DNA from: Histomonas meleagridis 2922-C6/04-290x
Lineage: Eukaryota > Protista > Parabasalia
Reading direction: 5' to 3'
Assembly (NCBI GenBank): GCA_020184695.1
Contig: JAANOX010000258.1
Coordinates: 648,676 to 712,675 of the forward strand
Length of the DNA stretch: 64,000 nucleotides
Positions 1 to 64,000 of the stretch are shown here, one piece after another. The stretch's first letter is position 1; every line of letters begins with the position of its first letter. The notes beneath the pieces are model-generated. The model searched no databases. It saw only the letters and a list, made by a program, of their open reading frames with translations, and had not been told where the DNA came from. The translations under genes and the position numbers were made by a program.

Positions 1-34
1 GCTAAACGGTCGTATATACGTTATCTTATTTGGG

Positions 35-2488
35 ATGCAACAACTTGTATTTTCATCAGAAGAAGTATCAGAGCTAATTCAAAAGTTTGGAATTACAAAA
101 GCAGCATCCATTATTGGTTATGAAAATTCGATACTTGGTCAATTACATTCAATCAATATACAAATTCCCAAAGGATTCATAATAACAATTACAGCATCCA
201 AAGAATTCGCATCATCAGGAAATGACAAAATTGATTTTATTATAGATGAAGTACTCCATGGAGTAAAATTAATTGAAGAAAATACAAAAAAAAAATTTGG
301 TTCCATTAAATTTCCACTTTTGCTTAACGCACGGGCTTGCTTGTCTATTAGTTCAGGAGGTTTACTACCAGAAATTTCAAATATTGGGTTAAATGATTTT
401 ACATCTTTAAGCCTAGAAAAAATCACCAGAAACAAAACTTATATATGGCGAACGTATAGCCATTATATAAGGCGTTATGGTTCTATTATACTTCATATAT
501 CTGATGATGATTTTGAGACTGAGTTTCAAAATTTCCAAAAATCGAGAAATATTTCAAACACTGATTTACTTACAGGCAATGACTACATGTATTTATCTAA
601 ATTATATAAGTCTCTAATTGTCAAGAAAACAAATAAACCATTTCCACAAGATCCATTTGAACAATTGAAACAAATTATAATTTCATTTTTCAAATACCAA
701 AACAATTCCTTTATACTTGCATTCCAAAAGCATCAAAATTCTGATAACAAAGGAATATCAATTTCGATATTTCCGACATTTTATGGCAAAGAAAACGAAA
801 TTCTCTTTAAATGTAAATTAACGACACGCGATGCATTTACAGGCATTTCCAAATATTATGGACATTATAGGAACAAATTAACAAATAAACCAAAGACTTC
901 AATTGATACATTAGAAAAAACGCTTTATGAAAAAATGATAAAAATCTCAGAATCAATTGAAGCATATTTAAAAGAATCAAAATGTATCACATTTTTTATA
1001 CATAACAATGAATGTTATGTTCTAAATGTTACATCATTACAATTAACATCAGCCGGAAAATTCAAATTCATTAAAGATTTGGTTAAAAATGAATCAATAA
1101 ATAAAATCGATGCATTTAAACTAATTAATTATGATGATATTAGACAACTTTCTACTCCATTAATTAATGATTCGAATGAAAAAATATTTTGTAAAGGAAA
1201 TTTTGCAAGTTCTTTTAATGTTACTGGAAAAGTCTTATTTAATACTTCTAATTTTGATGAAAACAAAAATGAAAATTTTATATATTTTAAAAATTCTTTA
1301 AATATTAATAACTTTGATTTATTTATGAAATCGTCTGCAATTGTAACTTCATCAAATAATTCATTTTCACAAACAATCGCTTTGTTGTTTAAAAAAACAG
1401 CAGCGATTGGTTGTGATGGATTAATTATTAATGAAGAAGAAAAAATTGCAAAATGTGGAAATAATATTATCCATGAAAATGATATTGTGACTGTTTCTGG
1501 TGATGGAATTGTTTATCTTAACAAAGTAAATATTCCAAAAGAAATAAGAATCGATAATTCTGACTTAAAAGAAATACTTTTATGGGCTGATGAAATCCGT
1601 AGAAATAAATTTTATATATATTCTCACACGAATAATTTTGATGAAATTAATAAATCATTAGAAGTTGGTACTGATGGAATTTTATATTATCCGATTAAAT
1701 CATTTTTTAATAATGAAAATGAAAATGATATTAATGAATTTGAAGAAAATATTGTTAAAAAGTTAAAAGAAATTGTCGAAGTTATTAAAGATAAACCATT
1801 AATATTAACTCTTTTGGATTCATTTAAATCAAATTCTGATTATGATTATGATCCAATTGATCTCGCAGAAGAAATCGGTCAACTTAAAGCACAAAGAGAA
1901 AAATTCGAAGAAACTATTGATCAAGAAGAGATCGATACCAAAAAGAACATATTATTAAATGAAATAAATAACAAAAATAATAATAACATTAAAGGAGCAT
2001 CATTTTTGATAATAAGAAAAGACATTTTAAATATGCAAATGAGAGCAATTTTAAAAGTTATTAAAGATTTTAATGCGAATATACGCGTTTTAATACCATT
2101 TGTGAATGATGGTAATGAAATAATGGAAATAAAAAAAATAATTAATAAAATATCAAACGAAATTTCAGTAGGTGCAATCATAGAAACTCAAAGAGCTTTT
2201 TACGTTTCGGATCAAATTGCTAAAAATTCCGATTTCGTTTGTATTTCTTCTGATGAATTAGGTAAAAATGATTTGATAAATAATGAAATAATAACTTATT
2301 CAATTAGAAAAATTAAAAAAATGGAAAAAGAAAAAGAAATTATTTTGTTATATGATAAATATGAAAATGATGACAAAAACGCTCTGGATCATTATTTAGA
2401 AGAAGGAATTAACTCATTTGTTTTTAATATTAATTCAATTCCATTAATGCGATTCTTCACTGCAAAAACATTAATTGATAAAGAATAA
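35..2488 (+). CDS. Divergent pyruvate phosphate dikinase (PPDK)-like protein, probably catalytically inactive
   Basis: Collinear PPDK motifs: IPKGFIIT, PLLLNAR...ISNIGLND, YIWRTYSHYIRRYG, KPFPQDPFEQL, G..AS...VTGK, IVTVSGDG.VY, LLWADEIR, VLIPFV, VGAIIETQRA. The phospho-His segment (canonical T-x-x-G-G-x-T-S-H-A-A) reads TSSNNSFSQTI. Confidence 0.85.
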   Translation: MQQLVFSSEEVSELIQKFGITKAASIIGYENSILGQLHSINIQIPKGFIITITASKEFASSGNDKIDFIIDEVLHGVKLIEENTKKKFGSIKFPLLLNARACLSISSGGLLPEISNIGLNDFTSLSLEKITRNKTYIWRTYSHYIRRYGSIILHISDDDFETEFQNFQKSRNISNTDLLTGNDYMYLSKLYKSLIVKKTNKPFPQDPFEQLKQIIISFFKYQNNSFILAFQKHQNSDNKGISISIFPTFYGKENEILFKCKLTTRDAFTGISKYYGHYRNKLTNKPKTSIDTLEKTLYEKMIKISESIEAYLKESKCITFFIHNNECYVLNVTSLQLTSAGKFKFIKDLVKNESINKIDAFKLINYDDIRQLSTPLINDSNEKIFCKGNFASSFNVTGKVLFNTSNFDENKNENFIYFKNSLNINNFDLFMKSSAIVTSSNNSFSQTIALLFKKTAAIGCDGLIINEEEKIAKCGNNIIHENDIVTVSGDGIVYLNKVNIPKEIRIDNSDLKEILLWADEIRRNKFYIYSHTNNFDEINKSLEVGTDGILYYPIKSFFNNENENDINEFEENIVKKLKEIVEVIKDKPLILTLLDSFKSNSDYDYDPIDLAEEIGQLKAQREKFEETIDQEEIDTKKNILLNEINNKNNNNIKGASFLIIRKDILNMQMRAILKVIKDFNANIRVLIPFVNDGNEIMEIKKIINKISNEISVGAIIETQRAFYVSDQIAKNSDFVCISSDELGKNDLINNEIITYSIRKIKKMEKEKEIILLYDKYENDDKNALDHYLEEGINSFVFNINSIPLMRFFTAKTLIDKE

Positions 2489-2672
2489 TTTTTTGTTTAT
2501 TTTATTTTAAATAAAAACAATAATTATAATTTTTTATTTTGTGCTTTTTTAGTTTCTACTCAAGGTTATAAGTATTTTTTAATTGATGAATTCAGAATGA
2601 TATCATTTTTTTCAATTGTTACTTTTTGTTTATTTATTACTTTTATTGTTTTCGATATGAAAAAAATCAAGA

Positions 2673-2744
2673 GTCTCCGTAGTCTAATGGTTAGAATAGG
2701 AGTTTAACACGCTCTTGACGGCAGTTCGATCCTGCCCGGAGACA
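2673..2744 (+). tRNA. tRNA-Val(AAC)
   Basis: Cloverleaf folded by hand: acceptor GTCTCCG/CGGAGAC plus discriminator A; D-loop AATGGTT; anticodon stem GGAGT/GCTCT with loop TTAACAC; T-stem GGCAG/CTGCC with TTCGATC loop; followed by a T6 Pol III terminator. Confidence 0.95.
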
Positions 2745-2840
2745 ATTTTTTGTTATTTTTGCCAAGTTAACACAAAAAACATCAAGTCAATTTTTTAACA
2801 GTACATGTGAAATTAAACGTTTGAAAAATATGTTTTCGAA

Positions 2841-3845
2841 ATGGAATTTAGGTTAAATGAAGATCTGCAAGACCTTTACCAAAGTAAAACATTAGCAAGC
2901 AGTCCATTTAGCGTGCATGCTAGCAAAACACATAGCCAAATTTCTATTACACGTAAGTGCATTGTAAATCAATGTTTATTTTGGTGTGATGTAGCCCAAC
3001 GTTTCACAAAAAACATGCACAAATCTCCTCCAAAACCTGATCGTAATAACTCTAATCAAGTTGACACAATATCAGATTCATCATTCATTGTAGGCGTTAT
3101 TGGCTGTGGATCGATTGGTTCCAAATTTATCCGTAATCTTATCAAACTAAAAATTGTCTCTCCATCACAAATCCGAGTATCATCGCGCACACCTTCTAAA
3201 GCTAAACTTCGATGTAATTTAGATGTTATCTCTTCAAATACAGAAATTGCATCGCAGTGCACTGTCCTTTTTCTCTTTATTCTTCCCTTCCAGTTCCGTC
3301 AGATATATCAAGAAATTCGTGAATCCATTCAAATTAATCATCCATTAATCATTTCAACATTATCCGGGACCACAAAATTATATCTTCAAAGGTCACTTAA
3401 TACTTCATTTGTTATCACCACTGGCATTGATATCTCGGTAATTGAAACTTCTGTTGAAGATGAACATAATTTATTAGAATTTGAAGAAACCGATTTTCTT
3501 CATTCCGGAACATATAACAATGCGAAAGCTATGAAGTTGGTTGATTCAGCGTCATTCGCTGCCGAAAATCTGGTTCGCTGTGGTTTTGATTTTGTGAATT
3601 CAATAGTTTACACGCTATGTGAATGGGCATCAAAAGACCCAAACTTTGAAAGGATTAAGGCAAAGCCAGAAACTTATGAAAGGCTCTGGGAAAAGTCATT
3701 TGTTTCATTATCATCAATTTTAACAGAGGAAAAATTTGATCAAATTGGAAAATGTGAAATAAAGAAAGCATTTATTAGAGCACTTGTACGGAATGAAACC
3801 AATGAAAGAAAAGAACTAAGTAGCAGCTCTTTTCCACAACTATAG
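2841..3845 (+). CDS. NADP-dependent oxidoreductase domain protein (NOXRED1 / pyrroline-5-carboxylate reductase-like Rossmann fold)
   Basis: VGVIGCGSIG Rossmann motif, followed by IRVSSRTP, VLFLFILPFQF and IISTLSG, typical of the P5CR/F420-oxidoreductase N-terminal domain. Confidence 0.7.
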   Translation: MEFRLNEDLQDLYQSKTLASSPFSVHASKTHSQISITRKCIVNQCLFWCDVAQRFTKNMHKSPPKPDRNNSNQVDTISDSSFIVGVIGCGSIGSKFIRNLIKLKIVSPSQIRVSSRTPSKAKLRCNLDVISSNTEIASQCTVLFLFILPFQFRQIYQEIRESIQINHPLIISTLSGTTKLYLQRSLNTSFVITTGIDISVIETSVEDEHNLLEFEETDFLHSGTYNNAKAMKLVDSASFAAENLVRCGFDFVNSIVYTLCEWASKDPNFERIKAKPETYERLWEKSFVSLSSILTEEKFDQIGKCEIKKAFIRALVRNETNERKELSSSSFPQL

Positions 3846-4143
3846 ATAATTGAGTAATGAAAATCAAATATTTATATAAATATAAAGTGGGAAAAAATCT
3901 GTAGTATCGGTTTCACTTTTTGAACGCGATTCTATTCAAACCGATCGAAAAGTGCCGCTTATTTTTTACAACTGTAAAAACAGTTTAGTGTAAAGACTGA
4001 ATATCGAATTTTTTAACGATTTTATCAATTTATTTATTCACTTTTTATGATAGTTTTTTTTTAAAGAAATATTAAAATTTTATTATTGATGTTTAGCTTT
4101 GATGGAACTGATCAGTTCATATGTAAAAAGATTATTTTATCTT

Positions 4144-7100
4144 TTACTCTTCATCATTTGTATTTCTCTTCATTAATTTGCATGGGTAAATACCATGACC
4201 CGCTCCACAATCACAAAAACAAGGCGAAGGATTTTTCGCTTCAGATATTTCATGACCTTTATGACATGTTTTGGCGCATTCTTCGCATATACTAAAACCT
4301 GATTGCATTGAACAAGTTTTACATTGGTAATAAGTTCTGTGCATTAAATATTTGTATTTAGTTTGTTCAAATGTGCAATGTCCTGGAATGCATTCGAGAA
4401 TAGGTCTATTTCTTTGGATTCTATAATGGTTTGCTTGATCATTATATAACGTTTTTATTTCTTTGTTATCTTTATCATCAATTTCAATACCGTTTTGTTG
4501 AATAAGTATTTTTATAACTTCATTATTTTCATTTTTTATTGCATGTGCAATTGCTGTGATAAATTATTAAAATAAGTTCCAAAAATTACTTGAAAACATT
4601 AAAATATTAAAATAAAATTTAAATAAAATAATTTTATATCTTTTGCATTAATATCAATTCCTTTTTGTTCAAGTAATAATTTAACTATATCGACATGATT
4701 ATTCTTAGCTGATAAAATAAGTGCTGTATAAAATTATTTGAATAAATTCCAAATATTATTTAAAATTATCAAATTATTATAACAAAAATAAAATGAATAA
4801 TAGAAAGTTTAGCATTAATATCAACTTTTTCTTGCTCAAGAATAAATTTAACTATATCAGTCTTCCCATTTAAAGATGAGAATATAAGGGAAATATTAAA
4901 TTATTTAAATTATTTCTAAATAATATAATAAAATTAAAAATTATAACAATAAAAATTATTTCGAATATTTTCATCAATATCTTCTTGTTCAAGAAGTAAT
5001 TTTACAATTTCAACATAACCATTTAAAGAAGCAAATAAAACTGCTGATTCAAATAATAAAAACAATTTCTAAATAAAAAATTAAAATTTTAAATCATTAA
5101 GACAAATACTAAACAAGTTAAATAAATATTAACATTTGTATTAATTCCTTCTTTTTCAAAAAGTAATTTAACTATATCAATATAACCTTTCTCAGATGCT
5201 ATTATTAATGCTGATCTATAAATTATAAATAAATTCCAAATATTTTCATAAAATTTTAAACTATTTAAATAAATTTCAAATAAAAAATTTAAATATCTGT
5301 GGCATGAATATTAATTCCATTTTGTTCAAGAAGTAATTTTACTGTTTCTGAATGTCCGTTTTCTGCTGCAAATATAAGTGGTGTTCTAAATATTTTAAAT
5401 AATTTCCAAATATTATTTTGGAGTTTTAAAATCTTTATCATTTATATTAGTTTCTTCTTTTTTTAGAATCAATTTAACAATTTCGTTACGGCCATTAGCA
5501 CATGCAATCATAAGAATTGAAAACAATAATTTTAATAAACTCCAAATATTATTTTTTAACAAAATATTATTTTGATAAACTCTAAATCAAATAAATTATC
5601 ATCTTTCTCATTAATATTAATTCCTTGATGATTAATAAGTAATTTAATGATTTCTTCATTCCCAAATTTAGATGCTAAAATAAGTGATGTTTCAAATATT
5701 TAAAGTAATTTCCAAATATTCACTTTAAATATAAAATTAATAAAATAAAGACTATATAAAATATATAAAAATTTTTATCATTTATATTAATATTTTCGTT
5801 TTCAAGTAGTAATTTTACTATTTTAGCATTGTTCTTTTCAATTGCAAACATAAGAACTGAAATAAAAAATTTTAATAAATTCTAAGTTTTATTTTGATAT
5901 ATTAAATAGTTAAAACTAACATTAAATAAAACATATAAATATCTTTAGTATTAACATCAATTCCTTTGTGTTGAAGAAGCAATTTTACAATATCTATATA
6001 ACCTTTTTGGATTGCTATAATAAGAGGTGTACCAAATTATTTGAGTAAATTTTATATATTTTTAAATAGTAAATTACTCAAATAAACATTAAATGTTACA
6101 AATAAATACTTTTCGCATTAACGTTAACATCTTTTTGTTCAAGAATAACTTTAGCTATATCAGGATGATCATTTTTTAATGCATAAGTAAGTGCTGATTT
6201 AAATAATTTAAATAATTTCCAAACATTTTTTTAAAATATGAAATTATTAAAATAAATATTAAATATAACAAATAAACCAAAATATTAACATCGATTTCTT
6301 TCATCTCAAGAAGTAATTTAACAATTTCTATACAATCGTTTTTGAATGCATATATAAGTGCTGTATTAAACAATTTAAATAATCTCCAAATATTATCTTA
6401 AAATATAAAATTAACAAAAATTTCTCTATATAAAACAAATTTATATCTTTAGCATTAATATCAATTCCTTCTTGCTTAAGAAGTAATTTAACTATATCTA
6501 TATAACCTTTTTCTGATGCTATAATAAGTGCTGTCTTAAATAATTTAAATAATTTCCAAATATTATTTTAAAATTTGAAATTATTAAAATAAATTTCATC
6601 GTTAACATTGATATTAATTTCAACATCATCAATAAGTAAATTACATATTTCATTATGACATTTATTTAATGCTGCTAAAACAGATGAGTTAAAAACATTA
6701 AATAAATACCAAATATTATGATCAAAAACCAATTTCATCATTTTCTTTTCTTTCGAAGAATGATTTCAGTATATCTTTTTGACGATTTTCTAATTCCTCA
6801 ATTAATTTCTTTTTAAACATTTTAAATAAATCTCAAATCTCAAAACAAAACATTAAATTATTAAAACAAATATTAAATATTCAAAATTTAATATCTTTTT
6901 CATTTAAATCATTTTTTTCTTTTTCAAAAACATATTTAACAAGTTCAATGTTTCCTGAAATTGTTGAAAACAATAAAATTTTTTCTGGGATTTGATTGTT
7001 TTGCATAAAATCTTTCACAAGATATAAGTTACCAATTTTTGCTGATTCATTAATAATAGATTCATCAATTGGCATACCTTCTTCGATTAAAAATGAAAGA

Positions 7101-8146
7101 ATTTCATAGTTCGCAAAGTGAAGACAAACATTTCCAAAGTTTTTAATTCTTGTTAATTTTTTCTCATGATTTTCTTTTTCTTTAATCGATTTTATTTTGT
7201 TTAATTTTTCTCTATTTATTTCATAAAGATATTTAAAGATATCATTTCGATGGAATTTAATTGCTGCTTCATATCCACCTTTAAATGATGAATGATTTTG
7301 TTCACATAAATGAATGATTTCAATGTTTCCACCTGCAACTGCATATTTACCTGTATTTTCTGCTTTTGCGCCATTCATAAGTAAATATTTAAAACATTTA
7401 ACTGACCCAAAAAATGCTGCATAATCAATTAATGTAACATTACTTTGATTAACAAATGAATATCTTTCATAAAGTGATGGTTTAATTGCCTTATTAAAAT
7501 CAAAGTTTTCTTGTGATGATATTTCTTGAAGTTTTTCGATTTCATCATTTCGAATTATTTTCGCAATTTCTTTTGGATTAACTCCTTCTTCGATTAATTT
7601 TTTATGAAGTTCAAAATTATTCTTTGAAAGTTCATCATAATTTTTTAAGAATTTTCTTGTTAATGAACCACTTTGCAAAATGTTTTTTCGATGTGCAAAA
7701 TAATTTGAATCTAATTTTTTAATAATTTTTGTATCAATTAAATTTAATTTAATGAATTTCTCAATAATATAATTTAATTCTTGACATGCGCTTTGTGATT
7801 TATACATATTTACCAAATATTTACTAAAAACTTCAATAATGCTTGAATTACTTTGATTTTTTTCTTCTTTAGTTTGAATAGATTGTATATAATCTATATA
7901 TAAATCAACATCATTTTTTTGTAATAAACATGCAACATAAATTAAATCAGTTAATGAAAGATTAAATGTATGTGGAAATTTTGAATCAAATAAACTCATT
8001 ATTTGTTCAACTGATTGTTCAAAATTTTCTTTAATCAAATTAAATATTATGCCTTCAAGCGTACGTAATAAATGAACGCTCTTAAATTTACCATAATTGG
8101 CATTCTCAATTTTGTTTAAATTTTGATTTGAACTTAGATCTTCCAT
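4144..8146 (-). CDS. DUF3447-type ankyrin-repeat protein with C-terminal UBR-box zinc finger; coding sequence interrupted by ~54 17-nt inserts
   Basis: ORF 8146-6881 has DUF3447 motifs (TLIDYAAFFGSVKCFKYL, YAVAGGNIEII, AIKFHRNDIFKYL). About 14 stop-free ~31-codon ankyrin segments follow between 6800 and 4560. The last runs in frame into CTFEQTK...YYQCKTC...ICEECAKTCHKGH...CFCDCG (UBR box; the track ORF 4144-4344 is only its end). Confidence 0.85.
4561..6892 (-). other. 15 clusters of 17-nt AT-rich inserts separating single codons in ankyrin beta-hairpins (putative non-canonical micro-introns)
   Basis: Example (minus strand, ~6445-6365): GAT [ATAAATTTGTTTTATAT] AGA [GAAATTTTTGTTAATTT] TAT [ATTTTAAGATAATATTT] GGA [GATTATTTAAATTGTTT] AAT ACA GCA, giving D-R-Y-G-N-T-A. 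The repeat period is mostly 170 bp (102 coding + 4x17). Confidence 0.9.
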
Positions 8147-8541
8147 TAAATTTTGAAAGTGATATGACCAAACGACTTAACCGTAATCGATTCACTGCAA
8201 ATCAACGTGCGGCAAAACAATTTTGAGAAGCATGAACCGTCGTCATAAAATAAATGTTTTTGGTGTTAAAACATTGGAATTTATTACATAATAATGAGTA
8301 CCATGTACGCAATTTATGGAATTTGGCAGGAGATATCATAGTCCTTTCACAACAATATTATATTATTCTCACATATGGCTTCTTATGCGATGGCAAAATC
8401 GGAGCACCCCCAAATTGTAGCGGTTTTTTGAATGCTTTTCAACCAACGACGATCAATTTCCAACACAAAAATGCAAACCGTTGTTTATGCGCCATTTTAC
8501 TGAAAATCATTGAAACCGTTAATATACGTTAACTCGAAGAC

Positions 8542-9156
8542 ATGACACAACTTCCACCGAAATCATCCAAAAAAACAGCATCCGGTCTTTCCCCTGAGAC
8601 TGATGCATATTTATCAAAACTCATGAGGAAAAATGGAATGTCTAAAAGAAAACAAAATGATTTACTTGGACAAATACAAACAGAAGGTGTTCTTCCTATG
8701 CAACCAAAACCAAAAATCTATAAGCCCGTTACAAAACCAAAGCCAGAACAAAAAGTTTTTACAATGGCTCAAGTTGGTAAGCGTCCTTTAACAAAGAAAG
8801 AATCAACAATCATAGAAGAAACTAACTTTTATGAACCTGCTCGTCCACCTGCTGTTCCCATTGGTCCTTCGTCTGAAGAAAGGAAAACAGAACTTGCCAC
8901 CAAAATGTGGGGTGTTGATGAAGAAGCAATCAAACAAAAACAAAAAAAGGAAAATTCACAAACAAGCTATTCTAAATTTACGATGGATGATCAAATCCTT
9001 GAGGAAATCAAGGATAGAACTAATTGGCTTGAAGAAATGCATGAAATTGGTGTGCATGAGCATGATGCAGAAACTCTCAGGCAGATCGATCAACGAGTAG
9101 AAGAACTCAAAAAGAGGCGAAAAGCAAAGAAAACAATATATGACGATTCTGACTAA
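8542..9156 (+). CDS. UPF0193/EVG1 (C22orf23)-like protein
   Basis: SPETDAYLSKLM...LP N-terminal motif and C-terminal DDQILEEIKDRTNWLEEM...LRQIDQRVEEL, resembling the UPF0193 family (recognised from memory). Confidence 0.65.
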   Translation: MTQLPPKSSKKTASGLSPETDAYLSKLMRKNGMSKRKQNDLLGQIQTEGVLPMQPKPKIYKPVTKPKPEQKVFTMAQVGKRPLTKKESTIIEETNFYEPARPPAVPIGPSSEERKTELATKMWGVDEEAIKQKQKKENSQTSYSKFTMDDQILEEIKDRTNWLEEMHEIGVHEHDAETLRQIDQRVEELKKRRKAKKTIYDDSD

Positions 9157-9703
9157 TAATATGTTAATTAATTCATAGAAATGTATTTATTATAAAAATC
9201 AAATTAAAACAATTCACTCACTTAAAGTTTTTAAAAATAGTTCACTTACTTAAAGTTATTGATAAGAATAACTTGAACACACAATTGAAAATTCATGATG
9301 AAAAGCATTGGAAAGTACGATTAAATATCTCACAAAACTGTTATTTTGAAAATGATTTAATCGTTCATTTTAATTAAAATTCTTTTTCACACAGGTTGAA
9401 CATGTATATAAAGTTCGACCCAAAATGTTGGGACACCACCTGTTCATTATTGAGAGGATTCCTTTCAATCTGTCCCAAGTTCGTACTTTAATATTTTTCA
9501 TTTGGAGATCTCTCAATTCCCCACTTTTTCATAATTTATCTGTTCGTTGCCATTTTTTCTTGCTCAAGTGTTTTCTTGCCATTTAGCTCTGTGTTAAAAA
9601 AAATTTCTTTTTCTAGAAAAAGATTTTACTGAGTTTATAATATATTGAAAAATAGATCGAATTCGACATAATTCGTTCATCGCAATTTGAATTTCACACA
9701 GAT

Positions 9704-11701
9704 TTATCCGACTGTGTTCGCATTGGCTTCGCTTTGCTCTGTCTCGTCTTCAGTTTGCGCATTTGCGTTTTCTTCTTCCGGATGTTCCGTTTCGTTTATA
9801 TTTTGTGTATTTGAATTTTCAAACTCGTTAACTGTTTGCGTTAACTCATTTGAATGTTCCGATTCATTTTCGTTTTGTTGCTGTGTTTCGCTTCCGTCCT
9901 GCGCACTCACAGCTCTGTCCTGCGCAATGGCTTCATCACGTTCGTCCTCATTTCCGTTTTGCGTGTTTTCGCTTGGAGTTGTTCCGCTTTGCTCATTGAC
10001 ATTTTCTTCGTTTTGAACATTTGTATTTTCGCTTTGAGTTACATTACTTTGATCAATTTGTACATTAACATTTTCTTCGTTTTGTACATTTGCATTTTCA
10101 CTTTGAGTTACATTACTTTGATCAATTTGTACATTAACATTTTCTTCGTTTTGAACATTTGCATTTTCGCTTTGAGTTACATTACTTTGATCAATTTGTA
10201 CATTAACATTTTCTTCGTTTTGAACATTTGCATTTTCGCTTTGAGTTACATTACTTTGATCAATTTGTACATTAACATTTTCTTCGTTTTGAATATTTGC
10301 ATTTTCACTTTGAGTTACATTACTTTGATCATTTTGTTCATTTACATTTTCTTCGTTTTGTATATTTGCATTTTCACTTTGAGTTACATTACTTTGATCA
10401 TTTTGTTCATTTACATTTTCTTCGTTTTGCGCGTTTGCATTTATATTTTCATTTTGTGCACTTAAAGTTCCGCTTTGTGCATTTGCATTTTCGTGTTCCA
10501 AAACTTCTTCTTCCTCTTCGACTTCTTCTTCCACGTATTCGTATTCATATTCATAATCCTTTTCGTTATTGTTGTTATTACTATTGCTTTTTATCTTCTT
10601 CTTTTTGTTCACCGGCACAATTGTACTTGACTCAAGTTCGTCTTCCTCCTCAGCATGGCGAATACGGCTGTCGAAGTCGCTTCCCAAATCGGCTGAGTTT
10701 CCCTCGTTTTTCTTTGACTTAAACATGTCATTGAATGACGAAAAATGGAAATCCGATGAGTGCAAACGGAGGTATTTAACTTCGGGGAGTTGTGTGCATG
10801 GTATTCCAAGTTTGTCAAGAGTAAATTGTATGCACAAACGTATCCAACTTTTAGCGCGTGTGCCATTGTGTCCTTTGGTCAGCGGCATTATGAATTTTTC
10901 GTCACTTTTACACGCAGTATATAATTCGATCGCATGTTGGAAGGGTATAAACTCATCATCTTCGGCGTGACCGAATATAACTGGAGTGGTCATGCTCTGG
11001 ACTGAAACTAATGGTGAAACATCATCAAGATTGAAATTGGCAATCTTGATGATCTTTTGTTTAAGTACCCATATAACTAATCTGACAAAGGCTTTCGGAA
11101 AATTCATCGATGAGGCAATGGCTCTACACATGTCGGGTATGGAAGTAAATGAGGAGTCACATATTATACCAGCAACATATGGCGACTTAACTAAAAGTGA
11201 TGTGGCTGCCCCCATGGATCGTCCCCAAATAACAAATTTATTGATGTTAAACATGCGAAAAAGAGCACTGAATAAAAATTCGACATCTTCCTTCTCAAAA
11301 TATCCTAATGAAATGTACTCGCCACCGCTTCGCCCACACCCTGCAAAGTCAAAACAAAAGACAAATATCCCATAATCACAAAAATTTGGTACAAGAAATT
11401 GTCCTTCAAGTTGACAGGAAGAATTTCCATGAAGATAACAGAGGCAAGAGCCACCACTCATTGGATTGGAATCTATGGAATGATATAACGATCCAACAAT
11501 AACTTGATTGCGTGGATTAACAAAAGATAATGGTTGGCGTATATATTTTTTGTCGGCACATTCAAGAACTAGTGGCATTTTTTCTAAATTGTAGTCTTTT
11601 CGTGGAGGTCGAATGATTGCATCAACCCCTTTTTTGAGTAAGCTCGACATTGCCGTACTTAGCCCCCAATTATTTAAATAAACGGTTTCGCATTTGCACA
11701 T
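9704..11701 (-). CDS. Alpha/beta-hydrolase (ABHD/YqkD-like) with acidic, Asn/Gln-rich repetitive C-terminal tail
   Basis: AIIRPPR, YLHGNSSCQLEG, FDFAGCGRSGGEYISLGYFE, nucleophile elbow WGRSMGA, Asp (HAEDDEFIP) and His (KGHN). The track start at 11725 is GTG; first ATG is 11701, and a downstream ATG (MSSLLKK) is also possible. Confidence 0.85.
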   Translation of the reverse strand: MCKCETVYLNNWGLSTAMSSLLKKGVDAIIRPPRKDYNLEKMPLVLECADKKYIRQPLSFVNPRNQVIVGSLYHSIDSNPMSGGSCLCYLHGNSSCQLEGQFLVPNFCDYGIFVFCFDFAGCGRSGGEYISLGYFEKEDVEFLFSALFRMFNINKFVIWGRSMGAATSLLVKSPYVAGIICDSSFTSIPDMCRAIASSMNFPKAFVRLVIWVLKQKIIKIANFNLDDVSPLVSVQSMTTPVIFGHAEDDEFIPFQHAIELYTACKSDEKFIMPLTKGHNGTRAKSWIRLCIQFTLDKLGIPCTQLPEVKYLRLHSSDFHFSSFNDMFKSKKNEGNSADLGSDFDSRIRHAEEEDELESSTIVPVNKKKKIKSNSNNNNNEKDYEYEYEYVEEEVEEEEEVLEHENANAQSGTLSAQNENINANAQNEENVNEQNDQSNVTQSENANIQNEENVNEQNDQSNVTQSENANIQNEENVNVQIDQSNVTQSENANVQNEENVNVQIDQSNVTQSENANVQNEENVNVQIDQSNVTQSENANVQNEENVNVQIDQSNVTQSENTNVQNEENVNEQSGTTPSENTQNGNEDERDEAIAQDRAVSAQDGSETQQQNENESEHSNELTQTVNEFENSNTQNINETEHPEEENANAQTEDETEQSEANANTVG
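10000..10441 (-). repeat. 69-bp (23-aa) coding tandem repeat, ~6.5 copies
   Basis: Units of NAN(I/V)QNEENVN(E/V)Q(N/I)DQSNVTQSE within the hydrolase ORF. Confidence 0.95.
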
Positions 11702-11831
11702 ATTATTCAAAATTGAATCATCCACAAAGAAAATTCTATCGTTCGGTTACATTTTTTTATCAACTTTTCTAAACAATTTTTTGATCATGTTCTCCATCAA
11801 GACAAAACAATATACGACAAAAATAAAGATA

Positions 11832-12623
11832 TTACGTAAGTTTACAAAATGATAAGGCAAATTCATCTAAAGCTGCGAATGTTTCTATATTATTCACTTT
11901 TGAAAGATGTTGAGCAGAATTCCGGTGATCCGTACCATCATGATAAGAAACACCGCATATCTCACAATAACCATAATTTCCAGGTCCAACCTGAAAATTG
12001 TGACGATTATTTTGAGCTTGAGTTGCGTTGTGCGGTCGCCCCTTCACATCTAAGTTCGTTGGCGGTTGCACAAAAGGAGAAAGTAAGTAATCTTTTGAAT
12101 TTGATGGAATCAAATATAACTTCGGATAATCATTCATTACCAAAAAGTTTGGTCTAGCACTATGATTTAAATCTGCAAGGACAATCTTTGGACCTTCGTA
12201 TGATTTTTCGGATATTTGAAGTCTCTTTGGTTTTACAAAAGCCCAAGGAATCTGTTGAGCTAATATAATTCTTGGCGCTATTCTTGTCCCTTTGGCGAGT
12301 TCTGTGATGAACTGTGATTTAATAGCTTCTGTTTTTGTTGAATCTGTTATTATTACTTCTGGCTGTGGAAATTCATTTTTTAAAATCTTGGCACCCGCGA
12401 CGCAAAGCATTGATTCTACGAGATTTTTTTGAGCAAGGTTTTCTAGAAGTACAACAACATTGAGACCGCTGAAAATCTTCGGATGGAGAATGGTTGAATT
12501 CCAATTATCTTCAATTACTTTTTTATTATTGGCTGTAAGTTTTTTATGGTTTGTATGTATTAAAGCAAAGTCAGAAGGAGAAATTTTCCGAGACCTATCT
12601 ACTGCTGATACATAAATATTCAT
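11832..12623 (-). CDS. Dbf4/ASK-like protein (BRCT-like N motif plus C-terminal zf-DBF)
   Basis: C-terminal GYCEICGVSYHDGTDHRNSAQH (CxxC...H...H, zf-DBF), preceded by a BRCT-like segment (LCVAGAKI...VIITD). Confidence 0.7.
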   Translation of the reverse strand: MNIYVSAVDRSRKISPSDFALIHTNHKKLTANNKKVIEDNWNSTILHPKIFSGLNVVVLLENLAQKNLVESMLCVAGAKILKNEFPQPEVIITDSTKTEAIKSQFITELAKGTRIAPRIILAQQIPWAFVKPKRLQISEKSYEGPKIVLADLNHSARPNFLVMNDYPKLYLIPSNSKDYLLSPFVQPPTNLDVKGRPHNATQAQNNRHNFQVGPGNYGYCEICGVSYHDGTDHRNSAQHLSKVNNIETFAALDEFALSFCKLT

Positions 12624-12963
12624 TCCTTCAGGCCAGAAAATGATTTCATTTCACACCCACTTTTCCCCCGGGTAAAATTGAATGGAAATCCCCGGGTCTT
12701 TTGACGGTTATTTTAATAATTTAAACGGCATGCTTAAACGGGTTCAAATTGCATAAACTGTTTTTATTTTATGGCTTCCTATATTTTCCCCCTTAAGGTG
12801 TTATTTGATATCAAATAATTTCAGTGATTTATAAAGGGTATGAATAAATGCATTAAACTATATAATTTTTTTGTTACTAAATTAAATGATTTAACCATTA
12901 TTTCTTCGTTTCAATGAGGAAAAATTATAAAAACTTATAATATTTCTCTAATAAAAATTTTAT

Positions 12964-13479
12964 TCATGCTTTTCGCCCTGGAGAAGTGCTTTCAATTAAT
13001 GTGATATAAAAGTACATAATAGTCCATATAATAGTAAAGAATGTGAACCTTTTGGTTGCCTCAAAGAGGAGGTATGTTCCAAGAAGTGTGAGGAAACAAC
13101 CTTTATACTGTGCATGACCGATATCAAATGGAAATCCTTGAATAGGAGGAGAATTGTCAAGGCCAAGTTCCCAGCCATAGTATGCGCGCACTTTACCGAG
13201 ACGATTATAAACAATATAATTAAGGTATTGACCGATTGCAATGCAAACAACACTTATATAAATATACTTAAATGTAAACTTACCTTGGAAACCATATGCT
13301 GCATATAACACCATACAGATTGTCTTCATAATAGATGATAATAAGACAAGTTGATTTTGAGTCATAAAGCGTTTAAATGTTTGGGGGAATTTGTACGCAA
13401 TTGAATAAAGAATATATGGCGTAACAAGCGTTATGAATAAGATTAGATCAAAGATGTTAACTGTAATTATTATTGGCAT
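12964..13479 (-). CDS. Phospholipid methyltransferase (PEMT-family) membrane protein
   Basis: Hydrophobic helices, IGQYLNYIVYNRLGKVRAYYG and GFPFDIGHAQYKG (PEMT/ICMT-type HPxYxG-like motif). Confidence 0.7.
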   Translation of the reverse strand: MPIIITVNIFDLILFITLVTPYILYSIAYKFPQTFKRFMTQNQLVLLSSIMKTICMVLYAAYGFQGKFTFKYIYISVVCIAIGQYLNYIVYNRLGKVRAYYGWELGLDNSPPIQGFPFDIGHAQYKGCFLTLLGTYLLFEATKRFTFFTIIWTIMYFYITLIESTSPGRKA

Positions 13480-13532
13480 CTAATAATTAAAAGTTTCCGA
13501 AATTTTAACGGACTTTGCCCCCCCCCCCATTT

Positions 13533-15965
13533 TCATCCATGCTGAAATGGGGAAGAAAATGTTGTTACTAGTTTTCCCTCATTCGGAATAACTATTACAT
13601 TTAAGTAGTACCAATCAAATGTATAATAAAAATTATAATAACCAACCATGGGTATATTAAAAATCATTGAGTAGAAAATAGAATATTGAATGGAATTATG
13701 TGATGAATTAGTTCCTAATTGGTTTTGTAAATTAACATTCGTAAATCGCTTTTTTTGATTTTGTTTTGTAAATGATTTGTCAGTTTGTGTTACTTTATCA
13801 ATTTTTGTATAATGCTTATCTTTTAATAATTTCATAATTTCTGTGTTTCCTTCTTTTAACGAAAGCATAAATGCTGTATTAAATGAATAAGAAAAATTCC
13901 AAATTTTCTTTTGGGATATCATACTAACAAAATAAATATTAAGCAAATCACGAAAACATTTTTTATGTTAATATCAGTATCGTTTTGTTTAAGAAGTAAT
14001 TTTACTATTTCACTGTGGCCTTTTTTAGTTGCTTTCATGAATGCTGTTTCAAGACAACTTAATAAATTCCGAATTACGTAATAAGATCCAAAATATAATT
14101 AAGAATCTAAAAATGAAAAAATCAAATATCTTTAATATTAACATTAATATTGTTTTGCTTAAGAAGTATTCTAACGATTTCAATTCGACAATTTTCGGAT
14201 GCTTCAATAAGTACAGTTTGAAATAATCAAGATAAATTCCAAATATTTTTATAAAATATAAAATAATTAATATAAATTCTAACTTAAATGTATGAATATC
14301 CCGAATATTAACATCAATATCTTCTTTTGCAAGAAGTAATTTAACAATCTCTATATTACACTTTTTAGATGCACACATAAGTGCTGTTTGAAACAATATG
14401 AATATTTTCCAAAATTAAAATTGAAACTAAAAATTTTTATAGTAAAATTTCAATAAATTAAATAAACATTTTTAGTATTAACATTAATTTTCTTATCTGC
14501 AAGAAGTGTTTTACAAATCTCGATAGCGTTATTTCCAGCTGCAATAATGAGTGCTGTATAAAATAAATCTTATAAATTCCAAATGAAATTTTGAAAAATA
14601 ATGTTAATAATATAAACATTATTAAATATAAACAAATAGTTTTTGCATTAATATCGATATCTTCACAGGTTAAAAGCAGTTTTACAATTTCATGATTTTT
14701 ATTACTAGATGCATTTGTAAGAGCAGTCCAAAATAATTTAAATAAACTCCAAATATATTAATGAAATATTATTTTATTGATTTAAACATTGAATATTATA
14801 TTTATACATCTTTTGCATTAACATCAATTTCCTTTTGTTCTAGAAGATATTTAACTAAATCAATATTTTCTGAATAAGATGAAGCAATTAAAATATCTTT
14901 TGGAATTTGGTTTTCTTCAATAATTTGTTTAACAAGAAAGAAATTACCAATTGTTGCTGCTTCAATGATTATAGATTCATTAATTTTCATTCCTTCATTA
15001 ATTAAAAAAGATAATATTTTATAATTATGATATAAAACACAATTTTTTCCTAAATCACTTAAATCTTTAATTTTTATAATTTCATTTTCATAAAGATAAT
15101 GAAAAATTTCATTTCGATGAAACATTATTGCTGTTTCATATGCATATTCAAATGTTGAATGATTTTGTTCACAAATATGAATTATTTCTAAGTTTCCACT
15201 TGCAACTGCATATTTCCCTGTGTTCCTTAAGTTAGAACCATTTAACATTAAGTATTTAAAACATTTTATTGCCTCAAAAAATGCTGCATAATCAATTAAT
15301 GTAACATCGTTTTTGTTAATGAATGAGCATTTTTCGTAAAGAGATGGTTCGATTGTTTGATTGAAATTAAAATTTGTTTGTGATGAAATTTGTTGTAACT
15401 TACTTACATCATCTTGTTGAATTGCTTTTGCTATATCTTCTGGATTAACACCATTTTGTATTAACATTTTATGTAGTTTCCAATTATCTTTTGAAAGTTT
15501 TTCAAAGTTTTGTAAAAATTGTTTTGCAAAATTATCAGTGGACTTTATAGCATTAAAACATGAATTTAATTCTTCTTTTGTCTTAAAATGTGCAAAATAT
15601 AAAGATTTATTATGTTCAATAAATTTAACATCAACAAATTTTTGTTCAATTAAATTTTGGATCAAAAAATTGGATTCTTGTGAATGATTATTTGGAATAA
15701 TATAATTAAGGAAAAAGTCAAATATTTTATTAATTCCATTGATTTCCTTTTCTTCAATTTCTTTCAAATAATTAAAATATATGTTATGACCCTTTCTATT
15801 ACAAGAAAAAGCAGAATAAATCAATTGACAAATTAAAAAATTAAATGAAAATTGATAATCAGGATAATACAAATCAATTGTTGATTTAACCATTTCATTA
15901 ATATTATTTGAATCCAATTCGAAAATGATCTGTTCCATATCCTGTAAAAACTTAAGTTGCTTCAT
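13533..15965 (-). CDS. DUF3447-type ankyrin-repeat protein; coding sequence interrupted by 24 17-nt inserts
   Basis: ORF 15965-14802 is a paralog of 8146-6881 (TLIDYAAFFEAIKCFKYL, FHRNEIFHYL). Five further stop-free ankyrin segments and a terminal segment follow, with the T-codon recurring at an exact 170-bp period (14727, 14557, 14387, 14217, 14047, 13877). Confidence 0.85.
13881..14807 (-). other. 6 clusters of four 17-nt inserts separating single codons (putative non-canonical micro-introns)
   Basis: Removing the inserts gives NAKD-NNG-WTAL, NAKT-NYG-YTAL, NTKN-KLG-QTAL, NIRD-RYG-QTVL, NIKD-LWG-ETAF and NIKN-NDG-NTAF. Confidence 0.92.
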
Positions 15966-16031
15966 TATACCAACTGCTCACCACATTGAAAATTGAATTA
16001 AAAACGATCAAAATTATGTAAAATTTCGTGT

Positions 16032-16790
16032 TTAGACGACTGAGATTGTACCCCTCCTGCGACCAGTACGGCGGGCGGCGACGAGACCAACCTTTTGACC
16101 TGGACGAGCATTACGTGAAACTGTTGATGGCTTACCGATGTGTTGATGTGAACCACCACCATATGGGTGATCGACTGGGTTCATAGCTGTACCACGGACA
16201 ACTGGCCATGCCTTCCTCTTTGCGGCGTACTTGTGGGCAACTGTACCGGCCTTAAGGAGTGGCTTTTCGAGACGACCACCACCAGATACAACACCAAGGC
16301 ATGCGCGGCAGTTGCTGGAAACAACGACCTTACGGCCAGATGGAAGTTGGACACGTGTGTAGCCATCATCATTGTGTGTGATGACACGGCATGAATCGCC
16401 TGAGCAACGGCCATAACGACCGCCATCTCCTGGATGATGTTCAACATTGCAAACTTCAGCACCTTCTGGGATTTGGCCAAGTGGGAGGATGTTACCAACA
16501 TGAAGGGAGGCTGTGGAACCAACTTGGATTAATTGACCTGTGTGGATACCTTCTGGAGCGATAACAAGATGCCTTTCAAGACCTGCTTTACCAGACTTTT
16601 GGAAAACAAGTTGGGCAAGTGGTGCGCCTCTTCCTGGATCGTGGATGATGTCTTTGACGACGCCAACAATTTGTGCGGATCTTTGGGCAGCAGTTAATGG
16701 CATGAACTTGGCAGCACCCTTCCTGTGGTGTGTGTGTGCACGGAAAACGTTACCATTACCTTTACGCTGAGCACGAATGATGTGTCCCAT
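16032..16790 (-). CDS. RPL8: 60S ribosomal protein L8 (uL2)
   Basis: [11 protein letters not shown]...[13 protein letters not shown]...[25 protein letters not shown]. True ATG is at 16790; the track start is an upstream near-cognate codon. Confidence 0.98.
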
Positions 16791-17070
16791 CTGAGTCAAG
16801 GCTTGACCAAAACCGTCAAAATCAAACAAACCGCCAAAGAAAGGAAAAAATTTTTTTTTTCATTGATTAAGATGTTAATATCAATCATTGTCCTAATAAA
16901 TTCGCATACTTTTTTTGCCAATTGGAATTTTTAAAAAAATTAATTAATTATTTCCAAATTTTGCATTTCAAATGAAATCATTTTCCAAACTTATAGAGAT
17001 TTAGAAAAGGATTTGGAGAAGAACAACAGCAAAATGAATTTTCCATTTGTAGCTTTTATTCATTGAGAAA

Positions 17071-18288
17071 TTAGTGGCTACGAGCAGCAGCAACAGCCTT
17101 TTCACCAGCCTCTGTAAGGTTGCTAGCGGGGATGATTGGGAGACCTGATTCCTTAAGGATCTTCTTACCAAGGTCAACGTTTGTGCCTTCGAGTCTAACA
17201 ACGAGTGGGATCTTAAGTCCGACCTTCTTCACGGCTGCGATGACGCCCTTAGCGATCATATCGCACTTAACAATACCGCCGAAGATGTTAACAAGAATTG
17301 CCTTAACCTTTGGGTTTGAGCTGATGATAAGGAATCCTTCAGTGACGGCCTTCTCAGAAGCGGCGCCACCAAGGTCGAGGAAGTTGGCTGGATCGCCACC
17401 GGATAATTTGATGACATCCATTGTAGCCATTGCGAGACCTGCGCCATTAACAAGACATGCGATATCACCATCAAGTTGGACGTAGTTAAGGCCATACTTC
17501 TCGGCACGAAGTTCCATTGGGTTAACTTGTTTAAGGTCGCGGTAACTGAAGATTTGTTTCTGACGATAATGAGCAGCATCATCGAAGTTGAATTTGGAAT
17601 CGACTGTGATGATACGGCCATCAACTGTTTCGGCAAGTGGGTTAACTTCGACTTGTGTGGCATCTGATCCGACAAATAATTTCCAAAGCTTTTGCATTTC
17701 TTGAACACCGCTTTCGAATGCAGCACCTTCAAGGCCAAGCTTCTTGGCAAGGCGCTTGGCGACATCTTCTGTGATACCATCAACACCATCAAGAACTTCC
17801 TTGAAGATTGCATTTGGTTGATTCTTGGCAACTTCTTCGATTTCGACACCACCTTGTGTTGAGGCAATGACTACTGGTGCTTGTGAAGCACGGTCAAGGA
17901 GAATTGCGAAGTATAATTCACGCTTGATTTCAACTGGGTCTGAAAGCATAACACACTTGCAAAGTGCGCCTTCTTTTGTTGTTTGCTTTGTACGGAGATG
18001 TCTACCAATCATTTTAGCAGCAACTTGTTTAGCTTCTTCGGCTGATTTGACGAAATGAACACCTGATTTGAAACCATCTTCAACCCATGTGCCTTTTCCA
18101 CGGCCACCAGCATAAACTTGAGCCTTAACAACGACTGCTGGAAGGCCAATCTTCTTGAAGGCTTCTGCGGCTTCATCTGGTGTGAAAGCAACTTGATTAA
18201 TACCGGCGGAAACATTGAATTTGGCGCAAATTTCCTTGGATTGATATTCGAGGATATTGAACTTGCGTGAAAAGCTTGTTGAAAGCAT
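17071..18288 (-). CDS. Succinyl-CoA synthetase beta subunit, hydrogenosomal
   Basis: NILEYQSK, KAQVYAGGRGKG, EVNPL, DSKFNFDDAAHYRQ, LVNGAGLAMATMDVI, PANFLDLGG, NIFGGIVKCD; short MLSTSFSR(K) hydrogenosomal-type presequence. Confidence 0.97.
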   Translation of the reverse strand: MLSTSFSRKFNILEYQSKEICAKFNVSAGINQVAFTPDEAAEAFKKIGLPAVVVKAQVYAGGRGKGTWVEDGFKSGVHFVKSAEEAKQVAAKMIGRHLRTKQTTKEGALCKCVMLSDPVEIKRELYFAILLDRASQAPVVIASTQGGVEIEEVAKNQPNAIFKEVLDGVDGITEDVAKRLAKKLGLEGAAFESGVQEMQKLWKLFVGSDATQVEVNPLAETVDGRIITVDSKFNFDDAAHYRQKQIFSYRDLKQVNPMELRAEKYGLNYVQLDGDIACLVNGAGLAMATMDVIKLSGGDPANFLDLGGAASEKAVTEGFLIISSNPKVKAILVNIFGGIVKCDMIAKGVIAAVKKVGLKIPLVVRLEGTNVDLGKKILKESGLPIIPASNLTEAGEKAVAAARSH

Positions 18289-18403
18289 TTAAAGTGAAGT
18301 GGCCAATGCTTCAGAAACTGTTTTGAATTTTTTGAATCGCTGTAACCAAACATAAAAGTGACATAAATTTGTCATCGTCGTAAACTTCTCAAAAGCATAT
18401 TAA

Positions 18404-19702
18404 ATGGGACAAGGGTCATCGGCAAATCTCGAAAATTTATTACATCCAAAACCTTTAAAGAAATATAAGTACTTTGACAGAAGATGTACGTATAGATCAG
18501 AAGCTCTAGAAATTTCACCAGAGGAAATGAACCGAATCGAATCTATCAAACCTGAAGCTGTATCACCAGTAACAATTCAGGCTCCTGAAGGAAAAGTGAA
18601 AGTTATCATTGACACAGATATTGGTACTGATCTTGATGATGCATTAGCTTTACTTTATTCTTTACGTACTGAAAAACTTGATATATTAGGACTCACTACA
18701 ATGTATGGCCCTGCAAAAGTACGTGCCGTTTATGCTCAAAGAATGTTATCTGCGCATATTAAATGTCGACCAGATTATAAACCATTTCCGGTCATTGCTG
18801 GAGCAGAAACACAAATTGGAACTCATCGTGATATCTTTATAGATTATAAAGAAGGAGTTGGTCTTCTTAAAAAAGAAGAAATTGAAGAACTTGGAGATCC
18901 TCAAAAATGGGGCAAAGGTAATCAATATGAAGCTGCTGATTTTATTGCCAAAACTATTAAAGAAAATCCAAATGAAGTTACAATTGCTTCTATTGGAATA
19001 CCGACAAATATTGCTTTAGCAATTTTGAAGTATCCCGAAATTGTTCCACTTATCAAAGAAATAGTTTTCATGGGCTGTGGGCATCCAGTAGTTGCTGGCA
19101 AAGCAATAATATCCAAATATAAATCATCAAAAAATGAATGGGACGATAAAACGCCGATAGAGTTCCCGTGGGGCACCCCAAGTCTTCAAGCATCGATTCA
19201 AGAATATATCGAAAGTGGACACATAATTCATTTTACACCTAATCATAATTTTTCTGGTGATTCCATGGCCACGTCCATCATTTTTTCACATCCTGAACTC
19301 AAAGTTCGAATTGTGTCATCATTTATCACACATAAATGTTGGCTAAAAGGAAAAGCCATTGATTATCTAAAAGAAGTAGCGCAAAATTTAACACCAGAAG
19401 AACGTAATGATCCAACAAAACCACAGAGTGTTGTTGCGATTAATCTCGATGAATGGTTTAAGTTTAGGAATGGTAATGGAGGCGGACAATGTCCACATGA
19501 TCCGCTCACGCTGCATGAAGTTGCATATCAGGGAACTGATTCGCACGTTGTGTATTTGCCCGGCACAATGATAATACACGAATGGGCGGCATTTGGTACT
19601 TTCGTGCCTCATAAAGATGGAAAACATTTGATCGGAGTGGCGATGAATGGAACTGAAGAATTCTTAGAACATTTGACCGACGTTTTGACACAAGAGAAAT
19701 AA
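18404..19702 (+). CDS. Inosine-uridine-preferring nucleoside hydrolase family protein
   Basis: VIIDTDIGTDLDDALAL (DxDxxxDD), IASIGIPTNIALA, HNF..D and PHDPL motifs; N-terminus MGQGSS. Confidence 0.88.
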   Translation: MGQGSSANLENLLHPKPLKKYKYFDRRCTYRSEALEISPEEMNRIESIKPEAVSPVTIQAPEGKVKVIIDTDIGTDLDDALALLYSLRTEKLDILGLTTMYGPAKVRAVYAQRMLSAHIKCRPDYKPFPVIAGAETQIGTHRDIFIDYKEGVGLLKKEEIEELGDPQKWGKGNQYEAADFIAKTIKENPNEVTIASIGIPTNIALAILKYPEIVPLIKEIVFMGCGHPVVAGKAIISKYKSSKNEWDDKTPIEFPWGTPSLQASIQEYIESGHIIHFTPNHNFSGDSMATSIIFSHPELKVRIVSSFITHKCWLKGKAIDYLKEVAQNLTPEERNDPTKPQSVVAINLDEWFKFRNGNGGGQCPHDPLTLHEVAYQGTDSHVVYLPGTMIIHEWAAFGTFVPHKDGKHLIGVAMNGTEEFLEHLTDVLTQEK

Positions 19703-19829
19703 CTTATTTACTAAAAAAAAAAATATATAATTTTTATTCTTTTGTTAAATATTAATTTCTTACGTGTGGAGATGAAGTTATGTAACAAATTCGATGTGAA
19801 ATTTATTTATTATATTAATAAACGTAACG

Positions 19830-21390
19830 ATGATGTCAGCAGCTGAAAATAATAACTTGACATGTATAAAGAAAATGGTAATCATTTGGAGAATTTTTAT
19901 GTTTTATATTAAAAATAAGTGTAAACATATGTTATTTTTGTCTCTCATTAGATGCTAACAAAAAAATTAGTAAAGATTATTTGTGTAAAAACATATTTAT
20001 TTAATGATATTATCAATACTGGTGAACAAATCATTGTTTTAGAAAATGTTGCAAATATTTGGTTCTTATATTTATTTAGCAATTCTAATTATTGTGTTTT
20101 CCAATGAATTAAAATTATATCCTAATCATTTACTGCATTGAGTTTTTTTCAACAATTCTCTAAATAAAAATAGAGTCGGCTCCAAGCATTTCATTTCTCC
20201 AAAATTAGTAATTCTATATTTTTATTCTAAAATGACTGTAATCTTTCATATCATACATAATATATATCATTTTAATGAAAGTTTTTAATGATATTTATCA
20301 ATGAATTCCAACAATAATATTCTTAAAAATCGACTAAAGATATTTAATACACCAATTACTTCGGTTTATTCAAATACAATTGTGTCAGTATTTTTCCAAA
20401 ATTTATTTTAATCAAAAAAGCATTCATCAAAAAACGAAGTTATTCCAATTGATTATATTTTTTGTTGATACAAAACAATCATATGAATAATAGATAAAAA
20501 CATTCATAATAGCTGATTTCAATGATTTATCAAATGATTATATGAATGTTACTGAACCTGTTATAATTATTAATGTTAGAGAGCTTGAAAACAATGCGTT
20601 CAGCAATTGGCCTTTCTAAATATCTGTAATAATTGGAGAATCAGTGAATACAATAAATAATGGTGCATTTGCATCATGTAAAAAAATTAAAATATGTACA
20701 ATTTCCAGAAAAAACATTGAGTGGAATTACAGATGGTGCATTTTATGAATGTATTGCATTAATTAATAATGTGATAGCATTGGTGCTAATGCATTTTCCA
20801 AATGTACAGGAATTGAAACAATAACTTTAAATGTAGGCGTACAAAAGTATTGGTTCTGATGCATTAAGAGGATGTTCAAACCTTATGAATATTTATATAC
20901 CAATTCCTGCTATTTCAATTGGAAATGCATTTTTAGAATGTACGAATCTTCAATTTATTAATGCTTCAAATGAAAATATTGAATATTAGAATTATGAAAA
21001 TGATGGCGTTTTATATGATAAAGGAATTACACAAATTATTAGTTATCCGAATATGAAAAGTAAAACATTTACAATTCCTAAATCAGTCACCCCTATTATG
21101 AATTATGCTTTTGCAAGTTGTATTAATTTAGAAAAAATTTTTATTGATGAAAATGTTCATTAATTGTGCATTTCTTAATTGTACATCAGTTGAATGTATT
21201 TATTTTAAATAATAATTTGGAGAAATTTCACCAGAAATAAAAAATGATGCATTTGTTAATTTAAATACCACATTAGTTATGACATTAGAAACATATCAAA
21301 ATGAAACATTTGGAAATATGAATGTTACTAAGGGAACAACACTTGACGAATGTCTTCCGCCAACACGCACATTCACTAATTCAAATACAT
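19830..21390 (+). pseudogene. Decayed BspA-like LRR gene, tandem paralog of 21609-22907
   Basis: Fragments NGAFASC, DGAFYEC, IGANAF, DGVLYDK...ISYP and NYAFASCINL. The C-terminal VMTLETYQNETFGNMNVTKGTTLDEC...FTNSNTF matches the neighbouring gene. Many stops and frameshifts; boundaries approximate. Confidence 0.75.
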
Positions 21391-21608
21391 TTTATTTTTA
21401 ACTTTGGCTTAATTTTATTTGTTAATATAAAATATCTAATCATAATATACATCATTTAAATCAAAGAAAAGTTTTACCTTTATTTTCATTTTGAAGACAT
21501 ATATTGTCTTTTACCAATAATTTTTAATATGAAATAATTTATGAAAGAAAACATTTGTCTTAAGTCTTAGAATAATAATTTTAGTTTTTTGTTTTATTCT
21601 ATGGATTC

Positions 21609-22907
21609 ATGAATAAGTTTCATTATTGTTTTCATCCGAAAAAAATGATTGCTATGATGTTTTGCTATCTAATAATACCCACATTTGGAATCTTTGATAA
21701 TAGTACAAAAACACTTATAATAAATAGCACGGAAGATTATAACAATGCATGGAATTATCAAAATGAAACATTATTTTTGATTATTGCTGATAATATTACT
21801 TCAATACCACCTGGTATATTTAGTGGATGGAAATATCTGTTATCTGTTAAAATTGGAAATGCAGTATCTCAAATTGGCAATAAAACATTTCATGATTGCA
21901 AAAATTTAACAAATGTTACATTTGGCCAAAATGTTAATACGGTTCGCTATGGCGCATTTAATAGCTGCAGTAGATTATCAAAAATTATTTTGAATGAAAA
22001 ATTGATTAAAATTGCTCATCATGCATTTGCTGATTGTTCATCACTTGAAAGTATTAAATTACCAAATTCGGTAACTACCATTGAAGAATTAGCATTCTTT
22101 AATTGTAAAAATTTGTCTGAAATAATTTTTGGAGAAAAGCTAACAGAAATTACCAAATTTACGTTTTTTGGATGTGGATTTAAAAACATTTCATTGCCGA
22201 ATTCAATTTCTACAATTAGAGAACATGCATTTTCTTATTGTGAGAAATTATCAGAAGTTGCTTTAGGAAATAACATTACTACAATCGAGTCTGCTGCATT
22301 TTATGATTGCAATGCTCTTAAACAAATCCAAATTCCAAATTCACTAACTGTTATCAATGAAAAAGTTTTTGGCCAATGTTCTAATTTATCAGTTGTTATT
22401 ATAGGTGAAAATGTGACTTCAATTAGGAATCTTGCATTTTATGATTGCAAATCTCTAACATGTCTTTATTATTATGGCCTTTCCCAACCTATTGTAAGCA
22501 ATAATGCATTTGATAAGGCGCCTCTCACATATGTAATGACATTAGAATCATATAATTCAACAAAATTTGGTAAATTTAATGTATCAAAAGGAACAACAAT
22601 CGAAAAATGTGGTCCATGGCCAACACATCCATTTACACAATCAAACACATTTACACAAACAAATTCATTTACACAATCAAAATCATTTGCACCAACGAAA
22701 ACATTTACTATTCAAAATACATCCTCTGTATCATCTGCAAATTCTAATATATATTCTAATTCAATCACGAATTCTAATTTATATTCTAATTCAATCACGA
22801 ATTCAAATATTACATCAAATTCATTTCCATCAAGATCTAGCTCAAAAACTATAGTACTTGGTTTTGGTGTCAGTATTTTTTCTTTGCTAATGTTGTTTTT
22901 GTTTTAA
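21609..22907 (+). CDS. BspA-like (TpLRR/LRR_5) surface protein
   Basis: Repeated xIxxxAFxxCxxLxxIxxPxSVTxI units, N-terminal hydrophobic signal, FTQSNTF and S/N-rich stalk, hydrophobic C-terminus. Confidence 0.93.
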   Translation: MNKFHYCFHPKKMIAMMFCYLIIPTFGIFDNSTKTLIINSTEDYNNAWNYQNETLFLIIADNITSIPPGIFSGWKYLLSVKIGNAVSQIGNKTFHDCKNLTNVTFGQNVNTVRYGAFNSCSRLSKIILNEKLIKIAHHAFADCSSLESIKLPNSVTTIEELAFFNCKNLSEIIFGEKLTEITKFTFFGCGFKNISLPNSISTIREHAFSYCEKLSEVALGNNITTIESAAFYDCNALKQIQIPNSLTVINEKVFGQCSNLSVVIIGENVTSIRNLAFYDCKSLTCLYYYGLSQPIVSNNAFDKAPLTYVMTLESYNSTKFGKFNVSKGTTIEKCGPWPTHPFTQSNTFTQTNSFTQSKSFAPTKTFTIQNTSSVSSANSNIYSNSITNSNLYSNSITNSNITSNSFPSRSSSKTIVLGFGVSIFSLLMLFLF

Positions 22908-23215
22908 ATTATGAGTCAAACCTCGAAACATTAATAATACTTGTGAAAATAATATTTGAAATTACTGTTTATGTGATTGTTAAGTTTAATTATTAATTAA
23001 CAAATAACTTAATAATGCCTAAAATATTTGAGATTTTTTTTCATTAAAATTGTATTCGATTTTATTATTTATGACTGTTTAAAGGTTTTTATTGCAGTAT
23101 GATGTAAAAACACGAAATGCCATTTTAGTATACCATATATTAAATGTAGATTTTTACTTTTTGATAACATCAAAATATGTAAATGGCGGGTATTTTACTC
23201 TGATCATTTTTAAAG

Positions 23216-23632
23216 ATGGCTAGGACAAAACAAACAGCTCGTAAATCTACTGGTGGTAAGACTCCACGTAAATCACTCGGTGCTAAGGCAGCTCGTAAAT
23301 CAACACCAGTTGTTGATTCACAAGGTGCAAAGAAGCAACATCGTTTCAGACCAGGTACAGTTGCTCTTCGTGAAATTCGTAAATACCAAAAGAGCACAGA
23401 TCTTTTAATCCGTAAGCTTCCATTCCAACGTCTTGTTCGTGAAATTGCATCAGGATTCCGTGGTGATCTTCGTTTCCAATCATCAGCTATTGCAGCACTT
23501 CAAGAAGCTTCTGAAGCTTATCTTGTTGGTCTCTTTGAAGATACAAACCTTTGCGCAATTCATGCAAACCGTGTTACGATTATGGAACGTGATGTTCAAC
23601 TTGCACAAAGAATTCGTGGTGAGCGTAACTAA
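23216..23632 (+). CDS. H3: Histone H3
   Basis: [15 protein letters not shown]...[36 protein letters not shown]...IRGER. Confidence 0.99.
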
Positions 23633-23653
23633 GCATGATTAAATATGTATATT

Positions 23654-23677
23654 TATATATATATATATATATATATA
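23654..23677. repeat. (TA)12 microsatellite just 3' of H3
   Basis: tatatata... read directly. Confidence 0.9.
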
Positions 23678-24216
23678 GGCTGCTGTGAAAAAACTGTAGA
23701 GCTACGACAAAGTTTAAATAAATCATAAATTTTTATATAGTATTTTAGTAAATAGAAATTTTAACATATTTTCAGTCCCAAAAATATGAAACATATAAAA
23801 AATGAAAAGAAAATCGAGAAAAAAGAAATTTCCATGTTAACGTCCTCCTGAGTGAAAAATAGGAATTTCGCGAAAATCACAAATTTAGATGTAAAAAAAA
23901 ATTCATAAAATATTTTAAATTATAATAAGATTTAAACTCATAACAAGTAAGGACAGTCCTTTCTAAATTGAAGAAACATTTGCTCAACAGTTTCAGTAAT
24001 TAACAGCTGTATTGGAAATTTGCGAGATTGTGGGCTCTATTGATTTTTAACCAAAAATGAAAGAAGATTTTAAAGGAAATTGGCCACATTTTTATTACCG
24101 TTTCGATAGGGCTTTTTGAATGAACGTTGAATTTATTCTGATCGTTTTGCACAAATTTTTATTTAAAATATCTATCGTTCATTGTATGTTCTGTGTTTAC
24201 TTTTTTCACAACACCC

Positions 24217-25101
24217 TCAGCGCTTCCAGTTACCAAAGTTAAATGTTGTATTACCAAAGCCGAATCCAGTTTGCTTTTGTTCCTCTTTCTTTTCCTTTGT
24301 TGAGTTTCCAAACAGATCTGATTCCTCATTCATAGTTTCCATTTTCTTCTTTTCTTGAGCCACAAATTGTTTATATTTGATCTCTATGAGCTGTGCGCAA
24401 GTTTCTTCAGTTGTTTTTTCATATTGCCTAAACATTCTCGGATCGATCTTTAATCGTGACGCAAGTTCGTCCTGCGTGGAAGCAAGCTTTTGTTGGAGCA
24501 TTTCTACGCGCGCTGAGCACCTGAGCATAGCCTTATGTTGTTCCATGAGGAAACTGTAGTCTGGTGTTGATTGGTCGAATTGATTATCATTTGCACGCAT
24601 GTAACTGCTATAAGTGGAAAGTAACTGCGACACGTTCTCGGCCTCTTTCTCGATGTTTGTAACAAATGATTTGATGAAAGGACTTGGTAATGTCCTGAGA
24701 TGAGACGCTTCATCAAAATGTCGTTTGGCGTCAACAAGGCTTTTCTTGCTCTCTGCGTAAAGCGATTTAACACTGTCGATTCGATGCGCTAATAATGTAA
24801 GATTGTTCTCAATGACCTTATGCGTATTCTTCTCGAGAGCTTCAAATTTTGTTTGAATTTCCTCGAGATCTTCATGCATCTTCCAGTTAAATCGAATCGC
24901 ATTCTTTCCAATGTCTGATGGAACTGTGGTTTGTGGTGAACCTTCTGTTTTTGCCTTGAGAATGTCTTTGACCTTTTTCATTGACACATAAACTGATACA
25001 AACTTGTCTAAGATTTTAGAAGGCAAATTGGTTACAAGCATTTGTTCTGTCATTTCAAATTCATCTTCGGGCTCAGGTTGATTTTGTTGTTGGCCAAACA
25101 T
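24217..25101 (-). CDS. Nup58/Nup49-like nucleoporin (coiled coil with terminal FG motifs)
   Basis: Starts MFG; has NLP..ILDKF, coiled coils, LPSPFIKSFV and DPRMF; ends GFGFGNTTFNFG. This layout resembles Nup58 (inference). Confidence 0.55.
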   Translation of the reverse strand: MFGQQQNQPEPEDEFEMTEQMLVTNLPSKILDKFVSVYVSMKKVKDILKAKTEGSPQTTVPSDIGKNAIRFNWKMHEDLEEIQTKFEALEKNTHKVIENNLTLLAHRIDSVKSLYAESKKSLVDAKRHFDEASHLRTLPSPFIKSFVTNIEKEAENVSQLLSTYSSYMRANDNQFDQSTPDYSFLMEQHKAMLRCSARVEMLQQKLASTQDELASRLKIDPRMFRQYEKTTEETCAQLIEIKYKQFVAQEKKKMETMNEESDLFGNSTKEKKEEQKQTGFGFGNTTFNFGNWKR

Positions 25102-26829
25102 GTTGTGTACGGAAATTCTCAAAAATCATTCAATTTCTGAGTAAACTATTCAAAAAGTGGATAATGAAAGATAAATGATCGTCACCAAAGCGATAGAAAA
25201 GTGACTGGTAAAATTTTAGGATTTGTCGACCTGTACGGAAATTCAGAGTGGTTCCGACCAATTATTCTCACACAGACATCGAAGTAAAGTTAAAAATTTT
25301 GCTTAATGTTCATTCTTGTTATCCCCTTTTTTTGACTCTGAAGAGCTTTATTGTAAATATTTCATTAATTTATTAGAATCACTGCCAAAGCCGCTGCTTA
25401 GGTCTTTAAGTTTTTTATCTTATTTCTTTGTCCAAGCACAATATTTTCATCCATATTGATCTATTTTATGTCTTCTCTATAGAGAAGATGAGTTCAACGT
25501 AATGTCCTACGTGCTGCATACAGCATCATTATTTTTATTATGTTTTTTTCCAGAAATTCCTTATTTCGTTCGTGAAGGCTTCGAATGATGGATCTTTCAC
25601 AATTAAGTAAATAAACCTTTCAATTGAGTATGATAAACCATTCAAAATTTTCATAAAAAGTGTCATCAAGCTGTATAATTTATCCAAAATTAGTTATCCT
25701 GTTTCTGATCATTGTTTTTATGAATTCGCTTTTGAGTAACCTAACAAAGTTAACCCTTTTTGTGGCATTGATAAATTTATATATAGAACCATGATTTCTC
25801 GCTTTTATTCTTATAACACCAAATTTAACGAAAAACGCAATATTCAAATCAAGTATGAATAAAATCGACCCTTTTTTTCTTTTTCATTTACAAATATGAT
25901 TATGACGATGATTTCGTCGAAATGATATCAAAGTTTCATTGAGATTCTTCTGCTGAGTTTCGAGAAAAAGTCGTTTAAATATGCATGTATAACATATTTT
26001 CTTCTCCCGACGATTATTTTTTATCCAAAAAGTTTATAAACGGCCGAATATTTGAATGATAAATCACGTTTTCAAACCGTCGTGCAAAATACTACTTTTT
26101 CTCGAAATTCAGCAGAAGAAATCTTTAAATATTTCAAATTGATAAAATTTAGTATATATAAATGCTCATATAAAATTTTTAAGAAAGAAAAAAAGGGAGT
26201 ATCTAGGATCTTGATGATTATTTGGCATGTAAATTTATATAATAAATGTACTTTTTCTCAAAATCAATAATATTTATTTCATAAGGAACCTGATAGCATA
26301 TTTAGCAATGTTATTGTGCATATCAATATATATAAATAATCAAAAAATTATTTCATAATTTTTTGATCAAATTTCGAAATATTCAATATATATGGATAAA
26401 AGTCATATACACAAATAATCCGAATCTAGCCAAATATCACTATAAAATTTTTTTAATATTTTAAGTGTATATGCTTGAAAAAGTAATTACAAATTTTCTG
26501 AAGGGACTTCTCCATAAGTCTGAACCACTCTGGAAATTCTCAAAAATCATTCAATTTCCGAGTAAGCTATTCAATTTAAATTCCCGAATGCAAGGAAGGA
26601 AAAAGATCGAAATTTGCCTGATTTGGCTAGAAGCTACCGTCAAGGCAATCCAGCAAAGGAGAACAACATTCTACGAAGCGAGCAATCATGCCAGAGTTAT
26701 CATAAATAGGGGAAAACATCTTCCTCGAATAGTGGCAACATAAAAAGTAAGTTTAGGGACCGTTCGAAAGGCGATCAACGGTCTTGATCTACGTATCACC
26801 ATAGGAAGACAAAAAGTAGATATATTAAT

Positions 26830-28335
26830 AGCCAAATGATCACTAATATGATCTATCAAAAAATATCTATTGTCGTGATTATGTGTAGTTAGTAATATAT
26901 CATTCGTAGAAATATTATTTATACTATTTACTGTTATATTATCATTATTACTATAACTTATTGTACTTTAACCTTTTGCTTGAAAACTTAATGTACCGGT
27001 CATATAGCTCTAATCCTCCAAGTATTATAATCATTATAATCATCTTTATAATGCATATTTATATACTCACCAACTTCCATGACTCCATCAGATTTAATTG
27101 TTGCTATTGCCGGGATTTATATTGTAGAATTAGAACCTCCGCCAATACTGTTTGAAATATCTGTTAAATATATTTGCCACCAAACTTCGATCAATAGCTG
27201 AATCATCATTAATTATTTCATGTGTTTGATCTTTTAATGAAAAATCACTGATAGAATAATCATTAATGGTTTCACTAACAACGAGGTCTCTAATGGTAAC
27301 ATTATTATTATCCTCATTAATTTTTACGAATTGTTTATATAAGTCTAAAACTTTATTAATATTACTGAACATTTCAAGTATATAAGCATTTTTCATAATA
27401 TTCTTTCCGGTAAGTATATCATCAACTTCAATATTATAATTGATATACTTTAAATTTCTATCGCTACTGTCTAACGGTGATATTATAATATGATTTTATC
27501 TGTAAGTAAAAACAAAACTTTTATCCACACTATTTATTTGTAACCTACATATTCCATTTGTCAAAGTATCAGATGTTTTTGAGTGATTACTGTAAACAAC
27601 ACCATTTATATTCATTAACGCTCTAACTATATTTTCTATTTTTTCGAGCTGTAAATTTGACATTATTATATAATAGAAATGTACGAAACTGAAAATCAAT
27701 TTAACACGACTGCATCACAACTTCCAATTGAGGAAAATTATACAAATCTCGACAATGACCAATATGAAACACTTAATGAGCAGAACGGATATACCTTTCT
27801 CAACGTTGGTTAGAAAGTCCTTCACAGAATAAAGCGATAGGTAAAATAAGACTTGATATTATTCCAACAACACATGTTATATCACTACGTTTTAATATAG
27901 TGAAACCAGAAAGTGTTTCAGGAACGTTGCCATCGCCGAAGACAATGTCATTTTAAGTGATGGCACGAAATACTTTACTTGTAATATTAACAGGAATATG
28001 TAACGACTTTAATTCATTATTTACTAGTTATCGATTACAATATACTTATGACGATTGATGGATGTTATCATTATTATCTGATTATGTTGGAAGTGATGAT
28101 ACAGAATCAGTTCCCGCTAATATTTTGATATTTGATGCTGCATCTACTAATATAAATATTAAAGAATTTTTACGGTTTCTTAATTAAGATGAAACTGATA
28201 TTTATTATTTATCTAACCCTTAAAATACGAAAGTATTATGTAATGTTTGAAACGAAGAATATATCGAATTTCATGCATCATTTTCTGATTAAAAAAAAAG
28301 ATTTATCGGAATCAAAAGAAACTTTTACGAAAAGC
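26830..28335. mobile_element. Older, degenerate Maverick-like element, left remnant
   Basis: Diverged, stop-ridden homologs of the fibre-like gene 5' end (minus, 27670->26830) and of the MYKTENQF gene (plus, from 27678), cut at the AAAGC target site. Confidence 0.85.
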
Positions 28336-29147
28336 ACACACACACACACAGCGCTATGTGAGCTTCGTGCTACGCACTCGCTCCCACTCGCGCTACATAA
28401 ACTAAAGGATGAACGGCTAAAATCGATTGAATTATCATAAATCTGTTGGTTTTGATTGAAAGTAATAAAATATATTTAAATTCATGATGACATTTATATT
28501 TAAACATGCGTGAGGCATGAATCCGGCTGAGTTGTTGTTAATCCTATGTGGATTTTAGTGTTTTGTTGTTAATCCTATGCTACCTGATAACTTGATATAC
28601 CAGGTAGTTACCAGGTAATATTGCGATTAGCTAAAGGAAATTTAATATTGTTATGTGAGTTTCTCAAATCTTGTGAAATGACGTGAAAATCGTGAGTTTA
28701 CGGGAGCTGCTAACTATAACGGATGAGTTGTTGTTAATGCTATGTGGAAAGTTGTTATTAACTGAGGTTGTGAATGTAAAAAGTACTGTTTAAAATTTCG
28801 AGGGTTAACTTTAACCAAAAAGTGAACCCTCAACGAAACGGAGAAAATGAGCATTTTTTGAAGGCTTTAACGCAAAAAGTTGACGGTTGATTTATCGGAA
28901 TGAATTTAATGTTAATTCTCTGTCGAAAGTTGTAAATTCTATGTGGATTTTAGTGTTTTGAACTTAAAAAGTACCGTTAAAATTTTGAGGGTTAACTTTA
29001 ACCAAAAAGTGAACCCTCAACGAATCGGAGAAAATAAGCATTTTTTGAAGGATTTAACGCAAAAAGAATATGACAAAAAAATAAATTATTTAAACTAAGT
29101 TTTTTAATAATCCGTAATGTTTTATTAATTTTTATAACGTACTTGTA

Positions 29148-29462
29148 CTAAGCTCTATCGCTATATGAAGAAGTATTTTTTAGATTTTCTGACTGATAAA
29201 CCCAACGGAGATTTGAAACGTGATTGTTTGAACGATTGTGATCTATATGATCTATAAAAGGTTTGTCATCAGGATTTGGAATAAATTGTAACGCAACGAT
29301 ACGATGCTTAAGATATAATTTTCTGTTTAATTTACATGCAATATAACCGGTAGTTTTAATTGAAAATTCTTTAATGACTTTTTTATCATTTTTTTGAATT
29401 TCATAAGGGTATTCTGTGTTAATCTCATAATTTCGGTTTACAACGCAAGTTTTCCAACTCAT
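29148..29462 (-). pseudogene. HNH (HNH_3/NUMOD4-type) endonuclease, left-arm copy with ~200-bp internal deletion
   Basis: KHRIVALQFIPNPDDKPFIDHIDHNRSNNHVSNLRWV; lacks the sequence corresponding to 46239-46435. Confidence 0.85.
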
Positions 29463-30450
29463 ATTTTATTAAAAATAAAAAATAAAATTTTTAAAATTAG
29501 CTTTAATTTTTTATTTTGTAAAATCATCCGAAAAATGTAAATTTACTTCTGTTTCGTTGAGGGTTCAAAAAGGGTCACTTTTTATTTTTTTAACCCTCAG
29601 AAATTTTGTGTCACTTTTCGAGTGTCACTTTTTTTGTAAAGGTCGTTGGTTCGAGATACAGCACTATTGAATTTTTTATGGAACCACTTTTTTACAATTT
29701 CAAATAACATGTCTTTTCATAACATTTCCGAAAAATTCATTTCGCATAACATGTTTTTTCATTTCATATCACATGTCAGTTGATGAAAAATTAACGTTCG
29801 TTAGTGATACGTTTACGAAAAATTAACTGACGGAGAAAATGACGATGGATGAATTCGAACAACCGCTGAAAAAGTGAATTGTGAAAAATAAACTTTTTTT
29901 AACGGATTTCAAAAAATTTTTTTTAAACGTTTTCTGTTTAAAATTTAACGGAAATTAACGGACGGAGAAAATGACGGTTGAAGTTGTTGTAAAAAATATT
30001 TTGAATTATAATTTAATTTAATGGCAAATGTAAAATTTTTTGAATTGTCATTTAATTTGGTGGCAAAACGATTAATAATTAAATAGATACTGAAAATGTT
30101 GGCGGAATAGTGATTTGAATGAGTTCTGAAAAAGTTTTTAAAAGTATTGAAATCTTAAAAAAAAATCTGACACGCGTTTCTCGACACAGGAGCATTTTTT
30201 TTTCAATGTTGTAAAAAGTAAAGTATTGAATTATTTTACAATGAAAAAAATTTAGGTGGTAATTGAACGTTAAGGATGAAAAATTGGCGGGCAAAAATGA
30301 TATTTGAATGAGTTCAGAAAACAAGATTTGAATGATGTTTTCAATTAGTGTCAAACGTAAAATTTTTTGAATTGTCATTGAATTTAGTGGCAAATGTAAA
30401 AAATATTTGATGACGAATTTTATGACGGTGTTAATGACGAATAATAAAGT

Positions 30451-30520
30451 GAACGTTAAGGAAGAACGTTAGAGTTGAACGTTAAGGAAGAACGTTAGAG
30501 TTGAACGTTAAGGTAGAACG
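30451..30520 (+). repeat. 26-bp tandem repeat (~2.7 copies) rich in AACGTT palindromes; mirrored at ~44845-44915
   Basis: gaacgttaaggaagaacgttagagtt units. Confidence 0.85.
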
Positions 30521-30694
30521 AGTAAAAAAAGTACAAAAATAAAATTCAATAGGTTTGGGAATCGAACGTAAGACATTAACAAAAAACGCACTGTACGGGA
30601 ATCGAACGTAAGGCGTTCATTGAAAAAGTGAAAAACTGACATTGAAATTTTAAAATAAATTTATCTCGTTACATTATAGTTATTTTTACATGAT

Positions 30695-31190
30695 TTACAT
30701 ATCAAACGATTTCTTGTCGTTTGTATTTTCCGGAAACGTTATTTTTTCTCCTTCAAACTCTTTTGAAATTGCTATATTTTGATTACCAATATATGCATTT
30801 AATGATATAATTCTATTATCGATTTCTTCACGTTTCTCAACAAGTTCGTTTGTGATCTTCTTGACAATATCATTTCTGGCTTTCATAAATCTATTATTTA
30901 ATTCTGCAGGAGCAATATTTACAAGTTTCTTTTCATTTGTTTTAGTAAGAATGTTATCGGTAAACTTTAAATTTACTGATTCAAGAAGTTTTAAATTCTT
31001 ATCATAAAATTTAACGCCTACAAGAATATTATTATGAAGTATAGGTTTTATTTGTTGGTTTGGCTATCTTCACTGTTGTATTATGATTATATTTAAAATC
31101 AACAGCGGCGTAAGGCGTCTTGGCGGAGCAAGACTTGTCTTGCTACTTATTTTTATATTCTGATATTAAATAATCTTGGAATGAATCCAT
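30695..31190 (-). pseudogene. Conserved Maverick hypothetical protein, frameshifted left-arm copy of 44143-44673
   Basis: Same sequence as 44143-44673 with small indels near 31050-31070. Confidence 0.75.
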
Positions 31191-31230
31191 TTATTAACGG
31201 TAAAAAATTTATTTTTATAAATAAAAAATA

Positions 31231-32130
31231 ATGCGAAAAATTTCTTTAAAAGAGGTTGATAAAAAATTTGATGAGATAGAAGAATTGTTTGATAAATTAG
31301 AAAAACAGAACAAAGAAATTTTAGAAAATGCTAAGATAAAACCCATTCATGAAAAATTTTTATTTGCTCAAAACGGAATAACTGCTTTTATAGCGCCGAT
31401 GGGTTCAGGGAAATCATATCTTTACGTTAAACTTGGAGCGAAACAAGAAGTATTATTTAACGAACCGTTTTTCGAACTAATAACTATTTGTAGTACATCC
31501 TCAAAATTTGATGAAACAGTAAATACTTATAAAGAAGCAATAAAGAAAACGAAACTTGTTGCGATAAAAGATACTGATTTGTTAGACTGGATTAATAAAT
31601 ATATTCGGAGAATTTTAAAATATAATTCTATCATTAAATATATCAATTCTGATTTTAAGAAAACGGATGAAGAAGTAGAAAGATTATTTATGAAATATAA
31701 TTTGAATAACTCAAAGAAGAAATTAAAATACATTTCCGAGAAGTTAGCGAAGTATCAATGGAAAACTTATCCGCATAGATGTTTGTTGATATTAGATGAT
31801 TTTGCTAATCATCCTTTGCTGAGAAGTAAAGAAACGGAGATGTCAAGATTACTTAAAAAACTCAGACACTTTAATATTAACGTTATCATTTGTGTGCAAA
31901 CAACAAAAAGTATACCAAAAGATATAAAAAGAACTTTATCAGATATTGTATTATTTAATGGAATTTCAAAAGATGATTTTTATGACTTAATAAAAGAAAG
32001 TCCTGCATCAATATTTGATGTTAATAATTTATGGTCCGTTTATTCTAAACTTCAAAGTCCACACGCAACGTTTAGTATTCACATTAAAGCACGAAGAGTT
32101 ATTATAAATCAAAAAATAAAAGAATCTTAA
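31231..32130 (+). CDS. Maverick packaging ATPase (A32-like, FtsK-HerA superfamily)
   Basis: Walker A APMGSGKS, Walker B LLILDDFA, and LRHFNINVIICVQ motif followed by IP..IK. Confidence 0.9.
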   Translation: MRKISLKEVDKKFDEIEELFDKLEKQNKEILENAKIKPIHEKFLFAQNGITAFIAPMGSGKSYLYVKLGAKQEVLFNEPFFELITICSTSSKFDETVNTYKEAIKKTKLVAIKDTDLLDWINKYIRRILKYNSIIKYINSDFKKTDEEVERLFMKYNLNNSKKKLKYISEKLAKYQWKTYPHRCLLILDDFANHPLLRSKETEMSRLLKKLRHFNINVIICVQTTKSIPKDIKRTLSDIVLFNGISKDDFYDLIKESPASIFDVNNLWSVYSKLQSPHATFSIHIKARRVIINQKIKES

Positions 32131-32190
32131 GATTCGGAACGGCTCTCTGAGCCTGAGCTCCTTCGGAGCGAAACAATGTTTCATAAAAAT

Positions 32191-32926
32191 TCATTTTTGA
32201 TTTTGAATCTCACCGACAAATAAATCTTCATCCTGTATGCCTTGAACAGAAATTGTTATATACATTGGATTCAGTAAATGTACTTCGTGAAGGTTTGCGT
32301 CAACGAGTGTCAACTGTATATGTGACAAATCATTAGAATTTATGTCAATTTCAAAATCAGCGTTTGATACAATAATCGGAAAATTTGCCGAAAAAGAGTT
32401 ATTGATTCTAAGAACGATTTTTGAAATGTTAATGGTTTCGTTTAAATTTCTATAAGAACTTTTTCCAACATTCGACAAAAGATATAATACTGGAGTTGAT
32501 AAAGTATTTCCGACTGATTCAGCGAATATTTCAAAGGATCCTTTGGGATCCCCGGCGCCAGAGCGCCATGTATCTGTACCATTAAGGCTCTCAGAGCCGG
32601 GTGCAGGGCACCATGTTGATGGTATAGGAAGAATTTGTGAGTATAATCCTGATATTTGAATTATATTATATGAAGCATTATTTATTGTAAAGGCATTTGA
32701 AGAAGTAAATACAATTCTACCGGCTTCGTCGACTTCAGACGTAACGCCTGATTCTTGAATTAATAAAATCATCTTTCTCAATAACAACAATAGAACATTT
32801 AGTCGTTAACGATGTTACAATCATTTTTGCTTGACGTGTTGGCGGTGACGGTAAGTTTACGTCAATTCTATTGTAATGTTCAGCGTCGTAGGAAGAAATT
32901 GTATAATCAATTACTGCATTATACAT
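32191..32926 (-). pseudogene. Putative minor capsid (penton-like) protein 1, left copy with ~80-bp deletion
   Basis: MYNAVID...; C-terminal FEIDINSNDLSHIQLTLVDANLHEVHLLNPMYITISV resembles the Polinton penton C-terminus (inference). Split into track ORFs 32735-32926 and 32191-32790. Confidence 0.5.
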
Positions 32927-33298
32927 TTTATATATTGTAAAAATTTATGAATAACATATATAAAAAATTCAAGGGTTAAAAAATCACAAAAAGTTAACCT
33001 TTCAGTAACTCGAGCAAACATGCAATATTCATGTCAAATCATTCGAAAAACGCTAATTTACTCGGATTCGTTGAGGGTTCACTTTTTGGTTAAAGTTAAC
33101 CCTCAAAAATTTAATGATACTTTTTTAACATTTTAATTTATGTAAAATGTTTTTTATTGGTGTTTGGATGTGTGTTATTGGAACCATTTACGTTTTAAAT
33201 TCAATCGTAAATACAATGATAAAAATATATGTTGTATTTAACGAAGAGGAAGGAGATAAAAAAGAAATCCCTGAAGATATTAAAAGGTCACTTTACTC

Positions 33299-34118
33299 TT
33301 AAAGTACAACAGTTTTTCTGTAATTATAAAGAAATACTAATTGAATAATAAACCTGCAATATTTCGGATAAATATTATTTTTACCGTTTGTTGTAAATCT
33401 AATGTTAAATGTTGAGCCATCAGTTGGCGCGTTATATAATACAGTAGGTTTTTCATAAAAATCACCTTTGATGCCAATGAATCGTCTCTTCGAATCACTA
33501 AATGAAGCATGAAATTCTAAATACTCTCTGTTCCAAACATTATTAAAAGTCATTACTTCCGTTTGAGTTGACAAATAACTTATACTTTCTGACGTTACAT
33601 CTTGATTTAAGAATTTCAAAAAACTTTCTAAATTAGATGTAGTACTTCCTGAATCAACAATCGCAAATTTTGCGACAAGATTTTGGCTTTCATCCGAGCC
33701 TACATAAGTACAAGCAAAATATAAATTGCCTGAGTCTTCGTATTCATAAGATAATCTATAACTCGCAAATGAATTATTAAAACTATTACAAATTGACGTT
33801 AAAATTTCAAATAAAGTATTTTGCGCCATAACTTGAATTTTAATGATACGTGGATTAGGTGAAGAACCACTGACGCTTTCAGGTTTAGTTACTTCAAACT
33901 GTAATGAGAAAAACGTGAGCGGTCGGCGTTATATCTAATCTTCTTATGCCAATAGCTTTATTCTGTGACGGAGACTCTAACCAACGTTGAGGATAACGGA
34001 AAGTATAACCATTTTGAGGATTTAATACTTCATACTTATCTAAATCAAGATTTGTATAATTTTCTTCAATCGGTAACTGAGACGCAGTTGTTGTAAATTG
34101 ATTTTCAGTTTTATACAT
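33299..34118 (-). pseudogene. Putative minor capsid/jelly-roll-like protein 2 (MYKTENQF...), single +1 frameshift
   Basis: Track ORFs 33894-34118 and 33299-33829 join if GTTTTTCTC loses one T (AHVFSLQFEVTKPES); the outer element copy is in frame here. Structural assignment is inferred. Confidence 0.5.
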
Positions 34119-34134
34119 TTTTATCTTATTAAAA

Positions 34135-36832
34135 ATGTCAAATTCACAGTTTGAAAAAATTGAAAATATAGTTAGAGCATTAATGAATAAAAACAGTGTT
34201 GTATACAGTAATCATTCAAAAACATCTGATACATTATCAAATGGTATATGTACATTACAGATAAATAGTTATGACAAATCATTTGTTTTCACTTACGGAA
34301 GAAATCATGTTGTAATATCACCGTTAGATAATAGTATAAAAAATTTAAAGTATATCAATAATAATATTAAAGTTGATGATATACTTACTGGAGAAAATAT
34401 AATGAAAAATGCATATATAATTGAAATGTTCGGTAATATAAATAAAGTATTGGATTTATATAAACAATTCGTAAAAATCAATGAAGATAGTAATAATGTT
34501 TCAATTACAAATTTAATTATTGATACCATTAATGGTTATTCAACAGATGATTTTGCATTAAAAAATCATACACATGAAATTATTAATAATGATTTAGCTA
34601 TTAATGGAAGTTTAGTTGCAAACACCATTAACGGATATTATATTTCAAACAGTATTGAGGAGGTTCTAATTCAACAGTAAATATTCCATCAATCGCGACT
34701 ATTAAATCAGATGGATTCATGGAAGTCGGTGAGTATATTGTTTTTCATTATAGAGATGATTATAATAAAGATAATACGTGGAGAATTAGAGCAATAACCG
34801 ATACATTAAGTTTTCAAGCAAAAGGTGGAAGTACAATTAGTTTTAATAATAACGGTAATATAACAGTAAATAGTATTAATGGTATTTCTACAAATGATAT
34901 ATCACTAACGACGCATAATCACGACGACAAATACTCTCCGTTAAATCATATTCATAGTGATTATCTAACTAATGCTAACTTAGAAAGTATTAATCATAAA
35001 TTAACAGGAATATATTATAATGAAGAAACAATTATCAATGAAGAAGAAGAAGAGGATATTACTGAAAAATATACTTTAATAAATCAAGATCTTATAGTTA
35101 ATGGTACGATTAATGATATTAACACAGAAGAAATAGCTTTAGTTCGAGACGGAATTTTATCTACCGGAGACGTTATATCATTTGAAAACGGAGTCAGTAT
35201 ATCAACTTATGATAATACTACTGATGAAGGAATTACTGAAAATAATTTATTAATAAATTTTCCTAATGGTAATAGTATCATGTTAGAGGATAGCGGACAT
35301 ACTTATGGTATAATTAATAATGATGGAGAATTAAAAACAGAATACTATTTAACAAAACAAATGATCATTGATGATGAAGACATACAAGAAATTTTAATGG
35401 GACCTCCAGGAGAAGACGGTGAATCCACATATAAAGAAAGTTTTGTTGATAGTATATTTGATATAATAGATACATTTTTTACAGCTGCTGATACAGCATA
35501 TACTATAGCTCAAATTGTAAGTCAAATAAAAAATTTTGGGTGGGCAGGATTTTTATATAATAGTTTTGGGATTAATGTTATGAAGTCAAAAGGTTATTTA
35601 ACCGTTACCATCATTGAAATCAGTAGTTTTTGATGAATATGATATATCGACAGGTGGAATGTTGGAAGATTTAGAAGTTCCAAACGCTGAAGATATTGAC
35701 CAAGAATTTAATGAATATAATTATTTAATAAATCTATTTCCTGAAATGAATATTATATTTAAAAATTTGAAGTATTATTATAAAGACGTCTCTAAAGGTC
35801 AAAGAACAAATGAATTAGGTCTTTTATTAGTCGATTGTCAGATATATAAACGCTTCGTTAATCATAAACATGATAATTATTTAATAGCTGCTGATTTAAA
35901 TAATTATACAGGAATAACTTATCATAAAGATTTATTAGAAACTAATGAAGAGGAGGAAGAAATATATGAAATCTACACGTCAATTAATCAAGATTTAAAG
36001 GTTAATGGATCGCTGATCTCCGATAGCTTTAGCTGTCGCGGTAATGTTGAATGTACAACAATTAATGGTATTGATTTAGATGAATTATCTGTTATCAGTA
36101 ATGATATATTTAATATTAACAATAAATTAACAGGTATTACTTTTAATAAAGATTATGTCGAAACAAATGAAGAAGAAGATATTTATGAAATTTACACGTC
36201 AATTAATCAAGATTTAAAAATAAATGGTAATATAGAATGTACAACTATTAATGGTATTGATACTAATAACTTTTCTTTAACAAATCATACTCACAATCAA
36301 TATTTAACTAATGATAATTTAACTGATATAAATAAGGCTTTAACAGGAATATCATATAATGAATATGGCGATTGGACTAAGATTGAACAAGATTTATTAG
36401 TAGGTAATGATATTTCATGTAGAATATTGACAGCAAGTCGTAATATTAATATTGATTGTAGTAAATATTCAGATGATACAAATATTTATGGGGGATTGTT
36501 TATTCATAGAACTAATGCAATGCCGGGTGATTCTATTAGGATGGAAATAGGTGTATTGCCTTATGGAGATGATTGTAGCGTAATAGAACATTACGTAGGT
36601 TCTGATGATAATATTGATACTTGTCTAAGATTCAAAGTTTGTGATGGCAATTATGTAAGTATATATAAAAATGGTAATATTAGTTGTAATAGTATTAATG
36701 GAATTGATACTAATAATATTTCATTAACAACACATAATCATGATGATAAATATTCTTTATTAAATCATAATCATACAGAATTTAATAATGCTATTACTAT
36801 TAATGGTGAACTTATTGTAAATAGTGATATAT
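34135..36832 (+). pseudogene. Fibre-like virion protein, 3'-truncated left-arm copy
   Basis: Track ORFs 34135-34680, 34719-35633 and 35614-37128 join by single-base indels; homology to the right-arm gene stops at 36832. Confidence 0.75.
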
Positions 36833-37128
36833 ATTTTGATATAAAGAAAATAAATGAAAATATTGACGAAGAAATAGAAACTGCAAAAATTCATTTAAAT
36901 GAATTATATATTCAGTTACTGATTACTTTTATTGTAGAAAATGATTTAATAGAAAAATCACCATTAGAAATTTGTAAACAATATTTAGAAATTAACGAAC
37001 CGAAGGATAAAAGAAGTAAAAAGAATAAAAATATTATTGCAGAACAACATAAAAAAATAAATGAAGTGTTAATTTATGTGAATGAATCATTAAAAAGAAT
37101 TCGCGATATTATTGCCGAAACGGCATAA
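36833..37128 (+). other. Orphan 3' end of an unidentified gene, fused in frame to the truncated fibre gene
   Basis: 97 codons (DIKKINENIDEEIETAKIHLNELY...RIRDIIAETA*) with no counterpart in either arm; converges on the fibre gene stop at 37143. Confidence 0.65.
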
Positions 37129-37142
37129 AATGCCTTGAGGCT

Positions 37143-40100
37143 CTAAGAGCTGAATACAGCTAACAGAGAATCAGATATAATAGCGGTGACTTTTCCAATA
37201 ATCATATTATTTATTTTTGCCGTTAATGGTGTTTCGTCATCTAATATAGTTTCATCATAAAGCACTGTATCGCCAATATTATATTTTGATGAATCAGTAA
37301 CTTTAAAATAATAATCTCCGTGAGTTGCAAAATCAATTGTATCTTGATTAATCGATATGTCTTGTTTAATTGTGTCTCCTATTTGAAAAATTTCACCAGA
37401 GTTATGTTTTGATGTACAAATTCCGATAAATTCTTTATAAGTTCCTGATGATTTAACACTAGGAATACAATTAGTAGAATCAGTAACTGAAGTATAATTA
37501 TTATTATTTAATTTATATACGTTACCTGTTATAAATACAGGAGAGCCAATATCAAAATCATTTAATGTTAATGTTTCGTCTATCGGCGCATTATGCACAA
37601 TAGTTTTATTAATCTGACCTCCACCACTACTTGATATAATAGCTTTTCTGTATGTACCATCTGATATATGCCAAAATCCTAATTCATTTTCATATGATGC
37701 TATACGCCAAGTATAAATACCTGGTGCTTCTGTTGAATTATTATGAAAAACGAAAACAAAAAATCTTCCTTTGTTTAATACAGAAGTTTTGATAAGGAAC
37801 AATATCAGCAGGTTGATGAGTATGAGATGATGGAGTAAATGTTGATGGTTTATCAGTAATATCATTATAACTATGAGTATGTGTATTTAAAGAAAAATTA
37901 TTAACAGGTATATCATTAATAGAAATACAATTTATATTACCATCAATTCCATTGAAACTAATAACACCATCATTATTATCAAGTTTACCGAAATACATAA
38001 CATTGCCGGCAGTTCTTATTCTCCAAGAATAATCACTATTTAAATCATTATTATCATGAAAGTCAATATATTGTCCAACTTCCATTACACCATCTGATTT
38101 AATAGTCGCGATTGATGGAATATTTACTGTTGAATTAGAACCTCCTCCAATACTGTTTGAAATATAATATCCGTTAATGGAATTTGCGACAAGACTACCA
38201 TTAATAGCTAAATCATTATTAATAATTTCATGTGTATGATTTAACGAAGAGTATTTATCGTCATGATTATGTGTTGTTAATGAGTATTCATTATGAGTAT
38301 GATTTAACGAAGAGTATTTATCATCATGATTATGTGTTGTTAATGAATATTCATTATGTGTATGATTTAACGAAGAGTATTTATCATCATGATTATGTGT
38401 TGTTAAAGAATATCTTTCGTCATGATTATGATATTTTAATGAGAATTCTTCAGGTATTTTTCCATTAATTGTTTCACAATATAAATTACCATTAACATTT
38501 AAATCATTATCAATAGTATCATGAGTATGATTTTTTAATGAGAAATTATCAACAGAAATATTATTAATAGAAATACAATTTATATTACCATCAATAAATA
38601 TATCACTATTTACAATAAGTTCACCATTAATAGTAATAGCATTATTAAATTCTGTATGATTATGATTTAATAAAGAATATTTATCATCATGATTATGTGT
38701 TGTTAATGAAATATTATTAGTATCAATTCCATTAATACTATTACAACTAATATTACCATTTTTATATATACTTACATAATTGCCATCACAAACTTTGAAT
38801 CTTAGACAAGTATCAATATTATCATCAGAACCTACGTAATGTTCTATTACGCTACAATCATCTCCATAAGGCAATACACCTATTTCCATCCTAATAGAAT
38901 CACCCGGCATTGCATTAGTTCTATGAATAAACAATCCCCCATAAATATTTGTATCATCTGAATATTTACTACAATCAATATTAATATTACGACTTGCTGT
39001 CAATATTCTACATGAAATATCATTACCTACTAATAAATCTTGTTCAATCTTAGTCCAATCGCCATATTCATTATATGATATTCCTGTTAAAGCCTTATTT
39101 ATATCAGTTAAATTATCATTAGTTAAATATTGATTGTGAGTATGATTTGTTAAAGAAAAGTTATTAGTATCAATACCATTAATAGTTGTACATTCTATAT
39201 TACCATTTATTTTTTTAAATCTTGATTAATTGACGTGTAGATTTCATATATTTCTTCCTCTCCATTTGTAGAGACATAATATATAGTAAAAAGTAATACC
39301 TGTTAATTTATTGTTAATATTAAATATATCATTACTGATAACAGATAATTCATCTAAATCAATACCATTAATTGTTGTACATTCAACATTACCGCGACAG
39401 CTAAAGCTATCGGAGATCAGCGATCCATTAACCTTTAAATCTTGATTAATTGACGTGTAGATTTCATATATTTCTTCCTCCTCTTCATTAGTTTCTAATA
39501 AATCTTTATGATAAGTTATTCCTGTATAATTATTTAAATCAGCAGCTATTAAATAATTATCATGTTTATGATTAACGAAGCGTTTATATATCTGACAATC
39601 GACTAATAAAAGACCTAATTCATTTGTTCTTTGACCTTTAGAGACGTCTTTATAATAATACTTCAAATTTTTAAATATAATATTCATTTCAGGAAATAGA
39701 TTTATTAAATAATTATATTCATTAAATTCTTGGTCTATATCTTCAGCGTTTGGAACTTCTAAATCTTCCAACATTCCACCTGTCGATATATCATATTCAT
39801 CAAAAACTACTGATTTCAATGATGGTAACGGTAAATAACCTTTTTGACTTCATAACATTAAACCCCAAAACTATTATATAAAAATCCTGCCCACCCAAAA
39901 TTTTTTATTTGACTTACAATTTGAGCTATAGTATATGCTGTATCAGCAGCTGTAAAAAATGTATCTATTATATCAAATATACTATCAACAAAACTTTCTT
40001 TATATGTGGATTCACCGTCTTCTCCTGGAGGTCCCATTAAAATTTCTTGTATGTCTTCATCATCAATGATCATTTGTTTTGTTAAATAGTATTCTGTTTT

Positions 40101-41301
40101 TAATTCTCCATCATTATTAATTATACCATAAGTATGTCCGCTATCCTCTAACATGATACTATTACCATTAGGAAAATTTATTAATAAATTATTTTCAGTA
40201 ATTCCTTCATCAGTAGTATTATCATAAGTTGATATACTGACTCCGTTTTCAAATGATATAACGTCTCCGGTAGATAAAATTCCGTCTCGAACTAAAGCTA
40301 TTTCTTCTGTGTTAATATCATTAATCGTACCATTAACTATAAGATCTTGATTTATTAAAGTATATTTTTCAGTAATATCTTCTTCTTCTTCATTGATAAT
40401 TGTTTCTTCATTATAATATATTCCTGTTAATTTATGATTAATACTTTCTAAGTTAGCATTAGTTAGATAATCACTATGAATATGATTTAACGGAGAGTAT
40501 TTGTCGTCGTGATTATGCGTCGTTAGTGATATATCATTTGTAGAAATACCATTAATACTATTTACTGTTATATTACCGTTATTATTAAAACTAATTGTAC
40601 TTCCACCTTTTGCTTGAAAAATTAATGTATCGGTTATTGCTCTAATTCTCCACGTATTATCTTTATTATAATCATCTCTATAATGAAAATCAATATACTC
40701 ACCGACTTCCATGACTCCATCTGATTTAATAGTCGCGATTGATGGAATATTTACTGTTGAATTAGAACCTCCTCCAATACTGTTTGAAATATAATATCCG
40801 TTAATGGTGTTTGCAACTAAACTTCCATTAATAGCTAAATCATTATTAATAATTTCATGTGTATGATTTTTTAATGCAAAATCATCTGTTGAATAACCAT
40901 TAATGGTATCAATAATTAAATTTGTAATTGAAACATTATTACTATCTTCATTGATTTTTTTACGAATTGTTTATATAAATCCAATACTTTATTTATATTA
41001 CCGAACATTTCAATTATATATGCATTTTTCATTATATTTTCTCCAGTAAGTATATCATCAACTTTAATATTATTATTGATATACTTTAAATTTTTTATAC
41101 TATTATCTAACGGTGATATTACAACATGATTTCTTCCGTAAGTGAAAACAAATGATTTGTCATAACTATTTATCTGTAATGTACATATACCATTTGATAA
41201 TGTATCAGATGTTTTTTTGAATGATTACTGTAAACAACACTGTTTTTATTCATTAATGCTCTAACTATATTTTCAATTTTTTCAAACTGTGAATTTGACA
41301 T
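37143..41301 (-). pseudogene. Full-length fibre/tailspike-like gene (~1,380 codons after correcting indels)
   Basis: Track ORFs 39858-40712, 39244-39819, 37741-39003 and 37143-37865 plus the 5' part from ATG 41301. Repeated THNHDDKY, I.C..INGI and MEVG(E/Q)YIDFH...WRIR modules. Confidence 0.75.
38229..38415 (-). repeat. 63-bp (21-aa) His-rich coding repeat x3
   Basis: YSLTTHNHDDKYSSLNHTH(NE); atgatttaacgaagag recurs at 38236, 38299 and 38362. Confidence 0.9.
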
Positions 41302-41317
41302 TTTTAATAAGATAAAA

Positions 41318-42139
41318 ATGTATAAAACTGAAAATCAATTTACAACAACTGCGTCTCAGTTACCGATTGAAGAAAATTATACAAATCTTGATTTAGATAA
41401 GTATGAAGTATTAAATCCTCAAAATGGTTATACTTTCCGTTATCCTCAACGTTGGTTAGAGTCTCCGTCACAGAATAAAGCTATTGGCATAAGAAGATTA
41501 GATATAACGCCGACCGCTCACGTTTTTCTCATTACAGTTTGAAGTAACTAAACCTGAAAGCGTCAGTGGTTCTTCACCTAATCCACGTATCATTAAAATT
41601 CAAGTTATGGCGCAAAATACTTTATTTGAAATTTTAACGTCAATTTGTAATAGTTTTAATAATTCATTTGCGAGTTATAGATTATCTTATGAATACGAAG
41701 ACTCAGGCAATTTATATTTTTGCTTGTACTTATGTAGGCTCGGATGAAAGCCAAAATCTTGTCGCAAAATTCGCGATTGTTGATTCAGGAAGTACTACAT
41801 CTAATTTAGAAAGTTTTTTGAAATTCTTAAATCAAGATGTAACGTCAGAAAGTATAAGTTATTTGTCAACTCAAACGGAAGTAATGACTTTTAAATAATG
41901 TTTGGACCAGAGAGTCTTAAGAATTTCATGCTTCATTTAGTGATTCGAAGAGACGATTCATTGGCATCAAAGGTGATTTTTTTAACAAACCATCTGTCTT
42001 ATATAACGCGCCAACTAATGGCTCAACATTTAACATTAGATTTACAAAAAAAAAAAAAAATAATATTTATCCGAAATATTGCAGGTTTATTATTCAATTA
42101 GTATTTCTTTATAATTACAGAAAAACTGTTGTACTTTAA
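41318..42139 (+). pseudogene. Right-arm copy of putative capsid-like protein 2
   Basis: Mirror of 33299-34118, with the same GTTTTTCTC frameshift and additional indels. Confidence 0.7.
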
Positions 42140-42523
42140 GAGTAAAGTGACCTTTTAATATCTTCAGGGATTTCTTTTTTATCTCCTTCCTCTTCGTTAA
42201 ATACAACATATATTTTTATCATTGTATTTACGATTGAATTTAAAACGTAAATGGTTCCAATAACACACATCCAAACACCAATAAAAAACATTTTACATAA
42301 ATTAAAATGTTAAAAAAGTATCATTAAATTTTTGAGGGTTAAAAAAATAAAAAAATGAACCCTTTTTCTAACCCTCAACGAATCCGAGTAAATTAGCGTT
42401 TTTCGGGTGATCTGACGTGAATATTGCATGTTTGCTCGAGTTACTGAAAGGTTCACTTTTTTGTGTTTTTTTAACCCTTGAATTTTTTATATATGTTTTT
42501 CATAAATTTTTACAATATATAAA

Positions 42524-43174
42524 ATGTATAATGCAGTAATTGATTATACAATTTCTTCCTACGACGCTGAACATTACAATAGAATTGACGTAAACTTACC
42601 GTCACCGCCAACACGTCAAGCAAAAAAATGATTGTAACATCGTTAACGACTAAATGTTCTATTGTTGTTATTGAGGAAGATGTTTTTATACAGATTAACG
42701 GTAAAAAATACTATTTCAATAATGATTACACTGACTTAAACTCTCAAACGTTTATATTACTGTTGAATTCTTTAATTCAAGAATCAGGCGTTACGTCTGA
42801 AGTCGACGAAGCCGGTAGAATTGTATTTACTTCTTCAAATGCCTTTACAATAAATAATGCTTCATATAATATAATTCAAATATCAGGGTTATACTCACAA
42901 ATTCTTCCTATACCATCAACATGGTGCCCTGCACCCGGCTCTGAGAGCCTTAATGGTACAGATACATGGCGCTCTGGCGAATTTTCCGATTATTGTATCA
43001 AACGCTGATTTTGAAATTGACATAAATTCTAATGATTTGTCACATATACAGTTGACACTCGTTGACGCAAACCTTCACGAAATACATTTACTGAATCCAA
43101 TGTATATAACAATTTCTGTTCAAGGCATACAGGATGAAGATTTATTTGTCGGTGAGATTCAAAATCAAAAATGA
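42524..43174 (+). pseudogene. Right-arm copy of putative penton-like protein 1 with ~170-bp deletion
   Basis: Mirror of 32191-32926; deletion between two GGC trinucleotides (left coordinates ~32387-32556). Confidence 0.7.
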
Positions 43175-43235
43175 ATTTTTTATGAAACATTGTTTCGCTC
43201 CGAAGGAGCTCAGGCTCAGAGAGCCGTTCCGAATC

Positions 43236-44102
43236 TTAAGATTCTTTTATTTTTTGATTTATAATAACTCTTCGTGCTTTAATGTGAATACTAAACGTTG
43301 CGTGTGGACTTTGAAGCTTAGAATAAACGGACCATAAATTATTAACATCAAATATTGATGCAGGACTTTCTTTTATTAAGTCATAAAAAAATCATCTTTT
43401 GAAATTCCACTTTTGGTATACTTTTTGTTGTTTGCACACAAATGATAACGTTAATATTAAAGTGTCTGAGTTTTTTAAGTAATCTTGACATCTCCGTTTC
43501 TTTACTTCTCAGCAAAGGATGATTAGCAAAATCATCTAATATCAACAAACATCTATGCGGATAAGTTTTCCATTGATACTTCGCTAACTTCTCGGAAATG
43601 TATTTTAAATTTCTTCTTTGAGTTATTCAAATTATATTTCATAAATAATCTTTCTACTTCTTCATCCGTTTTTCTTAAAATCAGAATTGATATATTTGAT
43701 GATAGAATTATATTTTAAAATTCTCCGAATATATTTATTAATCCAGTCTAACAAATCAGTATCTTTTATCGCAACAAGTTTCGTTTTCTTTATTGCTTCT
43801 TTATAAGTATTTACTGTTTCATCAAATTTTGAGGATGTACTACAAATAGTTATTAATTCAAAAAACGGTTCGTTAAATAATACTTCTTGTTTCGCTCCAA
43901 GTTTAACGTAAAGATATGATTTCCCTGAACCCATCGGCGCTATAAAAGCAGTTATTCCGTTTTGAGCAAATAAAAATTTTTCATGAATGGGTTTTATCTT
44001 AGCATTTTCTAAAATTTCTTTGTTCTGTTTTTCTAATTTATCAAACAATTCTTCTATCTCATCAAATTTTTTATCAACCTCTTTTAAAGAAATTTTTCGC
44101 AT
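43236..44102 (-). pseudogene. Right-arm copy of packaging ATPase (frameshifts, ~37-bp deletion)
   Basis: Identical N-terminal 140 aa including Walker A, then frameshifted. Confidence 0.85.
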
Positions 44103-44142
44103 TATTTTTTATTTATAAAAATAAATTTTTTACCGTTAATAA

Positions 44143-44673
44143 ATGGATTCATTCCAAGATTATTTAATATCAGAATATAAAATTAAGTCGCAAGACAAGT
44201 CTTGCTCCGGCAAGACGCCTTACGCCGCTGTTGATTTTAAATATAATCATAATACAACAGTGAAGATAGACAAACCAACAAATAAACCTATACTTCATAA
44301 TAATATTCTTGTCGGCGTTAAATTTTATGATAAGAATTTAAAACTTCTTGAATCAGTAAATTTAAAGTTTACCGATAACATTCTTACTAAAACAAATGAA
44401 AAGAAACTTGTAAATATTGCTCCTGCAGAATTAAATAATAGATTTATGAAAGCCAGAAATGATATTGTCAAGAAGATCACAAACGAACTTGTTGAGAAAC
44501 GAGAAGAAATTGACAATAGAATTATATCATTAAATGCTTACGTTGGAAATGAGAGTATAGCGATTTCAAAAGAGTTTGAAGGCTTAAAAATAACTTTCCC
44601 GGGAAGCGAGCACACGCGAGCATCGAGCCTTCAGGCGAAGACTACAAACGACAAGAAATCGTTTGATATGTAA
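44143..44673 (+). CDS. Conserved Maverick hypothetical protein (176 aa)
   Basis: Intact ORF; homologs at 30695-31190 and, more diverged, at 48738-49220. Confidence 0.8.
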   Translation: MDSFQDYLISEYKIKSQDKSCSGKTPYAAVDFKYNHNTTVKIDKPTNKPILHNNILVGVKFYDKNLKLLESVNLKFTDNILTKTNEKKLVNIAPAELNNRFMKARNDIVKKITNELVEKREEIDNRIISLNAYVGNESIAISKEFEGLKITFPGSEHTRASSLQAKTTNDKKSFDM

Positions 44674-45921
44674 ATTATATAAAAATAACTATCACATGAC
44701 GAGATATTTTAATTTTTAAATTTCAATGTCAGTTTTTCACTTTTTCAATGAACGCCTTACGTTCGATTCCCGTACAGTGCGTTTTTTGTTAATGTCTTAC
44801 GTTCGATTCCCAAACCTATTGAAATTTATTTTTGAACTTTTTACTCGTTCTACCTTAACGTTCAACTCTAACGTTCTTCCTTAACGTTCGACTCTAACGT
44901 TCTTCCTTAACGTTCACTTTATCCTTCGTCATAAACACCGTCATAAAATTCGTCATCAAATATTTTTTACATTTGCCACTAAATTCAATGTCAATTCAAA
45001 AAATTTTACGTTTGACACTAATTGAAAACATCATTCAAATCTTGTTTTCTGAACTCATTCAAATATCATTTTTGCCCGCCAATTTTTCATCCTTAACGTT
45101 CAATTACCACCAAAATTTTTTTCATTGTAAAATAATTCAATACTTTACTTTTTACAACATTGAAAAAAAAATGCTCCTGTGTCGAGAAACGCGTGTCAGA
45201 TTTTTTTTAAGATTTCAATACTTTTAAAAACTTTTTCAGAACTCATTCAAATTCATTTCCCGCCAATATTTTCAGTACCTATTCAATTATTAATCGTTTT
45301 GCCACCAAATTAAATGACAATTCAAAAAATTTTACATTTGCCATTAAATTAAATTATAATTCAAAATATTTTTTACAACAACTTCAACCGTCATTTTCTC
45401 CGTCCGTTAATTTCCGTTAAATTTTTAAACAGAAAACGTTTAAAAAAAATTTTTTGAAATCCGTTAAAAAAAGTTTATTTTTCACAATTCACTTTTTCAG
45501 CGGTTGTTCGAATTCATCCATCGTCATTTTCTCCGTCAGTTAATTTTTCGTAAACGTATCACTAACGAACGTTAATTTGATATCAACTGACATGTTATAT
45601 GAAATGAAAAGACATGTGATATGAAATGAAAAGACATGTGATATGAAATGATTTTTCGGAAACGACATGTGAAAATGAAAAACAGAAATGTTATGTGAAA
45701 TGTTTATATAAAAGTGACACAGACATGTGATATGAAAATTTACACAAAAAGTGACACTCGAAAAGTGACACAAAATTTCTGAGGGTTAAAAAAATAAAAA
45801 AGTGAACCCTTTTTTTGAACCCTCAACGAAACGAAGTAAATTAACATCTTTCGGATGATTTTACAAAATAAAAAATTAAAGCTAATTTTAAAAAAATTTA
45901 ATTTTTTATTTTTAATAAAAT

Positions 45922-46484
45922 ATGAGTTGGAAAACTTGCGTCGTAAACCGAAATTATGAGATTAACACAGAATACCCTTATGCCATTAGAAGAAAAAATG
46001 ATAAAAAAATCATTAAAGAATTTTCAATTAAAACTACCGGTTATATTGCATGTAAATTAAACAGAAAATTATATCTTAAACATCGTATTGTTGCATTTAC
46101 AATTTATTCCAAATCCTGATGACAAACCTTTTATAGATCATATAGATCACAATCGTTCAAACAATCACGTTTCAAATCTCCGTTGGGTTTATCAGTCAGA
46201 AAATCTAAAAAATACTTCTTCATATAGCGATAGAGCTTTTGAATTCTTCGACGAAATCAATGAAGATTCAATTGAAGTTTTTAGAATACGGTAACCATAA
46301 ATTTAAAGATTATTATTATGATCCTGAGCTTGATTCTTTCTTCTTCTGGAACGACATTAAATTTAGAAAATTAACAATCTGTTATGATAAGCGCGGTTTG
46401 GCATTTGTTAGAGCGTATGACGTGAATCATAAAAAAGTACAAGTACGTTATAAAAAATTCATGAAACTTTACGGATTATTATAA
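45922..46484 (+). pseudogene. HNH endonuclease, full-length right-arm copy with frameshifts
   Basis: Three overlapping track ORFs (45922-46119, 46088-46294, 46239-46484) join to ~187 aa. Confidence 0.85.
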
Positions 46485-46860
46485 AACTTAGTTTAAATAA
46501 TTTATTTTTTTGTCATATTCTTTTTGCGTTAAATCCTTCAAAAAATGCTTATTTTCTCCGATTCGTTGAGGGTTCACTTTTTGGTTAAAGTTAACCCTCA
46601 AAATTTTAACGGTACTTTTTAAGTTCAAAACACTAAAATCCACATAGAATTTACAACTTTCGACAGAGAATTAACATTAAATTCTTTCCGATAAATCAAC
46701 CGTCAACTTTTGCGTTAAAGCCTTCAAAAAAATGCTCATTTTCTCCGTTTCGTTGAGGGTTCACTTTTTGGTTAAAGTTAACCCTCGAAATTTTAAACAG
46801 TACTTTTTACATTCACAACCTCAGTTAATAACAACTTTCCACATAGCATTAACAACAACT

Positions 46861-47500
46861 CATCCGTTATAGTTAGCAGCTCCCGTAAACTCACGATTTT
46901 CACGTCATTTCACAAGATTTGAGAAACTCACATAACAATATTAAATTTCCTTTAGCTAATCGCAATATTACCTGGTAACTACCTGGTATATCAAGTTATC
47001 AGGTAGCATAGGATTAACAACAAAACACTAAAATCCACATAGGATTAACATCAAAACACAACATTCGACATAGAATTTACAACTCATCCGTTATAGTTAG
47101 CAGCTCCCGTAAACTCACGATTTTCACGTCATTTCACAAGATTTGAGAAACTCACATAACAATATTAAATTTCCTTTAGCTAATCGCAATATTACCTGGT
47201 AACTACCTGGTATATCAAGTTATCAGGTAGCATAGGATTAACATCAAAATACTAAAATCCACATAGGATTAACATCAAAACACAACATTCGACATAGAAT
47301 TTACAACTCATCCGTTATAGTTAGCAGCTCCCGTAAACTCACGATTTTCACGTCATTTCACAAGATTTGAGAAACTCACATAACAATATTAAATTTCCTT
47401 TAGCTAATCGCAATATTACCTGGTAACTACCTGGTATATCAAGTTATCAGGTAGCATAGGATTAACAACAAAACACTAAAATCCACATAGGATTAACAAC
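46861..47500 (+). repeat. 224-bp unit x3 in the right subterminal region (one copy in the left arm)
   Basis: catccgttatagttagcagctccc starts at 46861, 47085 and 47309. Confidence 0.92.
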
Positions 47501-47697
47501 AACTCAGCCGGATTAATGCCTCACACATTTTAAATATAAATGTCATCATGAATTTAAATATATTTTATTACTTTCAATCAAAACCAACAGATTTATGATA
47601 ATTCAATCGATTTTAGCCGTTCATCCTTTAGTTTATGTAGCGCGAGTGGGAGCGAGTGCGTAGCACGAAGCTCACATAGCGCTGTGTGTGTGTGTGT

Positions 47698-49220
47698 AAA
47701 GCCTACAGTATTATATAATGCTATTACTGACGAAAGTACTTTTAACATCAGATTCACCATAAATGGCAAAAATGATGTTTATTCCAAATATTGTCGATTT
47801 ATTAATCAATTAGTATTCTTATATAATTATCGTATAACTGTAGTTTTATGAGTACATAGTGTTTCTGACTTTTTCCGACATTTCTTCTTATTCCTCAACA
47901 CTAAATATTTCATAAGCTTTAAATAGAGTTTTTATTACTGAGTTTAAAACATATATTGTTCCAATGACACAAAATTAAACGCCAACAAATGACATTTTAA
48001 TATAAAAATTTTATTTTTACAAAATGTATAATAATGTAATTGACTAAACAATATCTTTTTATGATGCGGCACACTATAATAGAATAGACGTTAATCTTTC
48101 ATCACCACAAGACTTGCCAAAATAATTGTTACATCATCAACGACAAAATGTTCCATAGTAGTTATTGAGAAAGATGATTCTATACAGATTAACGGGGAAA
48201 AATATCATTTCACGACTAACTACACAGATCTTAACTCACATACATTTATACTCCTGTTAAACTCACTTATTCAAGACTCTGGTGTTACTTCTGAAGTCGA
48301 TGAGGCTGGAAGAATTGTTTTCAGCTCCGACACTGCTTTTACTATTAACTCTGCATTATATAATATTATTCAGATATCCGGATTATAATCACAAGTACTT
48401 CCTATTCCTTCATCTTATAATGACAAATATGAAATAATTGCTGAAAGTGTCGGTAAAGGCTCTTGAAATAATACTTCTTACTGAGCAGCTAACTTTAAAT
48501 TAGTGTAACTCTTTCCGCTACCCATCGATGCGATAAAAGCACTTATTCCTTTCTGAGCACAATAGTATTTATCGTGAATCGGCTTAATTAACGCATAATT
48601 TTATGCTTCTTCATTATTAATTTTACTAATTTTATTAAATTGTATTTCAATCTCATCAAATTTTTTATCTACTTCAGATGATTTATTTTTTCGCATTATC
48701 TGAATTTTATAAAAATTATTTTTTTACGGATAAGTGAATGGAAGATACCCAAAACTATTTAATGAGTGAGTACGAAGTACAAGACTACGCTGCTGTTGAA
48801 TTTAAATATAATCACTCTAGAAACATTAAATTGGATGAGAAATCAGGAAAATATATTATCCAGCACGTTATTCTTGTCTGAATAAAATTTTATGACAAAA
48901 CATTAAAGGTGTTACAGTCTGCTAACATCAAATTTGTTAATAATGTTTTGGCAAAAGTGTGTGAAAAGAAATTAGTAAATATAGCTCCCGCAGAACTTGA
49001 TAATAAATTTATGGCGGCAAGATCTGAAATTATTAAACCAATTACTGATGAATTAATTTGTAAAATGAATGACATAGGAAGCAAACTTAGATCTGTAGAG
49101 AGTTATTCGGTCAAAGCAAATGCTAATATTTTAATATCTGATCAATTTATAGGTGAATTAATTAAAATTTCTGATTCCACAATCATTAATACAACTGAGA
49201 AACAGCAATTTGAAATATGA
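47698..49220. mobile_element. Older, degenerate Maverick-like element, right remnant
   Basis: Resumes the interrupted gene (KPTVLYNA...CRFINQLVFLYNYRITVVL*), then penton-like 1 (48034-48450), an ATPase 5' fragment with SMGSGKS (minus, 48455-48697) and the 176-aa gene homolog (48738-49220). Confidence 0.88.
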
Positions 49221-49856
49221 TTTGGTGGAACTGGGCGCTGATGGAGCAGCTTTGTCTGCGACTCGAATCAAATTTATTTTTCCCATTAATGGGAATAATG
49301 AGTTACTCATAACTTTCGTCCTTTTATTTTTATTCAAAACTCCAGGCTTAACTTCTGGCATTCAATTATGACTCATTATTGAAGAATTATGTGTTAAAAG
49401 TCATACCTACACTTTTTATGTGATTTACACGTTGAAACTTATGAAAAAACAGTGTTTTCAGTGATTTTCGAAACTAATGGAATGATCATTTTTTTGTTCA
49501 GCTCTGGCGTTCAATTTTGACTCATTTTTGGAGGATTCTGCAACCGACACATGTATCAGATAGAATGACGCTTTCTAAACCTTCAGACATTTTTTGGTTC
49601 AGCTTTGTCATCACTAAAAATCATGAAAACCGCTCACAAATGAACCATAAATGCTTGATTACCTGATGAAAAATAAAATGAGGCGCACATCAAAACAAAC
49701 ATAAATGATTGATGACTTGATGTAAAATAGTGAGTAAAACAAATGGGTATCATATGGTAGCGACGCAGGAGCGGACCAAAACACACGTTCGGGTAACATC
49801 TATGATCAGCTTAGCCGAGGCGATGCATATCACGCTAAGGCGAATAATATGCTGTA

Positions 49857-49934
49857 TGTTGATCCTATTTGTGTTCCAAATCCTGCTGATCCTGTTTGTG
49901 TTCCAAATCCTGTTGATCCTGTTTGTGTTCCAAA
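49857..49934 (-). repeat. 27-bp tandem repeat x3 (GFGTQTGST on the minus strand)
   Basis: TGTTGATCCTGTTTGTGTTCCAAATCC units. Confidence 0.9.
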
Positions 49935-50100
49935 CATGTATTTGACATAAAATTTATCTCACAAAAAAAACGACATTTTAAATCCATACAATTCTGAAGT
50001 TTGACGTGGTTCCCACCGAAACTTGCTTAAAAACATCAGAAAAAAAAATATTTTTTATATTAGAAGATATTTTAATAAGCTTTTATTATATACAATAAAT

Positions 50101-50766
50101 TTATGAAAGAAACATTTCAGAATCAAGCATTATGTTTTGAGTGCCAAATAAAGGCTGCAGGAACAAAAGTGCGACAAATTCTACAATTATATTTATCAGA
50201 TGCCATATTGTTAATATAATCGAAATTACTTTGTTCGCTATATCTCCTTGTTGAAATGATGCAATTACGTAAAGAACACCAACTGTACCTGTGCCAGGAA
50301 TTCCTGCCAAATAAATAAGTAAAATAAAAATCGTGAAGCATTGCACAGGAATTGATGTTTTGTTTGGAATCTCGTTTTTAAGTGATGTATAAATTGGAAA
50401 GTACTGAACATAAAAAATCAAAGCTGTTCCAATTATAAAGTTGACAATGGAAAGAATAATTTCTTTCCATACTTTCATACCTGTAAGAGAATTAACACTT
50501 TCAAAATTAGAACTAAAAAATGAAGCAAAAACTGAAAAAAGTAAACACCAACTTACGGACCTGGCTGCATTAAACGAAAGTCGGGCAACAAATGCATGCT
50601 TTGGCCGAATTTCTAAATTGATATTATGATATACTATTGGAAATAAAAATGGAAAATTAGGACGTTGCTGTCCTTCTTGTTCTGACGTTTCACGTTCAAG
50701 ACCATCAAGAGCATTACCATCTGGAAGAGAATTACTGAAAACAAATGGATTTGGAAGTGTGCTCAT
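50101..50766 (-). CDS. SCAMP-family secretory carrier membrane protein
   Basis: N-terminal NPF motif (TLPNPF), RPNFPFLFPIVYHNINLEI and four hydrophobic helices; ATG at 50766. Confidence 0.75.
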   Translation of the reverse strand: MSTLPNPFVFSNSLPDGNALDGLERETSEQEGQQRPNFPFLFPIVYHNINLEIRPKHAFVARLSFNAARSVSWCLLFSVFASFFSSNFESVNSLTGMKVWKEIILSIVNFIIGTALIFYVQYFPIYTSLKNEIPNKTSIPVQCFTIFILLIYLAGIPGTGTVGVLYVIASFQQGDIANKVISIILTIWHLINIIVEFVALLFLQPLFGTQNIMLDSEMFLS

Positions 50767-51846
50767 GCGGTTTAAAAAGTACGATAAAGAAATGGGGCAC
50801 CCTTGTTTTATGGCAGTTGAAAAAAAAAAGCTCTTTTCTATAATTATAATCTCAAAAACAGTAAAATACAAACTAAAATGTAATGCAATTTGGTACGTAT
50901 TTTTAACTTGTAACTTAGTGAACTTTTATCTAAATTAAATTTAATGAAGTTTCTAAAATTTTTTTACTGTAACTGTTAATACTATTATTCTTATTGTTTA
51001 TTCTAATGGGGAAATACAAACTACTATACTTTTTAACAGGAAAAAAACATATAAATAGACTTCCTCGTTGTTGTTGACTACTTTACTTACGTTGGTTTTG
51101 AAGTCTAGACACTTTTTGTATAAACGGCTTCTTCAAAAAAAATCCCACTTCATGAAAAGCTTATTTTGCCATAATTAATTATTTTTATGTTTAATCAGCT
51201 TTCTTCAAGTGCGAATGAATACGAATTGGCGCGGCTTTATGACAGCACTTACAATACTTGCATATTCATTGCAAGGAAAAAAAAAAAAAATATCTTCTCA
51301 AGTTTGTTTCCTGCTAGATATAAACGTTGGTCTAGAAAGTCAAATCCAATCTGAAATTTAACATCCTTACATCCTATGTAAAGCCTATTTCGGAACAATT
51401 TAATTATGACAACTACAGAGTTTTAGTTGAACAAGTAATTTTGTTGCAATATCATGAAATGAAAAATTTAATTCAATAAAAGATTGAAAAATTTCAACAA
51501 AAACGATTAAATTCTTTTGAGATATTTCTTTGCGAAGCATCGGTTCTTTGGAATTGTTCTTGGGAAAGAGAGGATTAAAAAAGAATCTCTTTACTCAAAG
51601 GCAAAGCCCTTATTTGTTGAAGAAAAAGAAGGAGGATTATGATATATGTAAACTGTGCATATCCTAATTATTTTAATAAAAAAACTTTGAATGTTTCTGG
51701 CTTGGTTTATATGTTTATTATTTAGCAAATACTGCGCATTTTGGTAGACAAAAATCTGTTTCTTTCTGGTTTTTATTTCTGAAATGAGAAGTTTGTGTGT
51801 TATTCACTTTTTGATAGCTTAAAAATTATCCTATCAAAAATTCTTA

Positions 51847-53664
51847 TTGAAAGAGGTAGAAAATTCTGTCACTTTTCTTAATGCTACCATGACCCATAAT
51901 CTTCCGATGGCTTTTAATGGACTACAATATAATAATAGTTGGGGAAATGTTAGAACATCTGAAATAGGATCTATGCCTTCAGGGGTTTACAATTTATTTT
52001 CAAATGGTCAATTTTTATTTTTTACAGCAAAGAAAAGTTTTTTCCTATTCATCCCCAACTTTACTCCTATCCTTGACCCAACTAAGAGCAACACTGTCAT
52101 CTTGATAAACATGGCATTTAATTCAATCAAATATAATGTTAAGTTTTCAGGAAAAGAGAAATGTGATAAATTCGTCAAGTGCTTCTTCGAATCATTAGGA
52201 AGATTTGAAAGTTTCTTTCGTAATTCTGATATGAATGATTTTATTAATGTTGAAGAAATCGAATGCCTGTTGCCAGGAGCTAAAGCTGTCGAAAGCATTT
52301 TAATTTCCATACAGATCAAACAAAATCGCTTTTTTTTCCAAACACATTATACCAAAAATGGCATGATATATGTCGGATCAGAGTATGTTTTAGATAAAAA
52401 TTCATATGTTTCTACCCTTACTTCGCGACCTAAGGTATTAAAGAAAGACAAAACATTATATACTCGTTCATTTCAATTGATGGATATTGGAAATCTCGAT
52501 AATTGCTATACATTTATTACAAAAGATGAGTCCCAAGCAATGAAGTGGATTCTCATCTTTTCCATTTCTGCACTTTGCAATAAAATCCAAAGATTAGATA
52601 ATAAAGATATTATTGTCAAAGAAGCACCTGTGTCACCCATTGATGATGTCATAAAGAAATTAAAGTCCGAAGACGTCTCCTCTTTTGAATTTTATGTCAC
52701 CAAAGACATACCAAAATCACCATATATTCCATTTTTGAATGGGTTATCTGAACTAACGACAAACAAGCAAAACGCAAGTGAACGGTTTTGCTTTTTAATT
52801 ATATCATTCTTTCTTAATGGTCTCAAAGACCAAAACCTTTTTTTAGCTTTCATTGATTCACTCAAAAAGTTACACATTTCGGGGCACCCCTATTCTACAG
52901 AAGTTAATTCGACTTCACTTTCAAAAATTCTTCAACAATCACAACAAGAAACTGATTCAAGCAAACAAGTTTCTATGTTTATCTCAACCATCATCCATGA
53001 TAATCTATTACAATTTTTACTCAACATTATTCTTCAAGTCGGACATGAATGGCTTCAAGATTATTATATACCATATTCATTAATAATGAGTAAGAAATCA
53101 ATTTTAAAAGCGATAAAAATCATTGAAACATTACCCAAAGACGTTTTTCTTGTTCAACCACAAAACGATTATTTAACAAATTCTAACACAGAAGAAATTG
53201 AAGAATACATTAATAATCCGACTTATTTATTTTGTTGTTTAGATAATGCTAACATTAAAAACATTATCTCAGTAATGGTATCGATATTTAGTGATGGGAT
53301 TCGTATTAAAGAATCTTCATGTACATTAGGGCCATGGAAATTCATTTTAGCGTTTGTACAAAACAAAAAAAATCGAATCGATGATAGTATACTTTGCGAT
53401 TTCTTGGAAATGATCGAGAAATTATCAAACTCAAACATTCTGGATGCTGATAGATACTTCGGTACACCTTTGGAGGAAATGATTTATAAGGGTTTGAAGT
53501 CGCAAATGTTGTTCGTCTGGTTCCTGTTGTTAATAGCAGACAAAAGTTTAGTAGAAAAATATTATTTTAAGGCGTCATGTATGTACGATGATTTCCGTGC
53601 ATTCCATGTGGCAGCTTTCCTACAAACAAAGGGGAAAATGTTGTCTTTAATAAGCGTGTCGTAA
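51847..53664 (+). CDS. Hypothetical protein, possibly with two RUN-like domains
   Basis: 605-aa ORF (start codon uncertain); FFLNGLK...; IFSDGIR...PWKF...MIYKGLKSQMLFVWF...KYY resemble RUN-domain blocks (inference). Confidence 0.5.
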   Translation: MKEVENSVTFLNATMTHNLPMAFNGLQYNNSWGNVRTSEIGSMPSGVYNLFSNGQFLFFTAKKSFFLFIPNFTPILDPTKSNTVILINMAFNSIKYNVKFSGKEKCDKFVKCFFESLGRFESFFRNSDMNDFINVEEIECLLPGAKAVESILISIQIKQNRFFFQTHYTKNGMIYVGSEYVLDKNSYVSTLTSRPKVLKKDKTLYTRSFQLMDIGNLDNCYTFITKDESQAMKWILIFSISALCNKIQRLDNKDIIVKEAPVSPIDDVIKKLKSEDVSSFEFYVTKDIPKSPYIPFLNGLSELTTNKQNASERFCFLIISFFLNGLKDQNLFLAFIDSLKKLHISGHPYSTEVNSTSLSKILQQSQQETDSSKQVSMFISTIIHDNLLQFLLNIILQVGHEWLQDYYIPYSLIMSKKSILKAIKIIETLPKDVFLVQPQNDYLTNSNTEEIEEYINNPTYLFCCLDNANIKNIISVMVSIFSDGIRIKESSCTLGPWKFILAFVQNKKNRIDDSILCDFLEMIEKLSNSNILDADRYFGTPLEEMIYKGLKSQMLFVWFLLLIADKSLVEKYYFKASCMYDDFRAFHVAAFLQTKGKMLSLISVS

Positions 53665-53969
53665 ATATTTTGTGGTTTAATTAATTGAGCTGAAATTATT
53701 TTTTTTTTTGTTTGGTTTCTATCGGAGGAGGTTTTGGATCAAAAGTAATTTAAAATCGGATTTTTTCTGAAGAACGATGCGAAATTGAACACTTCGATTG
53801 AATTTAATTAATTATTGGAACGATGGGTATCGTAGAGGTTATGCACTGAAAATAAGTTATCGGCTATTGCTGAAACAATGAATTTCAACTGATTACTGTT
53901 TATTTCCATTGATTAGATGATGAAGAATATGAATTTCATTTGAAATGAGGTTGATAAGTATGTGGACGT

Positions 53970-54728
53970 TTATCTATTGTTTCGCCGAAAATTGGTGTTC
54001 CTTTGATTTGTGAGAATAAGCTGCTCGAGTTTGTGCTTTTCTTCAAGGAGGTCGTTGATTTTTTGTGCAAGTTTTGCTTGACGAATTGTATGTGAATAAC
54101 GCATATTTTCAAGTTTAATTCTAAGTTCTTGAATTGTTTCATTTTTATTAGAGGAACTAAAAGAATTTTTTCTTTTGGTGAGATCTGAAACTTCACGAAG
54201 GAGTTCCTTACATTTATCTAAGAATTCTTCATTCGTGGTACAACATTTAAAATAATCGATTTTTTGTATTTCTTCATTCACAGTTTGATCACCTAATTGT
54301 AAAGATGATTTTTTTACATCAGAATAATTTTGCAAAATTGAATTTAGATTTGTTAGTTCGGGATTGTTATTTCGTAACTCCGGATTTCTTTGGGTCAGAG
54401 AATTAATGACTGAAATCAAACTCTTTCTTTTTTCTATGTCTTCCCTTAATTGTTGATTCTCAGCTTCTAATTTGCTTACATCCATTTGAAGGCATTCTGT
54501 TGTAGATGAAATTGCTTTTGTTATAGCAGAAACATCCGAGGTTAATTTTTCTATTTCTATTCTTGAAGCTAAATTTTGTGCAGAAATCTTTTCTATTTGT
54601 TTATTCAACTCATTGATTTCATCCACAACATCTTGCTTAAAAATGTGTGACTGTTTTGGCTGATTTGCAAAAAAACTTCCATATAAGCTAGATGAATGAG
54701 AAGAAGAAGAATCCTCAGACAGAGACAT
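53970..54728 (-). CDS. Coiled-coil hypothetical protein
   Basis: 252-aa ORF with heptad-rich composition. Confidence 0.7.
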   Translation of the reverse strand: MSLSEDSSSSHSSSLYGSFFANQPKQSHIFKQDVVDEINELNKQIEKISAQNLASRIEIEKLTSDVSAITKAISSTTECLQMDVSKLEAENQQLREDIEKRKSLISVINSLTQRNPELRNNNPELTNLNSILQNYSDVKKSSLQLGDQTVNEEIQKIDYFKCCTTNEEFLDKCKELLREVSDLTKRKNSFSSSNKNETIQELRIKLENMRYSHTIRQAKLAQKINDLLEEKHKLEQLILTNQRNTNFRRNNR

Positions 54729-54729
54729 C

Positions 54730-55205
54730 CTTTGTCACTTTTCGTAAACATATTGTCAAAAAGGTTGAAATTCCGAACTGAGCTTGAAAAAATTATTTGC
54801 AGTTTAACTGAAGAAAACTTACAACAGTCCGCTGAAAAAGTATTGGAATTCTTTGATACAAATTTTCCAAATACATTTAATATAATAATAATAATTAACA
54901 TATTTTATAATACATTTTCATCACCAAGCATGTGTCTGATGATATTTATTTAAATTTTTTAAAAGCACTTCAAACTAAAGAAGAAGAAATTAATTAAAAT
55001 ATATCTCAGTTTTTACCAAACGTATATCAACAATGAACACACAAGCATCATATTATTTAATCAGGAAACTAATTGAACAAAATTTAATTGATAAAAATAT
55101 CACTAAAAACGTTTACTCAAAATTTTTTGCATATGAAACAGAAATTATGTTTCATCGAAATGATATCTTTAAATATATGTTTATGAGATTGGGTAACTTT
55201 TTTTA
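54730..55205 (+). pseudogene. Truncated, degenerate DUF3447-type gene fragment
   Basis: ELEKIICSLTEENLQQSAEKV...FPNTFN, YLIRKLIEQNLID and EIMFHRNDIFKY match the ankyrin genes at 8146 and 15965, but frames are broken and the middle is deleted. Confidence 0.65.
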
Positions 55206-55223
55206 ACGACCGTTAAAAGCAAT

Positions 55224-57905
55224 ATGTCCAACCAATCGAATGGCTTGCTTGATAGATTAAAAAGAATTCAAGAGATTTTAAATTCGCCACCAAATACCAA
55301 AGCCAGCTCTACCAAAAACAAACATAGCAACACCACAAATCCACATAAAATATCATATTCACTCCAAAAAAACGAAACATCATATAATAAAAAGAACTAT
55401 AGCACCCATAATCAAAATCATTTTATACCCTCAAAAAAATTGAAATCTGATAACATCAGTTTACCAATATCACTAAACACAAAAGTTCAAACTCACAGAC
55501 ACCACAAAAGCAATGCCAAGAAACCAACACAGGTACAAAGCAAATCAGTTTATCCAAGAACCAAAAATGATAGTAAACATTTTCATGCACATGACAAAGA
55601 CTATTTTCAAGGCAAACATAGTAAACTCCAACATAAACATAGCAGTACAATGTACGATTCACATAAAAGTCCAATTGACAAAAATCATCTTTATCATAAA
55701 TCAAAATATCTAATTTCATCAGAGGAAACAGATTCATCAGATTATTTAAATATTTCATTAACATCTGATTCAGAAATTGAGTATTCCAAATCTTTTCGCA
55801 ACAAAAAAGAAAGCAAACCTTCAAACAAAAGCATCAAAAAGTTATTACTTAGCACCGATTCCTCATTTGAAAGCGACTTATACAAAGACAAAACCAAAAA
55901 GAAATCATATTTATTAAGTGAAACATCTTCTTCTTCTTCATCTGAAAGTGATATTGAACAATATTTAGAAGATGACAGTGATAGTGATGACCAAAGCTTA
56001 TCGAGTGAAATCGAAAATGAATTAAATGAAATTCTCGAGAAAACAAGGAAAAAAATGCAACAAAAGAAAAAATCTCAAAACACAAAAATCCCAATAAATA
56101 ATACAAATAATAACAAAGCAAAAACATTTATAAATGATAAAAATAAAGTATTAACTAATAAAGATAAAAACTTAAATAAAAATTATTCTTATAATATAAA
56201 TTTTGATCCCAAAAAATTACATAAAATTACACATAAACTTCTTTGTTCAGACTCTTCATCAACATTAAACTTGCAACATAATGAAAACCTAAAAAATGTT
56301 CTTCAAATTAGTCAAACATTAGAATTTCATATCAATCCAAATAATCAAAATAAAAAAATATTTATGCCCGATATATCTGAGTTAGTTTTGTCGGAATCAG
56401 ATAAAATTAATTCGGAATCAGAAATGAAAAACAATAAAAAATCCAAAGTTTCATCTGATTCGAATAAAATAAATGTTAATAATTCGAATAAAAAAGTAAA
56501 ACCAAAAAAGAAAAATATAATTATTAAAAAAGAGGAAATTGTTTCACCTGAACATGAAAAAATCGAAATTAAGAACAATGTTAAAAACATTAATAAATCA
56601 GATGAAGAAAATAATTCTGAAATCGAAATGTTAACTTCATCGAACTCAGATAAAATAATTGAAATAAACAATAAAAACGAATTTACTTCATCAGAAGCAG
56701 ATAAATCAATTAAAGAAAATGATAATTCTGATAATGATAACAATAATAAAAACGAATTTACTTCATCAGAATCAGATAAATCAATTAAAGAAAATGAAGA
56801 CAATGTTTCTGATGATAATAATAATAAAAACGAAACTGAATCAATTAAAGAAAATGATAATTCTGATAATGATAACAATAATAAAAACGAATTTATTTCA
56901 TTAGAATCAGATAAATCAATTAAAGAAAATGATAAAAATGAAATATCATCAGAAACAAATGAAAACAAAAATTTGGTTAACATAGAGAAAGAAGATTTAA
57001 TTTCGACAGATTCTGATCAAATGATTGAATTTGTAAATGTTATAAACAAAAGTAACTCATTGACATATTTAGAGCTCATTGATTCTGATAGCAGTAAATC
57101 AACTTCATCGGATAAAGAAAAACAAAATGAAAAAAATAATTTTGTTAATTTAACAATTTCTATTCCAGAAAACGACGACATATTTAAATTAACATCTCTT
57201 TCGCCTACGAATTCTCCATCTCCGACGAAAAGTATTGGAATGAACTATGAAATAACAGATAAAATAATGAAAGAAATTACACAATCGACATCAAGCCCAG
57301 AAAATGATGACGAAAATGATAAAATCGAATATAATGATAATAATGAAAAAGAAGAACAAATATCAAAAAATGAAGAAAAAGCAAAACAAATAACAAAAAT
57401 TAAAGAAAAAAATAAAAACAAAAAAGAAGAAACAGAAACAGATTTTGAGCTTGAAGAAGAAATTACTTCGTATACAAACAGCGGATTAAATGTTTATGAT
57501 GAAACAAACGAATTCGAATCCGAAAGTCTTAAAACTGATTTCGATATCAACATGAATGAGTTTATAACAAGTGACTTTAATGAAGAAGAAAAAATAATTT
57601 CAAAAATTAATAAGTTTGAAGAAGAAGAAGAAATATTAAAAACAGATTTTGATTTGGAAAACTATTTAAGTAATTTCAATGATGAAGAAGAAGAAGAAAA
57701 TGTGTTAAATAAAATGAAAATAATAAAAAATGAGTCAAATAATGAATTTGACCTCGAAAATTATTTGGATGATGACGATGAAAATAAAAAAATTCCAAAT
57801 GTTCACGTGCTGGATGAAGACGTTTCATCAAGTTCTGGCGAATTAACAAAAGATGAAATAAATACATTGCTAAATAGATTTGATGAAAGCGATTCATCAA
57901 AATAA
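55224..57905 (+). CDS. Large low-complexity S/E/N/K-rich protein with imperfect internal repeats
   Basis: 893-aa ORF; repeats such as NNKNEFTSSE(A/S)DKSIKEND around 56670-56940. Confidence 0.75.
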   Translation: MSNQSNGLLDRLKRIQEILNSPPNTKASSTKNKHSNTTNPHKISYSLQKNETSYNKKNYSTHNQNHFIPSKKLKSDNISLPISLNTKVQTHRHHKSNAKKPTQVQSKSVYPRTKNDSKHFHAHDKDYFQGKHSKLQHKHSSTMYDSHKSPIDKNHLYHKSKYLISSEETDSSDYLNISLTSDSEIEYSKSFRNKKESKPSNKSIKKLLLSTDSSFESDLYKDKTKKKSYLLSETSSSSSSESDIEQYLEDDSDSDDQSLSSEIENELNEILEKTRKKMQQKKKSQNTKIPINNTNNNKAKTFINDKNKVLTNKDKNLNKNYSYNINFDPKKLHKITHKLLCSDSSSTLNLQHNENLKNVLQISQTLEFHINPNNQNKKIFMPDISELVLSESDKINSESEMKNNKKSKVSSDSNKINVNNSNKKVKPKKKNIIIKKEEIVSPEHEKIEIKNNVKNINKSDEENNSEIEMLTSSNSDKIIEINNKNEFTSSEADKSIKENDNSDNDNNNKNEFTSSESDKSIKENEDNVSDDNNNKNETESIKENDNSDNDNNNKNEFISLESDKSIKENDKNEISSETNENKNLVNIEKEDLISTDSDQMIEFVNVINKSNSLTYLELIDSDSSKSTSSDKEKQNEKNNFVNLTISIPENDDIFKLTSLSPTNSPSPTKSIGMNYEITDKIMKEITQSTSSPENDDENDKIEYNDNNEKEEQISKNEEKAKQITKIKEKNKNKKEETETDFELEEEITSYTNSGLNVYDETNEFESESLKTDFDINMNEFITSDFNEEEKIISKINKFEEEEEILKTDFDLENYLSNFNDEEEEENVLNKMKIIKNESNNEFDLENYLDDDDENKKIPNVHVLDEDVSSSSGELTKDEINTLLNRFDESDSSK

Positions 57906-58294
57906 AAAAAATTATAAAAATGCGAAAAACAAATGAAATGTTTTCGCAGTTTTAATGTATCTTAGAATCAATAAAACATAAAATTGTTATTAAATTTTTT
58001 TCTTAAAACTAAAAGAGATAAAAACTTTAAACATCTTGAAAAATGGTAATTTTCGATATAGCATTAAGTATTATTAGATTAGGAGTTCCACAATGATTTT
58101 TGTATAATTCCAATTGGAACTTAAAAACGAAAGTTTCTTCCTAACATTAAAGAGATTAATACCATATCATTTTTAATGGCATTGAACTCCATGTATTAAT
58201 ATGTAATTATTATGTTAACATTAAATCATTGGATAAAGCAGAAACAAAATGAAAACATCATCAAACGATCATTTTCAATTCAAATGTCATCAAG

Positions 58295-60136
58295 ATGAAA
58301 AGTAACTTCGAAGAACTTTTCCAACAAAAATCAATAATAAATCAATTTACTAATCAACATATTGAAAATGTACGAATAAAAAATAAACAACTTGTTCAAG
58401 AAATCATATTTTCAGCTCGTCAATTTTTTTTTCATTATTTTGCTTATTATCCAAATTATTCATTAACCTCAAAATTTTCCATTGCAGAAATATTTGAATT
58501 TATAAGCACTCCTATTTCCCCATTTTCAGAAGTGATTCCTAATGACTTATTACCAAATATCGAAGAATGTCTTCTTTCGATTCCTCCATCTTTATTTTCA
58601 CAGAAAGTTGTTGACTACATTGCCGATAACCCTGGTGAAATTCAATTATTTGCTTTTGTTATATTCCCATCCATATTTGGATATTTCGTTTCAGAAGCAC
58701 AGTGTTCAATTGCTTTCGAGTGCATTGATAGAATTCATCAAGAATATGGGTTTTCTTATTCCAAACCATTTATTATTTCATTTTTTGCATCAGCAATTTC
58801 ATTTGCAAATGTTCTCTGGAATAAGCTCTTTAGCTTATACTCCCGTAGGCACAAACCTTCTCTTGCTAGTCTGAGTAATAATTTCATCACAGTCCTTAAA
58901 TCAACTTTTCACTTTCTTCCACCATATCATATTCAACTCATTATTAACCTCATAACAGAAAGTCGTGATTCGTTTTGTGAAATATTTTTTGATAACTTTC
59001 TTTTACCTTCTTTTTCAAGTTTTATATCTAGATCTAAACTTTCAATTCAAGAAATTAAATCTTTATTTAATTTCATCAAATCTAATTCTATTGATAAAGT
59101 TGAAGAGATCGTCTTCAACAATCAACTTTCAGCTATTAAAATGCCTTCGTTTGGAAGTTGTTATGTGATATCTCCATTTGAGCTTTATCATTTTTTTAAT
59201 GTTTGCTTTAATACACTTAATATCAAACCCTCCAAGAAGGCTTGTTTCTTCCAGTTTAGTCAACCAATCTTTGATCCCTCATCAAAAAAATTTGAAATCA
59301 TTAAAAATCACAAAAAGTCATCACTTTCTATATCAACTGCAGAAAAACGTATCATAAGTAATATTTGTGAGTTTTGCACAAAACATGGTATTGATTCTTT
59401 TAACATTTTTTCGAATGCAAATGAAAATGACACTTTTTACGACCGTTTAATGAAGAAAAAAATTAAAAAACGCTCAAAAAACTTTTTAAACTCATTTTAT
59501 CAAGTTAAAAACAACGAACTCATTGATACTAAGAACATATTTAAGTTATTCATAGAAGAACTTTTTTTTGAAGAAGATAATGAACAACTTCTTCTTCGAT
59601 TTCGATATTTGTTTCATTCATATGAGATTCGATTTCTACAAGAATCTCAAATCAAATGTTTATACACCTTAAATTTGCCATTTTTATTAAGTAATTCATT
59701 AAAAGGAAAATTTGATCGATTTGTCGAATCACTTTCAACCGAAGATTCACAAATGAAAGATTTCATACTCAATAATGAGAAATATATTTTATGGATAAAA
59801 GAAAATTTAAACAATTTAGATGACTTTACTATTGGCGAAAGAGTTTTTTGTATATGTAAAATAATAAAAATATTAAAAAATGAATGTGATTTTGAGAATT
59901 GGGCTTTTCATGTGTTTTTACATGCATTAAGCACTTCGAATTTCAATGGCTTCTTCGAGACAATGCTTACGACTATGAGATATATGAAACAGGACCCAAA
60001 TGGATTCGAGCAGTTCCATAAGTTCGCCGATGATGACTGGGTGAAGTTCACCATTTTCATAAAGAATAACGTGTTGGAGTTGTTTAATAAGGAAGAAAAA
60101 ACAAAACTTCAAACCTACTTGAATCAAAAATTGTGA
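58295..60136 (+). CDS. Hypothetical protein (613 aa)
   Basis: Long intact ORF; no motif recognised with confidence. Confidence 0.7.
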   Translation: MKSNFEELFQQKSIINQFTNQHIENVRIKNKQLVQEIIFSARQFFFHYFAYYPNYSLTSKFSIAEIFEFISTPISPFSEVIPNDLLPNIEECLLSIPPSLFSQKVVDYIADNPGEIQLFAFVIFPSIFGYFVSEAQCSIAFECIDRIHQEYGFSYSKPFIISFFASAISFANVLWNKLFSLYSRRHKPSLASLSNNFITVLKSTFHFLPPYHIQLIINLITESRDSFCEIFFDNFLLPSFSSFISRSKLSIQEIKSLFNFIKSNSIDKVEEIVFNNQLSAIKMPSFGSCYVISPFELYHFFNVCFNTLNIKPSKKACFFQFSQPIFDPSSKKFEIIKNHKKSSLSISTAEKRIISNICEFCTKHGIDSFNIFSNANENDTFYDRLMKKKIKKRSKNFLNSFYQVKNNELIDTKNIFKLFIEELFFEEDNEQLLLRFRYLFHSYEIRFLQESQIKCLYTLNLPFLLSNSLKGKFDRFVESLSTEDSQMKDFILNNEKYILWIKENLNNLDDFTIGERVFCICKIIKILKNECDFENWAFHVFLHALSTSNFNGFFETMLTTMRYMKQDPNGFEQFHKFADDDWVKFTIFIKNNVLELFNKEEKTKLQTYLNQKL

Positions 60137-60647
60137 AATACGGAAATATATATTAATAAATGTTTGTTGTTTAATAATTTATGTATTAAATGTTGAATAT
60201 GGTTGAAAATTTAATAAAGAGTTATTTGTTGGTGGACAAAAGTAAATGCCTTTCACTTAAATTATTAATATCTTATGCCTTCATTTAGGTATAATTTAAA
60301 ATCATTTTAAAAACTGTCTCCATTTTGTTTTTGACTGATAAAATATCAATAAATTATTTCTGTTAGTTTTTTATACAAAATACTCTCTTGATTTCAAATC
60401 TTGAATTTTAAAATTTTCTTTGATCATGTGTTTATCTTAATTTTTGTCTAAAATTCTATAGAATAATAAATTTATCTCGTGATTAAATCAAATTTATTAT
60501 GTTAAGCAAGAAAAAAATTGCAATCATTTTGAAACACAACAAATTTATTAAACACTCTAAAAAGAATGATGTCTCTATGAGTTCTAAAGATTAAAAGCCA
60601 AAAAAGTTTCTTAAATAGGAAATCAGAAATGAAATACAAACATGTAT

Positions 60648-61922
60648 TTAATCATAATCATCAGAAAAATCATCTAAAAAATCATCAAAGTCTTTTTTTG
60701 GCTTAAAGATTTCTTCATTTACATTATTCTGTTGTGTCCTCGTAAATTGTTTTCTTAATGACTCAAGAAGATGTTCTGGAACTTGCACTGGCTCAGATTG
60801 GAAGCCTCTGCAATCAGGATCTAGACATCGTTGGACGATCGTTCCTTTTTGTAGACTACAAACGAGATATATATGATTAGATTTATGCTCTCTTTTAATA
60901 TTTTGGCAGTATCTTGAGCCTTCTACGTACATCAAAATTGTATCAAAATCTGGATTGTAATCAGACATCTTAATATATCCAGTTGGTGCAAAACATTTTA
61001 TTGCAAAATCGTTGATGTCGTTAACAGTTATGTCACGCATTTGGCTTTGAGAGACATTAGTTGAAGCAGCTGCAACTTGTGACTTTGGTTTATCATGTGG
61101 CGTATCGTTCAAATCGGGGTACCCTATAATATGACACTTTTTGTCTACACAAGCAATCAAAGTTTTCTTGAAGAAGTCAACAGAAGAAAGTGATGGAGAC
61201 AAATTAGTGTAATCTTTTGGAACTAGAGGAAACTTATTACCATTTGCAACTTTAGTTGACCAAATACATCGAATGCATCTATTTTTGGAATAAACAGCTT
61301 CATCAACAATGCTAAACTCAGGAATTGTGAGTATTTCAGTTTTTACAAAATGACCAACGTGATAATTATTTTTAAAACAAAAATCTTTTCCACGAATAAT
61401 TAAATGCCTTGAAAACTTTTTTTGAGGATTCGTAGCATCTAAATGAATAACTTCAAACTCATCTCTTCCAAATACTTCAAAGAGCTTTTCCTCAATTACT
61501 TTTATCAAATGTTTTATAATTAAATCACCATCATAATTTGGATGTTCTTCAAAATAATACTCAATATCAAAGTAAAGATGACATGGCTTGTTCTCGGGGA
61601 TAACCTCATAAAGGTGATATTCGGGAAGATAGTTAAATAGCTTGAAAACATTTTCATATGATTCAACAAAAAATGTTCTTTGTCCATTGTCTTGAAATTC
61701 CCATGAAAAAAGACCTCGATCTTCATTAAGGAATGATGAGTAGTCTGTTGCCTTTAATGGAGTAATTGATTTTTGTTGAATTTGTTTGAGTAAATCTTTG
61801 ATATTTTCAGGAGCAAAATGTAAATGAAGAAAATTTAAACTGTCGTTATCGTGTGGAGCTTTTTCTTCTTTGATTTGTCTTGTTAATAGTGAGACGATGA
61901 ATTCGTTTTTTGTTTTCCTCAT
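60648..61922 (-). CDS. PRIMPOL: DNA-directed primase/polymerase (PrimPol, AEP family with UL52-type Zn finger)
   Basis: YEVIPENKPCHLYFDIEY (DxE), KFSRHL (SxH), IVDEAVYSKNR, and Zn finger RYCQNIKREHKSNHI...QRCLDPDC. First ATG at 61922. Confidence 0.92.
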   Translation of the reverse strand: MRKTKNEFIVSLLTRQIKEEKAPHDNDSLNFLHLHFAPENIKDLLKQIQQKSITPLKATDYSSFLNEDRGLFSWEFQDNGQRTFFVESYENVFKLFNYLPEYHLYEVIPENKPCHLYFDIEYYFEEHPNYDGDLIIKHLIKVIEEKLFEVFGRDEFEVIHLDATNPQKKFSRHLIIRGKDFCFKNNYHVGHFVKTEILTIPEFSIVDEAVYSKNRCIRCIWSTKVANGNKFPLVPKDYTNLSPSLSSVDFFKKTLIACVDKKCHIIGYPDLNDTPHDKPKSQVAAASTNVSQSQMRDITVNDINDFAIKCFAPTGYIKMSDYNPDFDTILMYVEGSRYCQNIKREHKSNHIYLVCSLQKGTIVQRCLDPDCRGFQSEPVQVPEHLLESLRKQFTRTQQNNVNEEIFKPKKDFDDFLDDFSDDYD

Positions 61923-62697
61923 TTTTCCAATATAAACGTACGAAAAAACAGTTTTTGAAATTTTCGAAAATTTTTGTTTCAAAAGCTTTTAAATATTCGA
62001 TTGATTGTAATTAAGAACTAGTTGATCTGCTTATTGTGGGCATCTGAAAAATATTACATATCACATCTTTGTTCTCAACAAAGATTTTAACAATTTCAAA
62101 GATTTAATTTTGAGGTTCCTGAACTCAAACCACAGATTCCAGATCCATAAGAAACAAAAGCTGTGTCATATAAAATAAAACAAACATATGATTTTATCAA
62201 CGAAGTGATTTGTATACAAATGTGTACATTAAAAGAATTGTTTTTAGTATGTTTTTAATCAAATTTTTGCATTTCAAAGAATTAATTACAAATTTCTACC
62301 TTCATTTTTTTAATGCGTTTGTGATTTTAATCGAATAGATTCTTGTTGATTTGCAAAACTCACTATTCCAGGTACAGGAAGAAGATGATCAATGGCTATA
62401 ATAAATTCAGAGACATAGTATCATTTTCTAATTATTATTTGTTTTAAAAAGAACTTGTTTGTTCAAAATTAATCTACATAAGTTATGTAGACACCATGGT
62501 GTAACGAATATGAGAAAAAAATAAACAAATAGTATTTGTTTTTGTATTTAATTGGCGGTGTGATCTTTAATTCAAATTTCGGCATCAAAGACCTCATAGA
62601 ATATTTTGAATTAATGCATTGAGATGATTCTTTCAGAAAAAGTGGACCATCTAGAGGGATCCCTCAGCTGCCCAGACGTCAGTTTATATTTTTTTAT

Positions 62698-63987
62698 ATG
62701 ATTATTCAAAGAAGGAGTATAAAGCCAAAGAATAATTACTTTATTTTTGATATTGAAGAGGACCAAGATCGAAAAGAAGTAACGAGTGCATCATTAGGAA
62801 GTACCAATGTTATGTTACATAGAATGCATCGAATTTCTTCTGCTGATGGATGGGATGTTTTTAAGCTTCTCAATTTTCTTTCTTATTTTCCTGCTGATTT
62901 TTCATCAGAGAAAGTTCAAAGAACGACCAAAGATGGTTCTAACAAAGTTATTAAAATTAGAAAAGAAAATGTGATTTACTTTGAAGTTTATGTAACAAAT
63001 GGACTTGAAAAGCAAGCAGTATTTCTAATAAATTGGGTTAATTGGATTGAACGAAATGGTTTTCATAATTGTGTAAAAAAATTAAAATGGTCCTTTGAAA
63101 AATATACTCATCATCCTTTATTAATATTTGCAAAATATTTTGCACATACTGATAGAGCACCTTGTTATATTTTTCATGCTGTTTTTAAAGGATTATTCAA
63201 AAGGCCTGGAAGATATGATAAAGATCTTGCAGAAGAAACTGTAGAAGGAAAATTACAAAATATAGCAAAATCTTTACCAGGGTATGTTGAAATTGTTCTT
63301 CAAGATTATGTAGAAGGTGGATTCATTGTTGAAGATGGAAAAGTACTTCAAAGATTCACATGGGTTTATTCATGGGTTGAAAATAGAATCAAACAAACTC
63401 ATTATATCGAATTAGATGCATCCTTCAAGGCCACGAAGCCTTACTGTTATTGTTGCATCAATAGTATTCGGAACAATGAATCGGTTCCAATAGCTTTATT
63501 AATTGAAATGAAAGAAAATTCAAATCTTTACGAAAATGTTTACTGTAGTATTGAGTCATTTGGAATTAGTTCTGAATAATTAAATTCCATTCCAATTTTG
63601 TCAGATATGGGAAAAGGAATCATAAAATTTTCAAAAAAAAGAAATTTAACACATTTCTTATGTCATCGACATATTCTTGAAGTTTTTGGCAATCCAATTT
63701 TAAGGAACTGGGTACTCAGATTGCTTGAATGTGTCAAAGAAGAACAATATATTCGACTTTGCCCTCAAATTTCAGAAGAAATTTCGATTTGGTGCAGTCA
63801 ATTGGAAACTGAATCAATACCAGAAAAAATTAACTTAATATATGAGATGCTTGACATCAATTCATTTCATTTACAATATAATGTGAAAAAATGGGCCTTA
63901 TGGGAAAGAATCGGATTTCATGTAGGTCGCTGCACGAATCACAGTGAATCCTTTCATCATGTAATTAATTCACATTGTTTCATTTGA
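62698..63987 (+). mobile_element. Mutator-like (MULE) DDE transposase pseudogene
   Basis: IELDASFK (D1), ILSDMGKG (D2), LCHRH (CxxH) and TNHSESFH (E). One in-frame TAA at 63577-63579 splits the two track ORFs; the upstream ~62.1-62.7 kb looks like a decayed N-terminus. Confidence 0.85.
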
Positions 63988-64000
63988 CACACACACACAC
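63987..64000 (+). repeat. (AC)7 run at the window edge, possibly the terminus of another Maverick-like element
   Basis: Same dinucleotide run as the element ends at 28336 and 47697; cut off by the window end. Confidence 0.55.

What the first reader, a model, noticed from the sequence alone, without database searches (positions are those of the whole stretch)
28336..47697. A 19.4-kb Maverick-like element that is almost entirely a fold-back: a copy-back defective genome fixed in the chromosome
SEEN: arms of 8,497 bp (28336-36832) and 9,100 bp (38598-47697) are inverted copies around a 1,765-bp unique core. The ends are (AC)n-GCGCTATG and are flanked by a perfect 5-bp TSD (AAAGC). Every gene is duplicated except the fibre 3' end and an orphan gene tail. 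No pPolB, integrase, protease or recognisable major capsid ORF is present. ESTABLISHED: Mavericks normally have TIRs of hundreds of bp, simple-repeat termini suited to protein-primed replication, a 5-6 bp TSD, and encode pPolB and integrase. INFERENCE: replication from one end switched template near 36832/38598 and copied back, replacing the half carrying the replication and integration genes. The product kept both termini and was integrated in trans, like copy-back defective-interfering viral genomes.
Basis: partly seen in the sequence, partly recalled or inferred. Interest (0 to 1): 0.8.

Follow-up and report, generated by a model that had tools for sequence, protein, structure and literature searches.

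The report
Fold-back defective Polinton-like element in Histomonas
A 19.4-kb virus-like insertion in the genome of the poultry parasite Histomonas meleagridis consists of one half of its family's genome copied twice in mirror image; the half that should carry the DNA polymerase and integrase is missing, so it is a rare chromosomal record of a defective "copy-back" DNA virus genome.

Summary
Arms 28336-36840 and 38590-47697 are inverted copies around a 1.75-kb core. The ends are (AC)n-GCGCTATG, and a paralogous uninterrupted site confirms the 5-bp AAAGC duplication. The window is Histomonas meleagridis (GCA_020184695.1). The element sits inside an older, decayed copy of the same family. Each arm carries an HNH endonuclease, a 153-aa-type gene, an A32/FtsK ATPase, a penton protein (identified by fold), a 49-aa-type gene, a 268-aa-type gene and a fibre-like gene. 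The core holds the fibre 3' part and an almost complete small gene, not a gene tail. A non-fold-back copy at another locus (L018, about 98% identical) continues past the small gene into DUF3839, a Pox_A22 resolvase and a family B DNA polymerase. Another copy end (L019) carries an rve integrase and shares only about 0.4-0.6 kb of terminal repeat. So the missing half holds the replication and integration genes, and there is a single novel junction at a 10-nt (9/10) microhomology. Copy-back before integration is the most economical origin (about 0.6). A rearrangement after integration is not excluded (about 0.25). Most genes are broken in one or both arms, though some breaks may be nanopore errors. 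I rate it a new variant of a known kind.

The parts
28336..47697 (.). Whole fold-back element (19,362 bp)
   Evidence: Bounded by the terminal motif and the 5-bp TSD. The flanks are colinear in an older copy.
28331..28335 (.). Target-site duplication AAAGC, left copy
47698..47702 (.). Target-site duplication AAAGC, right copy
28336..36840 (+). Left arm. It is the inverted copy of the right arm and ends at the only novel junction.
38590..47697 (-). Right arm. It is colinear with the core and with the non-fold-back copy L018.
   Evidence: L018 4198-14631 matches window 36831-47697.
36841..38589 (.). Unique core: a small gene lacking its start, plus the 3' part of the fibre-like gene
36831..36840 (.). 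Junction microhomology. A 10-nt stretch is shared at 9 of 10 positions by the fibre gene (opposite strand) and the 5' end of the small gene in L018.
28336..28755 (+). Left terminal inverted repeat proper. This is the part also shared with the integrase-side end in L019.
47282..47697 (-). Right terminal inverted repeat proper
46855..47526 (.). 224-bp subterminal tandem repeat: 2.9 copies here, a single copy in the left arm at about 28500-28731
29148..29462 (-). HNH_3 endonuclease gene remnant, left arm (broken)
   Evidence: Pfam HNH_3 6.5e-11 and PHROG HNH; break counts.
45885..46485 (+). HNH_3 endonuclease gene, right arm (broken)
30698..31190 (-). 153-aa-type conserved gene of unknown function, left arm (broken)
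   Evidence: tblastn with the L001, L008 and L011 homologues.
44143..44673 (+). 153-aa-type conserved gene, right arm (intact 176-aa ORF)
31231..32130 (+). A32/FtsK-type packaging ATPase, left arm (intact, 299 aa)
   Evidence: Pfam Pox_A32 1.1e-08; 530 homologues.
43251..44135 (-). A32/FtsK-type packaging ATPase, right arm (broken)
32191..32926 (-). Penton (minor capsid) gene, left arm (broken)
   Evidence: Homologues. The model of the family matches the mavirus, Sputnik and adenovirus pentons.
42524..43174 (+). Penton (minor capsid) gene, right arm (broken)
33147..33299 (+). 49-aa-type small gene, left arm
42139..42291 (-). 49-aa-type small gene, right arm
33299..34118 (-). 268-aa-type gene of unknown function, left arm (broken)
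41318..42133 (+). 268-aa-type gene, right arm (broken)
34135..36840 (+). Fibre-like repeat gene, left copy. It is cut off at the arm boundary and there runs in frame into the small gene.
37143..41277 (-). Fibre-like repeat gene, full-length copy (right arm plus core). Its C-terminal domain is 52% identical to the C-terminus of the 1,223-aa protein of L001.
36841..37128 (+). Small gene (relatives are 107-111 aa), convergent with the fibre gene. It is 5'-truncated at the arm boundary.
   Evidence: P0140, 59% identity, 2.8e-21; same arrangement in L015, L016, L017 and L018.
26836..28335 (.). Older decayed copy of the same family, left part (fibre 5' part and most of the 268-aa-type gene)
47698..49222 (.). 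Older decayed copy, right part (rest of the 268-aa-type gene, 49-aa gene, penton, ATPase remnant, 153-aa-type gene)

Best explanation
This is a defective, non-autonomous derivative of a Maverick/Polinton-type endogenous virus of Histomonas meleagridis. Full members of the family have terminal repeats of only about 0.4-0.6 kb. Their gene order is: terminus, HNH, 153-aa gene, ATPase, penton, 49-aa gene, 268-aa gene, fibre, then a convergent small gene, DUF3839, A22 resolvase, family B DNA polymerase, further genes, integrase, terminus. While a linear genome was being copied from the ATPase-side end, the growing strand had just passed the fibre gene and nearly all of the small gene. It then left its template at a 10-nt microhomology and resumed on the complementary strand inside the fibre gene. 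It copied that strand back to the natural end of the template. A variant of the same idea is that two genomes lying in opposite orientation were joined at that microhomology. The product has two identical ATPase-side ends and is close to genome size at 19.4 kb. It lacks the polymerase, resolvase, integrase and the candidate major capsid gene. An integrase supplied by another copy inserted it as one unit, making a 5-bp duplication, into an older copy of the same family. It has since decayed. Shown: the architecture, the single junction and its microhomology, the identity of the missing half, the single insertion, and the decay. Inferred: that the switch occurred during replication before integration, and that integration was in trans.
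For: The arms, termini and TSD are confirmed, and an empty-site paralogue has one AAAGC. Only two terminal motifs occur in 64 kb. L018, another locus in the sister-strain assembly, is about 98% identical to the core plus right arm from window 36831 to 47697. It has no inverted repeat of 80 nt or more. It continues upstream into the intact start of the small gene, DUF3839, Pox_A22 (2e-15) and the conserved 761-770-aa protein. The model of that protein (pLDDT 82.7) matches only family B DNA polymerases. L019, in the same assembly as the window, has an element end with an rve integrase (34.8 bits, cut-off 32.6). It shares only about 590 bp of terminus with the window. The metagenomic relatives L001, L008, L010 and L011 have 15-17 unique genes and no long inverted repeats. 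The right arm/core boundary is colinear with L018, so there is only one novel junction, and it lies in a 9/10 microhomology. None of the missing genes is found in the window at E<=1. Copying back on a linear template ends exactly at the terminus without any further event. Strand-displacing phi29 polymerase makes mostly inverted chimeras primed at 2-21-nt complementarities (PMC1855051). Poxvirus ITR expansions replace one genome end by an inverted copy of the other (PMC10230479).
Against: Only one copy with this junction is known: one in the window and none in JGI metagenomes. The host genome could not be searched as a whole. No episomal form has been seen. The polymerase matched RNA-primed family B enzymes best, and relatives also encode a D5-like primase-helicase, so protein-primed strand displacement is not shown. 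The arms are not equally distant from L018. The right arm carries four clustered patches of private substitutions. A simple self-copy followed by equal decay does not predict that. It needs gene conversion, two slightly different parental genomes, or polishing errors.
Confidence: 0.6

Rival explanations
1. Rearrangement after integration. An ordinary full-length element integrated here. Later a break or collapsed fork near the start of the small gene was repaired by fold-back priming at the same microhomology. Synthesis ran along the element's own ATPase-side half, and the new strand re-annealed through the terminal repeat to the left end. This replaced the polymerase-integrase half.
For: It gives exactly the same final sequence: one microhomology junction, and intact outer termini and TSD. 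Outside the patches, arm-to-arm divergence is about 0.4%, somewhat lower than arm-to-L018 divergence at about 0.6%. That allows a duplication younger than the family's last burst. An HNH endonuclease gene inside the element is a conceivable source of breaks.
Against: It needs several coordinated steps: loss or resection of 8 kb or more on one side, more than 8 kb of synthesis, and capture through a 0.4-0.6-kb repeat. Ordinary chromosomal fold-back inversions also duplicate the flank in mirror image, and here the flanks are unique and colinear. The product is near genome size (19.4 kb, against 15-22-kb relatives), which this route does not predict.
Confidence: 0.25
2. Assembly artefact. The Flye assembly of nanopore reads threaded a repeat wrongly, or incorporated a template-complement chimeric read, and so created a false palindrome.
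For: The assembly is nanopore-based with Illumina polishing (PMC8529796). Of the 42 arm-to-arm indels, 19 are 1-2-nt homopolymer differences typical of such data. I could not inspect reads, or the central 5 kb in the sister assembly.
Against: The fold-back lies in the interior of a 713-kb contig. It has unique flanks, correct termini and a verified TSD. The arms differ by large indels, by repeat copy number and by substitution patches, so they are two physical sequences. The junction lies at a microhomology and not at a long repeat where an assembler could switch paths.
Confidence: 0.06
3. Two independent elements inserted head to head, or one inside the other, with later loss of the inner ends.
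For: Nested insertion does occur in this family: the element itself sits in an older copy, and L019 shows another such case. The arms are not identical.
Against: There are no internal termini or internal TSD. The outer flanks join perfectly in a paralogue with one AAAGC, so both outer ends came from one integration. The right arm/core boundary is the normal continuous gene.
Confidence: 0.04
4. A natural long-TIR genome type of this family, not a defect.
For: Linear DNA viruses such as poxviruses tolerate ITRs of many kilobases.
Against: L018, L019 and all the metagenomic relatives lack long repeats. The element has no polymerase, integrase or candidate major capsid gene. The junction truncates two genes.
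Confidence: 0.03

Closest known systems
Maverick/Polinton elements (polintoviruses), including those of Trichomonas vaginalis
   Same: Size is 15-22 kb, with short TIRs and a 5-bp TSD. The family has an rve integrase, a family B DNA polymerase, an A32/FtsK ATPase and a penton protein. Copies are integrated in a parabasalid genome and nest in one another.
   Different: The window's copy has none of the replication or integration genes, and its 'TIRs' are 8.5-9.1 kb. The family also encodes a D5-like primase-helicase (DUF5906/VapE) and a Pox_A22 resolvase. No adenain-like protease was found, and there was no match to the DUF4106 capsid family reported for T. vaginalis Mavericks (PMC10120064). 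Protein priming is not shown.
Polinton-like viruses (PLVs) and virophages
   Same: The penton fold is closest to mavirus and Sputnik and to PLV/adomavirus/MELD pentons. The primase-helicase is typical of PLVs. Close relatives are found mainly as metagenomic contigs of 15-22 kb.
   Different: PLVs usually lack a PolB plus rve pair. No giant-virus association is known here. The sources are gut and animal-associated metagenomes, not aquatic ones.
Copy-back / snap-back defective viral genomes
   Same: One genome end is present at both termini in mirror image. There is a single junction to the complementary strand, essential genes are lost, and the element depends on a helper.
   Different: These genomes are described mostly for negative-strand RNA viruses, with some DNA virus cases (review PMC13506859). 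Here the genome is DNA and is preserved as a chromosomal insertion. Interference with a helper is untested.
Poxvirus ITR expansion / terminal transposition
   Same: One end of a linear dsDNA genome is deleted and replaced by an inverted copy of the other end through non-homologous recombination (PMC10230479).
   Different: Poxvirus variants remain viable because only non-essential terminal genes are lost. Here about half the genome is replaced, including the polymerase.
Inverted chimeras made by phi29 DNA polymerase in strand-displacement synthesis
   Same: These are inverted junctions with an intervening deletion, primed at 2-21 nt of complementarity and mostly intramolecular (PMC1855051).
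   Different: That is an in-vitro reaction. It is a mechanistic analogy only.
Chromosomal fold-back inversions (breakage-fusion-bridge palindromes)
   Same: They have a microhomology-primed inverted duplication with a short unique spacer.
   Different: They copy the flank as well and yield unstable chromosomes. Here the duplication stops exactly at the element's termini and the flanks are single-copy.

Membership tests
Maverick/Polinton | Terminal inverted repeats of tens to hundreds of bp | tested here: met
   The terminal ~420-590 bp are shared by both window ends and by the integrase-side end in L019, and the terminal motif is identical.
Maverick/Polinton | 5-6-bp target-site duplication | tested here: met
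   AAAGC lies on both sides. The flanks overlap by exactly 5 nt on the older copy, and a paralogous uninterrupted site has one AAAGC.
Maverick/Polinton | Family B DNA polymerase encoded by the element | tested here: not met
   It is absent from the window element. It is present in the family: the 761-803-aa protein of L001, L011, L016 and L018 has a family B polymerase fold.
Maverick/Polinton | The polymerase is protein-primed | not testable with these tools
   There is no Pfam DNA_pol_B_2 match. The best structural matches are RNA-primed family B enzymes. The dinucleotide-repeat termini are only suggestive.
Maverick/Polinton | Retroviral-type (rve) integrase | tested here: not met
   It is absent from the window element. 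It is present in the family: an L019 ORF scores 34.8 bits (cut-off 32.6), and the L011 homologue is 59% identical.
Maverick/Polinton | FtsK/A32-type packaging ATPase | tested here: met
   Pox_A32 1.1e-08. The gene is intact in the left arm.
Maverick/Polinton | Penton (minor jelly-roll capsid) protein | tested here: met
   The family model (pLDDT 65, pTM 0.56; only moderate confidence) matches the mavirus penton 6g41/6g42 (2e-05), Sputnik 3j26_N, the adenovirus penton base and adomavirus LO5.
Maverick/Polinton | Double jelly-roll major capsid protein | tested here: not met
   No gene of suitable size or similarity lies in the window element. A ~530-560-aa protein conserved in L001, L008 and L011 is a candidate, but its fold was not tested.
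Maverick/Polinton | Adenain-like maturation protease | tested here: inconclusive
   There is no Pfam or PDB sequence match for any element protein, including the conserved 153-aa-type protein. Its fold was not tested.
Copy-back defective viral genome | Both termini are mirror copies of one genome end | tested here: met
   Both arms are the ATPase-side half when compared with L018 and L019.
Copy-back defective viral genome | A single junction to the complementary strand | tested here: met
   The right arm/core boundary is colinear with L018. Only the left arm/core boundary is novel.
Copy-back defective viral genome | Loss of genes needed for autonomous replication | tested here: met
   Polymerase, resolvase, integrase, helicase and the candidate capsid gene are all absent.
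Copy-back defective viral genome | Generated during genome replication and existing as a free molecule | not testable with these tools
   No reads or episomal contigs were available. A junction search in JGI metagenomes found nothing.
Chromosomal fold-back inversion | The mirror duplication extends into flanking host DNA | tested here: not met
   The flanks are unique and colinear across the insertion.

The most novel reading that the evidence does not exclude
The 8.5-kb mirror arms, if transcribed through the core, would give a long hairpin RNA covering the ATPase, penton and fibre genes. The locus would then act as a heritable source of small RNAs that silences active members of its own virus family. 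In that case a defective copy-back genome has been co-opted as host immunity, like hairpin-RNA or piRNA-cluster loci. Small RNAs against Mavericks are reported in Trichomonas vaginalis (PMC7845603, title and abstract only). Nothing here tests transcription or small RNAs in Histomonas.
Probability: 0.08. Interest if true: 0.85.

Novelty: new variant of a known kind. Interest (0 to 1): 0.55.

Why it matters
Mavericks/Polintons and their relatives are thought to be viruses, but evidence that they replicate as free linear genomes is largely indirect. A copy-back genome that ends exactly at the natural termini and was integrated as one unit would be a sequence-level trace of that replication. It would also show an integrase acting in trans on a genome that encodes none. 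The work also shows that Histomonas meleagridis harbours an undescribed family that combines Polinton genes (PolB, rve integrase, ATPase, penton) with PLV- and poxvirus-like genes (D5-type helicase, A22 resolvase). The genome paper lists only about 0.2% DNA transposons for this species. Many relatives of the family occur in gut metagenomes.

Tried and rejected
1. I first read the minus-strand ORFs at 32191-34118 as pieces of one major capsid gene. Comparison with L001 showed three separate genes: the penton, the 49-aa gene and the 268-aa-type gene.

2. I suspected a gradient of arm identity toward the centre. Finer binning showed near-identity everywhere, apart from the terminal 2.5 kb and four patches private to the right arm. 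The patches do not match the older copies in hand and remain unexplained.

3. Several searches found nothing:
- IMG/VR with the ATPase and with the terminal motif.
- The junction 33-mer in JGI metagenomes.
- Exact look-ups of the window's ATPase and of the SCAMP neighbour.

4. P0121, a short 'member' of the ATPase cluster, led to unrelated bacterial contigs.

5. Sequence searches of PDB with the penton family, the polymerase family and the 153-aa-type protein gave nothing. Only fold comparison worked.

6. The adenovirus defective-genome paper cited by a review (Daniell and Mullenbach 1978) is not held, so that parallel rests on my own knowledge.

7. I could not fetch the central 5 kb of the locus from the sister assembly, or the part of L018's element beyond its first base.

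8. Possible slip: tblastn tables printed by my scripts list alignment bounds per reading frame, and these incidentally bracket frame changes.

Full report
**Observation**

The window holds two long inverted arms, 28336-36840 and 38590-47697, around a unique core.
The next 8 nt match at 6 of 8 positions.
- A global alignment of the arms gives 1.85% substitutions and 42 indel events. The right arm is about 600 bp longer, mostly from two extra copies of a 224-bp subterminal repeat.
- The ends are (AC)7-AGCGCTATG and its reverse complement. That motif occurs only at these two places in the 64 kb.
- AAAGC flanks both ends.

The duplication could be tested because the element lies inside an older, 25-30% diverged copy of the same family (26836-28335 and 47698 to about 49222).
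- The two flanks map to adjacent positions of the younger element with exactly 5 nt of overlap.
- A paralogous uninterrupted copy elsewhere in the same genome (L019 9090-9160) has one AAAGC at that site.
- So the 19,362-bp unit is a single insertion with a true 5-bp target-site duplication.

**Host**

- The neighbouring genes are intronless. They include BspA-type LRR, DUF3447-ankyrin, succinyl-CoA synthetase beta, a PEP-utilising enzyme and a nucleoside hydrolase.
- Window 14217-35101 is 100% identical to Histomonas meleagridis GCA_020184695.1, contig JAANOX010000258.1.
- That genome is a nanopore plus Illumina Flye assembly of 43 Mb with 28.7% G+C. Its paper reports only about 0.2% DNA transposons and does not mention Mavericks (PMC8529796).

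**Gene content of the arms, from the terminus inward**

- An HNH_3 endonuclease.
- A conserved 153-aa-type gene.
- A Pox_A32/FtsK-type ATPase.
- A 243-aa-type gene.
- A 49-aa-type gene.
- A 268-aa-type gene.
- A long fibre-like repeat gene.

The 243-aa-type family was modelled from 23 homologues (pLDDT 65, pTM 0.56). It matches the mavirus penton (6g41/6g42), the Sputnik penton, the adenovirus penton base, and adomavirus and MELD-virus pentons. It is the minor capsid protein.

**The core**

- It holds the 3' 1.45 kb of the fibre gene. The C-terminal domain is 52% identical to that of the 1,223-aa protein of relative L001.
- An exhaustive profile search showed this is a nearly complete small gene. 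Relatives are 107-111 aa, the best at 59% identity and E = 2.8e-21.
- In three metagenomic relatives and in L018 the same small gene lies convergent with the fibre 3' end.
- The window copy lacks only its start. At the arm boundary it runs in frame out of the truncated left fibre copy.

**The family**

The ATPase has 530 unnamed homologues. Almost all come from metagenome assemblies, including human-gut samples.
- Contigs of 15-22 kb (L001, L008, L010, L011) carry 13-17 unique genes. They have no inverted repeat beyond short chance matches of 45 nt or less at 70-81% identity.
- They encode an rve integrase and a D5-like helicase (DUF5906/VapE).
- They encode a conserved 586-803-aa protein. Its model (pLDDT 82.7) matches only family B DNA polymerases.
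- They encode a conserved ~540-aa protein that is an untested major-capsid candidate.

Two further Histomonas loci are decisive.

L018 lies at another locus in the sister-strain assembly.
- It is about 98% identical to the window from 36831 to 47697, that is the core plus right arm.
- It has no inverted repeat of 80 nt or more.
- It continues upstream into the intact start of the small gene, a DUF3839 gene, a Pox_A22 resolvase and the polymerase.

L019 is in the same assembly as the window.
- It shows an element end with the integrase about 2 kb from a terminus identical to the window's.
- Only the last ~590 bp are shared.

Normal members therefore have 0.4-0.6-kb terminal repeats and two different halves. 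The window element is made of two ATPase-side halves. Nothing in the window resembles the polymerase, resolvase, DUF3839, integrase, helicase or capsid candidate at E<=1.

**The junction**

- The right arm/core boundary is simply the continuous fibre gene, as in L018. The left arm/core boundary is therefore the only novel junction.
- There, the fibre sequence read on the opposite strand and the 5' end of the small gene share a 10-nt stretch at 9 of 10 positions.
- One microhomology-guided strand switch explains the whole structure.

**Decay**

Counts are minimum breaks against intact relatives.

| Gene | Left arm | Right arm plus core |
|---|---|---|
| HNH | one stop and an internal deletion | two frameshifts |
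| 153-aa type | one frameshift and one stop | intact |
| ATPase | intact | three frameshifts |
| Penton | one frameshift | two frameshifts |
| 49-aa type | intact | intact |
| 268-aa type | one frameshift | one stop and an internal loss |
| Fibre | at least four frame changes, and truncated | at least four frame changes |
| Small gene | not present | 5'-truncated |

- The fibre's frame changes are also seen in L018, so they may partly reflect its natural organisation.
- In L018 the penton has one frame change. The DUF3839 and polymerase genes are each split over at least three frames.
- Caveat: 19 of the 42 arm-to-arm indels are 1-2-nt homopolymer differences. These are typical nanopore errors, so some breaks may not be real.

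**Relationship of the arms**

In a three-way comparison (left arm, right arm, L018), the three are almost identical over 30.8-36.8 kb. The exception is four clusters of substitutions private to the right arm.
- Outside those clusters the arms differ by about 0.4%, and each differs from L018 by about 0.6%.
- In the terminal 2 kb, L018 is much more divergent.
- The clusters do not match the older copies available.
- They may be gene-conversion tracts from unseen copies, a sign of two slightly different parents, or polishing errors. I leave them unexplained.

**Mechanism**

The most economical origin is a copy-back on a free linear genome. Synthesis that started at the ATPase-side end passed the fibre gene and most of the small gene. 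It then switched at the microhomology to the complementary strand and ran back to the template's natural end.
- This yields two perfect termini at once.
- The product is close to genome size.
- A variant is an illegitimate join between two genomes in opposite orientation, as proposed for poxvirus ITR expansion (PMC10230479).
- Strand-displacing phi29 polymerase makes mainly such inverted, microhomology-primed chimeras in vitro (PMC1855051).
- Integration then required an integrase from another copy.

A repair event after integration could produce the same sequence. That would involve fold-back priming at the same microhomology and capture through the terminal repeat. It needs more steps and does not predict the size, but I cannot exclude it.

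| Origin | Estimated probability |
|---|---|
| Copy-back or inverted join before integration | about 0.6 |
| Rearrangement after integration | about 0.25 |
| Assembly artefact | about 0.06 |
| Two insertions | about 0.04 |
| Natural long-TIR form | about 0.03 |

**Classification and novelty**

The family fits the Maverick/Polinton pattern in its TIRs, 5-bp TSD, PolB, rve integrase, ATPase and penton. It also carries PLV- and poxvirus-like genes (D5-type helicase, A22 resolvase).
- Protein priming, a double jelly-roll capsid and a protease are not shown.
- The window copy itself fails the polymerase and integrase criteria. It is best called a defective derivative of that family.
- I found no report of a fold-back or copy-back Polinton among the papers searched.

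I rate it a new variant of a known kind, of moderate interest.

Some of my script outputs list per-frame alignment bounds that bracket frame changes. I give only counts here.

Noticed in passing
window 26836-28335 and 47698-49222: An older, heavily decayed copy of the same family (about 70-77% nucleotide identity to the young element) is the target of the insertion. L019 shows a second case of a young element end abutting an older-type copy, so nesting within the family may be frequent or preferred.
   Followed up: partly
window right arm, opposite left-arm bins starting 30586, 32836, 33336 and 36086: There are four clusters of substitutions private to the right arm. Elsewhere the left arm, right arm and L018 are almost identical. 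The clusters are not explained by the older copies in hand. Gene conversion, two parental genomes or polishing errors are possible.
   Followed up: partly
window 29148-29462 and 45885-46485; L007 943-1506: The HNH_3 endonuclease gene sits near the terminus in the Histomonas copies. In a metagenomic relative whose ATPase is 96% identical at the protein level it lies between the ATPase and penton genes. It behaves like a mobile homing-endonuclease gene inside these elements.
   Followed up: partly
window 32191-33299 compared with L001 10893-11821: The segment with the penton and 49-aa genes is inverted relative to the metagenomic relative L001. The penton has the same orientation in the older window copy and in L019's older-type copy, and the 49-aa gene also does in the older window copy, so this is a lineage difference in gene order.
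   Followed up: partly
L016 2474-2977; L018 2608-3165: Relatives encode a Pox_A22-type Holliday-junction resolvase next to the polymerase. This is unusual for Polintons and hints at concatemer or hairpin intermediates in replication.
   Followed up: no
window 5679-6594 and 13821-14616: About 170-bp AT-rich satellite arrays lie next to two paralogous DUF3447-ankyrin genes (6881-8146 and 14802-15965). This looks like a local segmental duplication.
   Followed up: no
window 9994-10442: Six and a half copies of a 69-bp repeat (95% matches) lie inside the alpha/beta-hydrolase ORF 9704-11725.
   Followed up: no
window 60648-61982 (minus strand): An ORF has a Herpes_UL52-type primase domain. It is probably a host PrimPol-like gene and not part of a viral element. 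No family proteins match the 55-64-kb region.
   Followed up: partly
P0150 (L019 9554-10207): The penton homologue of the older-type copy is named 'DNA methyltransferase' in the public Histomonas annotation. Fold evidence for the family indicates a penton protein, so the name looks wrong.
   Followed up: partly
window 2673-2744: A tRNA-Val (AAC) gene lies far from the element and is unrelated to its insertion site.
   Followed up: no
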